Of a DNA stretch of 64,000 bases, positions 1 through 64,000 are shown in pieces; the first letter of the stretch is position 1, and every line of letters begins with the position of its first letter. The position numbers and the translations under genes were made by a program. The stretch lies in NCBI RefSeq assembly GCF_004010195.1, contig NC_057749.1, forward strand, positions 10,899,269 through 10,963,268. Direction: 5' to 3'. Source of the DNA: Chiloscyllium plagiosum (lineage: Eukaryota). Under the pieces are notes generated by a model. It saw only the letters and a list, made by a program, of their open reading frames with translations, was not told the origin of the DNA and made no database searches.

Positions 1-1299
1 CCGGTTTCCAGCTCCCTTTCCTGTCGCTGAGTTTCACCACCTCAGGAAGGAGACCTGCTGTTCCTGACCAGCAGCCCCCTCACCTGAGCCCCACCCACCC
101 CCTTGACCTTTTTACCAGTTGTCCCCCCGTCACCCGCTCCCCCAGGGACCCAGTCACCCTTTCCCATAATTTAAGGAATCAGAATTCTCATGAAGAGACC
201 CTCCCGTACCTTCAGCACAACATCTCCGGGGGTGGGGAGGGAACACGCCTATTTAGTCCGTAGACACATCCCATTAATACAACACACAAGCAGCAACACC
301 CACCCGGTGTCCCCCTTCATCCCCAAACACACAGAGGCCACCATGTGAGGGAATCCTGTCTGTCTTTTCTGTGTGTGTGTGTGTTTTAAAAAAGTAAAAT
401 GATGAAAACAAAAACTGAAGTACAAACGGGGAATTCAAAATCTCCTCGGGGTGGGGGGGGGGGAATAAGCAAAATGCTATTGTCGAACAGTTAAGCGTCA
501 GGGGTTCATTCGCCGCTGGATTTGATTGCTAAACAGAAAGGAGAGTGATTTATCAAAACAGCCTGATTTTGACGAATACAAGAAAACGATGCCGTTGTCC
601 TTTGGAGGTTGTTTCAGTCGGGGGTCCGCTCGAATATTTCACACTCAAAACCGCCTTGAATTAGTTTGAGATTTCAAAGCTAGGCCAGGATAGAAAGGTT
701 AAATGGGGCGATCAAACCCTTCAAGTAAAATATATATAGCCCTTTCCCCTGTTTAACATAAAACAGACAGCGCAGGGGGGAAAAAAATCATGCCACGTTC
801 TCAAGTTCCCAATTTTGGATTCAGGAAGTGAAATTGCATTAAATTACATTAGAATTAAGATATTACATCATTGGTGTCAAAGGTGATATTTCATCATCTG
901 TCCGAATAAAATCCTATCGCTTCCTATATGTTCACGGTCAGTATTTGGAATCAGTCCAAATGTTTCTCCAGCTCGTTTCTACTGGGTCTGAATTTCACAA
1001 ATGGCAACTTTTTCTGATATATGTACATCTTTAATATCAACCAGTTCGGTTTTGTATGGATGAGTGTGGGATTGACACGGTACTAAGTGAGAAGTGAGAA
1101 GACCATGTTGGTTTGCAATCGAAAAAAAATGTTGCCGTTTGGCGCTGACTGCATGGATGGAGTCCTGAATCTTTTTTCTGAATCCTTTCAATCCATTTCC
1201 TCCCACTTTGCCGAGATTTCGTTCCGGGGGTTATGTGTGGGGCGTGGGGTTGTGCATTATTTAAAAACATGAAAGAAAGGGGAACGCCTGCGATACAGA

Positions 1300-2230
1300 G
1301 GGGTAACTGGCGCTATCACAATTGAAAAAGGGAAACGCAACCTCAACTTGGTGCAGAGAACTCAATAAAATTGTTGGGCAATACCTACTCGCTCGCTTTC
1401 TGGGGATAGGGCGGCTGGGGGCTCAGTGGAAATCTGATCTACTTGCCCGCTCTCTGCAAAGTCTAAATTTTCACCCCAGTAGACTATCGAAATGTCTAAA
1501 TCTATCCAGCTCAGTTTCACCGTCTACCCAGAAATGTAATTCCTCTTACCTTTCCCTCTCAATGTTTTCACTCCTGCAGGTTACAACACGCCCAGGTAAG
1601 CGTCGGAATTTCGGCGCTGTCCGTTACACGATTCGGGGCAAATGTAGCGAAGACAGCGGCGGGAGTAGATTGGGGCAGATGGTCGCGGCTTTTTCCAAGG
1701 GGGGGGGGGATCCAACCGGCATTTTTTTTTAACAGGACAGTTTTTTTGTGGGGGTGGGGACTATTGTATACACACAAACACACACCCGTTGCCTGAGCTG
1801 TCTCAGTTTTGGCTTGGATCTCCAGGCGCGCTCCCGTCAGTTCCGGGGGCGCGCAGCCTCTCCCAGGTGCCGCGCCTCTTCCTTAGTGCAACAGCCTGTG
1901 GAGGGGAGAGACAGAGAGGGAGACAGCGAAAGAGTGAGGGAGAGATAAAAAAAGAACAGATGAACAGAAATCATATTTTCAATTCTAAAGTCACACGGTC
2001 ACCAAGCCTTATCGGTTTCACAGACCCCCCCAGAGCTGGCTGAAGAATCCCTCAGAGAGAGCTGGGAGCTGAGGTTGAGTCGCTGGAGGGACAGGCGGAG
2101 CCCTGCGCTTGGTGGTTGGGAATGAGATGGAGAAGATACCCCAGACCGGCATATTGCCCGCACCTCAGTGCAGGCACAGAGATCCCTCAGCCACCTGCAG
2201 CTCTCTCTCTGTCTGTTTGTGATCAAGCCA
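1300..2230. promoter_or_regulatory. CpG-rich promoter/first-exon-like region of an unidentified gene
   Basis: CpG density is visibly high relative to the rest of the window (e.g. ggcgcgctcccg, gggggcgcgcagc at 1825-1860). No recognisable repeats. Strong minus-strand donor AAG|GTAAGA at 1550/1549 and a GA-rich tract at 1900-1950. Confidence 0.55.
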
Positions 2231-2269
2231 GCCCACACCAGCCTCATGGAGTGGATGGAAAGAGAGACA

Positions 2270-3245
2270 GATACATACATTAAAAAGGGATATAGATACA
2301 TAAAATGGATATACAGGTATATATAGTTGGATACAGGATAGGTGCATAGAACATACGCAGCTAAATAAATGCATATATAAAGGCATAGGTAAATACAGGT
2401 AGATAAATAAATACATCGCTAAATAGAATAGAATATTGTCATGAATAAAATAGTGAAAAGCGTACATATGCGCCATTCACGTTAGTAGATACATACTAAC
2501 AGGCACACAGGGACATACATAGCTGAATAGATATATATGTAAATACACAGGTCTATATAGGCAGATGCATAGATAGTTACACAGATATATAGCTAGGTAC
2601 GTACATAGATCGGCCGCTGCATAAATAGGTACATAGACAAGTAGATACATGGGTTCAAATTTGGGTAAATAGATACAAAAAGAAAGAAGTTGGCAGGTAG
2701 ATCTGTAGATAGATAGAGACAAAGGAGGTGGATCTATAGGTAAATAGAGACATAGGAGGTAGATCTATAGGTAGATAGAGGCATAGGTAGATAGATCTAT
2801 GGGTAGGCTATAGATAGAGACATTGGCAGGTAGATTTATCGGTCGGTAGATCTATAGGTAAATAGAGACATTGGAGGTAGATCTATAGGGAGGTAGAGAC
2901 ATAGATCTATGGGTAGATAGATCTACAGTTAGATAGAGACATTGGTACGTAGATCTATAGGTCGGTAGAGAGTAGCAGCAAATTGCTGCGAATGCTGGAG
3001 ATCATTGCGGGTCAGATAGCATCCATGGAGAGAGAGGACAAGGAATTTTTTCGAAGCTAGATGATTTCATCAGAGCTGAAGTGAAGTGTGGAGCGGGCAG
3101 CTCTCTGATGAAGAATCATGCAGACTGGAAACGTTAGCTTGTTCTCTTTCCATGATGCATAGAGACATAGGTAGGTAGATCCATAAGTAAATGGAGACAT
3201 AGGTAGGTAGATCCATAGGTAAATTGAGACATAGGTAAGTAGAGA
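2270..3245. repeat. Degenerate (TAGA/TAGG/GATA)n simple-sequence array
   Basis: Repeated taggtagatagatctat-type units, interrupted at ~2969-3158 by a fold-back element. Confidence 0.9.
2969..3158. mobile_element. Fold-back mini-element resembling an older Penelope-like terminal repeat, with hammerhead-like motif
   Basis: Inverted arms gcatccatggagagag...ttcatcagagctg and cagctctctgatgaag...ctctttccatgatgc. CTGATGA...GAAACGTTAGCT at 3105-3139. Confidence 0.6.
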
Positions 3246-3411
3246 ACCAGACAGATATTTAAGGAATATTTGTAAAATCAGAAATACGTTCTACAAAATT
3301 AACCTTATACGGGTTTGTATGTTATCCTCTACACGATGGATAATTTGACTGCCATTTCAGCTGAAAATATCTGTAATACTGGAGTGAGAGACAGTGTTAA
3401 TGTTTGATTTC

Positions 3412-4497
3412 TATATAGTCGGTCAAAACCTTCTCTTTCCCACTGAGATCTCTCGCACCCCGCCCTTTGTCTCTCTCTCTCTCTCCCACAGATACTCCGT
3501 TATGTTGAGTCTGATTTTCCGGAGCCGGTTTCTCAGTGACGGGCACATTCCAGTTTGCAGGAAGCGCCTTACGCCTGACAACCGTGCAACAGCGTGCACT
3601 CAGTCAGAGAGCGGGGATTCTGCGCCCAGGGACGCTGCCTGCTGTTAAACTAAACCCCAAAGCCCAGCCCCGGTGTGAGAGTCTCACCTTTACCCCTTGT
3701 GTCATGTTCTTAGCCGCCTATCTCACTTGAGTTCGCCCTTAAGCTCCAGGCAGCTGACAATTTGAACACTTCTTTTGAAGAGTTTCGCCCCTCAATAGTC
3801 AGTCTTATCCGCGCTCGATTAGATAGAAATAACAATATACACTTTGATAAAAAAAACCTTTTCTAACGCTGCGTACAACTGACCTACAATCAGTGAACCA
3901 TTGTGAGCCCTCCTATAACACTGCTATTGTGGAGTTTTTCGTATTTATTTTAATATATAGTCGGTCAAAACCTTCTCTTTCCCACTGAGATCTCTCGCAC
4001 CCCGCCCTTTGTCTCTCTCTCTCTCTCTCTCTCTCCCACAGATACTCCGTTATGTTGAGTCTGATTTTCCGGAGCCGGTTTCTCGGTGACGGGCACATTC
4101 CAGTTTGCAGGAAGCGCCTTACGCCTGACAACCGTGCAACAGCGTGCACTCAGTCAGAGAGCGGGGATTCTGCGCCCAGGGACGCTGCCTGCTGGTAAAC
4201 TCAACCCCAAAGCCCAGCCCCGGTGTGAGAGTCTCACCTTTACCCCTTGTGTCATGTTCCTAGCCGCCTATCTCACTTGAGTTCGCCCTTAAGCTGACAA
4301 TTTGAACACTTCTTTTGTAGAGTTTCGCTCCTCAATATTCAGTCTTATCCGCGCTCGATTAGATAGAAATAACAATATACACTTTGATAAAAAAAAACCT
4401 TTTCTAACGCTGCGTACAACTGACCTACAATCAGTGAACCATTGTGAGCCCTCCTATAACACTGCTATTGAGGAGTTTTTCGTACTTATTTTAATAC
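3412..4497. repeat. Direct tandem duplication, two ~540 bp copies (3412-3953, 3954-4497)
   Basis: Near-identical copies that differ by (CT)7 vs (CT)11, a 10-bp indel and a few substitutions. The duplicated 64-aa ORFs at 3536 and 4086 reflect this. Confidence 0.95.
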
Positions 4498-5646
4498 ATC
4501 CTGTCTTAAAATGTAAAGTAAATCGACCGTGTGAACCTATGGAAACAATATTAATTAAGATCAAACGGAAATTGTGGGTTTTGATAACAAAACATGTTTG
4601 TTTGCATATCATTGTGTTCAGAGAGTGACTGAACCTTTTTTTGTAAGTTGAGGTTTACTGTAAGGTGTGTCAGGGATGAGAAATGCAATTAAAAGCTCTC
4701 AGGCCAGACTGAGTTTGACTCTAGGATCTCAGTTTGAAGTGATCCTTGGCCCTCTTTTGAATTAAAAGCAGCTTAGAAATTCAACGATGCCTCGCAAACA
4801 CAAGGCTGAAGTTTTATTTGATCTCACCGAATACTCCCTAACGATGACGCCTACTCTCCTTACCGGGAACCCGAATGACGTTTTCTCCAGTAGCTTGCAG
4901 CGCACAGTCTGTGGATGGTGCGGAGAGATGCTGGCTTCAGGTGAATCTAACCGTGGGATTTAAGGTTTCGTCTGAATTTGCTTCAGAGCTCTGCCATTAG
5001 ATGCGCAATCTTGGCTCGGTTAATGGCGATTGGATCCGCTTCATGTCCCCGGTGCAACATCTTCAAGAAAGCTATAGACGTATTGTTACAAACAAGAGGA
5101 CAACTTTAACCTAGACATTAAAACATCTTCTGGTTTGTAACGGAATTCGCTACGAAATGCGAATTTAACAGCACTGAAAAATTATTAACGAGACGTTAAG
5201 TTGCTCTGTCCACTGTTTTAATCTTGACCCACTGTAACGTAAGTAAAATCTCTGTCAGTATATCCCTTTTAAATTAGCGTCCAGCATCCCAGTCAATACA
5301 ACAAAGGGATTTATTTAATATCTTGCCCTCAATGCAATTTCAACTCCACCCACCACCCTGGTGAACACATCTTGACTATTTTCCCCACCATGCCCCTATT
5401 GAAGAAGTTCGAGACAGTTACATCTCAATGATTGCATATTTTATCTCATTGTGATAATATTAAACACGTTGGTGCATCTTCCCACATTCAAATCGTGTGT
5501 GTGTGTTTGAACAATGATTTATCTCTCCCACCCGCCCCGAGTGTTGACAGTATTGTCTGTGTTTGATTCCAAGTTCCATTATTTGCAGGGTTTTTTTGCC
5601 CTTTCGAAGTGGATTCTATTGACAGCAGTCATCGCCATCATTTTCT

Positions 5647-5932
5647 TTAGATTAGATTCCCCTTAGTGCAGAAACAAGTCCACACCGACCCTCGGAAGAG
5701 TAACCCACCCAGACCCATTTCCCTCTGACTAATGCACCTAACATTATGGGCAATTTAACATGGCTAATTCACCTAATCTGCACATCTTTGGAGTGTGGAA
5801 GGTGACCGGAGCGCCCGGAGTAAACTCACGCAGTCACGGGGAGAATGTACAAACTCATCTGAGGCTGGAATCGAACCTGGGACCCTGGTGCTGTGAGGCA
5901 GCAGTGCTAACCACTGAGCCACCGTGCCGCCC
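5647..5932 (-). mobile_element. tRNA-derived SINE, HE1/V-SINE type
   Basis: Minus-strand head gggcggcacggtggctcagtggttagcactgctgcctcacag with B-box ggttcgattcc, central tgctaaattgccc-like domain and (TCTAA)n tail. Confidence 0.85.
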
Positions 5933-5967
5933 CAAATTTAACTTTGGGTTCCCACTGTTCGGATGCT

Positions 5968-6490
5968 GATAGAATCTCTACACTATAGAAGTATTTGGCC
6001 CATCAAATCCACACCAACCCTCCAAAGAGCATCTCATCCAAACCCACCCCATCTCTGTAACTCTGCATTTCCCACAGCTAACCCACCTAGCCTGCACATC
6101 CCTGGACATAATGGACAATTTAGCATAGGCAATCCACCTTAATCCACATATTTTTGGACTATGGGAGGAAACCCGAGCACACAGGACGAATAGGTAAAAA
6201 CAATGACTGCAGATGCTGGAAACCAGATTCTGGATTGGAGTGGTGCTGGAAAAGCACAGCAGTTCAGGCAGCTTCCGTGGAGCAGGAAAATCGACGTTTC
6301 GGGCAAAAACGTCGATTTTCCTGCTCCTTGGATGCTGTCTGAACTGCTGTGCTTTTCCAGCACCACTCTAATCCACACAGGACGAATGTGCAAAGTCCAC
6401 ACAGACAGTTGCCCGAGGCTGAAATCGAACCAGGGTCGCTGGAGCTGTGAGGCAGCAGTGGTAACCACTGAGCCACTGTGCTACCCCATT
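5968..6490 (-). mobile_element. HE1-type SINE interrupted by a Penelope-derived hairpin
   Basis: Same head and body as 5647-5932, split at 6192-6373. Confidence 0.8.
6192..6373. mobile_element. Penelope-like fold-back mini-insertion with 14-bp TSD
   Basis: ~68-bp inverted arms (6232-6299 and 6307-6374). cacacaggacgaat is duplicated at 6178-6191 and 6374-6387. Confidence 0.85.
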
Positions 6491-7116
6491 TCGTCGGGAT
6501 GTCTCATCAAAAAAAAACTTTTTGAATTCATACAATCTTTCCAATCTTTCCATATTTAGTGTTAATATTTTAGCTATTCCCACACCTCTGTTCGCCCGTC
6601 TCCGCACAAAAAGATCAAATCATAGAATGTTACAACACTCCAATGTAGCCCCCTTGGCCCTTCCTACACCTTCTAACCCTTCCGTATTGTTTCTCAATTA
6701 GACTCCCACACGTATTACTTTGAGAGGTGCAGCAACAGGAGCATATCAGAACAGGGAAGTCAGATGTGTCCTTGGTCGTGTTTTCTGTTGTTGGCGGCTG
6801 CGGAGAGCGAGTTGGGGCGTGGATAAACACGAAACTTACTGTCACTGGCCAAAGAGAGAGAGAAAAAAAATCCGCAAACAAATGATGTTTACGCGCCTTC
6901 CACCCTCAGACATTCCGTGTTCCAATTACTGTCACCTTTCCTTCTGCCCTATAATGGGGATCTCTGCTGGGGTTGCGTGTGGATTTTCGACAGAGCTGTC
7001 GCATTTTGTTTTCACGATTACAGACACCTCTGTTAGCAAGCTCTTTGTAATGTATTCAATCTGCATCGTTCTTCAGTTCAGACACACACGAATTGTTACA
7101 GACATAACCAAAGGGT

Positions 7117-7452
7117 CGCAGAGATGTACAGGACCGAAAAAGACCCTTCGGTCTAACTCGTCCGCGCTGACCAACTATCCTAAATTAATCTAGTCCCATT
7201 TGCCAGCATTTGGCCCATATCCCTCTAAACCCTTCCTATTCATACACTCATCCAGATACCTTTTAAATATTGTATTTTTCCAAGCCTCAACCACTTCCTC
7301 TGGCAGCTCATTCCGTACACGCACCATCCTCTGCGTGAAAACGTTGCCCCTTAGGTCGGTTTTAAATATTTCCCCTCTCACTTTAAACCCAAGCCTTCTA
7401 GTCTTGGACTCTCCCACCCCAGGGAAAAGACCTTGTCTGCTTACCCTATCCA
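7117..7452 (-). mobile_element. CR1-type LINE 3' fragment
   Basis: Translates to RT C-terminal FKTDLRGNVFTQRMVRVRNELPEEVVEA...GLEGYGPNAGKWD, followed by the family 3' UTR. Confidence 0.85.
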
Positions 7453-8726
7453 TCTAGTTCTGGATTCCCCCCTCTCACCGCCACTCCCCATTCCGGGAAA
7501 AAGACCACTTCCAGCGCATCCAAGGATTCTTTACAAAAAAAGTTATTTCCGCAATATATTTTATACATTTAAAAGTGTCATTCCACCCGCCCCGTTCCCC
7601 CCTCACCTTGATGTGTTTATACAGATCAAGGTGAGGCATCTTTGTGCTGTTCCAACAATCAATGTCAATATAGTCACTTCCAGGTTGTGTACAGTATTTA
7701 GCTCCCTTCAAACAAACAAAAGGAAATATATATAACCAGGAGATTAAAATCTCCTCAGTTGAGAATTGACTGGCAAAGAAAAATTTTAAAAAGAAAAAAA
7801 GTTAAACTGCATACCCAACATAATATCAGGCTCCAGAATCATCTTTATCAGGGAGGAAGAGGCAATTTATTTAAATAGGTTCTCTCTGAGGAACCGTGGG
7901 GAGTTTAAGAGTTTGTATTTGTTGATAGGACATGGCGGTCTTTGGTTAGGCATTTTATTGCTCATCCCTACTTGCCCTTGATCACAGAATCCAAGACATG
8001 CTGTAATGCAAGGAGGCCATTCGTCCCGCCTTGTCTGTACTGAGTAATGAAAGTTTCAGTCAGGTGCACTCATCCACCCAGGTGAGGTGCTCCCATCCCC
8101 GGTCCAGTCACACTAAGCTGACCCCATTGTCATTCTCCTGTCTGTTAGGGGCCGGAATTCCGTGTGGTGAAAGGTAGACTTGGCAGGTCAGGGGTGGAGA
8201 GGGGGAGGACCAAAGTTAATGCAGAAACATAGAAAATCTTAGAATCCCTACAGTGCGGAAGCATGCCATTCGGCCCATCAAGTCCACACCGACCCACCGA
8301 ACAGCATCCCACCCAGGCCAAGCAAACCTACCTTATGCCCATAATCTTGCATTTCCCATGGCTAATCCATCTAACCTTCACCACCCTGGACACGATGAGC
8401 AATTTAGCATGGCCAATTCGCCTGGCTGCACATCTTTGGACGAGGTATCTTCCGGTGGGTCAGAATCATCTCGGCTGCACCTTCAGGACATTCCATCTTT
8501 CATTACTCGGCTTTCCCCAAGCCGAGGAGCTGTTAACGAAAACTGTAATGAACTTAGTCTTAATTTCATTATTTTTTGTTATTACGTATGACTTCTGTCA
8601 TTGATACAGGCGCCGTGGTTCGGCTTTTCACTGTGTTTTCATGTAAAAGTTGTGTGTGACAGTAAATTTCTGTTCAATGTTTTTCTGCTAGTGACAGCAA
8701 ATTTCAAGTCTTTCCCCTCCTACTCC

Positions 8727-9726
8727 GAGGAGAAAGTGAGGACTGCAGATGCTGGAGAACAGAGTTGAAAAGTGTGGTGCTGGAAAAACTCAGCAGGCCA
8801 GGCAGCATCCGACGAGCAGGAGAATCGACGATTCGGACATAAACCCTTCTTCAGGAATGAGGCTGGTGTGCCAAGCGGGCTGAGATTAAAGGTGGTGGGG
8901 GTGGGGGAATTTGAGGGCTGGGCGCTGGGAATATGATAGGTGGAAGGAGGTGAGGGTGAGGGTGATAGGCCGGAGAGGGGGTGGGGCGGAGAGATCGGGA
9001 AGAAGATTGCAGGTCAAGAAGGCGGTGCTGAGTCCGAGGNNNNNNNNNNNNNNNNNNNNNNNNNNNNNNNNNNNNNNNNNNNNNNNNNNNNNNNNNNNNN
9101 NNNNNNNNNNNNNNNNNNNNNNNNNNNNNNNNNNNNNNNNNNNNNNNNNNNNNNNNNNNNNNNNNNNNNNNNNNNNNNNNNNNNNNNNNNNNNNNNNNNN
9201 NNNNNNNNNNNNNNNNNNNNNNNNNNNNNNNNNNNNNNNNNNNNNNNNNNNNNNNNNNGGCGCAAGTTTTGCACTTCTTGCGGTTGCAGGGGAAGGTGCC
9301 GGGAGTGGAGGTTGGGTTGGTGGGGGGTGTGGATCTGACTAGGGAGTTGCGGAGGGAGTGGTCTTTCCAGAACGCTGATAGGGGTGGGGAGGGAAATATA
9401 TCCCTGGTAGTGGGGTCTGTTTGGTGGTGGCGGAAATGACGGAGGATGATACGATGTATCTGGTGGTTGGTGGGATGGAAGGTGAGGACCAGTGGGGTCC
9501 TCTGGTGGCGATTGGAGGGGCGGGGTTCAAGGGCGGAGGTGCGGGAAGTGGAGGAGATGCAGTGGAGACCATCGTCGACCACGTCGGAGGGGAAATTGCG
9601 GTCTTTGAAAAAGGAGGCCGTTTGGACTGTTCGGTAGTGGAATTGGTCCCCCTGGGAGCGGATGCGGCGGAGGCGAAAGAATTGGGAATATGGCCTGCTG
9701 CGCTTTTCCAGCACCACACTTTTCAA
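8727..9726 (-). mobile_element. Penelope-like retroelement fragment (spans assembly gap) with short inverted terminal piece
   Basis: ORF PYSQFFRLRRI...CNRKKCKTC matches the 34160 copy. Terminal repeat at left and inverted piece at 9694-9726. Imperfect TSD ccctcctact(c/t)c at 8715-8726 and 9727-9738. Confidence 0.9.
9040..9258. other. Assembly gap (219 N)
   Basis: Run of N. Confidence 1.
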
Positions 9727-10304
9727 CCCTCCTACTTCTACCCCATTCTATCCTGTTAGAATTTTTTTAGGTTTCTATGAGAACCCCGCCCCTTTCCCAA
9801 ATATTCTTCTGAAATCCAGTCAATTTAATCCTAACTGATTCAACGTCTCCTCATGTGTCAGTCTTGCTATCCCAGGAATCAATCTGGTAAACCTTCATTG
9901 CACCAACTTTGTATCAAGAACATTCTTCCTCAGCTAAGGTTTCTAGTCCAATATGCCTCTTCCTCAGAAACATTAACTCTCTCAACAGGTGGCGCCAGAC
10001 CTGTTGAGTTTCTCTAGCACTTCCTGTTTTGTGTCAGATTTCCTTATTTGTTGTATTTTGTTTTGGTCAGTAAAAGGATGAATCTGTTTCCAAGCTTTAC
10101 ACATTTTTATTACCATTTATTTGCAGGATAGGCATTACAAATGAGCACCTCCTAACTGCAGTCTGTGTCTATTTATATCTCTTTTGATCTAACTTACAGA
10201 TGGTCAATATCAAGGAACTAAGTGCCCCAGTTGGGAGAGGCATCATGAATGAGAGATGACCTTATTAAAACTTACAAAAGTTTTAATGTGACAGACAGGA
10301 TGCA

Positions 10305-10790
10305 TAGAGTCGTAGCGTATGGAAACAGACCCTTCAGCCCAACTCATCTATGAACCAGTCCCATTTTCCTTTGTTTGACCCATATCCCTCCAAACCTGTA
10401 CCTGTCCATACGCCTTTTAAATGTTGTAACCGTACTCACCTCTACCATTTCTTTTGGCAGCTCATTCCATACACGCACCACCCTCTGCATGAAAAGGTTG
10501 CCCCTTAGGTTCCTTTTAAATGTTGCCCCTCTCACCTTAAACCTATGCCCTCTAGATTTGGACTCCCTACCCCAGGAAAAGACCTTGGCTATGCACCCTA
10601 TCCATGCCCCTCATTATTATATAAACCTCTACAAAGTCACCCCTCAGCCTCCGACGTTCCAGGGTAAATAGCACCAGCCTATTCAGCCTCTCATTATACA
10701 TTAAACCTCCAACCCCGGTGACACCCTTGCAAATCTTTTCCGTATCCTTTCAAGTTTAACAAAATCTTTCCAATAGCAAGGAGACCAGAA
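10305..10790 (-). mobile_element. CR1-type LINE 3' fragment
   Basis: FKRNLRGNLFMQRVVRVWNELPKEMVEV and FWSPCYWKDFVKLERIRKRFAR motifs. Confidence 0.85.
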
Positions 10791-11262
10791 TATGTGGAGA
10801 AAGGAATCAAGGATAGAGATGGTTCGATTAAATGATGTAGATGGCTGGTGACTCAAGTGGAGCATAAACACTGACTGTATTAATTGAATCAAATGGCGTG
10901 ATTCTGTGTTATGAGCCAAGCAATTTATTTATAAAATGCCATGTACAATCTCAGGATATTTTAGTGCACTTCACAGCTATTGGGGTATTTCTGAAGTGTA
11001 GTCTGTTGTAATGTAGGGAACATGGTTTCCAAATACTCATATGACCAGGGAAATAAGAAGATCCATGTGGTTTTTTCCCATTTTACATAAGCCATCTTGC
11101 AATACTTACTTCAGTGTCAATTCAGTGCCAAATTAGAAGCAGATTTGCCAAAGCAAAGAATTGCAGATGCTAGAAATCTGAAATGAAAACAATTTTAAAA
11201 GTTGGTAACACTCAGCAGCTCAGGCTATGGAGACAAACAGAGGTAACATTTCTAGTCCAATA

Positions 11263-11897
11263 TGCTATGGACCAGACCAAACCCCCTCAAAATATATTCA
11301 GAAGATAGCCTAGTCATAACTTGCTCTTATTTTAAAGGTAAGTGTAAGGGGTTGCATTCCAGGTCAAACTGCCAGATTTGAAGCAAAACACATTTCATTC
11401 ATACACCATAGTTAAAAAACAAAAGAAAGAAGTTGAAATAATAACTCTATTAGAAAACTTAACAGAATAATAGATTATTAACTAATGCCAATTAACTGTT
11501 CCAATATAGTAACATCCCATAAACGCAGTCTTGGCAAAGGCAAATTCAATAAAATAGATTTTCTCAAATGCAATTCTCCAGTCCAGGAGGGAAAAACATC
11601 AAGAGAAATTCCGAAAGAGTCAGTAGCAGGGAAAGATGTACTGCAGCTTCCAAACCCAGCTTGAAGACCCAGCAACAACTGCTTTTGAAAACTAAAACTA
11701 AAATCCTGGTTCTGTAGGAGCTCACCCCTCCTATTCAGGCTGCTTCTCTTGTTCCAACTTTTAAAAAAAACCCAAGGCCTTGCAAGCTGTTTACTTTATG
11801 GGCTTTTGTAAGACAGCTCTTCACCTCTGCCTTAAAGCCTCTCTTCAGAACAAAAACCAGGATAAAGCACACCTCTTAAAGTCATAGTATTGTCACT
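11263..11897. mobile_element. Probable solo LTR (family shared with 15428-16487)
   Basis: Alignable along its length with 15428-16487. Termini tgctatgg...tgtcact are a degenerate TG...CA, with flanks aata/agta. Confidence 0.65.
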
Positions 11898-12069
11898 AGT
11901 ACAAATCACTTCGGAACAGTTCAGAAGAATTCAAACAGATGGCTTCCTATGGGAAAACCAAGAGACAACACATTGATAGAATTCCAGAGGCCCAACCAGA
12001 CAATAGAGGAAATGAAAGTGCCTTGAAACCTAGTCAAGATAATTGGTTTGCAAGGTCACCACATGTAGG

Positions 12070-12440
12070 AATATGGTGGCTTGGTGATAATATCAGTGGA
12101 GTAGTAATCTAGACTTCCAGGCTAATGTGTCGAAATCATGGGTTTAAATCTCTTAACAACCTGTGGAACTAATTTAGTTAACAAAATCCTGATCACGTTA
12201 AACACCACCATGAAACTAACATTTGATCATTGCAGAAACCCATCTGATTCACTAATGTACTTTGAGGATGGAAATCCACTGTCCTTACCCTGTCTGGCCT
12301 ACATGTGATTCCAGACCCACAGCCAATACAGTTTATCTGAAAGGCTGAGAAAGACATTCAATTTGAGGGCAAATAGCAACAGGCTAGCAAATAGTGTCCT
12401 TGCCAGAGATGTCCACATTCTGTGGAATGAGTAAAGAAAG
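12070..12440 (+). mobile_element. Old tRNA-derived SINE-like repeat
   Basis: Degenerate A/B-box head. Core ccatctgattcactaatg...gtctggcctacatgtg recurs on the minus strand at ~19740-19940 and ~38250-38400. Confidence 0.55.
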
Positions 12441-12832
12441 GAAAATGTCTTTGCCAGGAACTAAGGACCATTCCTTTGAGCGATCCTTGCCAAAGGGTGA
12501 ATGAACAGAGATTGTCAATGTGTAGATGTTGCAAGCATGACCACTGACAGAGATTATGTGGAGATTCTGTTTGGCCGTGAGTGTAATTATTGTTTTGTTG
12601 CACTTTGATCCTACTGCTCAGACATAATCTGTGTCAAGTCTTAAATCTTAAAAAAAACCTTGCATTTATTTGTAGCATCCTTTTTTACAGCTGACATAGT
12701 AATTGTCTCTGTTGGCATGTCGGAAATGCAGCTGTCAATTGTGCACAGCAAGCTCTCACACACAGCAATGTGATAACAACTAAATTATTCCAATTTTCTG
12801 ATGTCAGCCGCATGACAAATAAGGGTGAGGAG

Positions 12833-13031
12833 GGTTGAAAAGTGTGGTGCTGGAAAAGTACAGCAAGTCAGGCAGATTTTAAAAAAAATGAGGGGCAATT
12901 TTTTTACACAGAGGATGGTGCATGTGCGGAAGGAACATCCTGAGGAAATGGTGGACAATGTTTAAAAGACATTTGGATAAGTGCATGAATAGGAGAGTCA
13001 ACGTTTCGGGCATAAGCCCTTCATCAGGAAT
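12833..13031 (-). mobile_element. Penelope-like terminal repeat with its centre replaced by a CR1 fragment
   Basis: gttgaaaagtgtggtgctggaaaag...caggcag | CR1 sequence 12876-12993 | gagtcaacgtttcgggcataagcccttcatcaggaat. Confidence 0.8.
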
Positions 13032-14309
13032 ATTAGTGAGGACCAAGGTTCCCCATAAACTGCAAGTCTTTGGGAAGCTCTGTGCGTGTCATGTAAATCA
13101 ATAGCTCCAGAAGGCACTCCCATTTACTGCCGAATGAGGTCCATGCAGTGGCAGGAAACTTTAGAGGGAACGTTGGTCAGGACACCCAGGGATAACTCTC
13201 CTGTTTCTTTTGAAATAGAGCCCGAGGATCTGTCTATCCATCTGAGAAGAAAGATGGCTTCATCCAGATGACTAACACCGCTGGCACTGTGGTGCTGTCT
13301 TGGTACTGCATCTGGGCATCAGCCTTGATTTTGGGGCTTAAACCCTGGAGAGTGACTTATCATAGAATCCCTGCAGTGTGGAAGCAGGCCATTTGGCCCA
13401 TCAGGTCCACACCGACCATCCAACAATCATCCCTACACCCCCACCCTTTCCCATAGCTAATCCACCCAGCCTGTCCATCTTTGGATATTATGGGCAATTT
13501 GGCATGGTCAACCCACTTAACGTGCTCAACTCTTGAATCCACAACTTTCCTGACTCAAAGGCAAGAGCCACCTGCTGTCATTTGGACTGAATATTACCAC
13601 GGTCACCAATCATTTCAAATCTCAACAGTGAAGCAGTTAAAGGGTCAATTCATGTCAACTGCTCTGAATTCCAACAGACTCCAAGAATTGAAAGTGTTGG
13701 ACACTACAGCGTCAGTATAACTGAGCCAATTGACTGATTGTCACAAAGCTTATCTCTGCCACTGAACAGCATTTCAAACACATAAAACCATTCATTAATG
13801 CGAGTTTTGCATTTGGCTGCAATGCCAGGGGGACAATGTGAAAACACCCTCACGGCAATAATCCTCCACATTAAATATCATTAAATTAAAATATAGTGCT
13901 TAAAACAATACAATCCCCCTGCCTGCCAATGTCTTAGGTTCAAACCCTCATTAATGCTAAATTAGCTAGTCTTACCTCGGGCAATAGTTAGGAAGTCACT
14001 AGAGCCTTTAGTGTCCTAGAATAATGAGAGGAGGTAGTAAGTCAGTCAATATTGTTGCTTCTGGCAGTTTTTTAGTGGACACTGCAGCAAAAGCACACAT
14101 GTAGACACAGTCTTATTCAGCTGTGATAGATCCCATGGTTGAATACCCTACTGATCCTCTTACATTGGTATATGTGATAAGAGGTTGAATGTCAGTGAGG
14201 TCACATTTACAGATCTGAGGTGGAGATGAGGAAAGTTTGCCAAGGGACTGGGCATCACTGGGAAGGAAGCATTACAAATAAAAAATTCTTTAAGAAAAGG
14301 AAAAAAAGG

Positions 14310-14575
14310 AGGATCTCAAGACTAGGAGGCACATTGTTAACATGAGGGGAGAAATATTTTAAAACGATATGAGGAGCAACTTTTTTTTACACAGAGGATG
14401 GTGCATGTGTAGAAAGAACATCCAGAGGAAATGGTGGGTGTGGATACAGTTACAATGTTTAAAAAACATTTGGATAAGTACATGAATAGGAAAGGTTTGG
14501 AGGGATATGGGCCAGGAGCAGGCAGGCAGGACTGTTTGGACCAAAGGGTCTGTTTCCATGTTGTATGACTCTATG
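14310..14575 (+). mobile_element. CR1-type LINE 3' fragment
   Basis: Typical acatttggataagtacatgaatagg...gggtctgtttccatg...tatgactctatgac 3' end. Confidence 0.8.
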
Positions 14576-14599
14576 ACAACTTACCTTTGATTAAAAAAA

Positions 14600-15150
14600 G
14601 AACAACTTTCATTTACAAAAGCATCATTCACAACCTCAGGGCTTCCAAAATGACTTTTGATTTGTTGTAATGTAGGAATTTTCACTCCATTTACCCACAG
14701 CAAGCTCCTACAAACTGCAGTAAGATGTCGGCCAGATATTTTGTATCAGTGATGTTGGTTGAAGGATAATTAGTTGTTAGGACAGTAGGGTGAACTCACC
14801 TGCTATTTGTCAAGATAGTGCTGGGATCATTTACCTCCAACTAATAATAGAGGCAGGGCTTTATTTTCTCACCATTTCTGAATGATCTTGGTTTGTGCAC
14901 CTCCTATGCAGCCGTAATCTTGAATTCCTGGCTTTGTCTAAGCACCCTATGATCTCTAAATCTTTGTTTGCTATGATTTGCCTGTACAGCTCACAAAACA
15001 AAGTTTTTTTACTGTGCTTAGGTACATGTGACGACAATAAATCAAATCAAATCAAATCAAATATGGTATCTCTGAGACAGCAGCACTCCTCAGAACTGCA
15101 CTGGTGTGTCAGCCTGAATAATAAGCTCTAATCTCTGGAATAGGATTGAA
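14600..15150 (-). mobile_element. DeuSINE-type (SacSINE1/AmnSINE1-like) SINE, interrupted by a non-LTR 3' tail at ~14880-15062
   Basis: Reverse strand reads caggctgacacaccagtgcagttctgaggagtgctg, resembling the Deu domain. Related copies at ~12655-13560, 23260-23545 and 46070-46470. Confidence 0.6.
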
Positions 15151-15427
15151 TTTTGAGGTGCAGAGTTTGCAGGGGCAGTAAATGATTAGGAAGACAAATG
15201 GAATGCTAATGCTTATTGAAATGAGAGTAGCACATAAAAGTAGATGGGCTTTGCTCTGTTGGTACAGGACACTGGCAGACCACATCCAGAGTACTGTGCA
15301 CAGTTTTGGTCTCCTTGCTTAAGAAATGACGTCATTGGATTAGAAGTAGTTTCGAGAATGTTTACTCAGCTGGTACCTGGAATTGGGGTGAGGGGCATCA
15401 CTATCTCATGAGTAAGGTCGGACAAGT

Positions 15428-16487
15428 TGTTATGGACCAGACCAGACCCCCTAAAAATATTGTAAAAGGGTGGCCTAGACCCTAACTTTTTTCTTATTTC
15501 AAAGGTAAATATAAAGTGCTGTGTTCCAGATGCAATGTGACTGGTCAAACTACTCAATGTTAAACACAGCAGAACTTATTCAAACACATAGAGAGAGGCT
15601 GAATATGCTGGAGCTGTTCTTCCTGGACCATTGGAGACTGAGGGCTAACCTTATAGAGGTTTATAAAATCATGCGGGATATGGATAGGATAAACAGACAA
15701 GGTCTTTTCCCCAAGGTAGGGGAGTCCAAAAGTAGAGGGCATAGGTGTAGAGTGAGAGGGGAAAGATATAAAAGGGACCTAAGGGGCAACCTTTTCACGC
15801 AGAGGGTGTTGGTGTATGGAATGAACTGCCAGAGGAAGTGGTAGAGGCTGGTACAATTACAGCATTTAAAAGACATCTGGATGGGTATATGAATAGGAAG
15901 GGTTTAGAGGGATATGGGCCAAATGCTGGCAAATGGGACAAGATTAGGTTAGGATATCTGATCAACATGGACAATTTGGACCGAAGGGTCTGTTTCCGTG
16001 CTGTACATCTCTATGGCTCTAATTAAGATATAGCAAAAGAAAGAAGAATTTAGAATAACTTAACTCTATTGGAAAACTCAACAGATGTAGTAACTAATAC
16101 TAATTAAATGCTTCAATGCAGTAACATCCCAAACACAACCCCTGGGAAAAAGGCATATGCAAAAATCAGATTTTCTCACATGCAACACCAGCAGTAGGAA
16201 GAGAAACCCCAGCTTTTAGTTGTATCCAAGTGAGGGGAAAGAATAGCTTCTACTTCCTCCAGGCTGCAGCAGCTTCTGCTGAATCTAAAAGCTAAACACA
16301 ACCCAGAAATCCTGGTCTGTGAGAGCTGGCCACACCTATCCAGGCTGCTTCTATTATTCCAACCTTAAGAAAAACTTCCAAGGCCTCACAAAAGTCACTA
16401 CAGACTGCTCGGCACTTCTCATTCAATCTCTCGCTCTTAAAGGAAACCAGGACAAAATGCATTTCCTAAAGCCACAGCATTGTCACA
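15428..16487. mobile_element. Probable solo LTR with nested CR1 insertion (15590-16020), itself inside an older CR1
   Basis: TGTTAT...GTCACA termini and homology to 11263-11897. The nested CR1 encodes RLRANLIEVYKIMRDMDRINRQGLFP. Confidence 0.7.
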
Positions 16488-16724
16488 GTGTCCACTGAAA
16501 TTTAGAAGCATAAGAGGTGACCATATTGAAACATAAACGATCCTGAGAGGACTTGGCTGTTAAGAGGATATCTCCCCTTGTTGAAAAGACAAGTGGACAG
16601 AGTTTACAAATAGGAATTAGATGGGAATTAGAATTATTTTTCCCAAGGTGTCAATCTTTGGGACTCTCTTCCCCAGAAAGCAGTGGGAGGCTGGGTCATT
16701 GAATGGTTTTGAAGTGGAGGCAGA

Positions 16725-16910
16725 CTAGTGATTAGCTCATTTGGCTGGTTTGCTTATGCAGAGTGATGCCAATAGCGTGGGTTCAATTCCTGCACGGGCT
16801 GAGATTACCATGAGGAACTGTCAGTCTCAACCTCTCCCCTCGCCTGAGGCCTGATGACCCTCAGGTTAAACTCAGGGCAGCCCTATAATCTGGTAGGACC
16901 ATGGTGAGAA
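16725..16910 (+). mobile_element. tRNA-derived SINE (third family)
   Basis: tagctca A-box-like and gggttcaattcc B-box. cctgagg...gaccctcaggttaaac recurs at ~22420-22570 (-) and ~48880-49090 (+). Confidence 0.6.
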
Positions 16911-18228
16911 ACAAACACTTAATCCTGATGAAAGATGTGAGTCGTATGGAGGGAAACCAGGCCACAATCAGATCAGCGATGATCTTGTTGGATGGATGAG
17001 TAGGCTCAAGGGGCTGAATGGCCTCCTCCTGCTCACAGTTTTCAACTCACAATCATCTGACTAGGAGCAAGAGTGCTACTCAACCAGCCAGAAATACCTT
17101 GAGATGGAGTCAGATCTCTCCCAGAGGGTGACCACCAGTGGTCAGGCAGCTTCTGATCCAATCGACCTTCCAAATTTCAAATCCAATATCGATCTTGCTT
17201 TTTGTGCACCTCCTTTGTGGCTGTAACTTTGTATTTCTCGCTCTGTTTGATCATCTTTGTATGGTATGATCTGCCTGTACTGCATACAAAATAAAACTTT
17301 TCACTGTACCCAGGTCCATGTGACAATAATAAATCAAATCAAATCGATCCACGCTGGGAGTCAGGTTTCTGAAGGGCTGCTGTTCCACTCTCAGTCACCG
17401 CTTTATTCGGGGACTCTGACAAAACTGGCCCACAGCAGTGGAATCCAACAACTGGAGCCCATCAGAGAGCAGGTAGCAAACTGACACTGACTCAGTTGTC
17501 ATAATCGCAACTTCCCGGCAATAATCAACCACAAGGGTAACGTGAATCGACTCTGTTGTGACAGCTCAAAGTGCAAAGAGCAATTGATTAAATTGTATAC
17601 AAACATAGCTGCTGTGCTGCAGGCTGAAACTGGATAGACATTTCCTTTTGTTTTGAAAACTGCCCCAGCTCCTTCAGTTCAGTTCGTGTCAGTGTCATCA
17701 GGAATCACCCTTTCATTTTAATGCCAAGTCTGAATTCTGCTGATGGCTTGTTAGATTCAGAAGAAATCTGCATGGGATAAAGCTCCTGGGGCTTTCGTGC
17801 AAACCTTTCGTGTCAAGTCGTGGAGCTTGATCTGTGTCTCTGCAATGTTTGTGATACAGATGCTGTGTACTCGAAGAATGTCAGATAACTTTATGAGAAC
17901 AAATAGCATCGAACTTATTGCTTTCAACATCATAGCTCAAAACTCTCTTCCAGTTCCTTCAAGCATAGACATGTTGTCCAACGATATGCTCTCCACTTCC
18001 CAATCCTCTGGACCCTGCTCCCCAAGCAGATCCTGCTCTCCAAGAATATAAGCAATAGGAGCACGAATAGGCCATTCAGCCCATTGAGTCTGCTCCACCC
18101 TGTTATACAATCATGGCTGATCTTCTACTTTAACTCCATTTTCCCGCATGCTCTCCATTCCCCAGCAGACTAAAAATCTCCCTGTTCCCGCCTCAAACAT
18201 ATTCAACAATGACTACAATGAGAATACA

Positions 18229-18480
18229 ATGGGGCGGCATAGTGCCAGAGACCCAGGTTTGATTCCAGCCTTGGGTGACTGTGTGGAGTTTGCACATTCT
18301 CCCCCTGTCTGCGTGGGTTTTCTCCCATAGTCCAAAGATGTGTAGGTTAGGTGAATTGGCCATGCTAAATTGCCCATAGTGTTAGGTGCATTAGTCAGAG
18401 GGTCTGGGTGGGTTACTCTTCGGAGGGTCGGTGTGGACTTGTTGGGCCAAAGGGCCTGTTTTCACACAGTGGAAATCTAA
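18229..18480 (+). mobile_element. HE1-type SINE nested in a CR1 3' fragment
   Basis: ggggcggca...ggtttgattccagcc...ccatgctaaattgccc...ggaaatctaa. Confidence 0.8.
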
Positions 18481-18689
18481 TTCCAAAGATTCACAACTCT
18501 CTGCGTAAATAACTTTATCTAAGTCTTGTTCCTCAATGGTTAGCCCTTTATTCTGAGACTGTGCCCAGTGATCTAGATTGCCCGACCAGCAGGATCAATC
18601 TTTCAGTCCCTTCAGCATCCTGTAGGTTCTGCAGTAATAACCTCTTGTTAGTCTAGAGCCAAGACAAAATTCAAACACGATATTTTCCT

Positions 18690-19120
18690 TTCAGACCCTG
18701 CTCTCTTTCAAGGCTCTATTCCCCCACCCAGAATCCCCAATCACACTCTTCACCCAGACCCATTTCACTCAACATCCGGATCCCCCCAACCTTCACTCAG
18801 AAATACACCCCCTCCACTCTTCTTCCAGACCCCACCCCCCAATTATTCATGAAGAAACATCTCGATCTTCACCAAGACCCCTCCTCTCCTCACATGGACC
18901 AGCCCTCCAGATTATCACCCAGAAACACTCACTCAATATTCACCTAGTACCCCCCAATCTTCACCCAGGAACACTTCCGCCCTTCACATATCTTCACCTA
19001 GATACCCTCCAACCTTCACCTAGACCCCCTGCTCCTCACTTCTGCAGACTGCTCCACTCACACTTCACCCACACACACCCTGGCTCCTCACTCAGACACC
19101 CACCCTTGCCCCAAAGCACT
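18690..19120. repeat. Degenerate C-rich tandem repeat
   Basis: Recurrent tcttcacc(c/t)aga(c/a)ccc core. Confidence 0.7.
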
Positions 19121-20296
19121 GCACATTTTTACCTCTTTCATTATTCATCCCTTTTTTCAGTTCCCGCTAAATTTACTTCCACTTACCTGTGAGACAGCGC
19201 ATTCCAGATCTCAACCTCTGGTGAAATTAATTTTCATTTCCCTCGGTGTGCCTTGAGCTTGGGTTCCTCTGATTACCACATGTGCTGGCAGTGGAAGCAG
19301 TTACTCCTCTGTCCCTCAGAGCTCCAGCTATTCTGTTTATGACTCAGCTCCATGGAAAAGAACTGATCTTTGTAGTCATAACACTAAATCAAATTCTGCC
19401 AATAATGTGGCTATTAGAATCGATATTAACAAGGTGATGAATTTTAAAACACACTTCACTATGAAATACAATACACAAAAGTGCAAATGTCCCAATTACA
19501 TGCTAATTATTTTCTGTATATTTTGTGTATGTGTATATATTCTATATATGCTTGCATATATATTTATCTATAATATATCTGGATATTTTTCATTGCCTGT
19601 TGTCTTTTGCAACTTCCAAATACATAGACTGCAAGATTTGTCATGACAAAATTACATAATCTGCAACTAAGATTTAAATTAATGGAAGGTGTTTTCTTTT
19701 TGTTTTGTTTTACGGGAGAAATTAAGAGTCAATCATGTTGCTTTGGTCTGGAGTTACGTGTAGGCCAGACCAGGTAAGGACAGTGGATTTCCTTTCCTGA
19801 AGCAGATGAGATAGGTTTTCACAATTGTTGATATTCACAATTACAATCAGTAATTTTCACTTTGATTTAAGAAATTGAATTTATTAATTTAACACCCACC
19901 ACGACTTGAACCCGTGATCTTCTAAGTGTTAACATATGCATCTTAATGACTGGTCTAGCTGAATGAATGAATGAATGATGATTTATTGTCACAATGAACA
20001 ACACGTAAAATGCAGTGAAAAGCTTCAACTGTTGCCACAATCTGGTGTCTTTTGAATATTTAAAGAATAAAAAGATAAAGCTGAAAGAGTCTATCGTCAT
20101 TCTGTCACCTTCACCATGGGTCCCATGCCCTGAGCTGGCCAACCAGCAACACCTGTGCTACCGCCCACCCTCCGTCACCTACACCAGACCTACCAGCGTC
20201 AGAGTCGCTATTCTTCAGGCACCATCTCTTCATCACTGGGCCCACACTCGCCTCAGTGACTAGGAGTCCCTGGTTCCACGACCACTGCTGCCTCAC

Positions 20297-20716
20297 TGAT
20301 AACCAAGAGTCCCTGGCTCCAGGCCTACCACGGCCAGGAGTCCCTGGCTCCGAGATGACCACAACCAGGAGACCCTGGCTCCGGGCCGACCACAACCAGG
20401 AGTCCCTGGCTCCGGGCCTACCACAATCAGAGGTCCCTGGCTCCGGGCCTACCACAACCAGGAGTCCCTGGCTCTGACCCTACCACAACCAGAGGTCCCT
20501 GGCTCCAGGCCGACCACAACCAGAGGTCCCTGGCTCCGGGCTGACCACAACCAGGAGTCCCTGGCTCCGGGCCTACCACAACCAGGAGTCCATGGCTCCG
20601 GGCCTACCACAACCAGAGGTCCCTGGCTCCGGGCCTACCACAACCAGAGGTCCCTGGCTCCGGGCCTACCACAACCAGATATTCCTGGCTCTGGGCCTAC
20701 CACAACCAGGAGTCCT
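20297..20716. repeat. 31-bp minisatellite, ~13 units
   Basis: Unit ccacaaccaggagtccctggctccgggccta, with starts at 20421 and 20452 exactly 31 apart. Two variants (caggagtc / cagaggtc). Confidence 0.95.
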
Positions 20717-20984
20717 CAGCTCTGCTGCCAGGCTATGCCCCAGCCAAGAGTACAACTCCAGCCGCTCTCATTCGCGATGTTGCCTTCTCCATCCCCAAGG
20801 ACAGGAAGTGGATGAAGGAAAAGAAAGACAGAAAGGATAATTGAAAGAAGGGAGGAAGCAGCTGTTCGAGGCAGACAGGCCCAGGAGCCCAGATATTGCC
20901 TACATTGTTAGCACCACCACTGTGCTACCATCTTCCCTACAAACAGGTTCACCCACTGCAATGTTATCCAGCTGAGAAGAAATT

Positions 20985-21113
20985 TAGGAGACAGTGAGGA
21001 CTGCAGATGCTGGAGAGTCAGAGTCGAAAAGTGTGGGGCTGGAAAAGCACAGCAGGTCAGGGAGCATCCAAGGAGCCGGAGAGTCAACATTTCGGGCATT
21101 CATCCTTCATCAG
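20985..21113 (-). mobile_element. Solo Penelope-like terminal repeat
   Basis: aggagacagtgaggactgcagatgctggag...tttcgggcattcatccttcatcag, flanked by agaagaaa on both sides. Confidence 0.8.
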
Positions 21114-22757
21114 AAGAAACATATTCAGCCCATCCTGATTCTACCAGCTCTTTGAAAGGACTATCAATTAATCTCACCACCCAAAGTCCCCGCACTCCCT
21201 TTGCTCCTTAACCCTGCATGTTTCTCGCTCTGTTCAAGTCCTATGTAAAACACCGAGTTTCTCTTTTCTCAGTGTTGTCTCCTGCAAAATGCGTGAGTTG
21301 GGTTTTGAGACGTTAATTGTTTTTCTCTTCTCTCCCTCCGCTGCATAATTTTGACCTCAGCTGTGGCTTTCCTTGATTGCCGACCGTCCAATTAAAGCAG
21401 ATCCATCAGGTAGGATTGACAAGGCCAGCTTGTTGTCTCAGTGAAGCTGCATTTTGTCACGAATCCCATTTGCTGTCTGTTTAAACTGTAATCAGTCTCA
21501 TTCCCATAGCTGCTTCACAGCTTCTCTCAGAAAATTGAAATATTTTATAGTAAAAGGCTTTGTCTGTATTTTGAAAAAACAATCTACCAACATTTGATTG
21601 CTACACAGGACATAAACTACCTCCAGCCAGAAATGCAATCCTAGTTTGTGTACAAAATGAAATTCAATATCAAAACAAAAATGTTCATGAATTTGTTTGG
21701 ATATTGAATGCAACACAATTGATCTGCACATTCCGTACTCTGAGCACGCATAGCTTGCATATTACAATGAAGGGCAAATCAATTCTCAACCTCACTTTAT
21801 AAAGGCAGTTGTTTTTCTTAACATTGTCCAGTTGGTAACTGATGTCGCATTTAAATGCCACATTTAGTTTTAAAAAAGTAAAGGGGTGAGTGACAGTGGG
21901 AGTTCACCTGTTATCATTATTGTGAAGTATAAACAGAAATTGCTGGAGAAACTCAGCAGGTCTGGTAGTATCTTTGAAGAGAGAAACAGAATTAACGTTT
22001 CGAGCCCGGTCACCCTTCAGATATCTGCAGTTCTTTGTTTTATTACAATTGCTGTGAGTTTGATCACAGCTGACTGGACAGTGAAATTCCTGGATACCAA
22101 GCAGACTAGAATGAAACAGGGACAAACAGAAACTCTACTCCATAGAACAACAAAGCAAATGCTTTAAATCTTTAACAGCGGGCCCCTTTGGCAGTACCTC
22201 TTCAGCACTGAGAGAACATGCCTTTGAATCAGCAAATAAATCACAGCTTGAAAAGGCACAGGAGGCCTGTAAACAGTCAAATTTTATATTAACGTCAAAT
22301 TATTTCCTGAATGAAAAGGACCAACTTGCATTTCATTGGGATGCGCTTCCCAAAGTGGGGTCACTAGCTGAAATTTTGGGCTCTTTGAGGCATTAAAAGT
22401 GAGGTCACAATCGTTCTGAGAGAGATGATCAGTGGTGGTTTAACCTGAGGGCAAGGGGAGAGGCTGAGGAGGACAGTCCCTCATGGTAACTTTAAATGCA
22501 GTAAGAATTAAATCCACGCTGTTGGATCACTCTAGATCACAAACCAGCTGTAAAGCCAATGGAGCTAACCAATCTCTTCTCTGCTGTGGAGCTCCACAGT
22601 TATAAAAATTGAGCTCCAAGTCTAACAGAGCCTTGCTCACATAGCGATACTGCATCCCCACTCACTGTTCTTCATCCTTGGGATGTGACAATTTTTGAAA
22701 CCTCAAAATGGGACCGCAGTGGTAAAAAGTTTGGAAAATACCACTTATCACAGGCTT

Positions 22758-23072
22758 AGAATCATAGAATCCCTACAGTGTAGAAGCAGGCTATTTGGCC
22801 CATTGAGCCACACCAACCCTCCAAACAACAGCCCACCCTATCCCTGCATTTCCCATGGCTAATCCACCTAACCTACATATCGCTGGACACTATGATCAAT
22901 TTAGCACGGCCAATCCACCTAACCTGCATATCTTTGGACTGTGGGAGGAAACAGGAGCACCCAGAGGACACCCACGCAGACACTGGGAGAACATGCAAAC
23001 TCCAAACAGTTGCCACAGAGTGGAATCGAATCCAGGTCCCTGGTGCTGTGAGGCAGCAGTGCTAACCACTTG
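22758..23072 (-). mobile_element. HE1-type SINE
   Basis: Same family motifs as 5647-5932. Further copies at ~8238-8440, 13362-13520 and 36890-37195. Confidence 0.8.
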
Positions 23073-23881
23073 GTCACTCCCATTTGACCAAGTGTTATCT
23101 TTGCACAAATCCAAATTCCTGGAGATGCTGGAATTAAAAACAAAGTGCTATAAACCAAGTTCAGTTCTTTGAGAAAGCTGACTGAATCGCTGAGTACTTC
23201 CAGGGTTATTGTTGGCAAAGTACTTTTCCAAATGTGGTCAACACCACTGCCAATGCACACTCAGCAAGCTCCCATAAACAGAAAGTTGACTTTTTGGTAT
23301 GTTGGTTAGGGGAATAAGTATCATTCAGAGTAAAGTGAGAGATGGAGAAGCAGTTTCTTAATCTTTAAATAGCACTCCAGGATCTTTAACATCAAGCTAA
23401 CAGGGCAGAAGGGACCTCCGACAGTGTAGCACTGCTGTGGCACCGGCACTGATGCTTTAGCTTGGATTTTATTTGAATCCCTGGGGGAGGATATGAACTC
23501 GCAACCTTCTGACTTGAGAGGTGAGAGGGCTACCCACTGAGTCAGGCTGGCAGCAGCAGCTGCCTGTGCATCTCATGTTTCTCATTAAAGTATCTTTTAA
23601 AATTCATAACAGTGGTAATATTGATTTTTTTTTAAAAACTGGAGTATTTGCTCTCAGCTGATAGCAAGATCATTCTAAATTCCAACATGGAACATTGACA
23701 ATAACAAACATGTATAGGCGCCAGCATTGTCTATTAATTGTCCCTACACAATGATAAATAAAGAAATTTTGTCTGCACCGTGCCTATTTTGGAATAAAAG
23801 AAAACCTTTAACAATGCTAAAGATAATTTTCCATCTGGTCTCTCACCTAATTGTCAATTATCAGCCAATTCAAAGCAGCTT

Positions 23882-23899
23882 GGCACCACCTGGTGGTAG
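23882..23899 (-). promoter_or_regulatory. Candidate CTCF site
   Basis: Minus strand ctaCCACCAGGTGGTGCC closely matches the CTCF core CCACCAGG(T/G)GGCGC and lies in unique sequence. Confidence 0.5.
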
Positions 23900-24277
23900 A
23901 AAATTCAACTACAATTAATATTCCGCTACAGTCTCTGATGTGCATCAGTGTTCAAGGCCTGGAAATCCCTGCTGTGTTAAATTCCCGAATCAAGTCCACA
24001 ACAAATGCTCACCCGGGATGTAATTACAATTTATTTCTGATAATTAACTACAATCACAACCAAACATGTAAATTAACCAACAACCAGCAAAGTGAGAGCC
24101 TGCTGTTAAAATGATGCCCCTGAATTCAAAAAGTAACTTTTAATTTGAGAAAGATGGGACATGCCTTTTTTTAAAAAAAAATGCTCCAAACTGCTTTGTA
24201 ATCACGTGGAAAGACTATGTATTGGAAGATTTCATCAAGACCTTTACTGATTTAATTTTAAATCTGGAACTTGTCCC

Positions 24278-24421
24278 CCTTAAAAAGCTGGGAATGTCAA
24301 TTTGAACTCTGGAACTTAAAAAGGCATTGAGTCAGAAATTCAAAACAGTACAATTTACAAGTTTCTGACTCAACGCCATTTTATGTTCCAGAGTTCAAAT
24401 GGACATTCCCAGTTTTTAAGG
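24278..24421. repeat. Long imperfect inverted repeat (MITE-like hairpin)
   Basis: ~63-bp arms ccttaaaaagctgggaatgtc...gagtcagaaatt and aagtttctgactc...gacattcccagtttttaagg around an ~18-nt loop. Confidence 0.9.
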
Positions 24422-24449
24422 AAAACCTTTAACCACCTCCCCGCCCCCA

Positions 24450-25115
24450 ACCCCATCTCCTACGACTAAGCCCAATTCTGTATCAATCTTGCCAGGTCTA
24501 CCCAACAGCATGTAACTTCTCCTTTCGTACCAGTCTGCCATGAGGGACCTTATCAAAGGCTCTACTGAAGTCGGTGTCCTTTGATAAGCCGCAAATATAG
24601 GAGTTGGGAGGTCATGTTGCAACTGTACAGGACTTGGTTAGGCCACTATTGGAATACTGTGCGCAATTCTGGCCTCCCTGCTATAGGAAGGATGTTGTAA
24701 AACTTGAGACAGTTCATAAAAGATTTACAAGGATGTTGCCAGGGTTGGAGAATTTGTGCCACGAGGAGAGGCTGAATAGGCTGGGGCTATTTTCCCTGGG
24801 GCATCGGAGGCTGAGGGGTGACCTTATTGAGGTTTATAAAATCATGAGGGGCATGGATAGGATGAATCGCCGAGGTCTTTTCCTCAGGGTGGGGTGAATC
24901 CAAAACTAGAGGACATAGGATAAGATGAGAGGGGAAAGATTTAAAAGGGACCTAAGGGGCAACTTTTTCACACAGGAGGTGGTGTGTGTACGGAATGAGC
25001 TGCCAGAGGAAGTGGTGGAGGCTGGTACAATTACAACATTTAAAAAGTATATGGATATGTAAATGAATAGGAAGAGTTAACAGGGATATGGACCGAAGGG
25101 TCTGTTTCCATGCTG
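24450..25115 (+). mobile_element. CR1-type LINE 3' fragment preceded by a short minus-strand CR1 piece
   Basis: LVRPLLEYCAQFWPPCYRKDVVKLETVHKRFTRMLPGL on +. 24465-24572 is antisense RT sequence (accttatcaaaggctctactgaagtc). Confidence 0.85.
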
Positions 25116-25292
25116 TACATGTCTATGACTCTATTTTAATGGCATCACGAGTTAGGCACTGACCAACAATGATCATATTGTATGGCAGAGCAGACTTGAG
25201 TGGTCGAATGCACTACTCCTGTTAACTGTATCTATGTTTTGTGTCAAAACACGATAGCATCCTCTAATAGCTGCTTTAGACTCAACAGTTTC

Positions 25293-25668
25293 TGTATTAA
25301 GCAGGTTTCCCATAGAGAGGATTGAGCATCTTTTCCTGAAGAGTTATTCAGAGGCTGTGAGAAATCGTGCCTAGTGACAACTTACCATCATTTCTGGGAC
25401 GGTTAGGGAGCCAGCAGCACCTGTTATATAAAGATGTTAGGGTCTGAAACAGTTAATACTTAAGCACCACCCAGTTTGATATCTTATGTAATAGTTGGCA
25501 GAGTAATTTAAGAACTCGAAGGAGTGAGACCTAACAGCTGATCCTCCTCAGTTTCTGTAACAGTGTCGATCATATCAATGTTATTAGTTACTGACGTGCA
25601 ATAAATGACTGTGTGTTCAATGCAAGAGTCCCTTCGGGTTAAACCAAGAAGCGGCTTCCTTTACTACA
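25293..25668 (+). mobile_element. Probable solo LTR
   Basis: TGTATTAA...TTACTACA terminal inverted octamers (7/8), TATATAAA near 25425 and AATAAA near 25600. No clear TSD. Confidence 0.6.
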
Positions 25669-25987
25669 CTGAACCAAGCAAGCCCTGCACTTAAGAGGGG
25701 TGGGGTGGCAAACATAACCCATGGTGAGGCTAAACTTGGTTTTGACTGCAGACAAAATGACGCCAACATATTAAGAGAGACCTGAGAGGGCTCTGCGCCT
25801 CTGCTGTCAGTTGCAAGATATCCATAGGGTAAAAACTGTAGTGAGAAGAAACAAGCATTCAGACAGTTTCAAGAACACAGCAACCAATTCTGGAAAAGGG
25901 GCATAGCACACTGGAAATGGCAGCAATATTCATACTGTCCATGAGTAAATTATAACCACAGGCTCCAAAATACAAACAGTGAGACAA

Positions 25988-25993
25988 TTTATT
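25988..25993 (-). promoter_or_regulatory. Candidate STOML1 polyadenylation signal
   Basis: AATAAA on the minus strand ~950 nt after the stop codon. Not verified by transcripts. Confidence 0.35.
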
Positions 25994-26942
25994 TCAATCA
26001 CAGTACAGAGATGTGATTTCTCGGATTTCATGTTGCAGTTAATAAATTCAGAAATCGATCAGAATTCCTCCTTCGGCTTGATTACATTTTATAAACAATC
26101 AATATTGCACTCCTCTTCCCATTGTTTCAACTGTTAATTAATTTTGCAAAAATTAACACAAAATTAGCTTTCAAGTGTTCAGCGTTTACTGCAATTCACC
26201 TTCAGAGAAGGCTGCATTAAATAAAAAGACACTTGCATTTATATAGCACCTTTCATAGCCTCAAAATGTACAACAGCAATTTTTGACTCGTCACTACTGT
26301 AATGTTGTAAAACTGGCAGCTCCAATGGACAGCATTGTCCAAATCACCCAGGAGGTTAATTTCTACTCTCAGTAATAGAATTGCTCATCCACCAAATGTT
26401 TAAAATATTACATTGTTTTTTCAATAAAAGGACTAAAGCACTATGTTGTAATTAAGCTTCATTGTTAGACTTGTACAAAACTACAAGAATTTCAGCCACT
26501 CGAGTGACCTTGCTGAAGAAAAACAGCACAGGAGGCTGACACTCGGCCTAACACCCGGCCTTTAAAAGAGTCATCTGATTAGTGCCACTGCCCAGCAAAT
26601 CTCGTCTCCAAGTGCAGATTCTATTCCTTTTTGAAAGTCACGACCGAGTCTGCTTCCAATAGCCTCCTCAGGAAATGCATTCCAAACCATAACCACTCAC
26701 TCCTTGGGAGATTCAGAGGCACAACAAAGCTGACTGCAATCTCGTACCAGAGAATTAGGTCGCATAGCATGGCACTGCAATCTAGTATTACAAACTTTTT
26801 TATACCCAAAATGCATTACCAATCCATAAAAACTACAAACAATATGATAGTACAGAGAAAATAACAAAAATAAATAAAACACAAGACGTGACACTTAGGA
26901 GGCTGTGTCCGGGGCAGGCTGGGTGTGCGCCTTTTTGCTGCA

Positions 26943-27139
26943 TCATCGATTCAGCTTCTTGATGAGATCCTCCAGCTTCATTGCGAGTTTCAAATCACCC
27001 TGTACGCGTATCCGTCCACTCATGTAGGCGGAAAACGGCTTGAGGTCCCCTGAGAACAGACCCTGCATGGTGTCTTCTGTCACTTCCAGAGTGACATGAG
27101 GGTCTCCTTCAGGCATGCCATAGCCAGCTTTGCCAGAAT
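26943..27139 (-). CDS. STOML1: Stomatin-like protein 1, last exon (exon 7; SCP2 domain C-terminus)
   Basis: Acceptor ttcaag, phase 1. (D)SGKAGYGMPEGDPHVTLEVTEDTMQGLFSGDLKPFSAYMSGRIRVQGDLKLAMKLEDLIKKLNR*, with the SCP2 signature AYMSGRI.V.GDL.LAMKL. Confidence 0.95.
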
Positions 27140-27466
27140 CTTGAAGATTAATAAGAGACAGTTATAGACAGTCAATAATTAATCTCTTACACTGGAAGAT
27201 TTACTTTTTTCTCATTTTTAATTGAAGAATATTGATGTTGGACAATGAAGTCTTTTATTGCATCAAGTACTCTCTGGTCACATAGAAACATGAGAGAAGT
27301 ACTGGAAATTTGAATCCATAACACAGAATATTCAAGGAACTCAGGATTCAAACCAAATTCTGGTGGGACTCTTCAGAACTCTCATACCGGACTCAAAGCA
27401 TTAACTTTATTTCTCTGCATAGATGGTGCAAGCTCTCCGGAGTTTCTCCAGCATTCACTGTGTTTG

Positions 27467-27727
27467 GGACGTCGCAGTGGCTCAGTGGTTAGCACTACGT
27501 CTCACAGCACCAGGTTCGATTCTAGCCTTGGGTGACTGTCTGTGTGGAGTTTGCACATTCTCCCCGTGTCTGCATGGGTTTCCTCCCACAGTCCAAAGCT
27601 GGCCAGGCTAAATTGCCCATACTGTCAGGTATATTAGTCAGAGGGGAATGGGTCTGGGTGGGTTACTCTTCGGAGGATCGGTGTGGACTGACCTGTTTCC
27701 ACACTGTAGGGAATCTAATCTAATCTA
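27467..27727 (+). mobile_element. HE1-type SINE
   Basis: gtggctcagtggttagcact...ggttcgattc...gggaatctaatctaatctaa. Confidence 0.85.
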
Positions 27728-29376
27728 AAATATGAGCTACGATCTCAAGAGAATATCTTAGCCCCTCTGTATTTCATCTTCAGCCATACATTGCATTTTA
27801 TGAAATTTGTTGTCCAAATCTAATAATGTTACAAAGGTGTATTTTTAACTTCACTCTCTTGTTGATGGATTTTTTTTTACTAAATTGGTTTTAAGGATGC
27901 AAGTACGTACTAAGTACCAATTTTCTCATTGAAAGCAGGTGGAGGAAGCTTTAATCGTGGTTCTCCCCCTTTAAGAGCATCTTAAAAATCAACACAAAAC
28001 ATCTAATGCAAACTGAAACTATCCAAGAAAGTTCCCGAGCTTTCTGTGGAAGCTACAATGTAGGCACTATGCTGCAGGCTGACAAGCGCCACAGCAGATG
28101 TACTTTAGATTTCAACTCAGTAAATGACTCATTACCGTAGAATTGTAGGAAGTTTACGATGAAGGGCCCATGTGGCAGTGTCCCTACCTCTGAGCAATCA
28201 GATTCAAGTCCAATCTGAACCAGAGGTTTGTAATAACATCTCCAAACAGATCGATGAGAAAACATATTGAAAGTTTACAGCACCGAGAAAAGCCATTCAG
28301 CCCTCTGTGTCTGCACTGGCCAAAAGACCCTGGCCTTCTCCCACTTTCCAGTGTTTGATCTGTAGTCCTGCAGGTTTCCAGGCTTCAGGTGCATATCCAA
28401 CACCTTTCAAATGAGCTGAGGATTTCTGTCTCTACCACCTTTTCAGACACCTACCTCCCTCTAATCTTTCCATCAGTCACTTTAAATCTGTGTCCCCAAG
28501 TCACTGGCTTCTCTGTAAAGGTAAATCAGTACCATTTATTCTATCCACACCCTTCCGAATTTTGTACACTTCAATCCAAACATCTGTCAGCATCCCCAGT
28601 CTGGCCAATCTTCCATCATAGCTGCATTTTTGCAGTCCTAGCAACATCTTCATTAATCTACTCTGACCTCTGCAATTACATCCTGCCTATAATGAAAGGA
28701 CCAGAATTGCACAGTGCTCAAGCTGTGGTCTAACTAATGATTAATTCGGTTTCAGCATGTCATCTCTGTTTTTATATTCTATTATTGGCCATGTCAGACT
28801 AACAATTAACAGAACAGTACTGTTAAGGGTCATGCAGTACAGAAACAGACCCTTTGGCCTAACTTGTCCATACCAAGCAGATTTCCTAAATTAAAAATAG
28901 TCCCATTTGTCTGGGATTGGCCCATATCCCTCTGAATCTTTCCTATTCGTGTATCTGTCCAAACATCTTCTAAATGTAGTAATTTAAACCTACCACTTCC
29001 TCTGGCAGTTCATTCCATATAAGCACCACCTTCTGTGAAGGAGTTGCCCCTTCAGTGCCTCTTATATCTTTCCCCTCTCAGCTTAAGCCTATGCCCTCTA
29101 GTTTTGGGCTCTCCTATCCTGGGGAAAGACCTTAGCTATTCACCTTATCTATGCCCCTCATCATTTTATAAACATCTATAATGTCACGTCTCAACCTCTT
29201 ATGCTCCAGGTAAAGAACTTCCAGCCTATCCAGCTTCTCCCTGTAATTCAAACCCTCCAGTCTCGGTAACATGCTTGTAATCTTTCTGCACCCTTTCCAG
29301 TTTAATAACATCCTTCCTATAGCAGGGTGACCAGAGTTGTACACAGTACTCCCAAAGTGGCCTCACCAATGCCTTG

Positions 29377-29582
29377 AGGAGAAAGTGAGGTCTGCAGATG
29401 CTGGAGATCAGAGCTGAAAATGTGTTGCTGGAAAAGCGCAGCAGGTCAGGCAACATCCAGGGAACAGGAGAATCGACGTTTCGGGCATGAGCCCTTCTTC
29501 GGGAATGATTCCTGAAGAAGGGCTTATGCCCGAAACGTCGATTCTCCTGTTCCCTGGATGCTGCCTGACCTGCTGCGCCTTT
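29377..29582. mobile_element. Penelope-like fold-back mini-insertion with 14-bp TSD
   Basis: Terminal repeat in reverse then forward orientation around 29506. tcaccaatgccttg at 29363-29376 and 29583-29596. Confidence 0.9.
29508..29543 (+). ncRNA. Minimal type I hammerhead ribozyme-like motif
   Basis: auuc-CUGAAGA-a-GGGC uuau GCCC-GAAAC-GUC-gauu: core boxes, 4-bp stem II, palindromic ACGU in place of stem III. Confidence 0.7.
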
Positions 29583-29814
29583 TCACCAATGCCTTGTACA
29601 GCCACAAATTCCAACTCCCATACTCAATATCCTGACCAATGAAGACAAGTGTGCAAAATGCCTTTGTCACCTTGCATTTCAGCTAATAAGTCTTGCTACA
29701 ATGTTCAAATTAGAGTAATGAGAATACAATTTTTCAGAGGTAATTTTGCCATTTCAGTATTACATTTATACAAAGCTGCATTCCACGATGTAAATGAAGA
29801 AGCATTTAGCTCAC

Positions 29815-30009
29815 CTCTGCTAAGGTCCAGAAAATACAAATTCTGAGTCCCATCCTTCTGGTTAACACTGAAAAGGTAACAGGCTCCAATCTGTTTCACA
29901 AGGTCCTCAGAAAGGAATGCTTTCACTTTAGAAAGTATCCAGTCTGGACTGATAATGTCACTCTCCAGATCTTCCGATTCAGTCATTACAGATGGGGTCT
30001 GAATACTGT
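29815..30009 (-). CDS. STOML1: STOML1 exon 6 (linker and SCP2 N-part)
   Basis: ttgcag|...|gtgagc, 195 nt, phase 1/1. ILSKVKAFLSEDLVKQIGACYLFSVNQKDGTQNLYFLDLSR. Confidence 0.93.
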
Positions 30010-30254
30010 CTGCAAAGAACTCAAACAGCATTTGAGAGATTGGTCATCTGGTTAAGACAGAACTTAATTTACAGACATACCAACTTTCCCTATCTGTAAG
30101 CAAGCAAGCTTATCTGCTACTCGGAGTCCAACTCAGATGTACCATCTCAGCCCTGTGATCCTGACCTACACTGGCTCAGAGTGCAGTAATTATTCAACTC
30201 TAAAGTACTCATTCTTGTATTCAAATCTCTCCATATCTCTCTTTTTTTCACTTA

Positions 30255-31720
30255 TAGGACATGGAAACCACTTGCTGGCCAGCATTTATTGCCTGACCTT
30301 AATTGCCCTTGAGGTGGAAGTGGTGAGCTGGCTTTTTGAACTGCTGCAGTCCATATGCTGTAGGTTAAGACCCACATTCCCATGAGGGAGGGAATTCCAG
30401 GATTTTGCCTCAGTGACACTGAAGGCACAGCGATATACTTCCAAATCAGGATGATGAGCGGCTTGGAGGAGAAATTTGTAGGCAGTGGTGTTCCCATGTA
30501 TCTGCTGCCCTTGCCCTTCTAGATGGAAGTGGTTCTGAGTTTGGAAAGTGCTGTCTGAGGATCTTTGGTAAACTTCTGCAGCGCATCTTATAGATAATAC
30601 ACACTGCTGTTACTGAGCATTAATGGTTGACAGAATGGATCCTTGTGGATGTGGTGCCAATTAAGTGGGCTGCTTTGTCATGGATGGTGTCAAGCTTATA
30701 GTTGTTGGAGTTGCACCCATCCAGGCAAGTGGGGAAAATTCCAACATACTCCTGATTAATGCCTCCTACATGGTGGACAGGTTTTGAGTCGTCAGGTGGT
30801 GGGTTACAGTATTCCTAGCCTCTGCCCTGCTATTGTAGCCACTCTATTTAAATGAAGAGTCCAGCTGAGTTTCCAGTCAATGGTAATCTGTAGGATATTG
30901 ACAGTGGAGATTCAGTCATGGTCAAATCATTGAATGTCAAAAGGGTGGAGGTTAGATTGTCCCTTATTAAGGGATGGTCATTGTCCAGCAATTGAATGTT
31001 ACTTGTCAGCCCAAATCTGGATATTGTCCAGATCTTGTGCATTTGAATATGGACCACTTCAGTATCTGTGGAGTCACGACTGGTGCTGAACGTTGTGCAA
31101 TCATCGGCAAACATCCCCAATTCTTAATTTATGGTGGAGGGAAGGTGATTGATGAAGCAGTTGAGGATGGTTTGCTCTAGGACACCTGGAGTACTGCATG
31201 CAGCTTTGGTCTTACTTGGGAAAGAGTGTACTGGCACTGGAGGGGGTGCATAGGAGATTCCCTAGGTCGATTCTAGAGTTGAGGGGGCTGGTTTATGAGG
31301 ACAGACTGAGTAGACTGAGATTATAGTCATTGGAATTTAGAAGTATGATGGGGGATCTTATAGAAACATAATAAATTATGAAAGGAATAGGATAAGATAG
31401 AAGTAGAGAGGATATTTCCACTGCAGGTGAAACTAAGACAAGAGGACATAGCCTCAAAAGTAGGGAATGCAGATTTAGAACGGACTTGAGAAGGAACTTC
31501 TTCATCCAGAGTATTGTAAATCTATGATTCCCTGCCTAGTGACGTAGTTAACACTACTCCTGAAAACATTTTTAAAGCTAAGATAGATTTCTTTTGAATA
31601 ATGAAGGAAGGAATTAAGGGATACGGTGAGAGCAAGTGTAAGTACAACTGAGTCAACGAAAAGATCAGCCATGATCTTATTGAATGGCAGAGCAGGCTCG
31701 ATGGGCCAAATGCTCCTAGT
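30255..31720. mobile_element. Two degraded LINE fragments (minus 30255-31180; CR1 plus 31185-31720)
   Basis: MFADD RT motif on the minus strand (ORF 30848-31120). CR1 3' features on +. Confidence 0.7.
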
Positions 31721-31975
31721 TATGCTCAGAAACGGCTGCAATGTGTCTTTTGTCAGTCAGTAGGCCTGAAGCAATATCAGAAGGTTGAAATTTACTAACA
31801 GCATCAGCCTGAAATACAAGCTATTAGCAGGAATGCAGGTTTAAACCTTAGACCCGACAAGTGAAATACCTACATAGGCCAAAAGCTTTAACTCCGCTCA
31901 ATGATATCTAAGGGGCAGAGGACTGAATTGATCAAATGCTTTCATTCAGTCTGATTAAAGAGAACTTCAGCTCAC

Positions 31976-32210
31976 CTTCGCTCTCACTGGAACGTGAAGA
32001 AAGGTGCATTGATTGTGGAGATCGTCTGTTTTGCATTATTTGCGTGGCCAACTTCCGTAGAGGAGCAGGAAGTTTTTCTAATCGACTGCTGGGTGGAGAG
32101 GTCTCAGAACCTGGTTGATCCTCTTCCGGTCTGTTTACCACGCTGTGCAGAATCAGGTCTACCCTCTGCACTTCCATACCCCAGTGTTTGGTTTTTTTGT
32201 TGACCTCAAA
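31976..32210 (-). CDS. STOML1: STOML1 exon 5 (end of SPFH domain and linker)
   Basis: atgcag|FEVNKKTKHWGMEVQRVDLIL...SSESE G|gtgagc, 235 nt, phase 0/1. Confidence 0.93.
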
Positions 32211-33756
32211 CTGCATAGGGAACCGAGTCAGAACAAAATAAATTTATAGTACTTATGAACTTGTGTTCAAGATTTAGATTTTGAAAACAAACACACTCAT
32301 TCAAAATTGTCCCTCTTGCACTCACCACCTTTCCCTGTAGGCACTGCCTCTCCTCTTGTATGAGTCCATAGATTCCTGCATTAACCATTGGCTCACCCAG
32401 TTTTTTTTTACATGAAAATAGGCAACCCCATCTCCCAAATGCCCTCCAGTCCTGTGATCTGCCAAGACTGCTACCTTCCTGCAACTTGGACAGGCCAGAT
32501 TTTCAGAATTCCATGACGCAAAAAGCAGAACAGCGCTTAAAAGTGGATGCTGGAAATCAGAAATAAAACCTGAAAGAAGCTGAGGAATCAAACAATCAGC
32601 AGGTAGGCAGTATTGTGTGCGGACAGAGAAAGAGAAACAGAATATACGCTTCAGACTGGAAAATCCTGCCTAACCTGCTGAGATTTTTCTAAACCAGTTT
32701 GTTTAGTTTTAATTTCATCATTGTCATTGCTGCAAGTCACTGGGTACATGTTAGAATCAAGCCTCACGATTCCCGGAATCTTCATAATGTGAAAATATTC
32801 AGATTACCCTAAGTCCCCAATTTAAACGACTGAAGAACCCAGACTAAAAGACAACATTTACCAACCTAAGAAAATAACTTGCTAATGATCAAAAGTCTCT
32901 TTCCAATAGCTGCTGGGCAGTATGAACTGCTAATTCTACAACTTAAATTCTATCCCTTCTTAAACTGCCCTCATCACAAACTGACAGACACAAAGACAAT
33001 GCATAGACATTCAGGGTGAAAAAAGAAATCAGGGAACACAGTGCAATAGCACCTTAGGATTCGCTGAGTTGTTTCCTTTCTCTTGCTTTGAATTCCATTT
33101 TAGTTGTTTGCTGCTGACTCATGTTACTTGCATATCAAAGTTCTCCTCATTTAATTCATTCAGAATTCATCCTTTCACTATTTTTAAAAGATGTTTTGTT
33201 CCTCAGTCAATAGGAATTTTGCAAACAAAGCTGAGTGGAGTCATCTAGTTGTCACTAGAGACTTTCCGGTACCACCACACAGATAGAGAGAGAGAGCAAC
33301 ATTCTTTCTCTTTGCGAGCTAGGTGGTTCACTGTTCACTGCTGCCCTGAGTCAGAAGTCATGATCACCTGAACAGGAGTCTGTCAAAATATTGTTGTCAA
33401 GTAATTTTCCCTTAGTTGCACAAGTTTTCTTTTTAAACATGAGGGGTATAGATAAGTCGAATGGCAGGTGTCTTTTCCAGATTAGTGTGCAATTTTTAGG
33501 GAGAGAGGAACAAGATTTATAAAGGACATGAGGGGCAATGCCCCCTCCATCACTAACCCAACCCAACCCAACCCAACCCAACCCACCCCGCCCCCAGTGA
33601 GTGGTTCATGGGTAGAATGAAGTTCCACAGGAATTGGTGGATGTGGGCACCATCACAATGCTTAAAAGACATTTGGATAAGTAGATGAATAAGAAAGGCT
33701 TGGAGGGATATGGACTCAAGGACGGGGAGATGGGACTAGTTTAGTTTGGGATTATG

Positions 33757-35553
33757 AGAAAGTGAGGACTGCAGATGCTGGAGATCAGAGCTGAAACATT
33801 GTTGCTGGAAAAGCGCAGCAGGTCAGGCAGCATCCAAGGAGCAGGAGAATCGACGTTTCGGGCATAAGCCCTTCTTCAGGAATGAGGAGGGTGTGCCAAG
33901 CAGGCTAAGGTAAAAGGTAGGGTGGAGGGACTTGGGGGAAGGGCATTGGGAATGCGATAGGTGGAAGGAGATTAAGGTGAGGGTGATAGGCCGGAGAGGG
34001 GATGGGGGCGGAGAGGTCAGGAAGAAGATTGCAGGTCAAGAAGGTGGTGCTGAGTCTGAGAGTTGGGACTGAGATAAGGTGGGGGGAGGGAAATGAAAAA
34101 GCTGGAGAAATCTGCATTCATCCCTTGTGGTTGGAGGGTTCCGAGGCAGAAGATGATATGTGGAACAGTCCATCTTCCGCAGCTACACTGGCATGACTCC
34201 CCACCTTTTCCTCCGCTGTATCGATGACTGTACCGGTGCTACCTCGTGCTCCCACGAGGGGGTTGAACAGTTCATCCACTTTACTAACACTTTCCACCCC
34301 GACCTCAAATGTACCTGGACTGTCTCAGACTCCTTCCTCCCCTACCTAGACCTCTCCATTTCTATCTCAGGTGACCGACTCAACACGGGCATATACTATA
34401 AACCGACCGAATCCCACAGCTACCTAGATTACACCTCCTCCCACCCTGCCCCCTGTAAAAATGCCATCCCATATTCCCAATTCCTTCGCCTCCGCCGCAT
34501 CTGCTCCCAGGGGGACCAATTCCAATACCGAACAACCCAGATGGCCTCCTTCTTCAAAGACCGCAATTTCCCCTCAGACGTGGTTGACGATGCTCTCCAC
34601 CGCATCTCTTCCACTTCCCGCAACTCCGCCCTTGAACCCTGCCACTCCAATCGCCACCAGGACAGAACCCCACTGGTCCTCACCTACCACCCCACCAACC
34701 TCCAGATACATCGTATCATCCTTCGTCATTTCCGCCACCTCCAAACAGACCCCACCACCAAGGATATATTTCCCTCCCCTCCCCTATCAGCGTTCCGGAA
34801 AGACCACTCCCTCCGCGACTCCCTCGTCAGGTCCACACCCCCCACCAACCCAACCTCCACTCCCGGCACCTTCACCTGCAACCGCAAGAAATGCAAAACG
34901 TGCGCCCACACCTCCCCCCTCACTTCCCTCCAAGGCCCCAAGGGATCCTTCCATATCCGTCACAAATTCACCTGCAGCTCCACACACATCATTTACTGCA
35001 TCCGCTGCACCCGATGTGGCCTCATATACATTGGCGAGACAGGCCGCCTACTTGCGGAATGCTTCAGAGAACACCTCTGGGACACACGCACCAACCCAAC
35101 CCAACCGTCCTGTGGCTGAACACTTTAATTCCCCCTCCCACTCCGCCAAGGACATGCAGGTCCTTGGCCTTCTCCATCGCCAGACCATGGCAACACGACG
35201 CCTGGAGGAAGAACGCCTCATCATCTGCCTAGGAACCCTCCAACCACAAGGGATGGATTCAGATTTCTCCAGCTTTCTCATTTCCCCTCCCCCCACCTTA
35301 TCTCAGTCCAACCCTCGGACTCAGCACCGCCTTCTTGACCTGCAATCTTCTTCCCGACATCTCCGCCCTCACCCTCTCTCCGGCCTATCACCCTCACCTT
35401 AACCTCCTTCCACCTATTGTATTCCCAACGTCCCTCCCCCAAGTCCCTCCTCCCTACCTTTTATCTTAGCCTGTTTGGCAAACCCTCCTCATTTCAGAAG
35501 AAGGGCTTATGGCCGAAACGTCGATTCTCCTGCTCCATGGATGCTGCCTGACC
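33757..35553 (+). mobile_element. Penelope-like retroelement, 5'-truncated, with inverted terminal segment and 14-15 bp TSD
   Basis: ORF 34160-35119 has the RT tail (FLRCIDD, YLDLSI, YYKPTESHSYL), a Cys linker (CNRKKCKTC) and GIY-YIG (IIYCIRC..C..IYIGETGR). Frameshift near 35095. 33757-34156 is the reverse complement of the 3' end. tagtttgggattatg at 33742-33756 and 35554-35568. Confidence 0.95.
33848..33883 (-). ncRNA. Minimal hammerhead ribozyme-like motif
   Basis: Reverse complement is attcctgaagaagggcttatgcccgaaacgtcgatt, identical to 29508-29543. Confidence 0.7.
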
Positions 35554-35984
35554 TAGTTTGGGATTATGGTCTGCATGGACTGGTTGGACCAAACGGTCTG
35601 TTCCGTGCTATATGACTCTATAACCCATCAGGTCTTTGGTGTCTGCTTCTGTTCTCACTGTTTTAAGCAAACTGTAAACAACTCACAATGTTCTCCAGCA
35701 AACATGATTTTCAACAGTACAACCATCTCTTTGAACAGTCTCCTTGGTTCAAAGCAGTTTCTTCATTTTTCTAATCCACAACCCGAAACTAAAGGCAATA
35801 AAAAGACATGATCTTTACAGACAGCTATGCTGTTCGATTAGCTGGGCCATGGTTTTACAGTGAAATTCTAACAGTCGCAGACATTGCAATACAGTGTACT
35901 GCAAGCCAGTTACAGATAATTCCTGTGGCGCTGGTGTCAGTGTTCGATGCAGCAGCCAATGCAAAAAGGAGACACTGTACTCAC

Positions 35985-36188
35985 CGCTAACTGTTCTCCA
36001 GTTTTACTTTTGTCCTCCTGGATTTGTGCCAGGGTTTCCTTATGCATCAAGCGTCTCATTACATTCTGTGCAGTGTAAGCCGTAGTGCTGTCAATATCCT
36101 CCACTAATGCTACAGACAGGACTGGATTCCAGATATGGTACTGCACTTCTGCACCTACATTGATCACGGCTTCATCTTTACATTTTGC
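35985..36188 (-). CDS. STOML1: STOML1 exon 4 (SPFH domain)
   Basis: cacag|AKCKDEAVINVGAEVQYHIWNPVLSVALVEDIDSTTAYTAQNVMRRLMHKETLAQIQEDKSKTGEQLA|gtgagt, 204 nt, phase 0/0. Confidence 0.95.
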
Positions 36189-37870
36189 CTGTGTGAAGGA
36201 GGTAAAGGTTCAGTGGTTTCTTTTGCATGATATTCTGAGTTCTCAAAATACAACTCCATTTTGCCTTTTTGTATCATAAAAGGTAAATCGGGTGTACAAC
36301 TTTTTCCCAGTCAGCTTTCCATGCTACACATGATGGAGAAGTATCAAGAAATCAAAGAACTCAATATTTGCACTGTTTTAATTTATGTCTGCAATTTGGC
36401 CACAATTGGAACAGAATGGGCCAGTGGAGAATGAGGGGTGATTACACTGAAATGTATAAAGTTCTCAGAGGCTTTTGTCAGAGTGGATACTGAGAGGCTC
36501 ACAGCTCCACTCAGTTGTAAGGTTTAGAAGCAGAGAATCACAGACACAGAGTAACACATCAGATATTTCAAATGAGGAGGAGGAGAAAGGCTCAAATCAA
36601 AGGCTTGTGAATCTCTGGAATTGTCCACCCTAGAGATCTGTGGATGTTCAATCATTAAGAATGTTCAAGGTTAATTTAACTTGATATTTGGACTCTATGA
36701 TAATTAAGGGTTATAGGGACTGCATAGCAAAATGGAGTAGTGATTTAAGCCTGTTGGATGGTGGAGCAGACTCAACTGGCCCAATGGTCTCCTACTGCTC
36801 CAGCTTCTTTTGTTATGTTTATTTTAAAGCAACTAGACTGTAGAGGCTTTAAGTGATACACACCTACAACTTAACAGAATAATACTTATTAGAATCACAG
36901 AATCTCTAAGTGTTGAAGCAGACCATTCAGCCCATCAAGTCTGCACTGGCTTCTGAACAGCATCCCACTCAGACCCACCCCCTACTCTGTCCCTGTAATC
37001 TGCATTTCCCACAGCTAACCTGCCTAGCCTGAACATCCCTGGATACTATAGGCAACTTAACACAGGCAATCCACCTAACCTGCACATTTTTGCACTGCGG
37101 GAGAAAACTGAAGCACCCAGAGGAATCCCACGAAGACACACAGAGAATTGAACCTGGGTCCCTAGCACTGTTCTGCGAACCACTGAGCCGTCATGCCTTT
37201 ATTAAAATAAACCATGTGGTTTTCTTCTAAGGCAGCACATTCTCCGGCAATACTCCTAGAGCACAAGTTAAAGTTTCGGGACCCAACAATCACACTTCAG
37301 GTGTGGCATAGCGCCATAAAATGCAAAATTCCAGCTCTGGCATACTACTAGAGGTGTTACAAGCACAAGTTGCAGCGTCGTGCTTTAGGACTGTTAATAA
37401 CCTTGGTTATGATTGGCAACCTCACTTCAACTTTGTCAATGGTCTCACAGCCTTGATAGAAACATTGTTTGCATTTGGTTTGCTAAGACCATCAATAACA
37501 AATTCGCTATGATTTATCTTCCAGAACACATTGGATAAGGCAGACGGTGAAAGATCATTTCCGCTGGTCAAGGAACATGAAAACCAAGATTCTCGGGATA
37601 AGGGGTCAATCACTTAGGATTGAGATGAGGAGAAACTACTTCACTCAAAGGGTTGTGAATCTTTGAAATTCTCTACCCCAGAACGTTTGAACCTATTTAA
37701 GGCTGCGATAGAGAGCCTTTCTGGTCTCTGAGGAAGGTAGGGACAAGAGCAGCAGGCAGCGTCGAAGTCCAAGATCAGCCATGACAATATTAACTGGCAG
37801 AGTTTACTGGGCCAAATGGTCTACCCCTGCTCCTACTTCTTTTGAAATCAGGGCTGGCAAGGTCACATAC

Positions 37871-38020
37871 CTCAAATGGTGCAATAATGAAAGTTTTAGA
37901 TCGGAGGTCAACTTTCTGCCACCGGTCAATGAAAGGCAACAGGAGGATCATTCCAGGGCCCTTGCTGCCGAGAATTCTTCCTAAGCGGAACACCACAAAC
38001 CGCTCATACTTCGGCACCGA
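37871..38020 (-). CDS. STOML1: STOML1 exon 3 (SPFH start)
   Basis: ctacag|SVPKYERFVVFRLGRILGSKGPGMILLLPFIDRWQKVDLRSKTFIIAPFE|gtatgt, 150 nt. Band-7 signature YER.V.FRLGR...GPG...LPFID...VDLR. Confidence 0.97.
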
Positions 38021-38766
38021 CTGTAGTTACAAACAGAAACAACGGTTAGTAAGATCCAACCCCATCCTTCTAACATGACAAAGCATTTACAATTTAACAA
38101 CCAAGACAAAACATTTGTAGTTTTATTTCAAAAATGGGGCAGAAACTCAGGCTGCATTCCACAAACAATAGCATCGGTCCCCAAGTTTTGTTGACTTTGA
38201 ACTGAGCAGCTTACATGGCCAGTTCAGGGGGATATCAAATACTAAACCACACTGCTGCAGCTCTGGAGCTCCATAGATGCCAGACTGGGTAAGAATTCCA
38301 TCTGTAAAGGGTATTAGTGACCTAAATGGATTTTTACAACAGTCAATGATAGTCATCATGACCACCATCACTGAGATTAGCTTCAAGTTCCAGATTTATC
38401 ACATAATCAAAGCAGAATTCGATTTAGTTAAAACCACTGAAAACTATGTTTGAGGTCATGAAACCTGACCATTGCCGGAGTTTCAGATCCTAGTCAAATT
38501 TCTGAAAATGAGGTTGCTGGATATCAGGCAAGCCAACTGGTAGGTAAATGGGCAGAGGATGGAAGCTGCAAATTTTGGACATCTGGCCCTCCATATGTCC
38601 AAAATCCAAATGAGATTTTTGTTTAAATAGTCATGCTTGGGATGTGGGTGTCACTGGCTAAGCCAGCATTTATTGCCCATCCCTAACAGCAAGATAGAGG
38701 TTAGCAATATCATGGCACTAACTGAACAGCACCAGTGCTCCCTGGTGGCTGAGTCAATACATCTCC

Positions 38767-38962
38767 ATCAAAACGTATGGTTCTGGAAAAGCAAAGCCGG
38801 TCAGGCAGCATCCGAGAGAAGAGTTGATGTTTCAAGCATAGGCTCTTCATCAGCTCGAAACGCTGACTCTTCTACTCCTCAGATGCTGCTGACCAACTGT
38901 GCTTTTCCAGCACCACACCTTTTGACTCTGATCTCCAGCATCTGCAGTCCTCACTTTCTCCC
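38767..38962. mobile_element. Older Penelope-like fold-back mini-insertion
   Basis: Reverse then forward terminal repeat. caatacatctcc at 38755-38766 and 38966-38977. Confidence 0.8.
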
Positions 38963-39425
38963 AGACAATACATCTCCCTTAAACAACAATTGAACTGAAG
39001 TTCTTCATACAGTTTTATTGTTGTTTGTAGAATCTTTACTACATGCAACACCATTGCTTCCACAATAGTTATTGTCTTCAAGCATGCAATGATATAATGA
39101 GATGTCGCTGGCAGGAATTATGTAGGATATCCTTTTGCAATCATATTTCAAGGAAATTTTTCTGCTGTAATTCAAACTCCAGCACCACAGATGAACCTAA
39201 TCGTATTCCACTTAGTGTTAACTCACATTTGCGAGATGGTATCACGCATTAGACACTGGTGTACTAGTTGAATTTCTCCAGCCCTTGTGCAGCTGGTGTC
39301 CCAACCATAACCTGGTAATTCAGCACTGGCTGGTAACCTAAGCCATCCTGCTCTATTTTCCTACAGAAGCCACTGTAGGAATAAAGGAAAAGGACAAATC
39401 AGATTTGCCGTGGCGCTTGACGTAC

Positions 39426-39532
39426 CTTTAGCACAAACCAGCCTGTGACTGGAAAAGTGAGGATCATAAAGAGATAAGTAAGGACGATCAGAATCCAACT
39501 GCACACCAACTCTGGACAAGTCTGAGTATTGC
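39426..39532 (-). CDS. STOML1: STOML1 exon 2 (hydrophobic intramembrane segment)
   Basis: ctctttcag|GC NTQTCPELVCSWILIVLTYLFMILTFPVTGWFVLK|gtacg, 107 nt, phase 1/0. Contains the stomatin-family TFP...W..LK motif. Confidence 0.95.
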
Positions 39533-42059
39533 CTGAAAGAGGGGAGGCAAGTTTTTTAAAAAGGCATGCCATTTAGAGTCAGCAATTGAGACTAAATGCA
39601 CAGTGACAGGTTTCATTTTGTTTCCAAATGGTGAATTGTAACCAGAATCATATGAAGAACTTGCATGTAAAGTTAGGATGTTTTTCAGATCGTTGGAATT
39701 ATCTTGCTTATTAACGTTTGCCCCTGATCCCCTTCTCATTCAATTTGGTCATGGCAGCTGTATAATTCAACACCAATTGCCTACCTTTTGTTTCAAACCC
39801 CTTGATATCAAGTCTAACAAAAGTATAAAATATGTTTTAAGAATATGACGGAATATATGAAGGCAATAACTGAGGACAGGTATAGAATCTGATTTACTAG
39901 TACTTCCATATAATATGTTTTGACAATAAATGACTTAGTCCATCTAATGACTTAGTCCATCTTAGCCTGACCTAAATTCACTGGTGGAAGATTCTGCTTT
40001 GACTTTTAAGGGGAAAATACTAGACTGCATGTTGGATGAAGCATACATTTCAAAATTAATTAATTGGCTGGGAAGCACTTTGGGACATTGAATGGGAAGG
40101 ACAGGCACTATTTAAATGCAATTCTTCCCATTTTCTTTATATCATATTACATCAGGTTTCAGCTGACATGTGGCATGAATTTGTCTATGGAAGCTGACTC
40201 TTGTGTTAAGCACAAGGAAAATTATTGTTAGGGAGCCACTTATTCCTGAAGCCAATTACGACATTTACTATTGCACTGAAACTGTGAGATTACAGATACA
40301 ATTGCAGTCATACGGATGCCCATTTTACGTTGTTATTAACTGAGAACATAAATGGATCAACACAATCAGCTCAAGGAATTTCAAGATAAAAATCCATAAA
40401 CATTCATTTGCATTATATCACAGAAGCTAATCTCTTCATCCAAAAGTGGTGAGAATGTGGATCCTGCTATTACAAAAAAAAGATCAATCAAGGTAAATGG
40501 CATAGATACATTTTTTTATTATTCATTAAGGGGATGTGGACTACGCTGGACCACTATTTATCATCCACCCATCCCTTGCTGCCCTTGAGAAGGGTGATGG
40601 GCTGCCCTCTTGAACTGCTGCAGTCTATTTGGTGCAAGTATAACCATAACCATAATGCTCTTAGGCAGCAAATTAGAGGATTTTAACTTAATGATGGAAA
40701 CAGTGATATATTTTCAAGTGGGGATGGGAATGAGGGACTTGGAGGAGAACTTATAGGCGGGGTGGAATTCCCATGTATCTGCTCCCTTTGTCCTTCTAGA
40801 CAGTACTGACTTTGTAAGGTGCTGTCTTAGCAAATTTCTACAGTGCATCTTGAAGCACACACTGCTTATACTGTGCACCGGTAGTGCAGGGAGTGGATGT
40901 TTGCGATGTGTTTTAAGGGGAAGAAAGATTGAACACAAAGGGAGAGGAAAAGATTTATGCTGACTGAATTAGGTTAAGAAGAGTTGGTGATTGCCTGCGT
41001 GGAGCATTAATATCGGCACAAAGAACCAAACATTCCATTTCTGTCTTCTGAGTTCTATCCAAGAGACTTGTAATGTATGTTGGAATTTCTATCCACAGAT
41101 CTCCTCATAGTTTGATATAAAGGGGGTCAAAGCAAGCACAATGAAAGATGATATTCAGTTTTCTATTCTGCACTGGAGAAATCCAATCAACAACTTTCTT
41201 TTCCATCACTACATTAATTAGTCCTTTCAACAAATCAGTTTTCTCAGAAGTAACAACATAAGCGAGTAAACAACATTTTTCCCTCTTCCAGAAGATGACA
41301 GCTCTGAAAGTTAAAAAACATCACATGCCTAAGTGCGTGATGGGTCTCAGGTGCAGAAGTCAAATGACATCCATCAGTGATGACAATGACTTATTTTGAT
41401 TTTAAAACCAGAGCCTTAATTTGACATCTTCTGCTCTTAGACCTAACAAACCCGGTAAATGTTAAAATATAGGCTTAATCCTTTCTTCACCCAGTTCCTG
41501 ATCCAAGCAAAGGATAGGGAAGCAAAGAGAAAAATCAGATAAAACACAAACACAGAGAGAACTAGCTTTTAATGAATGACCTTAGAAGCAGATTGCAATG
41601 GGATAGGTTCAAGGGAAAAGAGAAATCCATTTAGTAGGGAAGAAAATACCAGTTTTTCCTCAAAAAGCTTCAATTTTTTCTGGATTGTAATTTAGACATT
41701 TTTAATTTTATAGAACTAAACATATTGAAAACTGATAAACTCTTAAAATTATGACAATTTATAAACATTATTTATAACAATAATCACTAAAACGTGATTG
41801 GTGGATAAGTATTGAATAAAGCTTTGTATACAATAATCTATTGACTACTAAATAAGGACTATCCTCATTACATGTAGTACCCCACTCAGTAAGATAGTCT
41901 CACTGAATCATAGAGATGCACAGCACGGAAACAGACCCTTTGATCCAACTCGTCCATGCCGACCAGATATCGTAACCTAATCTAGTCCCATTTGCCAGCA
42001 TTTGTTCCATATCCCTCTAAACCCTTCTTATTCATATACCCATTCAGATATCTAATACT

Positions 42060-42466
42060 GGAACCTTTGTGATTATCACCATCATTCCCCTTCTTATGCC
42101 TCCTCAGCTCTGACCCTATTTGCTCAATCCACACTCTTCCCTTGCCAATTTCCCTTATCTTGTTCCTTCCACAGCCGCAAATCCATGGAACCAGACTGCC
42201 TCGCCCCATCACAACCCGCAAACCCTGTGGAATTTTTCTCCACTCACTCCTACCCTCAAAGACCCTGATTCTCTTCTCCAACACTCAAAACCTCTCTTCC
42301 CCAAAGCCCCACCTACAACAGTCTCTCAACAGTCTCTTGTCATCAACCTCAAGATCCAGAGTCTCATCTTGACCCTCAAGAACCAAACTATCTTCCCCAC
42401 CCTGTGGAGATCCTCTCTCCATCCGCACTCCACCCCGATGAGACCCACTCTCCTTCCACACTCCAG
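42060..42466. repeat. C/T-rich low-complexity tract abutting the gap
   Basis: Strongly G-poor plus strand. Confidence 0.7.
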
Positions 42467-42966
42467 NNNNNNNNNNNNNNNNNNNNNNNNNNNNNNNNNN
42501 NNNNNNNNNNNNNNNNNNNNNNNNNNNNNNNNNNNNNNNNNNNNNNNNNNNNNNNNNNNNNNNNNNNNNNNNNNNNNNNNNNNNNNNNNNNNNNNNNNNN
42601 NNNNNNNNNNNNNNNNNNNNNNNNNNNNNNNNNNNNNNNNNNNNNNNNNNNNNNNNNNNNNNNNNNNNNNNNNNNNNNNNNNNNNNNNNNNNNNNNNNNN
42701 NNNNNNNNNNNNNNNNNNNNNNNNNNNNNNNNNNNNNNNNNNNNNNNNNNNNNNNNNNNNNNNNNNNNNNNNNNNNNNNNNNNNNNNNNNNNNNNNNNNN
42801 NNNNNNNNNNNNNNNNNNNNNNNNNNNNNNNNNNNNNNNNNNNNNNNNNNNNNNNNNNNNNNNNNNNNNNNNNNNNNNNNNNNNNNNNNNNNNNNNNNNN
42901 NNNNNNNNNNNNNNNNNNNNNNNNNNNNNNNNNNNNNNNNNNNNNNNNNNNNNNNNNNNNNNNNNN
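42467..42966. other. Assembly gap (500 N)
   Basis: Run of N. Confidence 1.
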
Positions 42967-43681
42967 TATTTAAAAAAGGCACTCTTCCTTGCAATAACCC
43001 TGGGGCCATTATATGTCCTTCCATTCTGAAAAGTAATCCATTGCTATACATAGAACAATAAACAATACAGAACAGAAACAGGGCAGTCAGCCCACCACAT
43101 CTGCACCAACCATGATGTCATTCTAAACTAATGCCATCTTCCTGCACATGGTCCATATCCCTCTATTCCCTGTATCTGTCAAAATGCCTCTTAAACTTTG
43201 TTATTGTATCTACTTCTACTGCCCCCACCCCACCCTACCCCATCCCCCTTCCAACAGTGTGTATCAGGCACCTACAACTCTATAAAAAAAACTTACCTCA
43301 CACATCTTTGAACTTCCTCCTTCTCACCTTAAACCTATGTCCCCTTGACATTTCCACCCTGAAAAAAAGACTCCAACTATCCCTATCCAAGCTGCATCAT
43401 GGCTTAGCAACCTTTATACTCAATGCTCTGACTGTAGAAGGCAAGCATTCTGCACTATCTTATTGATTTGTGTTGTCACTTTCAGGGAACTATGGACTTG
43501 TACCCCAAGATGCCTCTGTATATCAATTCTCCCTTAGAGTCCTGATTTTTACTGTATACTTTCCTTTTGCATTTGACCTCCCAAACTGCATCACCTCACA
43601 CTTGTCTGGATTGAACTCCATCTGCCATTTCTCCAACCAACTTTCCATTTGATCTATATCCTGTTATATCCACAACTTGAC

Positions 43682-44258
43682 TGTGGATTAGAACTTGATT
43701 AGAAATGTAGTTTCTGCAGGTGGTGGTGGTTAGAGATGTTGTTTTTGCAGATGGGTGAGGGGGTGTTGTGGGGGGAGGGGAAGGGGAACACTACACAAAC
43801 GGTCGCGGGATTCTTGCAGCATACTTAAGGCTAAGATTTTAACGAATATAAAGGTTTTAAGAAATAGTTTTAAACTAAGAAATAACTTTAAAGTGTTGTA
43901 GTTGACCACAAAAGAAGCAGTAGGAGCATTTCACAATAAGCTTATAGTATGATAAGGGGAACTGGATAAAATAACAGACAGGCTGTAACAGACAAGGACA
44001 AGGACAGCAGGGTAGCCAGATAAGGAAAATTAGAGAAAAACGAGTGAGGTAATCGGCTTATGATAGGATGGGAAAAGGGAGGCATGATTCCGCAACTTGC
44101 AAACTGAATAAAAATGCTTACATGCTTTGTTTTCGCGTGCCTTTGCTAGCCTGATTGCTTGAGCAAACGCCCGTTCTTGCAAGGCCATAAAGAATAAAAT
44201 GTTCTTGTTTCCAAGGCTTTGTCTCAGGCTGAATCGTGAGTGAGTTTTGTTTCTCACA
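43682..44258 (+). mobile_element. Solo LTR with 5-bp TSD, nested in a CR1 fragment (~43050-44410, minus)
   Basis: TGTGGA...TCTCACA termini, ttgac at 43677-43681 and 44259-44263, AATAAA at 44193-44198. Confidence 0.85.
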
Positions 44259-44599
44259 TTGACCATGCTGTTTGCAAACTTATTAATCAAACCATCTTCA
44301 TGTTCATCAAAATCCTTTTTATAAATTACAAACAACAGAGGTCTCAGCACTGATCCCTGTGGAACACACTGGTCACAGACCTCCAGTCAGAAAAACACCC
44401 CTCCACAACTACTCCATAACACCCCTGAATAAATATATGACTATATATCACATGTATTTAATTGGCTGTAGAACATTCTGGGCATAAGGGAGTCAAAGCT
44501 ACAGGGTAGACAAAAGTGTGGAGTTGAGGCCACAATCAGGTCATCCATGATTTTACTGAATGGCAGAGCTGGCTAGAGGAGTCAGATTGGAAAACATAG

Positions 44600-47085
44600 T
44601 CGACCAGTGTGTAACTTATCTGTCAAGTCAGATTTAATATCTTATTTATCTAATTAATTTATTTCAGGTTTATTCTTCACCTTAGACTGCTACATCCCAT
44701 ATTAGTTACATATTTGCTCATGGGTTTCACAATCTGCTTCCAGTAGCAACGTCGGACAATTTTTAAATCCTAACAATGACAATGAAAAAACACTGAATCA
44801 ATTTGAAATGAACTTTAATCATCTTATTTTGGAATCAGCACTGAAGAAGAAAGAAAGGTTAAGAAATAAAATAATGAGCAAGCAAATAGGTACTTAGGAA
44901 AATCATTACCAGTCAATTACATTAATGAAACAGCCTCTCCATTAACAGGTACTGATATAAAACTTGGATTGTTTGTCAGTATTTTATAATCAAAATCAGA
45001 ATGGTATCAGTTGCGCAACTTTTAATTATTCTAATAATTACTATAATGACAGACATCTTACTAAACTACAAACTAGAATCCCATTTCATTCTAGTTAATT
45101 CTGTGGCTTTGCACCGCAGACAGTAATCTCATTAGTGCACAACCACATTCATATCACGTGGACAACTAAGTCCCATTTAGCGAACCACAAATTATAGGCA
45201 ACATATGTCAGTCTCCGACTAAGATGCTGAAAAGAGACACATCTTAGTTTTATTTTAACTGAAAATATCATAAGTAACGTGCACAAATGCGTGGTTTAAT
45301 GACACAATAAACAGTTTTGACATTGAAACATTAGTCATAAATTGACTATGTAATTTGCACATTATTGGATAATTTTAAATTTTAACATAGTCGTGTCAGA
45401 TAGCAGCACAGGTATCAAATAAAACCTGGCTTTTGACAAGATTGATATATTGTGGTTGAGTTAGGGTATCAAGCATTTGCAATTAAATGAGGCACAGATC
45501 CACTACGACCAAACTGAATGGTGGAACAGGATTGAGATACAGAAAGTCTCCTGATGTTAGTACGGCTGTGTTAAAATATTAAATATTATCTCAGCAATGT
45601 GTACAACTTGCTAGATTTCCTGCAATAGTCTGCTTAAATACACAAAGTCCAACGTCAAGCCTCCTTTAGTTCGGTGAAGTGGATTTAGCGAGCATCATGC
45701 TATAAAATCTTCCTTTACATTGACAGATAAACAATATAAAGAATATGAAGCACAATTAGTGTATGAAATCACACTTCCAGTTTGTACCTATTCCAAAATC
45801 AGGTGGTAGAGGGAACTTTAAAGAAAAGCAGTGCACAAAGAATTTCTGTTTATGTAAAACAAGACCAATCACAAATGCATAAACACAGAACAAGTTCAGT
45901 CATACAAACATGACCTTGAGACAGGTTTAGACATTTTATTAAAACTTTAAAAAGTTAGATGAGTAAACTTCTGTTCAGTTTTTAAGTCCCATATTCAACA
46001 GGAGTTTACTGAAAATTGACAATCCAGTTAAAAACCAGATAAAAGCCTGCCCCAGAGGAATAAAAAGCAAAGATTTGCATGTATTTGGATCATTCAAGAC
46101 CACATCTGAAAACCTTGTATAGTCAATGAAAGACTTTTTGACATCTGTTTTAAAGTAGGAAGGACAACGATAATTTATGCACAGAAAGCTCCCAGAAACA
46201 ACAATGTGATAATGACCAGATTATTTGTTTTTCTGATATTGTCTGAAAGAACAAATACTGGCCAGGACACTAGCAATAACAAACTTCCTCTTCCTTAAAA
46301 CAGTTTCATGGAATTTTTTGTGCTCCCTTGAGAAGGCAGAGAGAGCCTTGTTTTAATGTCCCATCTTCAATGCAGCAGTCAGTACGGCACCGGGGTGCCA
46401 AGCTTGATTTTTATGCTCAAGTCTCTAGAATGAACTCAGTACTTTCTGACTGGGAGGTGAGAGAGCCATAAAATAAGCCACATCTCACTCAGAATTCATG
46501 ACAATACATAATTAAACTGGTGGGACGAAAGGTCTAATAACAAACCACTACTGTATGACAGAGATCCCCAATGTGCAGTGTATTTTGACATGTCTACACA
46601 GTTAACAAAGAGAGAAAGGTGACTGAATAAACAACTTGCAAACTCTGGTTACAGGTACTCCTAGGTTGCAACACATCTTAACATTACATTAGAAGCAAAC
46701 TTTAAAGTTAGTCCCACAAATGAATAAAGTCCGCAGTTAAAACTGGAAGTTTCCACTGTAACCTGATTTCTGGATAACAGTGTCCTGCTGAAGTGCTCTT
46801 AGAGTACATCAGCAGCTGAAGGTGGAAGACTAGTTGAAGAATGGCTTTGGCTTCCTTCACTCCTGTGCACTCTTATCTCATGTTTTAGTTACTTAATCCC
46901 AATTTGTTAAAGTATGTGATCTGACAACGTTTGTTCCAATGAAATACAAATCCTGAAGAAACAACACTTTGTAGCCAGTAATCTTTACAAGTGGAGATTT
47001 TGTGATTCAGGTTTTACTGCATCAGGTCATGTGGCAGAGAATGGATGATGCTGAACTAGAGCTAAAATGGGGTTGCGTTTGCTCT
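44600..47085 (-). other. LRRC49: Probable LRRC49 3' UTR (end uncertain)
   Basis: AT-rich, mostly repeat-poor sequence after the stop. Minus-strand AATAAA at 45935-45940, 45249-45254 and 44658-44663. Confidence 0.5.
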
Positions 47086-47280
47086 TCATTTCTGGTCCAT
47101 TATGCTTTTCAGACATAGTTTCATATGTGTGTTTTTATTGCTCATCTGGATTACACAATCCCGGACAAGTTCAATGAATATCTGAGGCCAGAGTTTCTGT
47201 AGAGATTCGTTTTTAACATCAATAAGAGCAGCATCTTTAACCAGTTCCTGCACATATACTTGGCAAAATGCCTTTGTTTC
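47086..47280 (-). CDS. LRRC49: Leucine-rich repeat-containing protein 49, last coding exon
   Basis: aatcag|ETKAFCQVYVQELVKDAALIDVKNESLQKLWPQIFIELVRDCVIQMSNKNTHMKLCLKSIMDQK*, 195 nt. Matches the recalled human C-terminus (KNEALQKLWPQMFIELVRD...MKLCLQQITDQK). Confidence 0.93.
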   Translation of the reverse strand, partial: ETKAFCQVYVQELVKDAALIDVKNESLQKLWPQIFIELVRDCVIQMSNKNTHMKLCLKSIMDQK

Positions 47281-47904
47281 CTGATTTTAAATATGGGAGA
47301 AAACAAAGGAACAGTTAGTAAATAACTTATTATATTTGTTTGTCTGCCTATGCCTTGCACCCTCTACACTTAATATTATCCTCAGAGTTCTGAGTAAAGA
47401 TATCCAACACTTTGAAAATGTTAACATGAGCTTTGTGATCGGGTCAGGTTGCATTTCTCTGTGGCAAGACTGGAAACTCTAATGTTTGGCAGATGCAAAG
47501 TTGCATCTCATCATTAGAATGCTGGATTCATACTATTCTTTTGTCACGTACAGTGGAAGTGTATATACATAATTTTTTGACAGAAATAATCAGATGGATT
47601 TGGTGCCTCTTCACCAATCAGATCTAGAGATTAAAAGTACAACATTCTTACCTAAAATAATTTGAGCTGGCCATTTCTACAAATATAATGTGTTATCAGT
47701 GCTAACTTAATAATAGCTATTGTAATCCACCTGCAGCTGCTACAAGTAAGAGAGTTTTGAGCAGACATGTAACTTTAGTTACATCTTACAATAAATCCTG
47801 TAATGAGATGAATCCATGGCCAAATGTACGTTGTTTGTTCTTCCTAAATTTTAGTGTGGCTGCATTTTGAATATCAGCATTTTTATACCTGGCAGATGCA
47901 GTTA

Positions 47905-48358
47905 AGAGTCACAGAGCACGGAGACAGGCTCAACTTGTGTAAATTGACCAGGTTTCCTCAACTGAAATAGTCTGATTTGTCTGTCCCATATCCCTCTTAA
48001 TCTTTCCTAAACATGGACCTGTACAAATATCTCTTAAATGTAGTAATTGTACCCACCTCTACCACTTCCTCTGGCAGCTTATTTCATATAGGTACCACCC
48101 TCTGTGTGAAAACGTTGCTTCGTAGAGCCCTTTTAAATCTTACCCCTTTCACCTTAAACCAATGCCCTCTAATTCTGGACTTGCCCCACCACCAGGGAAA
48201 AACCTTGTCTATTTACCCAATCCATGACCCTCATTTTATAAATCTCTCTAAGTTCATCCCTCAGCCTTCTAAGCTTCAGGGGACAAAGTCCCAGTCTATC
48301 CAGCCTGTTCTTATAACTCAAACTTTCTTGTCTCGGTAACATCCTTGTAAATCTTGTT
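47905..48358 (-). mobile_element. CR1-type LINE 3' fragment
   Basis: RFTRMLPRQESLSYKNRLDRLGL..RRLRDELREIYK. Confidence 0.8.
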
Positions 48359-49324
48359 CTTAGTAAATAAACACAGTGACTGACACTGAACAAACTTTTG
48401 TCTTCATGGATATTATCAGAAATGAACAATTATTTTTGTTGACTGGATTCCCTTTTAATGTGGAAGGTTTTGTCATTATTTGTAAGTCAAACCCAAAGCA
48501 ACTGCTCCATGAGTGGTGGTGTTCGCCACAATGCAGACTTCAACAAAATAAATGCTGTTTGTTTTTTATGTCAATACATACCTCCAATAAAACCAATTAA
48601 AAGTTCCGAACTGCAATTGGTTGGCAACTTTGAGATTTTGTTGTAAACATTTGAAACTATTACCATTACTTTTTTTTAACCATCCTGGTAGGTAACCGAC
48701 CAGGTTTTAGTTACCGGTATTTACATTAAAATGAAAAGCACGGGTGTCTTGGCTAAGAGCAAAGGATAGGGCACAAGTCAAACCTTATGCAAAATATTTT
48801 GAGGATTTACCTTGATTTATACTTTTTTTTGCATGAAACAAGCCAAGTCAGGTATAAAGCACTTTCTACTTGAATTTTGTGGGACGGTTTAGTTCAGTTG
48901 GGTGGTTGTTCCTGGTTTACAATATAGTGTAATGGCCACAGTGTAGGTTCAATTCCTGCTATGGCTGATGTAACATATTCTCCTTCTTAACTTCTCTCTT
49001 CAGCTGAGGTGTGGTGACCCTCAGGATACAGCTCTCTCTCTCTAATGAGAGAGCAGCACCATGGCCTGGTAAGACTATGGCTACTTTTCTTTATTCAAAT
49101 ATATAACTGCAGACAAGCACTCCTTATTTTAGTCAGAGTCATCTTTTTGTTTATTACAAGAGCTTTAATGGACAGTCTTGTATTGTTAAATTGGGCCAAA
49201 ACTGTCCAAACATGTATTAAGAGCAATTATATGTAACAGGGGAGACTTGAATCTCAAAGGTTTACACTAAATTTAAGCCCAGGTCACTTTACTAGGTTGT
49301 AAGCAATTCTTTAAACTGTGAAGC

Positions 49325-50425
49325 ATAGAAACAATGACTAGGAGTAGACCATTCAGCCCTTTGAGTCTGCTCTGCCAATTAATATGATCATGATTGATGC
49401 TATATCTCAATGCCAGATTCCTGCTTTCTCTCCATTATCTGCGCTGCCTTTAACATCAGAAAATTTATCAATTTCCTTTTTGACTCAGTGACAAGGTCTC
49501 CACAGCCTTCTGTAATAGTGAATTCCACAGGTTGACCACTCTCCAAGTTAAGAAATTATTGTTCATCTCAGTCTTAAATGGCCTACCCCATATCCTGAGA
49601 CTGTGTCCCCTTGTTCTTAACTTGTCAGACAGGGGAAATACCCTCTCTGCATCTAGTCTGAGTAGCCTTGTTAACATTTTATGCATTCCAATCAGATCCC
49701 TTCATATTCTTCTAAACTCTAGTGAAAACAAGCTCAGTCTCTCATTATAAGATTGCCCAGTAACCCCTGGTATCAGTCCAGTGACCCTCCGCTGCACTGT
49801 CTCCAAAGCAAGTATATCCTTTTTTAGACAGGGAACCCAAAATTGCACAAGATACTTCAGGTGTGGTCTTATGAAGACCCTGTATAACCGTAATATGACA
49901 TTCCTGCTCTGAACTCAAATCCTCTTGCAAAATACCATTTGCCTTCCTAACTGCTTGTTTGTCTACTTTCATTGACTGGATGTACAACTGACGTACAAAT
50001 CGCTTTGCACATCCACATTACCCAATCTATCACCATTTAAATAATATTCTGCCTTCCCATTTTTCACACCAGCATGTATAACTTTACATTTATCCAGCAG
50101 CTACCATTTATTTGCTCACACACTCAACTTGTTTAAATCATGTTGAAGCCACTTACATACTACTCATAACTCACAATCCTACCAGTTTTGTGACGTCAGT
50201 AAACTTGGCTTTATTGCATTTGGCTTCCTCATCAAGGTCAATTATAGGCATTCTGAATAACTGGGGCCCAAACATTAAACAGTCAAGCATGGTACCCCAC
50301 TGGAAACTGTCACCCAGAAAACAATTATTCTATTTCCTGTCTGTTGAATAATTCTCCATCCTGCGATATGTTACTCCAATCCTATGTGCTTTAATTTTGC
50401 TCACCAGCTTTTTATGTGGGATCCA
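49325..50425 (-). mobile_element. Degraded CR1-type LINE
   Basis: TRGHSLRIWGRPFKTEMNNNFLTWRVVNLWNSL motif. Confidence 0.8.
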
Positions 50426-50435
50426 TGTTAATACT

Positions 50436-52197
50436 TGAGAAGTGTGGTGCTGGAAAAACAGGCCAGGCAGCAGGAGAATCGACGTTTCGGGCATAAGCCC
50501 TTCTTCAGGAATGAGGCTGGTGTGCCAAGCGGGCCGAGATAAAAGGTAGGGGGGAGGGAATTTGGGGGAGGGGTGCTGGGAATACGATAAGTGGAAGGAG
50601 GTGAGGGTGAGGTGACTTCGGCAGAGTGGGAGGGGGAGTTGAAATGTTGGGCCACAGGGCGGTGGGGTTGATTGGTGCGGGTGTCCTGGAGATGTTCCCT
50701 AAAGCGCTCTGCTAGGAGGCGTCCAGTCTCCCCAATGTAGAGGAGACCGCATCGGGAGCAACAGATACAGTGAGTGATATTGGTGGATGTGCAGGTAAAA
50801 CTTTGATGGATGTGGAAGGCTCCTTTTGAGCCTTGGATGGAGGTGAGGGAGGAGATGTGGGCGCAGGTTTTGCAATTTCTGCGGTGGCAGGGGAACGTGC
50901 CAGGATGAGAGGGTGGGTTGTAGGGGGGGCGTGGACCTGACCAGGTAGTCACGGAGGGAACGGTCTTTGCGGAAGGTGGAAAGGGGTGGGGAGGGAAATA
51001 TATCCCTGGTGGTGGGGTCTGTTTGGAGGTGGCGGAAATGTCAGCGGATGATTTGGTTTATGCGAAGGTTGGTAGGGTGGAAGGTGAGCACCAGGGGTGT
51101 TCTGTCCTTGTTACAGTTGGAGGGGTGGGGTCTGAGGACGGAGGTGCGGGATGTGGATAAGATGCGTTGGAGGGCATCTTTAACCACGTGGGAATGGAAA
51201 TTGCGGTCTCTAAAGAAGGAGGCCATCTGGTGTGTTCTGTGGTGGAACTAGTCCTCCTGGAAGCAGATATGGCAGAGGCGGAGGAATTGGGAATACAGGA
51301 TAGCATTTTTGCAGGAGGTAGGGTGGGAAGGGGTGTAATCCAGGTAGCTGTGGGAGTCGATAGGGTTTGTAAAAAAATGTCAGTATCAAGTCAGTCGTCA
51401 TTAATGGAGATGGAGAGGTCCAGGAAGGAGAGGGAGGTATCAGAGATGGTCCAGGTAAATTTAAGGTCAGGGTGGAATGTGTTGTTGAGGTTGATGAATT
51501 GCTCAACCTCCTCGTGGGAGCACAAGGTGGCACCAATGCAGTCATCAATGTAGCGGAGGAAGGGGTGGGGAGTGGTGCCAGTGTAATTATGGAAGATCAA
51601 CTGTTCTACGTAGCCAACAAAGAGACAGGCATAGCTGGGGGCCATACGGGTGCCCATGGCTACCCCATTGGTCTGGAGTAAGTGGGAAGATTCGAAGGAG
51701 AAATTGTTAAAGGTGAGGACCAGTTCGGCCAAACGAATAAGAGTGTCGGTGGAAGGGTACTATTGGGGACGGCGGGAGAGGAAGTAACGGAGGGCTTGGA
51801 GGCCCTGGTCATGGCAGATGGAGGTGTAGAGGGACTGGATATCCATGGTGAAGATGAGGCATTGGGGGCCGGGGAAACGGAAGTCTTGGAGGAGGTGGAG
51901 GGCGTGGGTGGTGTCTTGAGTATGTGGGGAGTTCCTGGACTAGGGGGTATAGGATAGTGTTGAGGTAGGTAGAAATGAGTTCAGTGGGGTAGGGGCATGC
52001 TGAGACAATGGGTCAGCCAGGGTGGTCAGGCTTGTGGATCTTGGGAAGGAGGTAGAACCGGGCAGTGCGGGGTTCCCGGACTATGAGGTTGGAAGCTGTG
52101 GGTGGGAGATCTCCTGAGGTGATGAGGTTCTGCATGGTCTGGGAGATGATGGTTTGGTGATGGGGGGGTGGGGTCATGGTCGACGGGGCGGTAGGTT
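50436..52197 (-). mobile_element. Penelope-like retroelement, truncated and frameshifted (RT core, GIY-YIG, terminal repeat)
   Basis: FYLLPKIHKPDHPG, QTNGVAMGTRMAPSYACLFVG, FLRYIDD and LLYIGETGR. Intact hammerhead-like motif at 50477-50512 (-). Confidence 0.95.
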
Positions 52198-53730
52198 GGC
52201 AAGGGGCATGGGACGTTCTGCAGCAAAAGTCGATTGCCAGAATATTATCATGGCCCATTGTCTCTGCAGTATTCAGTTTCTCCAACTGTTTCTTGATATC
52301 ATGTGGAGTGAATCGAATTGGCCAAAGACTGGCATCTATGATGCTGGGGTCCTCATAGAAGGCCAAGGCAGATCAACAACCAGCATTTCTGACCAAAGAT
52401 TATTTTGAATGCATCAGCCCAATGTTTGCACTAAAATGCTGGGCTCTCTTATCATTGAGGATGAAGATATCTTTGGAGTCTCCTCCTCCTCCAGTAAGCT
52501 TTTTAATTCACCATCACCATTCGTGCTGGAAGTAGCAGGATTGCAGAGCTTAGATCTGATCCATAGGACATGGAATCTCTTAGCTCTGTCTATCATTTGC
52601 TGCTTATGTCACTTAGCACTCAGGTAGCCCTGTTTGTAGCTTCACTTGGTGCACAACGCATTTTTAGATATATTTGATGATGCCCCTAGCAGTCATCCTT
52701 CACAGCATCATACCTCCAGAAGATATCCTTTGGCCCATCAAGTCTGTATCACCAAAAATGCACTCCTACCTATACTATTCCTAGTTTCCCATATTAGGCA
52801 CTTGAAGTGCTCATCCAAGTATGTTTTAAAGGTCCCACCTCACCTATCCTCCCAGGTTGTGCAATGTTCATTGAACCACAGTTCAATGAACCCTGGCTTG
52901 ATCATCTTGGTAGATTGGGGGAATGTGCTGACCTATGAGCTAGCAGATTGTATTGGAGTACGATTTTGCAGTTGCTGATGGCCCATGGTGTCTCATGGAA
53001 CCCAGTCTTAAGTTGCTACATCTGCTCTGGTACTCTCAGTATGAAGATGGGACTTTGGTGGACTGTGTGGTGGTCAGTCTTACTAAATTAAAACAAAGAA
53101 TTGTAGATGCTAGAACTCTGAAACAAAAACAGAAAGTGCTGGAGAAACTCAGCAGATCTGGCAGCAAATTAGAGAGAAAAACAGAGTTAACATTTTGCAT
53201 CCATTGATGAAGAATCACCATTCCCTTATCACCTACCACAGACCTACTCAAGTAGCAAACTTCTTTAGGACTCGACCAGTTGAATCAGTAGTACTGCTAT
53301 CAAGCCACTCTTGGTGTTGGACATTGAAATCTCCCACCCAGAGTACATTTTGTGCCCTTGCCAGTCTCTGTGTTTCCTCCAAGTGTTGTTCAACATGTAG
53401 GAGTATTGATTCATTAGCTGAGGGAAGATGGTACATGGTAATCTGCAAGAGTTTTTTCCTTCCCCATGTTGACCTGATACCATGAGATTTCATGGGGTCC
53501 AGAGTTAATGTTGAGGACTCCCAGGTCTGCTCCCTTTTGACTTTATCTCATTGTACCATCACTTCTGCTAATCTGACTTGTCAGTGGGACTAGACATTCC
53601 TAGGGATGGAAATGGTGATTTTTGTGACTCTATAGGTAAGGTATCATTCAAGAATATGTTGTTTGACTAGTTGTCCAATTTTGGCACTAGTCCTCAAGCT
53701 TTTCAGGGTTGACAGGGTTATGTTTGACTG
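52198..53730 (-). mobile_element. Degraded LINE (APE endonuclease region)
   Basis: AQNVLWVGDFNVQHQEWL endonuclease motif (ORF 53248-53493). Confidence 0.75.
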
Positions 53731-53789
53731 TCCTCCAAAATGGTCTAAACATCCCATACAATAATAAATAAACAATGATTGATGTTTAC

Positions 53790-53943
53790 CTTGAATTGTT
53801 CAGTGATGATGTCTTTATTAGGGTAATTCATGATTGCTCGGCCTACTGTCTCACCTCCAAGCTTTATGCTATCCTTAGATTCCTCCAGGGTTATCCCAGA
53901 TTTCTTTCCTTTTCCCTCTAGTATGAATTGCAGCTGTTTCTTC
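53790..53943 (-). CDS. LRRC49: LRRC49 penultimate coding exon
   Basis: Long pyrimidine tract ttttttctcag|G KKQLQFILEGKGKKSGITLEESKDSIKLGGETVGRAIMNYPNKDIITEQFK|gtaaac, 154 nt, phase 2/0. Resembles recalled human RKKQFRYLLESKGKKPGIINEE...RATLNY and joins the last exon in frame. Confidence 0.9.
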
Positions 53944-53974
53944 CTGAGAAAAAAGAGAAACAAAATACTAAAAG

Positions 53975-55045
53975 CAGTAGCTGTAAAGATAATTGATGGG
54001 TTGGTGGTCACCTTTCAAAATTCTATAGATTCTGGAATAGTTCCTGCAGGTTGGCAGGTGACAGGCCACGTTATTTAAGAAAGAAGGGAGAAAGAAAACA
54101 GGGAGCTACATAGGGACAGTGTTTTCTTTTATGGAGATGACAGCTTAACTCACTTGCTACTAATTCATTGTATCAGCAAGGACTGAAACATAGGCTTCAA
54201 TGGCAACATACGCACACTCTCAGTTAAGCACTATCAAATGGAGTTTTTTTTTTAACCAACCTGTTGAGGAAGAAAAAGTAGACATATGATGCATACCAGA
54301 ATAACAGCAATAAAAAAATCAGGAAGAGTATTTCAAATACAGGAGAAAGGCTAACTTTGAGAATAAAGGCGGCTAAGACGAAGCATGAGGAAAGGATGAC
54401 AGGCTGTGCTAAAACAAGTAATAAAATGTTCTTCAAGCATGTTAATAGTATAATATTAGAGTGGGGCCCACTCTAAGCTGGGTAAGCTGCTCACTGAAGC
54501 AAAGGATATGGCAGAGGTACTAAATGAATATTTTGCTTCTGTCTTTCCCAAATTAGAAGATGGTGACAATGCCCCAGTTGAAAATATGGATGCTGAGCAA
54601 CCGAACAATTTCATGAAAGATAAAGAAGTGCCAAAAACGCTGGCAGCACTCCAGGTAGAGAGGTTGCCATGCTCAGATGGGATACATCCTAGATTGCTGA
54701 AAGCGTTAAGGGAGCAAACTGCAATGCCGTTGACAGAAATTTTCAAGAAGCTCTGTGCACAGGATTCGTCCTGGTAGTCTGGAGGATTGTAAATGTGACA
54801 CCATTGTTTAAGAAAGGGACAAAGAGCAACAGGGGTAACTACAGACCTGTCAGTTTGATATTAATAGGCGGAAAACTGATGGAGGCCAGAATACAGGATA
54901 AAGTATTATACACTTAGAGAAAAATAAGCTAATACCAGACAGTCAACATACCTTTGTTAGGGCAGGTCACGCCTGACAAATTCAACTGAATTCTTTGACA
55001 AAGTGACATAGACAGTGGATGAGGGTAATACTGTGGATGTTGTAT
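53975..55045 (+). mobile_element. Degraded CR1-type LINE RT region
   Basis: AEVLNEYFASVF...DGIHPRLLK motifs. Confidence 0.8.
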
Positions 55046-55046
55046 A

Positions 55047-55190
55047 CAGTCAGTTCTTCTATAACACGATGGTTGCATTCTTGTGCAAGCCCACATTTTA
55101 GAAAAATCATGCTTTAGAAACAACATTTAAAGTATTGGTGCTGTAATCGCATTACAGTCAACACCCATTTTAAAAGTTTGCGCTGTAGGT
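55047..55190. mobile_element. Possible Tc1/mariner (Tigger-like) MITE fragment
   Basis: Starts TA|CAGTCAGTTCTTCTATAAC and interrupts the CR1. No matching right terminal repeat seen. Confidence 0.35.
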
Positions 55191-55649
55191 TAGTGAGCAA
55201 ATTAGAAATGATTGGGATTGATAGCATGGCAGCATGGATCAGAAGTTGATTAAAAGATTGGAAACAGAGGCCAAGTATAAATGAACATCTCCCTGGATTC
55301 GTGATCTAACTTTGCTAACTAGTCTACCATGTGGAACCTTGTCGAACGTATTGTTGAAGTCCATATAGACAACTTCCACTGCTCTGCCTTCATCAATCTT
55401 CTTTGTCACTTCTTCAAAAACGTTACTTCAATCAAGTTACTGAGACATGATTTCCCAATCACAAAGCCACACTGACTATCCCTAATCAGTCCTTGCCTTT
55501 CGAAATACACATAAACCATGTCCCACCAACAACTTACCCATCACTGATGGCAGGCTCACCGGTCTATAGTTCCCTGGCTTTTCCTTAAATAATGGCACCA
55601 CATTCGCCACCCTCCAGTCTTCCAGCACCTCAACCATGGCTATGAATGA

Positions 55650-55883
55650 GTCAAAAGACGGAATGCTGGAAAAGCACAGCCAGTCAGGCAGCATCCGAGG
55701 AGCAGGAGAGTCGACATTTCGAGCGTAAGCTCTTCATTAAGAATGTGGCTTTTCATTCCTGATGAAAAGGTATGCTTGAAACGTCAACTATTCTGCTCCT
55801 CGGATGCTGCCTAACCGGCTGTGCTTTCCCAGCACCCCATTTTTTGAATCTGATCTCCAGCATCTGCAGTCTCCACTTTCTCC
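55650..55883. mobile_element. Penelope-like fold-back mini-element between CR1 fragments
   Basis: Reverse then forward terminal repeat. Degenerate ctgatgaaaaggtatgcttgaaacgtc near 55759. Confidence 0.8.
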
Positions 55884-57439
55884 CATGAGATGTTGTGAAA
55901 CTTGAAAGGGTTCAGAAAAGATTTACAAGGATGTTGCCAGAGTTGGAGGATCTGAGCTATAGGGAGAGGCTGAACAGGCTGGGGCTGTTTTCCCTGGAGC
56001 ATCAGAGACTGAGGGGTGACCTTATAGAGGTTTACAAAATTATGAGGGGCATGGATAGGATAAATAGACAAAGTCTTTTCCCTGGGGTATATCTGGTCAG
56101 CATGGACAGGTTGGACCGAAGGGTCTGTTTCCATGCTGTACATCTTTATGACTATGACTCTATGATTACTAATGATACAAATATCTTATCAAGGGGCCGA
56201 TCAATCATTTCCTTCGTTTCGCACAAAGATCTAGGATAAACCAGATTATGTCCCAGGGATTTATGCATCTTTATGCATTTTAAGATATCCGGCACCACCC
56301 CCTCTGTAATATGGACACTTTTCAAGAAATCACTATTTACTTTTCCAAGTTCTTTAGTTTCCATGTCCGACTTCACAGTAAATACTGACGTAAAATACTC
56401 ATTAAGTATCTCACCCACCTCTGTGGTTCCACACATAGACGGCCTTGTTGATATGATATGGAATGCACTGCCTGAGAGAGTGGTGGGGGTTTCAAGAGAG
56501 ATCTGGATATATATTTGAAAGTGATGAAGTTAGAGGAATATGAAGATAGGCCTGGAGAATGGGACTAGTTGGGTAGCTCTTTTGGAAGTCGGTACAAACA
56601 CGATAAGTCAAATGACCTCCTTCTGTACTGTAAAATTCTGTGATTCTATGTTATGACACACCTTGAAGCAGGCCTTCACACTACCACTGCACCACAAGAG
56701 CCCTCAGAGCAATGGTCTGACCTAACTGAAGGATGCAACATGCCTGCATGAACAATTAACATATTTTTTATTCTCAGCAAATTAAACATTAAGTCACTAT
56801 TACAAAATTAGAAGAAGCCGAATCTGCAATTTGGTAAAAAACCAAAAATCACTTAGGAAGGGCTCTTGAGGTGTAGCGGTAGTGCCCCTACCTTTGAGCC
56901 AATAGGCCCAGGTTCAATTCCCACCTGCCCCAGAGGTGTTTCATAACATCCCTGAATGGGCTTTTTTTTAAAGGAAAACAGAAAGTACCAGCAATAATTA
57001 TCAACTCAACAGGCATCTGTGGGGAAAGAACAGAGTTAAAAATTGTTAGATCACTGGTTCTCAATTTTTAGACTACTCTGTAGATCACTTTGATGATGCA
57101 AAAGACCCCATTTAGATCACCTACCTGCTCTATCCAGTTGTTTTTTGCTTGCCACCACAATAAAATAAAAATCAGAATTAAAGGGACCAATGGTTTTTGA
57201 TGAGACACTGAAGAGGTGAGCCTTCTAGCTCCACGCTGAAGAGCATCAATCTGATTTTAGGCTCCACATTCACAAGTTTCTCTTTTTCTGAATTATAAGC
57301 CCCATTAGTATTGGAAATCTGATCTTACAGCTGTATTTCATTTTTTCAAGGCATCCATCACGAGCTGCTCCAAGATTTAATGCTATTTACAGTTGTCCTG
57401 GAGAGGTCATAGTGAGCCATCTTTGCGTAATAGAGCTAT

Positions 57440-60400
57440 AGAGTTTTACAGCCTGGAAATAAGACTCTCAACTCATCATGTCGACAAACTGTCATTGAGC
57501 ACCTATCGACTCAAGTCCCTTTTTTCAGCTCTTGGCCTATAAGCTTGTGTACTATGGCACTTCAAATGTTCATCTAAATACTTGTCAAATGATGCGATGG
57601 TTCCTACCTCCGTCACCTTTTGAATCCAGAGAGTTCCAGATTTCTACCACCCTCCACGTGAAAAATGAATCCTTCCTTAAATACCCTCAAAGCCCCCTGC
57701 CCATAACCCTAAATGTGTGGCGTGTGAATGCTATTCTCTCAACTAAGGGGATATGTTTTTTCCTATCTATCTTACCTATGCATTTCATAATTTTGTACAC
57801 CTCAAATAGGTCACCCCCTCTGCTCAAAGGAATACAAACCCAGACTATCTAGACTTTCTTCATAGCTGATTTGCTCCAGACCAGACAACGTCCTGGTGAA
57901 TCTCCACTGCACTTTCTCTAGTATAATTATTTCCCATCACAGTGCAGTGACCAGAACTGCTCACAATATTCCAGCTATGGTTGAGTTAATATCTCATACA
58001 GCTCCATCATATCTTCTCAGCTCTTACATTTAATTCCTTGACTAGTAAAGGAAAGCATTCCATGTGTCTTCTTAAATGCTTTATTCACCTATTTTGTTGC
58101 TTTCAAGGATTTGTTAACATGGTGAAATGCACAGAGGCTGGTATCCCATCAACAAATCACCCTTTTTTTACTTAATAGAACAGAGAACATAGAACATTAC
58201 AGCGCAGTATAGGCCCTTCGGCCCTCGACATTGCACCGACCTATGGAACCAATCTGAAGCCCATCTAATGTGCACTATTCCATTTTCATCCATATGTCTA
58301 TCCAATGACCATTTAAATGCCCTTAAGGGTGGCAAGTCTATTACTGTTAATCCTCTGATTATCTTATACGTCTCAATTAAGTCACCTCTTAACTTTCTTC
58401 TCTCCAACAGCATGGTGGCTCAGTGGTTAGCACTGCTGCCTCACAACACCAGGGTCCCAGGTTCGATTGCAGCCTTGGGTGACTGTGTGGAGTTTGCACA
58501 TTCTCCCCGTGTCTGCATGGGTTTCCTCCAGGTGCTCCAGTTTCCTCCCACAGTTCAAAGATATGCAGATCAGGTGATTTGGCCATGGTAAATTGCCCAT
58601 AGTGTTAAGTGCATTAGCCAGTGGTAAATGGGTCTGGCAGGGTTACTCTTCGGAAGGTGGTGTGGACTGGTTGGGCTGAAAGACCTGTTTCCAAACTGTA
58701 GGGAATCTAATTTAATCTAATCTCGATAACAGTCTCAATTTCGTCATAAGACCTTTCCTCCATACCAGGCAACATCCTAGTAAACCTCCTCTGAACCCTT
58801 TCCAAAGCTTCCACATCCTTCCTATAATGCAGTGACCAGAACTGTACACAATATTCCAAATGCGGCTGCACCAGAGTTTTGTACAGCCGCAGCATGACTT
58901 TGTGGATCCGAAACTCAATCCCTCTACCAATAAAAGCTAACACACCATATGCCTTCTTAACAACCCTATCAACTTGGATAGCAACTTTCAGGGATCTAAA
59001 TATATGAACACCAAGAACTCTCTGCTCATCTGCACTACTGTCCTTCTACACCCTCATCCAGGTCATTTATAAAAATAAAAAACAGGAATGGACCCCAAAA
59101 CAAATCCTTGTGGTACACCACTAGTAAGTGAACTCCAAGATGAACATTTGCTATCAACCATCACCCTCTGTCTTCTTTCAACTAGCCAATTTCTGATCCA
59201 AACTGCCAAATAAAACATAGAACAATACAGCGCAGAACAGGCCCTTCGGCTCTCGATGTTGCGCCATCCTGTGAAGTATTCTCAGCTCGTCCCCTACAGT
59301 ATCCCAAAATCATCCATGTGCTTATCTAAGGATTGTTTAAATCTCCCTAATGTGGTTGAGTTAACTACACTGGCAGGTGGTGCATTCCACGCCCTTACCA
59401 CTCTCTGAGTAAAGAACTTGCCTGTGACATCTGTCTTAAATCTATCACCCCTCAATTTGTAGTTATGTCCCTCGTACAATCTGACGTCATCATTCTAGGA
59501 AAAAGACTTTCACTATCTACCCTATTTAATCCTCTGATCATTTTGTATGTCCCTATTAAATCCCCTCTTAGCCTTCTTCTTTCCAATGAGGACAAACCCA
59601 AGTCTCTCAGCCTTTCCTCATAAGACCTTCCCTCTAGACCAGGCAACATCCTGGTAAATCTCCTCTGCACCTTTTCCAATGCTTCCACATCCTTCCCGAA
59701 ATATGGCAACCGGAACTGTACACAATATTCCAAGTGTGGCCGCACTAGCGTTTTGTATAGTTGCAGCATGACATTATGGCTCCGGAACTCAATCCCTCTA
59801 TCAATGAAACCTAACACACCATATGCCTTCTTAACAGCACTATCAACCTGGGTGGCAACTTTCAGGGATCCATGTATATGGACTCCAAGATCCCTCTGTA
59901 CATCCACACTACCAAGAATCTTTCCATTGACCCAGTACTCTGCCTTCCTGTTATTCTTCCCAAAATGCATCTCCTCACATTTAGCTGCATTGAACTCTAT
60001 TTGCCACCTCTCAGCCCAATTCTGCAGTTTATCCAAGTCCCCCTGCAACCTGTAACATTCTTCCAAACTGTCCACCACTCCACCGACTTAAGTGTCACCT
60101 GCAAATTTACTAATCCATCCCCCTATGTCTGCGACTAAGTCATTTATAAGTCATGACAAACAGCAGTGGTCCCAAAACACATTCTTGTGGCACACCACTA
60201 GTAACTGGACTCCAGGCTGAATACTTTCCATCAACCACCACTCACTGCCTTCTTTCAGAAAGCCAGTTTCTAATCCAAACTGCTATATCACCCTCAATCC
60301 CATGCCTCTGCATTTTCTCCAACAGCCTACCATGTGGAACCTTATCAAAGGCTTTACTGAAGTCCATGTATACCACGTCAACTTCCCTATCCTCATCTAC

Positions 60401-63400
60401 ACGCTTGGTCACCTTCTCAAAAAACTCAATGAGGTTTGTGAGTCGCAACCTGCCCTTGACAAAACCATGTTGACTATCTGAAATCAAACTGTTGCTTGCT
60501 AGATGATTACAAATCTTATCTCTTATAATCCTTTCCAAAACCTTTCCTACAACAGAAGTAAGGTTCACTGGTCTATAATAACCAGGGTCATCTCTACTGC
60601 CCTTCTTGGACAAGGGCACAACATGGAGTTTGCACATTCTCCTCATGGCTGCGTGGGTTTCCTCTGGGTGCTCCGATTTCCTCCCACAATCTAAAGATGT
60701 GCAGGTTAGGTGAATTGGCCATGCTAAATTGCCCATAGTGCTAGGTGAAGGGGTGAATGGGTCTGGGTGGGTTGCTCTTCGGAAGGTTGGTGTGGACTTG
60801 TTGGGCCGAAGGGCCTGATTCCACGCTGTAAGTAATCTAATCTAATCAATTTGCAATCCTCCAGTCTTTTGGTGCTGAACCTGTAGACAATGACGACTCA
60901 AATATTAAAGCCAAAGGCTCTGCTATTTCCTCCCTAGCTTCCCAAAGAATCCTCAGATAAATCCCATCCGGCCCAGGGGACTTGTCTACTTTCACTCCTT
61001 CTAGAATTCACAACACATGTTCATAACTAACCTCGATCCTTTCTAGTCTAATATCTCGTACCTGATTCTTCTCCTCTATCGCCCTCAATCCCACGCCTTC
61101 ATATTTTCTGCAAGAGCCTACATGGGGAACCTTATCAAATACCTTACTGAAATCCATAAACACATCAACCACTTTAACCTCATCCACCTGTTTGGTCACC
61201 TTCTTAAAGAACTCAATAATGTTTGTGAGGCACGTCCTACCCTTCACAAAATCGTGTTGACTATCCCTAATCAACTTACATTTTTCTAGATGATTATAAA
61301 TCCTATCTCTGATAACACTTTACCAACAACCAAAGTAAGGCTCAACTGGTCTATAATTACCAAGATGTCTCTACTCCCCTTCTTGAACAAGGGCACAACA
61401 TTTGCTATCCTCCAGTTTTCTGGCACTATTCTTGTGTACAATGACAACATAAACATCAAAGTCAAAGGCTCTGCAATCTCCTTCTTGGCTTCCCAGAGAA
61501 TCCTAGGATAAATCCCATCTGGCCCAAGGGACTTATCTATTTTCACACTTTCCAGAATTGCTAACACCTCCTCTCCTTGTGAACCTCAGCCTCGTCTAGC
61601 CTAGTAGCCTGTATCTCAGTATTCTCCTCAACAACACTGTCTTTTTCCAGTGTGAATACTAACGAAAAATATTCATTTAGCACTTCTCCTATTTCCTTGG
61701 ACTCCATGTAAAACCTCCTACTATTGTCCTTGATTGGCCCTAATCTTACTCTAGTCATTCTTTTATTCCTGACATACCCATAGAAAGCTTTAGGTTTTTT
61801 CTTAATCCTACCTGCCAACAACTTCTTATGTCCCCTCCTGGCTCTACTTAGATCTCTCTTTAGATCTTTCCTGGCTAACTTGTAACTTTCTAGCACCCTA
61901 ACTCAGCCTTCATGTCTCATCCTTATGTAAACCCCCTTCTTCCTCTAGACAAGAGATTCAACTTCTTTAGTAAACCACGGCTCCCTCGCTCGACCACTTC
62001 CTCCCTGCCTGACATGTACATACTTATCAAAGACTTGCAGTTCCTTGAATAAGGTCCACATTTCAATTGTGAGCTGAAAAATGTGTTGCTGGAAAAGCGC
62101 AGCGGGTCAGGCAGCATCCAAGGAGCAGGAGAATCGAAGAAAGCTGGAGAAATCTGCATTCATCCCTTGTGGTTGGAGGGTTCCGAGGCGGAAGATGACC
62201 CACCTTATCTCAGTCCCAACCCTCGGACTCAGCACCGCCTTCTTGACCTGCAATCTTCTTCCCGACCTCTCCGCCCCCACCCCCTCTCCGGCCTATCACC
62301 CTCACCTTAACCTCCTTCCAATTGTGCCCATCCCTTGCAGTTTCCTTCCCCATCCTATGCATCCTAAATCTTGCCTAATTGCATCATAATTGCCTTTCCC
62401 CCAGTTATAACTCTTACCCTGTGATATATACCTACCCCTTTCCAACACTAAAGTAAACATAACCAAACTGTTGTTACTATTATCAAAGTGCTCATTTACC
62501 TCCAAATCTAACACCTGGCCTTAATGTGGCCTTTCGGCTTGTTGGCCTGTTTACATACTTGTGCACAGTACACTTGCTGTGGCCAACCAGCTTGGAGGCA
62601 GTCTCTCTCGCTTAGAGGAGGCATTTTGTCAGCACTGGTGCTCTTGCTGCCATTTCACATGGACACCATGGTCTCTCTGTTTCTCTGTTCTTCCTGGGGT
62701 CCTACCATTCAATGAGTACTCCCTTGCCTTGTTAGTTTCCCAAAATGCATCACCACATACTTTTCAGGATTAAATTCATTGCCATTATTCTGTCTATCTG
62801 ACCAACAATCTACATCATCTTGTAGTCACTGGGTCAAAATCCTGGAATTCCCATTCTTATGGCAATGGACTACAGCAGTTCAAGAAAGCAGCACACCTTC
62901 TCAAGGGCAACTCAGGATGGAAAATCCCGGTCAGCAATGGCCACATCACATGAATGAATTTAAAGTATGTCTAAGGCTTTACTTATTGCTATTTACCACA
63001 CCACCAACTTTTTTATCCTCTGCAAACCTAATGATCATACCTCCTAAATTCACACCTACATAATCAAACAGCAAGGGTTCCAGTATCAAACCCTATGGTA
63101 TGCCACCGGTCACAAAAACAACCTTCACCATCATAATCTGCATCCTGTCACAAGGCCAAATTTGGATCAAATTTGCCAAATTTCCCTGGATCCCAAAGGT
63201 TCTTCCTCCTTGACCAGTCTCCCATGTGAGACATTATCAAAATCACTGTCAAAATCCATATAGATTTCAGCCACTGTACCAGCCTCGCTCTATATCTACT
63301 CATCTCTTTGAAAACACAATAGAACCTGTCAGACAAATTACCCTCAATCCCACGCCTCCATATTTTATGCAATAGCTTATGGTGGGAAACCTTATCAAAC

Positions 63401-63640
63401 GCCTTACTGAAATCCATATACACCACATCAACTTCATCCACCTGCTTGGTCACCATCTCAAAGAACTCAATAAGGTTTGTGTGACATGACCCATCCTTCA
63501 CAAAACTGTGTTGACTATCCCTACTCAACTTATTTCTCTCTAGAAGATTTTAAATCCTATCTCTTAAAGCCTTTTCCAACACTTTACCCACAACTGAAGT
63601 AAGGTTCACTGGTCTATAATTATAGGGTTATCTCTACTCC
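57440..63640 (-). mobile_element. Stack of nested CR1-type LINE fragments with HE1-type SINEs (58410-58722 +, 60624-60846 +)
   Basis: Multiple RT segments (SQHGFVKGR..LTNLIEFF, YMDFSKAFDKVPH, LQGDLDKLQNWAERWQ, LVRPHLEYCVQF). Several independent 3' ends (e.g. 58177, 59214). Confidence 0.9.
62072..62318. mobile_element. Rearranged Penelope-like mini-insertion with 8-bp TSD
   Basis: Three joined pieces of the Penelope 3' region (two reverse, one forward). caattgtg at 62064-62071 and 62319-62326. Confidence 0.85.
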
Positions 63641-64000
63641 CCTTCTCACCTCTAGTTTAAATCTGCTACTGCTTATCCGAATATTATGACCTCTCTCAAC
63701 TGCTTCACATGAGGAAACATCTACTTTACGTCTATACTGTCAATCCCCTTTAATATCTTATATACCTGAATTAGAGCTGTTGTCATTCTTCTAAACAATA
63801 CTGTATAGGCCTAAATTGCTCAATATCTCTTCAAAAGATAAAACTCCTCACTTCGCTTCTGTCTTTCCTTCATCTCCACCACCTTTACTGACTTAAAACC
63901 AATTATAACCCTATCTTTCCGAACAAGAGAAGGTATGCATTCTAAATAAATGCAAGGAGTGGGAATTTCATAAGAGTGGGAATACAGAGTGGAGGGGAAG

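What the first reader, a model, noticed from the sequence alone, without database searches (positions are those of the whole stretch)
29363..29596. Hammerhead-ribozyme-bearing fold-back mini-retroelements derived from a Penelope-like element
Seen: a 206-bp insertion made only of the Penelope terminal repeat in reverse then forward orientation. It has a perfect 14-bp TSD and an intact CUGAAGA-a-GGGCuuauGCCC-GAAAC-GUC motif on +, plus a mutated copy on -. The same architecture recurs at 6192, 38767 and 55650, and in an older family at 2969. Known: Penelope-like elements carry minimal type I hammerheads lacking a real stem III, thought to act as dimers. Inference: these non-coding hairpins are either extreme truncation-inversion products or a non-autonomous ribozyme-containing family mobilised in trans. 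As RNA, the fold-back would pair the ribozyme with its own antisense, giving both a possible off-switch and a dsRNA substrate inside STOML1 and LRRC49 introns. This is my best candidate for an undescribed system in the window.
Basis: partly seen in the sequence, partly recalled or inferred. Interest (0 to 1): 0.75.

Follow-up and report, generated by a model that had tools for sequence, protein, structure and literature searches.

The report
Truncated inverted Penelope-like retroelement insertion
The hairpin-shaped 206-base insertion with a hammerhead ribozyme motif is real, but it is the usual dead-end product left when a Penelope-like jumping gene copies only its last ~130 bases into both cut DNA strands, not a new kind of mobile element.

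Summary
Observation confirmed. Window 29377-29582 is a 206-bp fold-back flanked by a perfect 14-bp target-site duplication. It has an exact minimal hammerhead motif on + (29512-29539) and a degenerate one on -.

It is one of at least about 2,000 candidate loci in this 3.56-Gb genome. I read it as a normal insertion product of an endonuclease-bearing Penelope-like element (PLE), for these reasons:
- The arms are the last ~130 nt of a PLE whose RT and GIY-YIG reading frames lie just upstream in longer copies.
- One arm ends exactly at a fixed terminus. The other usually stops 33-36 nt earlier. This is the published one-sided 30-40-bp "tail".
- TSDs are 13-16 bp in 39 of 47 copies.

Published work already describes adjacent inverted 5'-truncated copies, cleavage and extension of both strands, and nearby min-HHRs on opposite strands.

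One modest addition: 106 of 145 arms have their 5' end within ~14 nt of the 5' edge of the ribozyme, and none at its cut site. I infer run-off at the mRNA 5' end.

Ribozyme activity and any dsRNA role remain untested.

The parts
29363..29376 (.). Left copy of the 14-bp target-site duplication (TCACCAATGCCTTG)
   Evidence: two copies, 100% identical, 220 bp apart
29377..29508 (-). Tail-bearing arm. It is the sense strand of the PLE 3'-terminal segment read on the - strand, from about 2 nt upstream of reference position 1 to the fixed terminus at position 129.
   Evidence: 95% identical to the natural reference arm L010:1575-1703 over positions 1-129. The terminus is the same in all 30 aligned genomic copies.
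29377..29409 (-). The 'tail': the terminal ~33 nt, present on this arm only
   Evidence: arm 3' ends are bimodal (65 of 145 at position 129, 58 at 90-102). This matches the 30-40-bp one-sided tail of PLEs.
29475..29502 (-). Degenerate hammerhead motif (CCGAAGA instead of CUGAAGA; loop UCAU)
   Evidence: 2 mismatches. The change at core position U4 is read from the sequence.
29509..29582 (+). Tailless arm: sense strand on +, reference positions 1 to about 74. It is shorter than the usual end at 92-96.
29512..29539 (+). Intact minimal type I hammerhead motif CUGAAGA-A-GGGC-UUAU-GCCC-GAAA-CG-UC. The predicted cut is after 29539.
   Evidence: exact match. The features are compared with PMC4209133. 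No Rfam hammerhead hit.
29583..29596 (.). Right copy of the target-site duplication
6192..6373 (.). Second short fold-back of the same family. Its junction lies inside the ribozyme, and it has a 14-bp TSD at 6178-6191 / 6374-6387.
38767..38965 (.). Third short fold-back, older (74-79% to the reference), with the tail on the right arm and a 12-bp TSD
55650..55885 (.). Fourth short fold-back, older (77-81%), with the tail on the right arm and no clean TSD
33756..35554 (.). Long fold-back. It has a 401-bp tail-bearing arm on - (33756-34156) joined to a 1.4-kb sense arm on + (34157-35554) that stops at reference position 63.
50463..52372 (-). 3' part of a decayed PLE copy: RT-like and GIY-YIG-like frames followed by the hammerhead segment. 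This shows where the arms come from.
   Evidence: RVT_1 E 0.0022 and GIY-YIG E 0.0028, both below Pfam's cut-offs.

Best explanation
The 206-bp element is a single, dead-on-arrival insertion made by an endonuclease-bearing Penelope-like element (PLE).

- The PLE endonuclease cut the target with a 14-15-bp stagger, seen as the TSD.
- Reverse transcription was then primed from both nicked strands. This is inferred from published in vitro work.
- On one side it started at the outer RT start site, giving the arm with the ~33-nt tail. On the other side it started at the inner site, or here further in.
- Both cDNAs ran about 130 nt to a common 5' limit just upstream of the hammerhead motif. They were joined head to head, often through a few bases of microhomology.
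- The result is an inverted dimer of the PLE segment from the ribozyme to the RT start site. It has no coding capacity and no evidence of further spread.
- I infer, at about even odds, that the common 5' limit is the 5' end of the PLE mRNA. The promoter and start site would lie in the terminal repeat, so the mini-units would be run-off cDNAs from internal initiation near the 5' end of the mRNA.
- The hammerhead is a passenger. In a transcript that spans the fold-back it is predicted to be locked in a ~75-bp hairpin.
For: Shown here:
1. The 206-bp query matched 40 of 40 scored loci over essentially its full length at 91-96% identity, out of 2117 first-look candidates. In the alignment of 30 of these, the flanks are unrelated, the tail end is identical, and the central junction differs.
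2. A sample anchored only on the 70-nt tail end (30 loci) gave 18 short fold-backs, 5 simple copies starting at the same 5' boundary without an inverted arm, and 7 longer copies.
3. 58 fold-backs gave 53 distinct junction strings. The commonest, seen 4 times, is the perfect palindrome AGGAATTCCT.
4. 39 of 47 young fold-backs have a perfect 13-16-bp TSD around the whole structure, so each is one event.
5. Among 145 young arms, the 3' ends are bimodal: 65 at position 129 and 58 at 90-102. The 5' ends fall within -9..+5 in 106 arms, 12 arms are long, and none ends at the hammerhead cut site 31-33.
6. In a sample anchored on an internal variant, 12 of 13 resolvable fold-backs have a tail on one arm only.
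7. Longer copies continue upstream into RT-like and GIY-YIG-like frames.
8. Contig word depth in run X15 rises from 1.6 M to 5.2 M across position 1.

From papers:
- PMC8557442 (passages): adjacent inverted 5'-truncated copies and a 30-40-bp tail, often at one end only.
- PMC11167929 (main text): the Anolis PLE protein cleaves and extends both strands. RT starts at two adjacent internal sites that define the tail. The ribozyme is not needed for insertion.
- PMC6765202 (passages) and PMC2377424 (abstract): the promoter and start site lie in the terminal repeat.
Against: - The PLE protein evidence is weak. Both Pfam hits are below the curated cut-offs, three L034 frames gave nothing, and coding stretches of several copies read N.
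- Priming from both strands is taken from in vitro work on a lizard element, not shown here.
- The 5' limit as an mRNA start rests on published promoter data and on an initiator-like TCATTCC and an AT-rich stretch ~30 nt upstream. I recognised these motifs from memory.
- The RNA reads laid (poly(A) single-cell library) showed no place where many molecules begin or end.
- 5' ends are ragged over about 10 nt.
- Some complex junction types recur (GGGCTTATGCCCGAAG in L013 and L020; CAGG|CTTATG in at least 4 copies). Recurrent microhomology or limited inheritance could each explain this.
- My samples are small (about 80 loci) and partly chosen by likeness to the window copy.
Confidence: 0.85

Rival explanations
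1. A short linear, non-autonomous RNA (about 130 nt, from the ribozyme to the RT start site) has its own internal promoter. It is SINE-like or a retrozyme-like monomer, and the PLE enzyme mobilises it in trans. Each insertion still forms its fold-back anew.
For: - The 5' boundary is sharp: 106 of 145 arms.
- 23 of 30 tail-anchored copies are short.
- Drosophila Penelope has an internal TATA-less promoter (PMC2377424 abstract).
- Animal retrozymes are proposed to be pLTR-derived non-autonomous elements with many monomers (preprint 10.64898/2026.07.22.740005).
Against: - Short and long copies carry the same subfamily variants. Positions 71 and 89, and the rare T at position 53, are found in long copies L072, L082 and L085 as well as in short ones. 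So no separate short lineage is visible.
- Run-off from ordinary PLE mRNA explains the same boundary without a second element.
- No discrete short RNA was seen, but the library laid could not have shown one.
Confidence: 0.15
2. A self-propagating hairpin family. A master fold-back is transcribed as a hairpin RNA and copied as a unit, and the central junction is scrambled each round at the hairpin tip.
For: - The precise tail end and the variable other end would also fit 5' truncation of a hairpin RNA.
- A few junction types recur.
Against: - 53 distinct junctions in 58 copies, and the same junction type occurs on different subfamily backgrounds.
- The 'variable' end is not broadly spread. It peaks sharply at positions 92-96, as expected of an RT start site.
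- Simple copies and long asymmetric fold-backs share both kinds of end.
- An apparent arm-specific variant (T53 on tail arms only) vanished in a sample anchored on the variant itself: 5 on the tail arm, about 5 on the tailless arm, 1 on both.
Confidence: 0.05
3. A palindrome made at the DNA level after an ordinary insertion (replication template switch), or a hairpin domesticated as a microRNA-type gene.
For: Sub-threshold Rfam matches to microRNA precursor models (mir-3199 at 55 bits against a gathering score of 100; MIR6136 at 53 against 99). These reflect only the long hairpin.
Against: - The TSD brackets the whole fold-back in 39 of 47 copies.
- The same architecture is found at very many loci, with the tail on one arm.
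- All microRNA hits are far below gathering scores and hit both strands alike.
- Copies decay freely: 67-96% identity.
Confidence: 0.02

Closest known systems
Insertion units of canonical endonuclease-bearing Penelope-like elements (Penelope/Poseidon/Neptune type), as described by Craig et al. 2021 (PMC8557442) and Frangieh et al. 2024 (PMC11167929)
   Same: - High 5' truncation.
- An inverted 5'-truncated copy abutting a direct one.
- A 30-40-bp tail at one end only.
- A hammerhead motif in the terminal segment, about 65-100 nt upstream of the two ends.
- GIY-YIG frame upstream.
- TSD around the whole unit.
   Different: - Here both copies are cut down to the last ~130 nt, so nothing but the terminal segment is left.
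- This extreme form dominates: 23 of 30 tail-anchored copies are short.
- The 5' ends pile up at the 5' edge of the ribozyme. I did not see this stated in the passages I read.
Minimal hammerhead ribozymes of metazoan PLEs (Cervera and de la Pena 2014, PMC4209133)
   Same: - CUGANGA, GAAA and UH boxes.
- An extra unpaired base before helix II.
- A G10.1-C11.1 pair.
- No helix III loop, with a palindromic ACGU that could pair in a dimer.
- Widespread as single truncated copies. That paper also notes pairs 100-700 bp apart on opposite strands.
   Different: - Helix II is 4 bp, where that paper reports 7-8 bp in Schistosoma.
- Helix I is weak even in long copies, and in the short copies its 5' strand is mostly missing.
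- Here the two motifs are only ~10 nt apart, so they would pair with each other rather than form an active dimer.
Animal non-LTR retrozymes (Cervera and de la Pena 2020, PMC7229834, listing only; Li et al. 2026 preprint, results read)
   Same: Non-coding, hammerhead-bearing sequences derived from PLE terminal repeats and dependent on PLE enzymes.
   Different: Retrozymes are head-to-tail tandem repeats thought to act through circular RNAs. These are head-to-head inverted dimers with TSDs, and no tandem or permuted junction was seen.
Twin priming and 5' inversion of LINE-1 (recalled, not read here)
   Same: Both nicked target strands prime cDNA synthesis, giving an inverted segment joined to a direct one within one TSD.
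   Different: In LINE-1 the two segments come from different parts of one RNA and do not overlap. Here both arms cover the same terminal segment and each starts at a specific internal RT start site.

Membership tests
Canonical EN+ Penelope-like element insertion | Single ORF with an RT followed by a C-terminal GIY-YIG endonuclease in the parent element | tested here: inconclusive
   - RVT_1 E 0.0022 (window 51391-51759 -) and GIY-YIG E 0.0028 (50428-51057 -). They are on the same strand, in that order, and directly upstream of the hammerhead segment, but both are below Pfam's cut-offs.
- YIDD-type and LYIGETGR-type strings are visible in the translations.
- The Atlas's nearest clusters carry GIY-YIG in 13% of members (a lead only).
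- The L034 frames gave no hit.
Canonical EN+ Penelope-like element insertion | Inverted 5'-truncated copy directly adjacent to a direct copy | tested here: met
   18 of 30 tail-anchored copies are short fold-backs.
Canonical EN+ Penelope-like element insertion | 30-40-bp 'tail' extension, often at one end only | tested here: met
   - Arm 3' ends: 65 of 145 at position 129 and 58 at 90-102.
- 12 of 13 resolvable fold-backs in the variant-anchored sample have the tail on one arm only.
Canonical EN+ Penelope-like element insertion | Partial tandem copies forming pseudo-LTRs | not tested
   Only hints were seen (L072, L007). Full-length copies were not examined, and coding stretches are partly withheld as N.
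Minimal hammerhead of metazoan PLEs | Core boxes CUGANGA ... GAAA ... UH, an unpaired base between positions 9 and 10.1, a G10.1-C11.1 pair, and palindromic 15.2-16.2 without a helix III loop | tested here: met
   The + strand 29512-29539 reads CUGAAGA-A-GGGC-UUAU-GCCC-GAAA-CG-UC. The criteria are those listed in PMC4209133. The - strand copy fails at U4.
Minimal hammerhead of metazoan PLEs | Helix I of about 4-6 bp closing the ribozyme | tested here: inconclusive
   - In long copies only C-G, U-A, (U.U), A-U can be drawn next to the core (read).
- In short copies the 5' strand starts 3-4 nt before the core.
- The MFE folds do not show a hammerhead.
Minimal hammerhead of metazoan PLEs | Self-cleavage after GUC, as a dimer | not testable with these tools
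   - 0 of 145 arms start at the predicted cut site.
- No pile-up of read ends was seen there.
- Both agree with the published finding that uncleaved RNA is the template. Neither tests catalysis.
Rfam hammerhead families | Match to a curated hammerhead covariance model | tested here: not met
   No hammerhead hit at gathering score in the whole window. None at E<=10 on 29300-29660 or on a long natural copy, L043:1380-1600. As I recall, those models include a helix III, which this motif lacks.
Animal non-LTR retrozymes | Head-to-tail tandem repeats of the hammerhead-bearing unit | tested here: not met
   The arms are head to head. No tandem junction was seen among the ~80 loci examined, apart from partial hints (L007, L072).
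Self-propagating fold-back or hairpin family | Inversion junction shared among copies | tested here: not met
   53 distinct junction strings in 58 fold-backs.

The most novel reading that the evidence does not exclude
The ~130-nt unit, from the ribozyme's 5' edge to the RT start sites, is more than debris. It keeps an internal promoter and the RT recognition site. It therefore renews itself as a SINE-like, PLE-dependent lineage. Its obligatory head-to-head insertion seeds thousands of perfect ~75-bp hairpins in host transcripts, which feed RNA-editing or small-RNA pathways and silence the ribozyme.
Probability: 0.08. Interest if true: 0.55.

Novelty: new member of a known kind. Interest (0 to 1): 0.2.

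Why it matters
The practical value is a warning for annotation. These hairpins carry ribozyme motifs and score as microRNA-like precursors, but they are ordinary by-products of Penelope-like retrotransposition.

They are still useful to specialists as a natural record of the mechanism. In this genome:
- The two discrete 3' ends lie 33-36 nt apart.
- The TSD is a uniform 14-15 bp.
- The tail is one-sided.
- No 5' ends fall at the ribozyme cut site.

These features mirror what was measured in vitro for a lizard element (PMC11167929). The pile-up of 5' ends at the ribozyme's 5' edge suggests a testable idea: most insertions are run-off cDNAs from initiation near the 5' end of the mRNA.

Tried and rejected
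- **Rfam.** No hammerhead family at gathering score or at E<=10. The only hits were sub-threshold microRNA models, which I rejected as generic hairpin matches.
- **Arm-specific editing or mutation.** T at position 53 appeared only on tail arms, in 9 copies. I rejected this after a sample anchored on the variant showed it on either arm. With so many copies, independent mutation can also explain arms that disagree, so I could not decide whether the two arms come from one RNA molecule or two.
- **A second anchored search** found nothing. The tool skips words that are very common, so this says nothing.
Smaller requests were served. One search returned matches but no loci.
- **Runs.** No RNA holder was listed.
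- **Laid reads**. X20 gave 0 reads. X19 gave 1254 reads, 93% running into unlike flanks, in both directions, with no preferred starts or ends.
- **Possible editing.** A>G at L043:1539 was seen in 135 of 519 reads of one direction, against 2.4% of contig depth in X15. This looks like editing, but one strongly expressed copy may cause it (128 reads share one flank). It stays unresolved.
- **Folding.** The MFE and cofold predictions did not give the hammerhead dimer. I did not take this as evidence, because such cores are not predicted by nearest-neighbour models.
- **Other calls.** Pfam on three L034 frames gave no hit. Lunse et al. 2016 (PMC5785218) is not held and was seen only as a reference title. 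The host-gene context (STOML1, LRRC49) was not tested.
Full report
**1.

Window 29377-29582 is a 206-bp insert. It lies between two perfect copies of TCACCAATGCCTTG (29363-29376 and 29583-29596). The insert is an inverted repeat with arms 29425-29506 and 29508-29589 (82 nt, 93% complementary, 1 nt apart).

The string CTGAAGAAGGGCTTATGCCCGAAACGTC is exact on the + strand at 29512-29539. On the - strand at 29475-29502 it has two changes (CCGAAGA, loop UCAU). The window holds 7 matches at up to 3 mismatches, against none in 100 shuffles.

Fold-backs of the same sequence occur elsewhere in the window:
- 6192-6373 has a 14-bp TSD, but its junction lies inside the ribozyme, so neither arm keeps the CUGANGA box.
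- 38767-38965 has a 12-bp TSD.
- 55650-55885 has no clean TSD.
- About 2943-3158 holds an older, diverged one.

In 33756-35554, a 401-bp arm on - is joined to a 1.4-kb sense arm on +. The other is 8728..9721.

**2. Source of the arms**

The window lies in a 3.56-Gb assembly. At 50463-52372 (-) the hammerhead segment is preceded on the same strand by two frames:
- one with a GIY-YIG-like stretch (Pfam E 0.0028);
- further upstream, one with an RT-like stretch (RVT_1 E 0.0022).

Both are below Pfam's cut-offs. The 1.4-kb arm at 34157-35147 is 79% identical to this region. The protein Atlas's nearest clusters carry GIY-YIG (a lead only).

RT followed by GIY-YIG, then a short untranslated stretch and a hammerhead, is the layout of canonical Penelope-like elements (PLEs). 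The protein evidence by itself is weak, and parts of the coding regions read N.

**3. Many copies, each made anew**

The 206-bp query gave 2117 first-look candidates. All 40 scored loci matched essentially end to end at 91-96%. In an alignment of 30 of them:
- the flanks are unrelated;
- one end (AGGAGAAAGTGAGG...) is identical in all;
- the other arm usually runs further than in the window copy and then meets the TSD;
- the centre differs from copy to copy.

That sample was chosen by likeness to the fold-back itself. I therefore drew a second sample with only the terminal 70 nt of a natural copy (L010:1634-1703; 1203 candidates, 30 loci). It held:
- 18 short fold-backs;
- 5 simple copies with no inverted arm that begin at the same place;
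- 7 longer copies.

Over all the DNA I held, 58 young fold-backs gave 53 different junction strings. The commonest, seen 4 times, is the perfect palindrome AGGAATTCCT.

A perfect 13-16-bp TSD (mode 14-15) brackets the whole structure in 39 of 47 young fold-backs, so each is a single insertion event.

**4. The ends are discrete**

I aligned 145 young arms (at least 90% identical) to a natural 390-nt copy.
- 3' ends: 65 stop exactly at position 129 and 58 stop at 90-102, with a peak at 92-96.
- 5' ends: 106 lie within -9..+5 of the first base of my reference arm, 3-4 nt before the CUGAAGA box. Only 12 arms extend 10 nt or more further upstream.
- None begins at positions 31-33, the predicted ribozyme cut site.

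In a sample anchored on an internal variant, and so blind to the ends, 12 of 13 resolvable fold-backs had the ~33-nt extension on one arm only. Of the single copies, 5 lacked it and 1 had it.

Contig word depth in a DNA-like run rises about threefold across position 1. The window copy fits the pattern: its - arm reaches the fixed terminus, and its + arm stops early, at about position 74.

**5. All of this is described for PLEs**

- Craig et al. [quoted passage not shown]
- Frangieh et al. 2024 (PMC11167929, main text read) purified an Anolis PLE protein. [quoted passage not shown] Reverse transcription starts at two adjacent internal RNA sites whose spacing is the tail. Ribozyme mutants insert normally. 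No RNA-seq reads begin or end at the cut site.
- Cervera and de la Pena 2014 (PMC4209133, first two of four parts read) defined the minimal hammerheads of PLEs. They noted that most occur as single truncated copies, and that some pairs lie 100-700 bp apart on opposite strands.

The motif here meets their four sequence criteria:
- the three core boxes;
- an unpaired base before helix II;
- a G10.1-C11.1 pair;
- a palindromic ACGU in place of helix III.

Rfam's hammerhead models do not find it in the window, in the fold-back, or in a long natural copy. I attribute this to the missing helix III. Helix I is weak, and in the short copies its 5' strand is mostly absent. Catalysis was not tested.

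**6. Likely mechanism**

Steps seen in the sequence:
- one event per fold-back;
- a 14-15-bp staggered target cut;
- two discrete kinds of 3' end;
- a shared 5' limit;
- junctions formed anew, often with a few bases shared by both sides.

Steps inferred from the literature:
- Each nicked strand primes cDNA synthesis at one of two internal RT start sites.
- The two cDNAs are then joined head to head.

When the junction is asymmetric, it is usually the tail-bearing arm that is cut short. By my reading, this holds in about 15 cases against about 3.

My own inference, at about even odds, is that the shared 5' limit is the 5' end of the PLE mRNA:
- Published work places the promoter and start site in the terminal repeat (PMC6765202 passages; PMC2377424 abstract).
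- The sequence there reads TCATTCC, with an AT-rich stretch about 30 nt upstream. I recognise these as initiator-like and TATA-like from memory.
- RT initiation at the start sites about 95-130 nt downstream would then run off after ~130 nt and give exactly these units.

A strong stop to reverse transcription, or a separate short RNA, would give the same pattern.

**7. What I could not settle**

- I could not tell whether the two arms come from two RNA molecules or one. Arms disagree at subfamily markers (position 71 in 8 of 45; position 53 in most copies that carry the variant). With this many copies, independent mutation can explain that.
- An apparent tail-arm-specific variant turned out to be a sampling effect.
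- RNA: in a poly(A) single-cell library, 1254 reads matched the family, 93% ran on into unrelated flanks, and both directions were present. The copies therefore appear mostly as passengers in host transcripts. No preferred starts or ends were seen, but this library could not show a 130-nt RNA.
- A few A>G differences are commoner in RNA reads than in contig depth (for example 135 of 519 against 2.4% at L043:1539). One highly expressed copy may account for them.
- Folding predicts that a transcript across the window fold-back forms a near-perfect hairpin: -157.2 kcal/mol on +, -149.1 on -, against -24.4 for the sense arm alone. Masking of the ribozyme is therefore plausible, but only predicted.
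- The host-gene context was not checked.

**8. Verdict**

- The architecture is a published hallmark of PLEs, so this is another member of a known kind.
I tested it independently here.
- The modest new points are the sharp 5' limit at the ribozyme's edge and the close match between genomic end positions and the in vitro RT start sites.

Noticed in passing
L043:1501, 1524, 1539 (family positions 60, 83, 98): A>G differences are several-fold commoner in raw RNA reads of one direction than in contig depth of a DNA-like run (for example 135 of 519 against 2.4%). This could be A-to-I editing of hairpin transcripts, or one highly expressed copy: 128 reads share one downstream flank that contains AATAAA.
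   Followed up: partly
window 9040-9258 and 42467-42966; also L057-L060 upstream parts: Runs of N lie where retroelement coding sequence would be expected. This limited the protein-level checks of the parent element.
   Followed up: no
window 24283-24417: An unrelated inverted repeat with 56-nt arms, 91% complementary, 23 nt apart. It may be a small fold-back transposon.
   Followed up: no
window 60242-60841 (-): A clear reverse-transcriptase frame (RVT_1 E 3.7e-15), seemingly from another retroelement. I did not test whether it is a PLE or a LINE.
   Followed up: no
window 2880-3240: Satellite-like repeats (tagatagagacat... units) surround the old fold-back at about 2943-3158, so its apparent 10-bp TSD may be chance.
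   Followed up: partly
L078 (G000:C9:32636234-32636559): An odd copy: a full tailless arm is joined to a tail-bearing arm of only ~45 nt (positions ~85-128), within a 17-bp TSD. The tail-side cDNA seems to have been captured almost at once.
   Followed up: partly
L007:667-1175 and L061:1390-1651: Rare fold-backs with the tail on both arms. L007 also has a third, direct copy. They are exceptions to the one-sided tail.
   Followed up: no
L013, L014, L016, L019, L020, L022 junctions: A recurrent complex junction in which the helix II hairpin (GGGCTTATGCCC) is duplicated before the tail arm. It is consistent with slippage between the GAA repeats of the core, and it makes the core read CCGAAGA.
   Followed up: partly
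(window:29377-29446 as query): The tail-end words of the window's own subfamily were skipped as 'very common' by the genome search. This hints at a very high copy number but is not a count.
   Followed up: no
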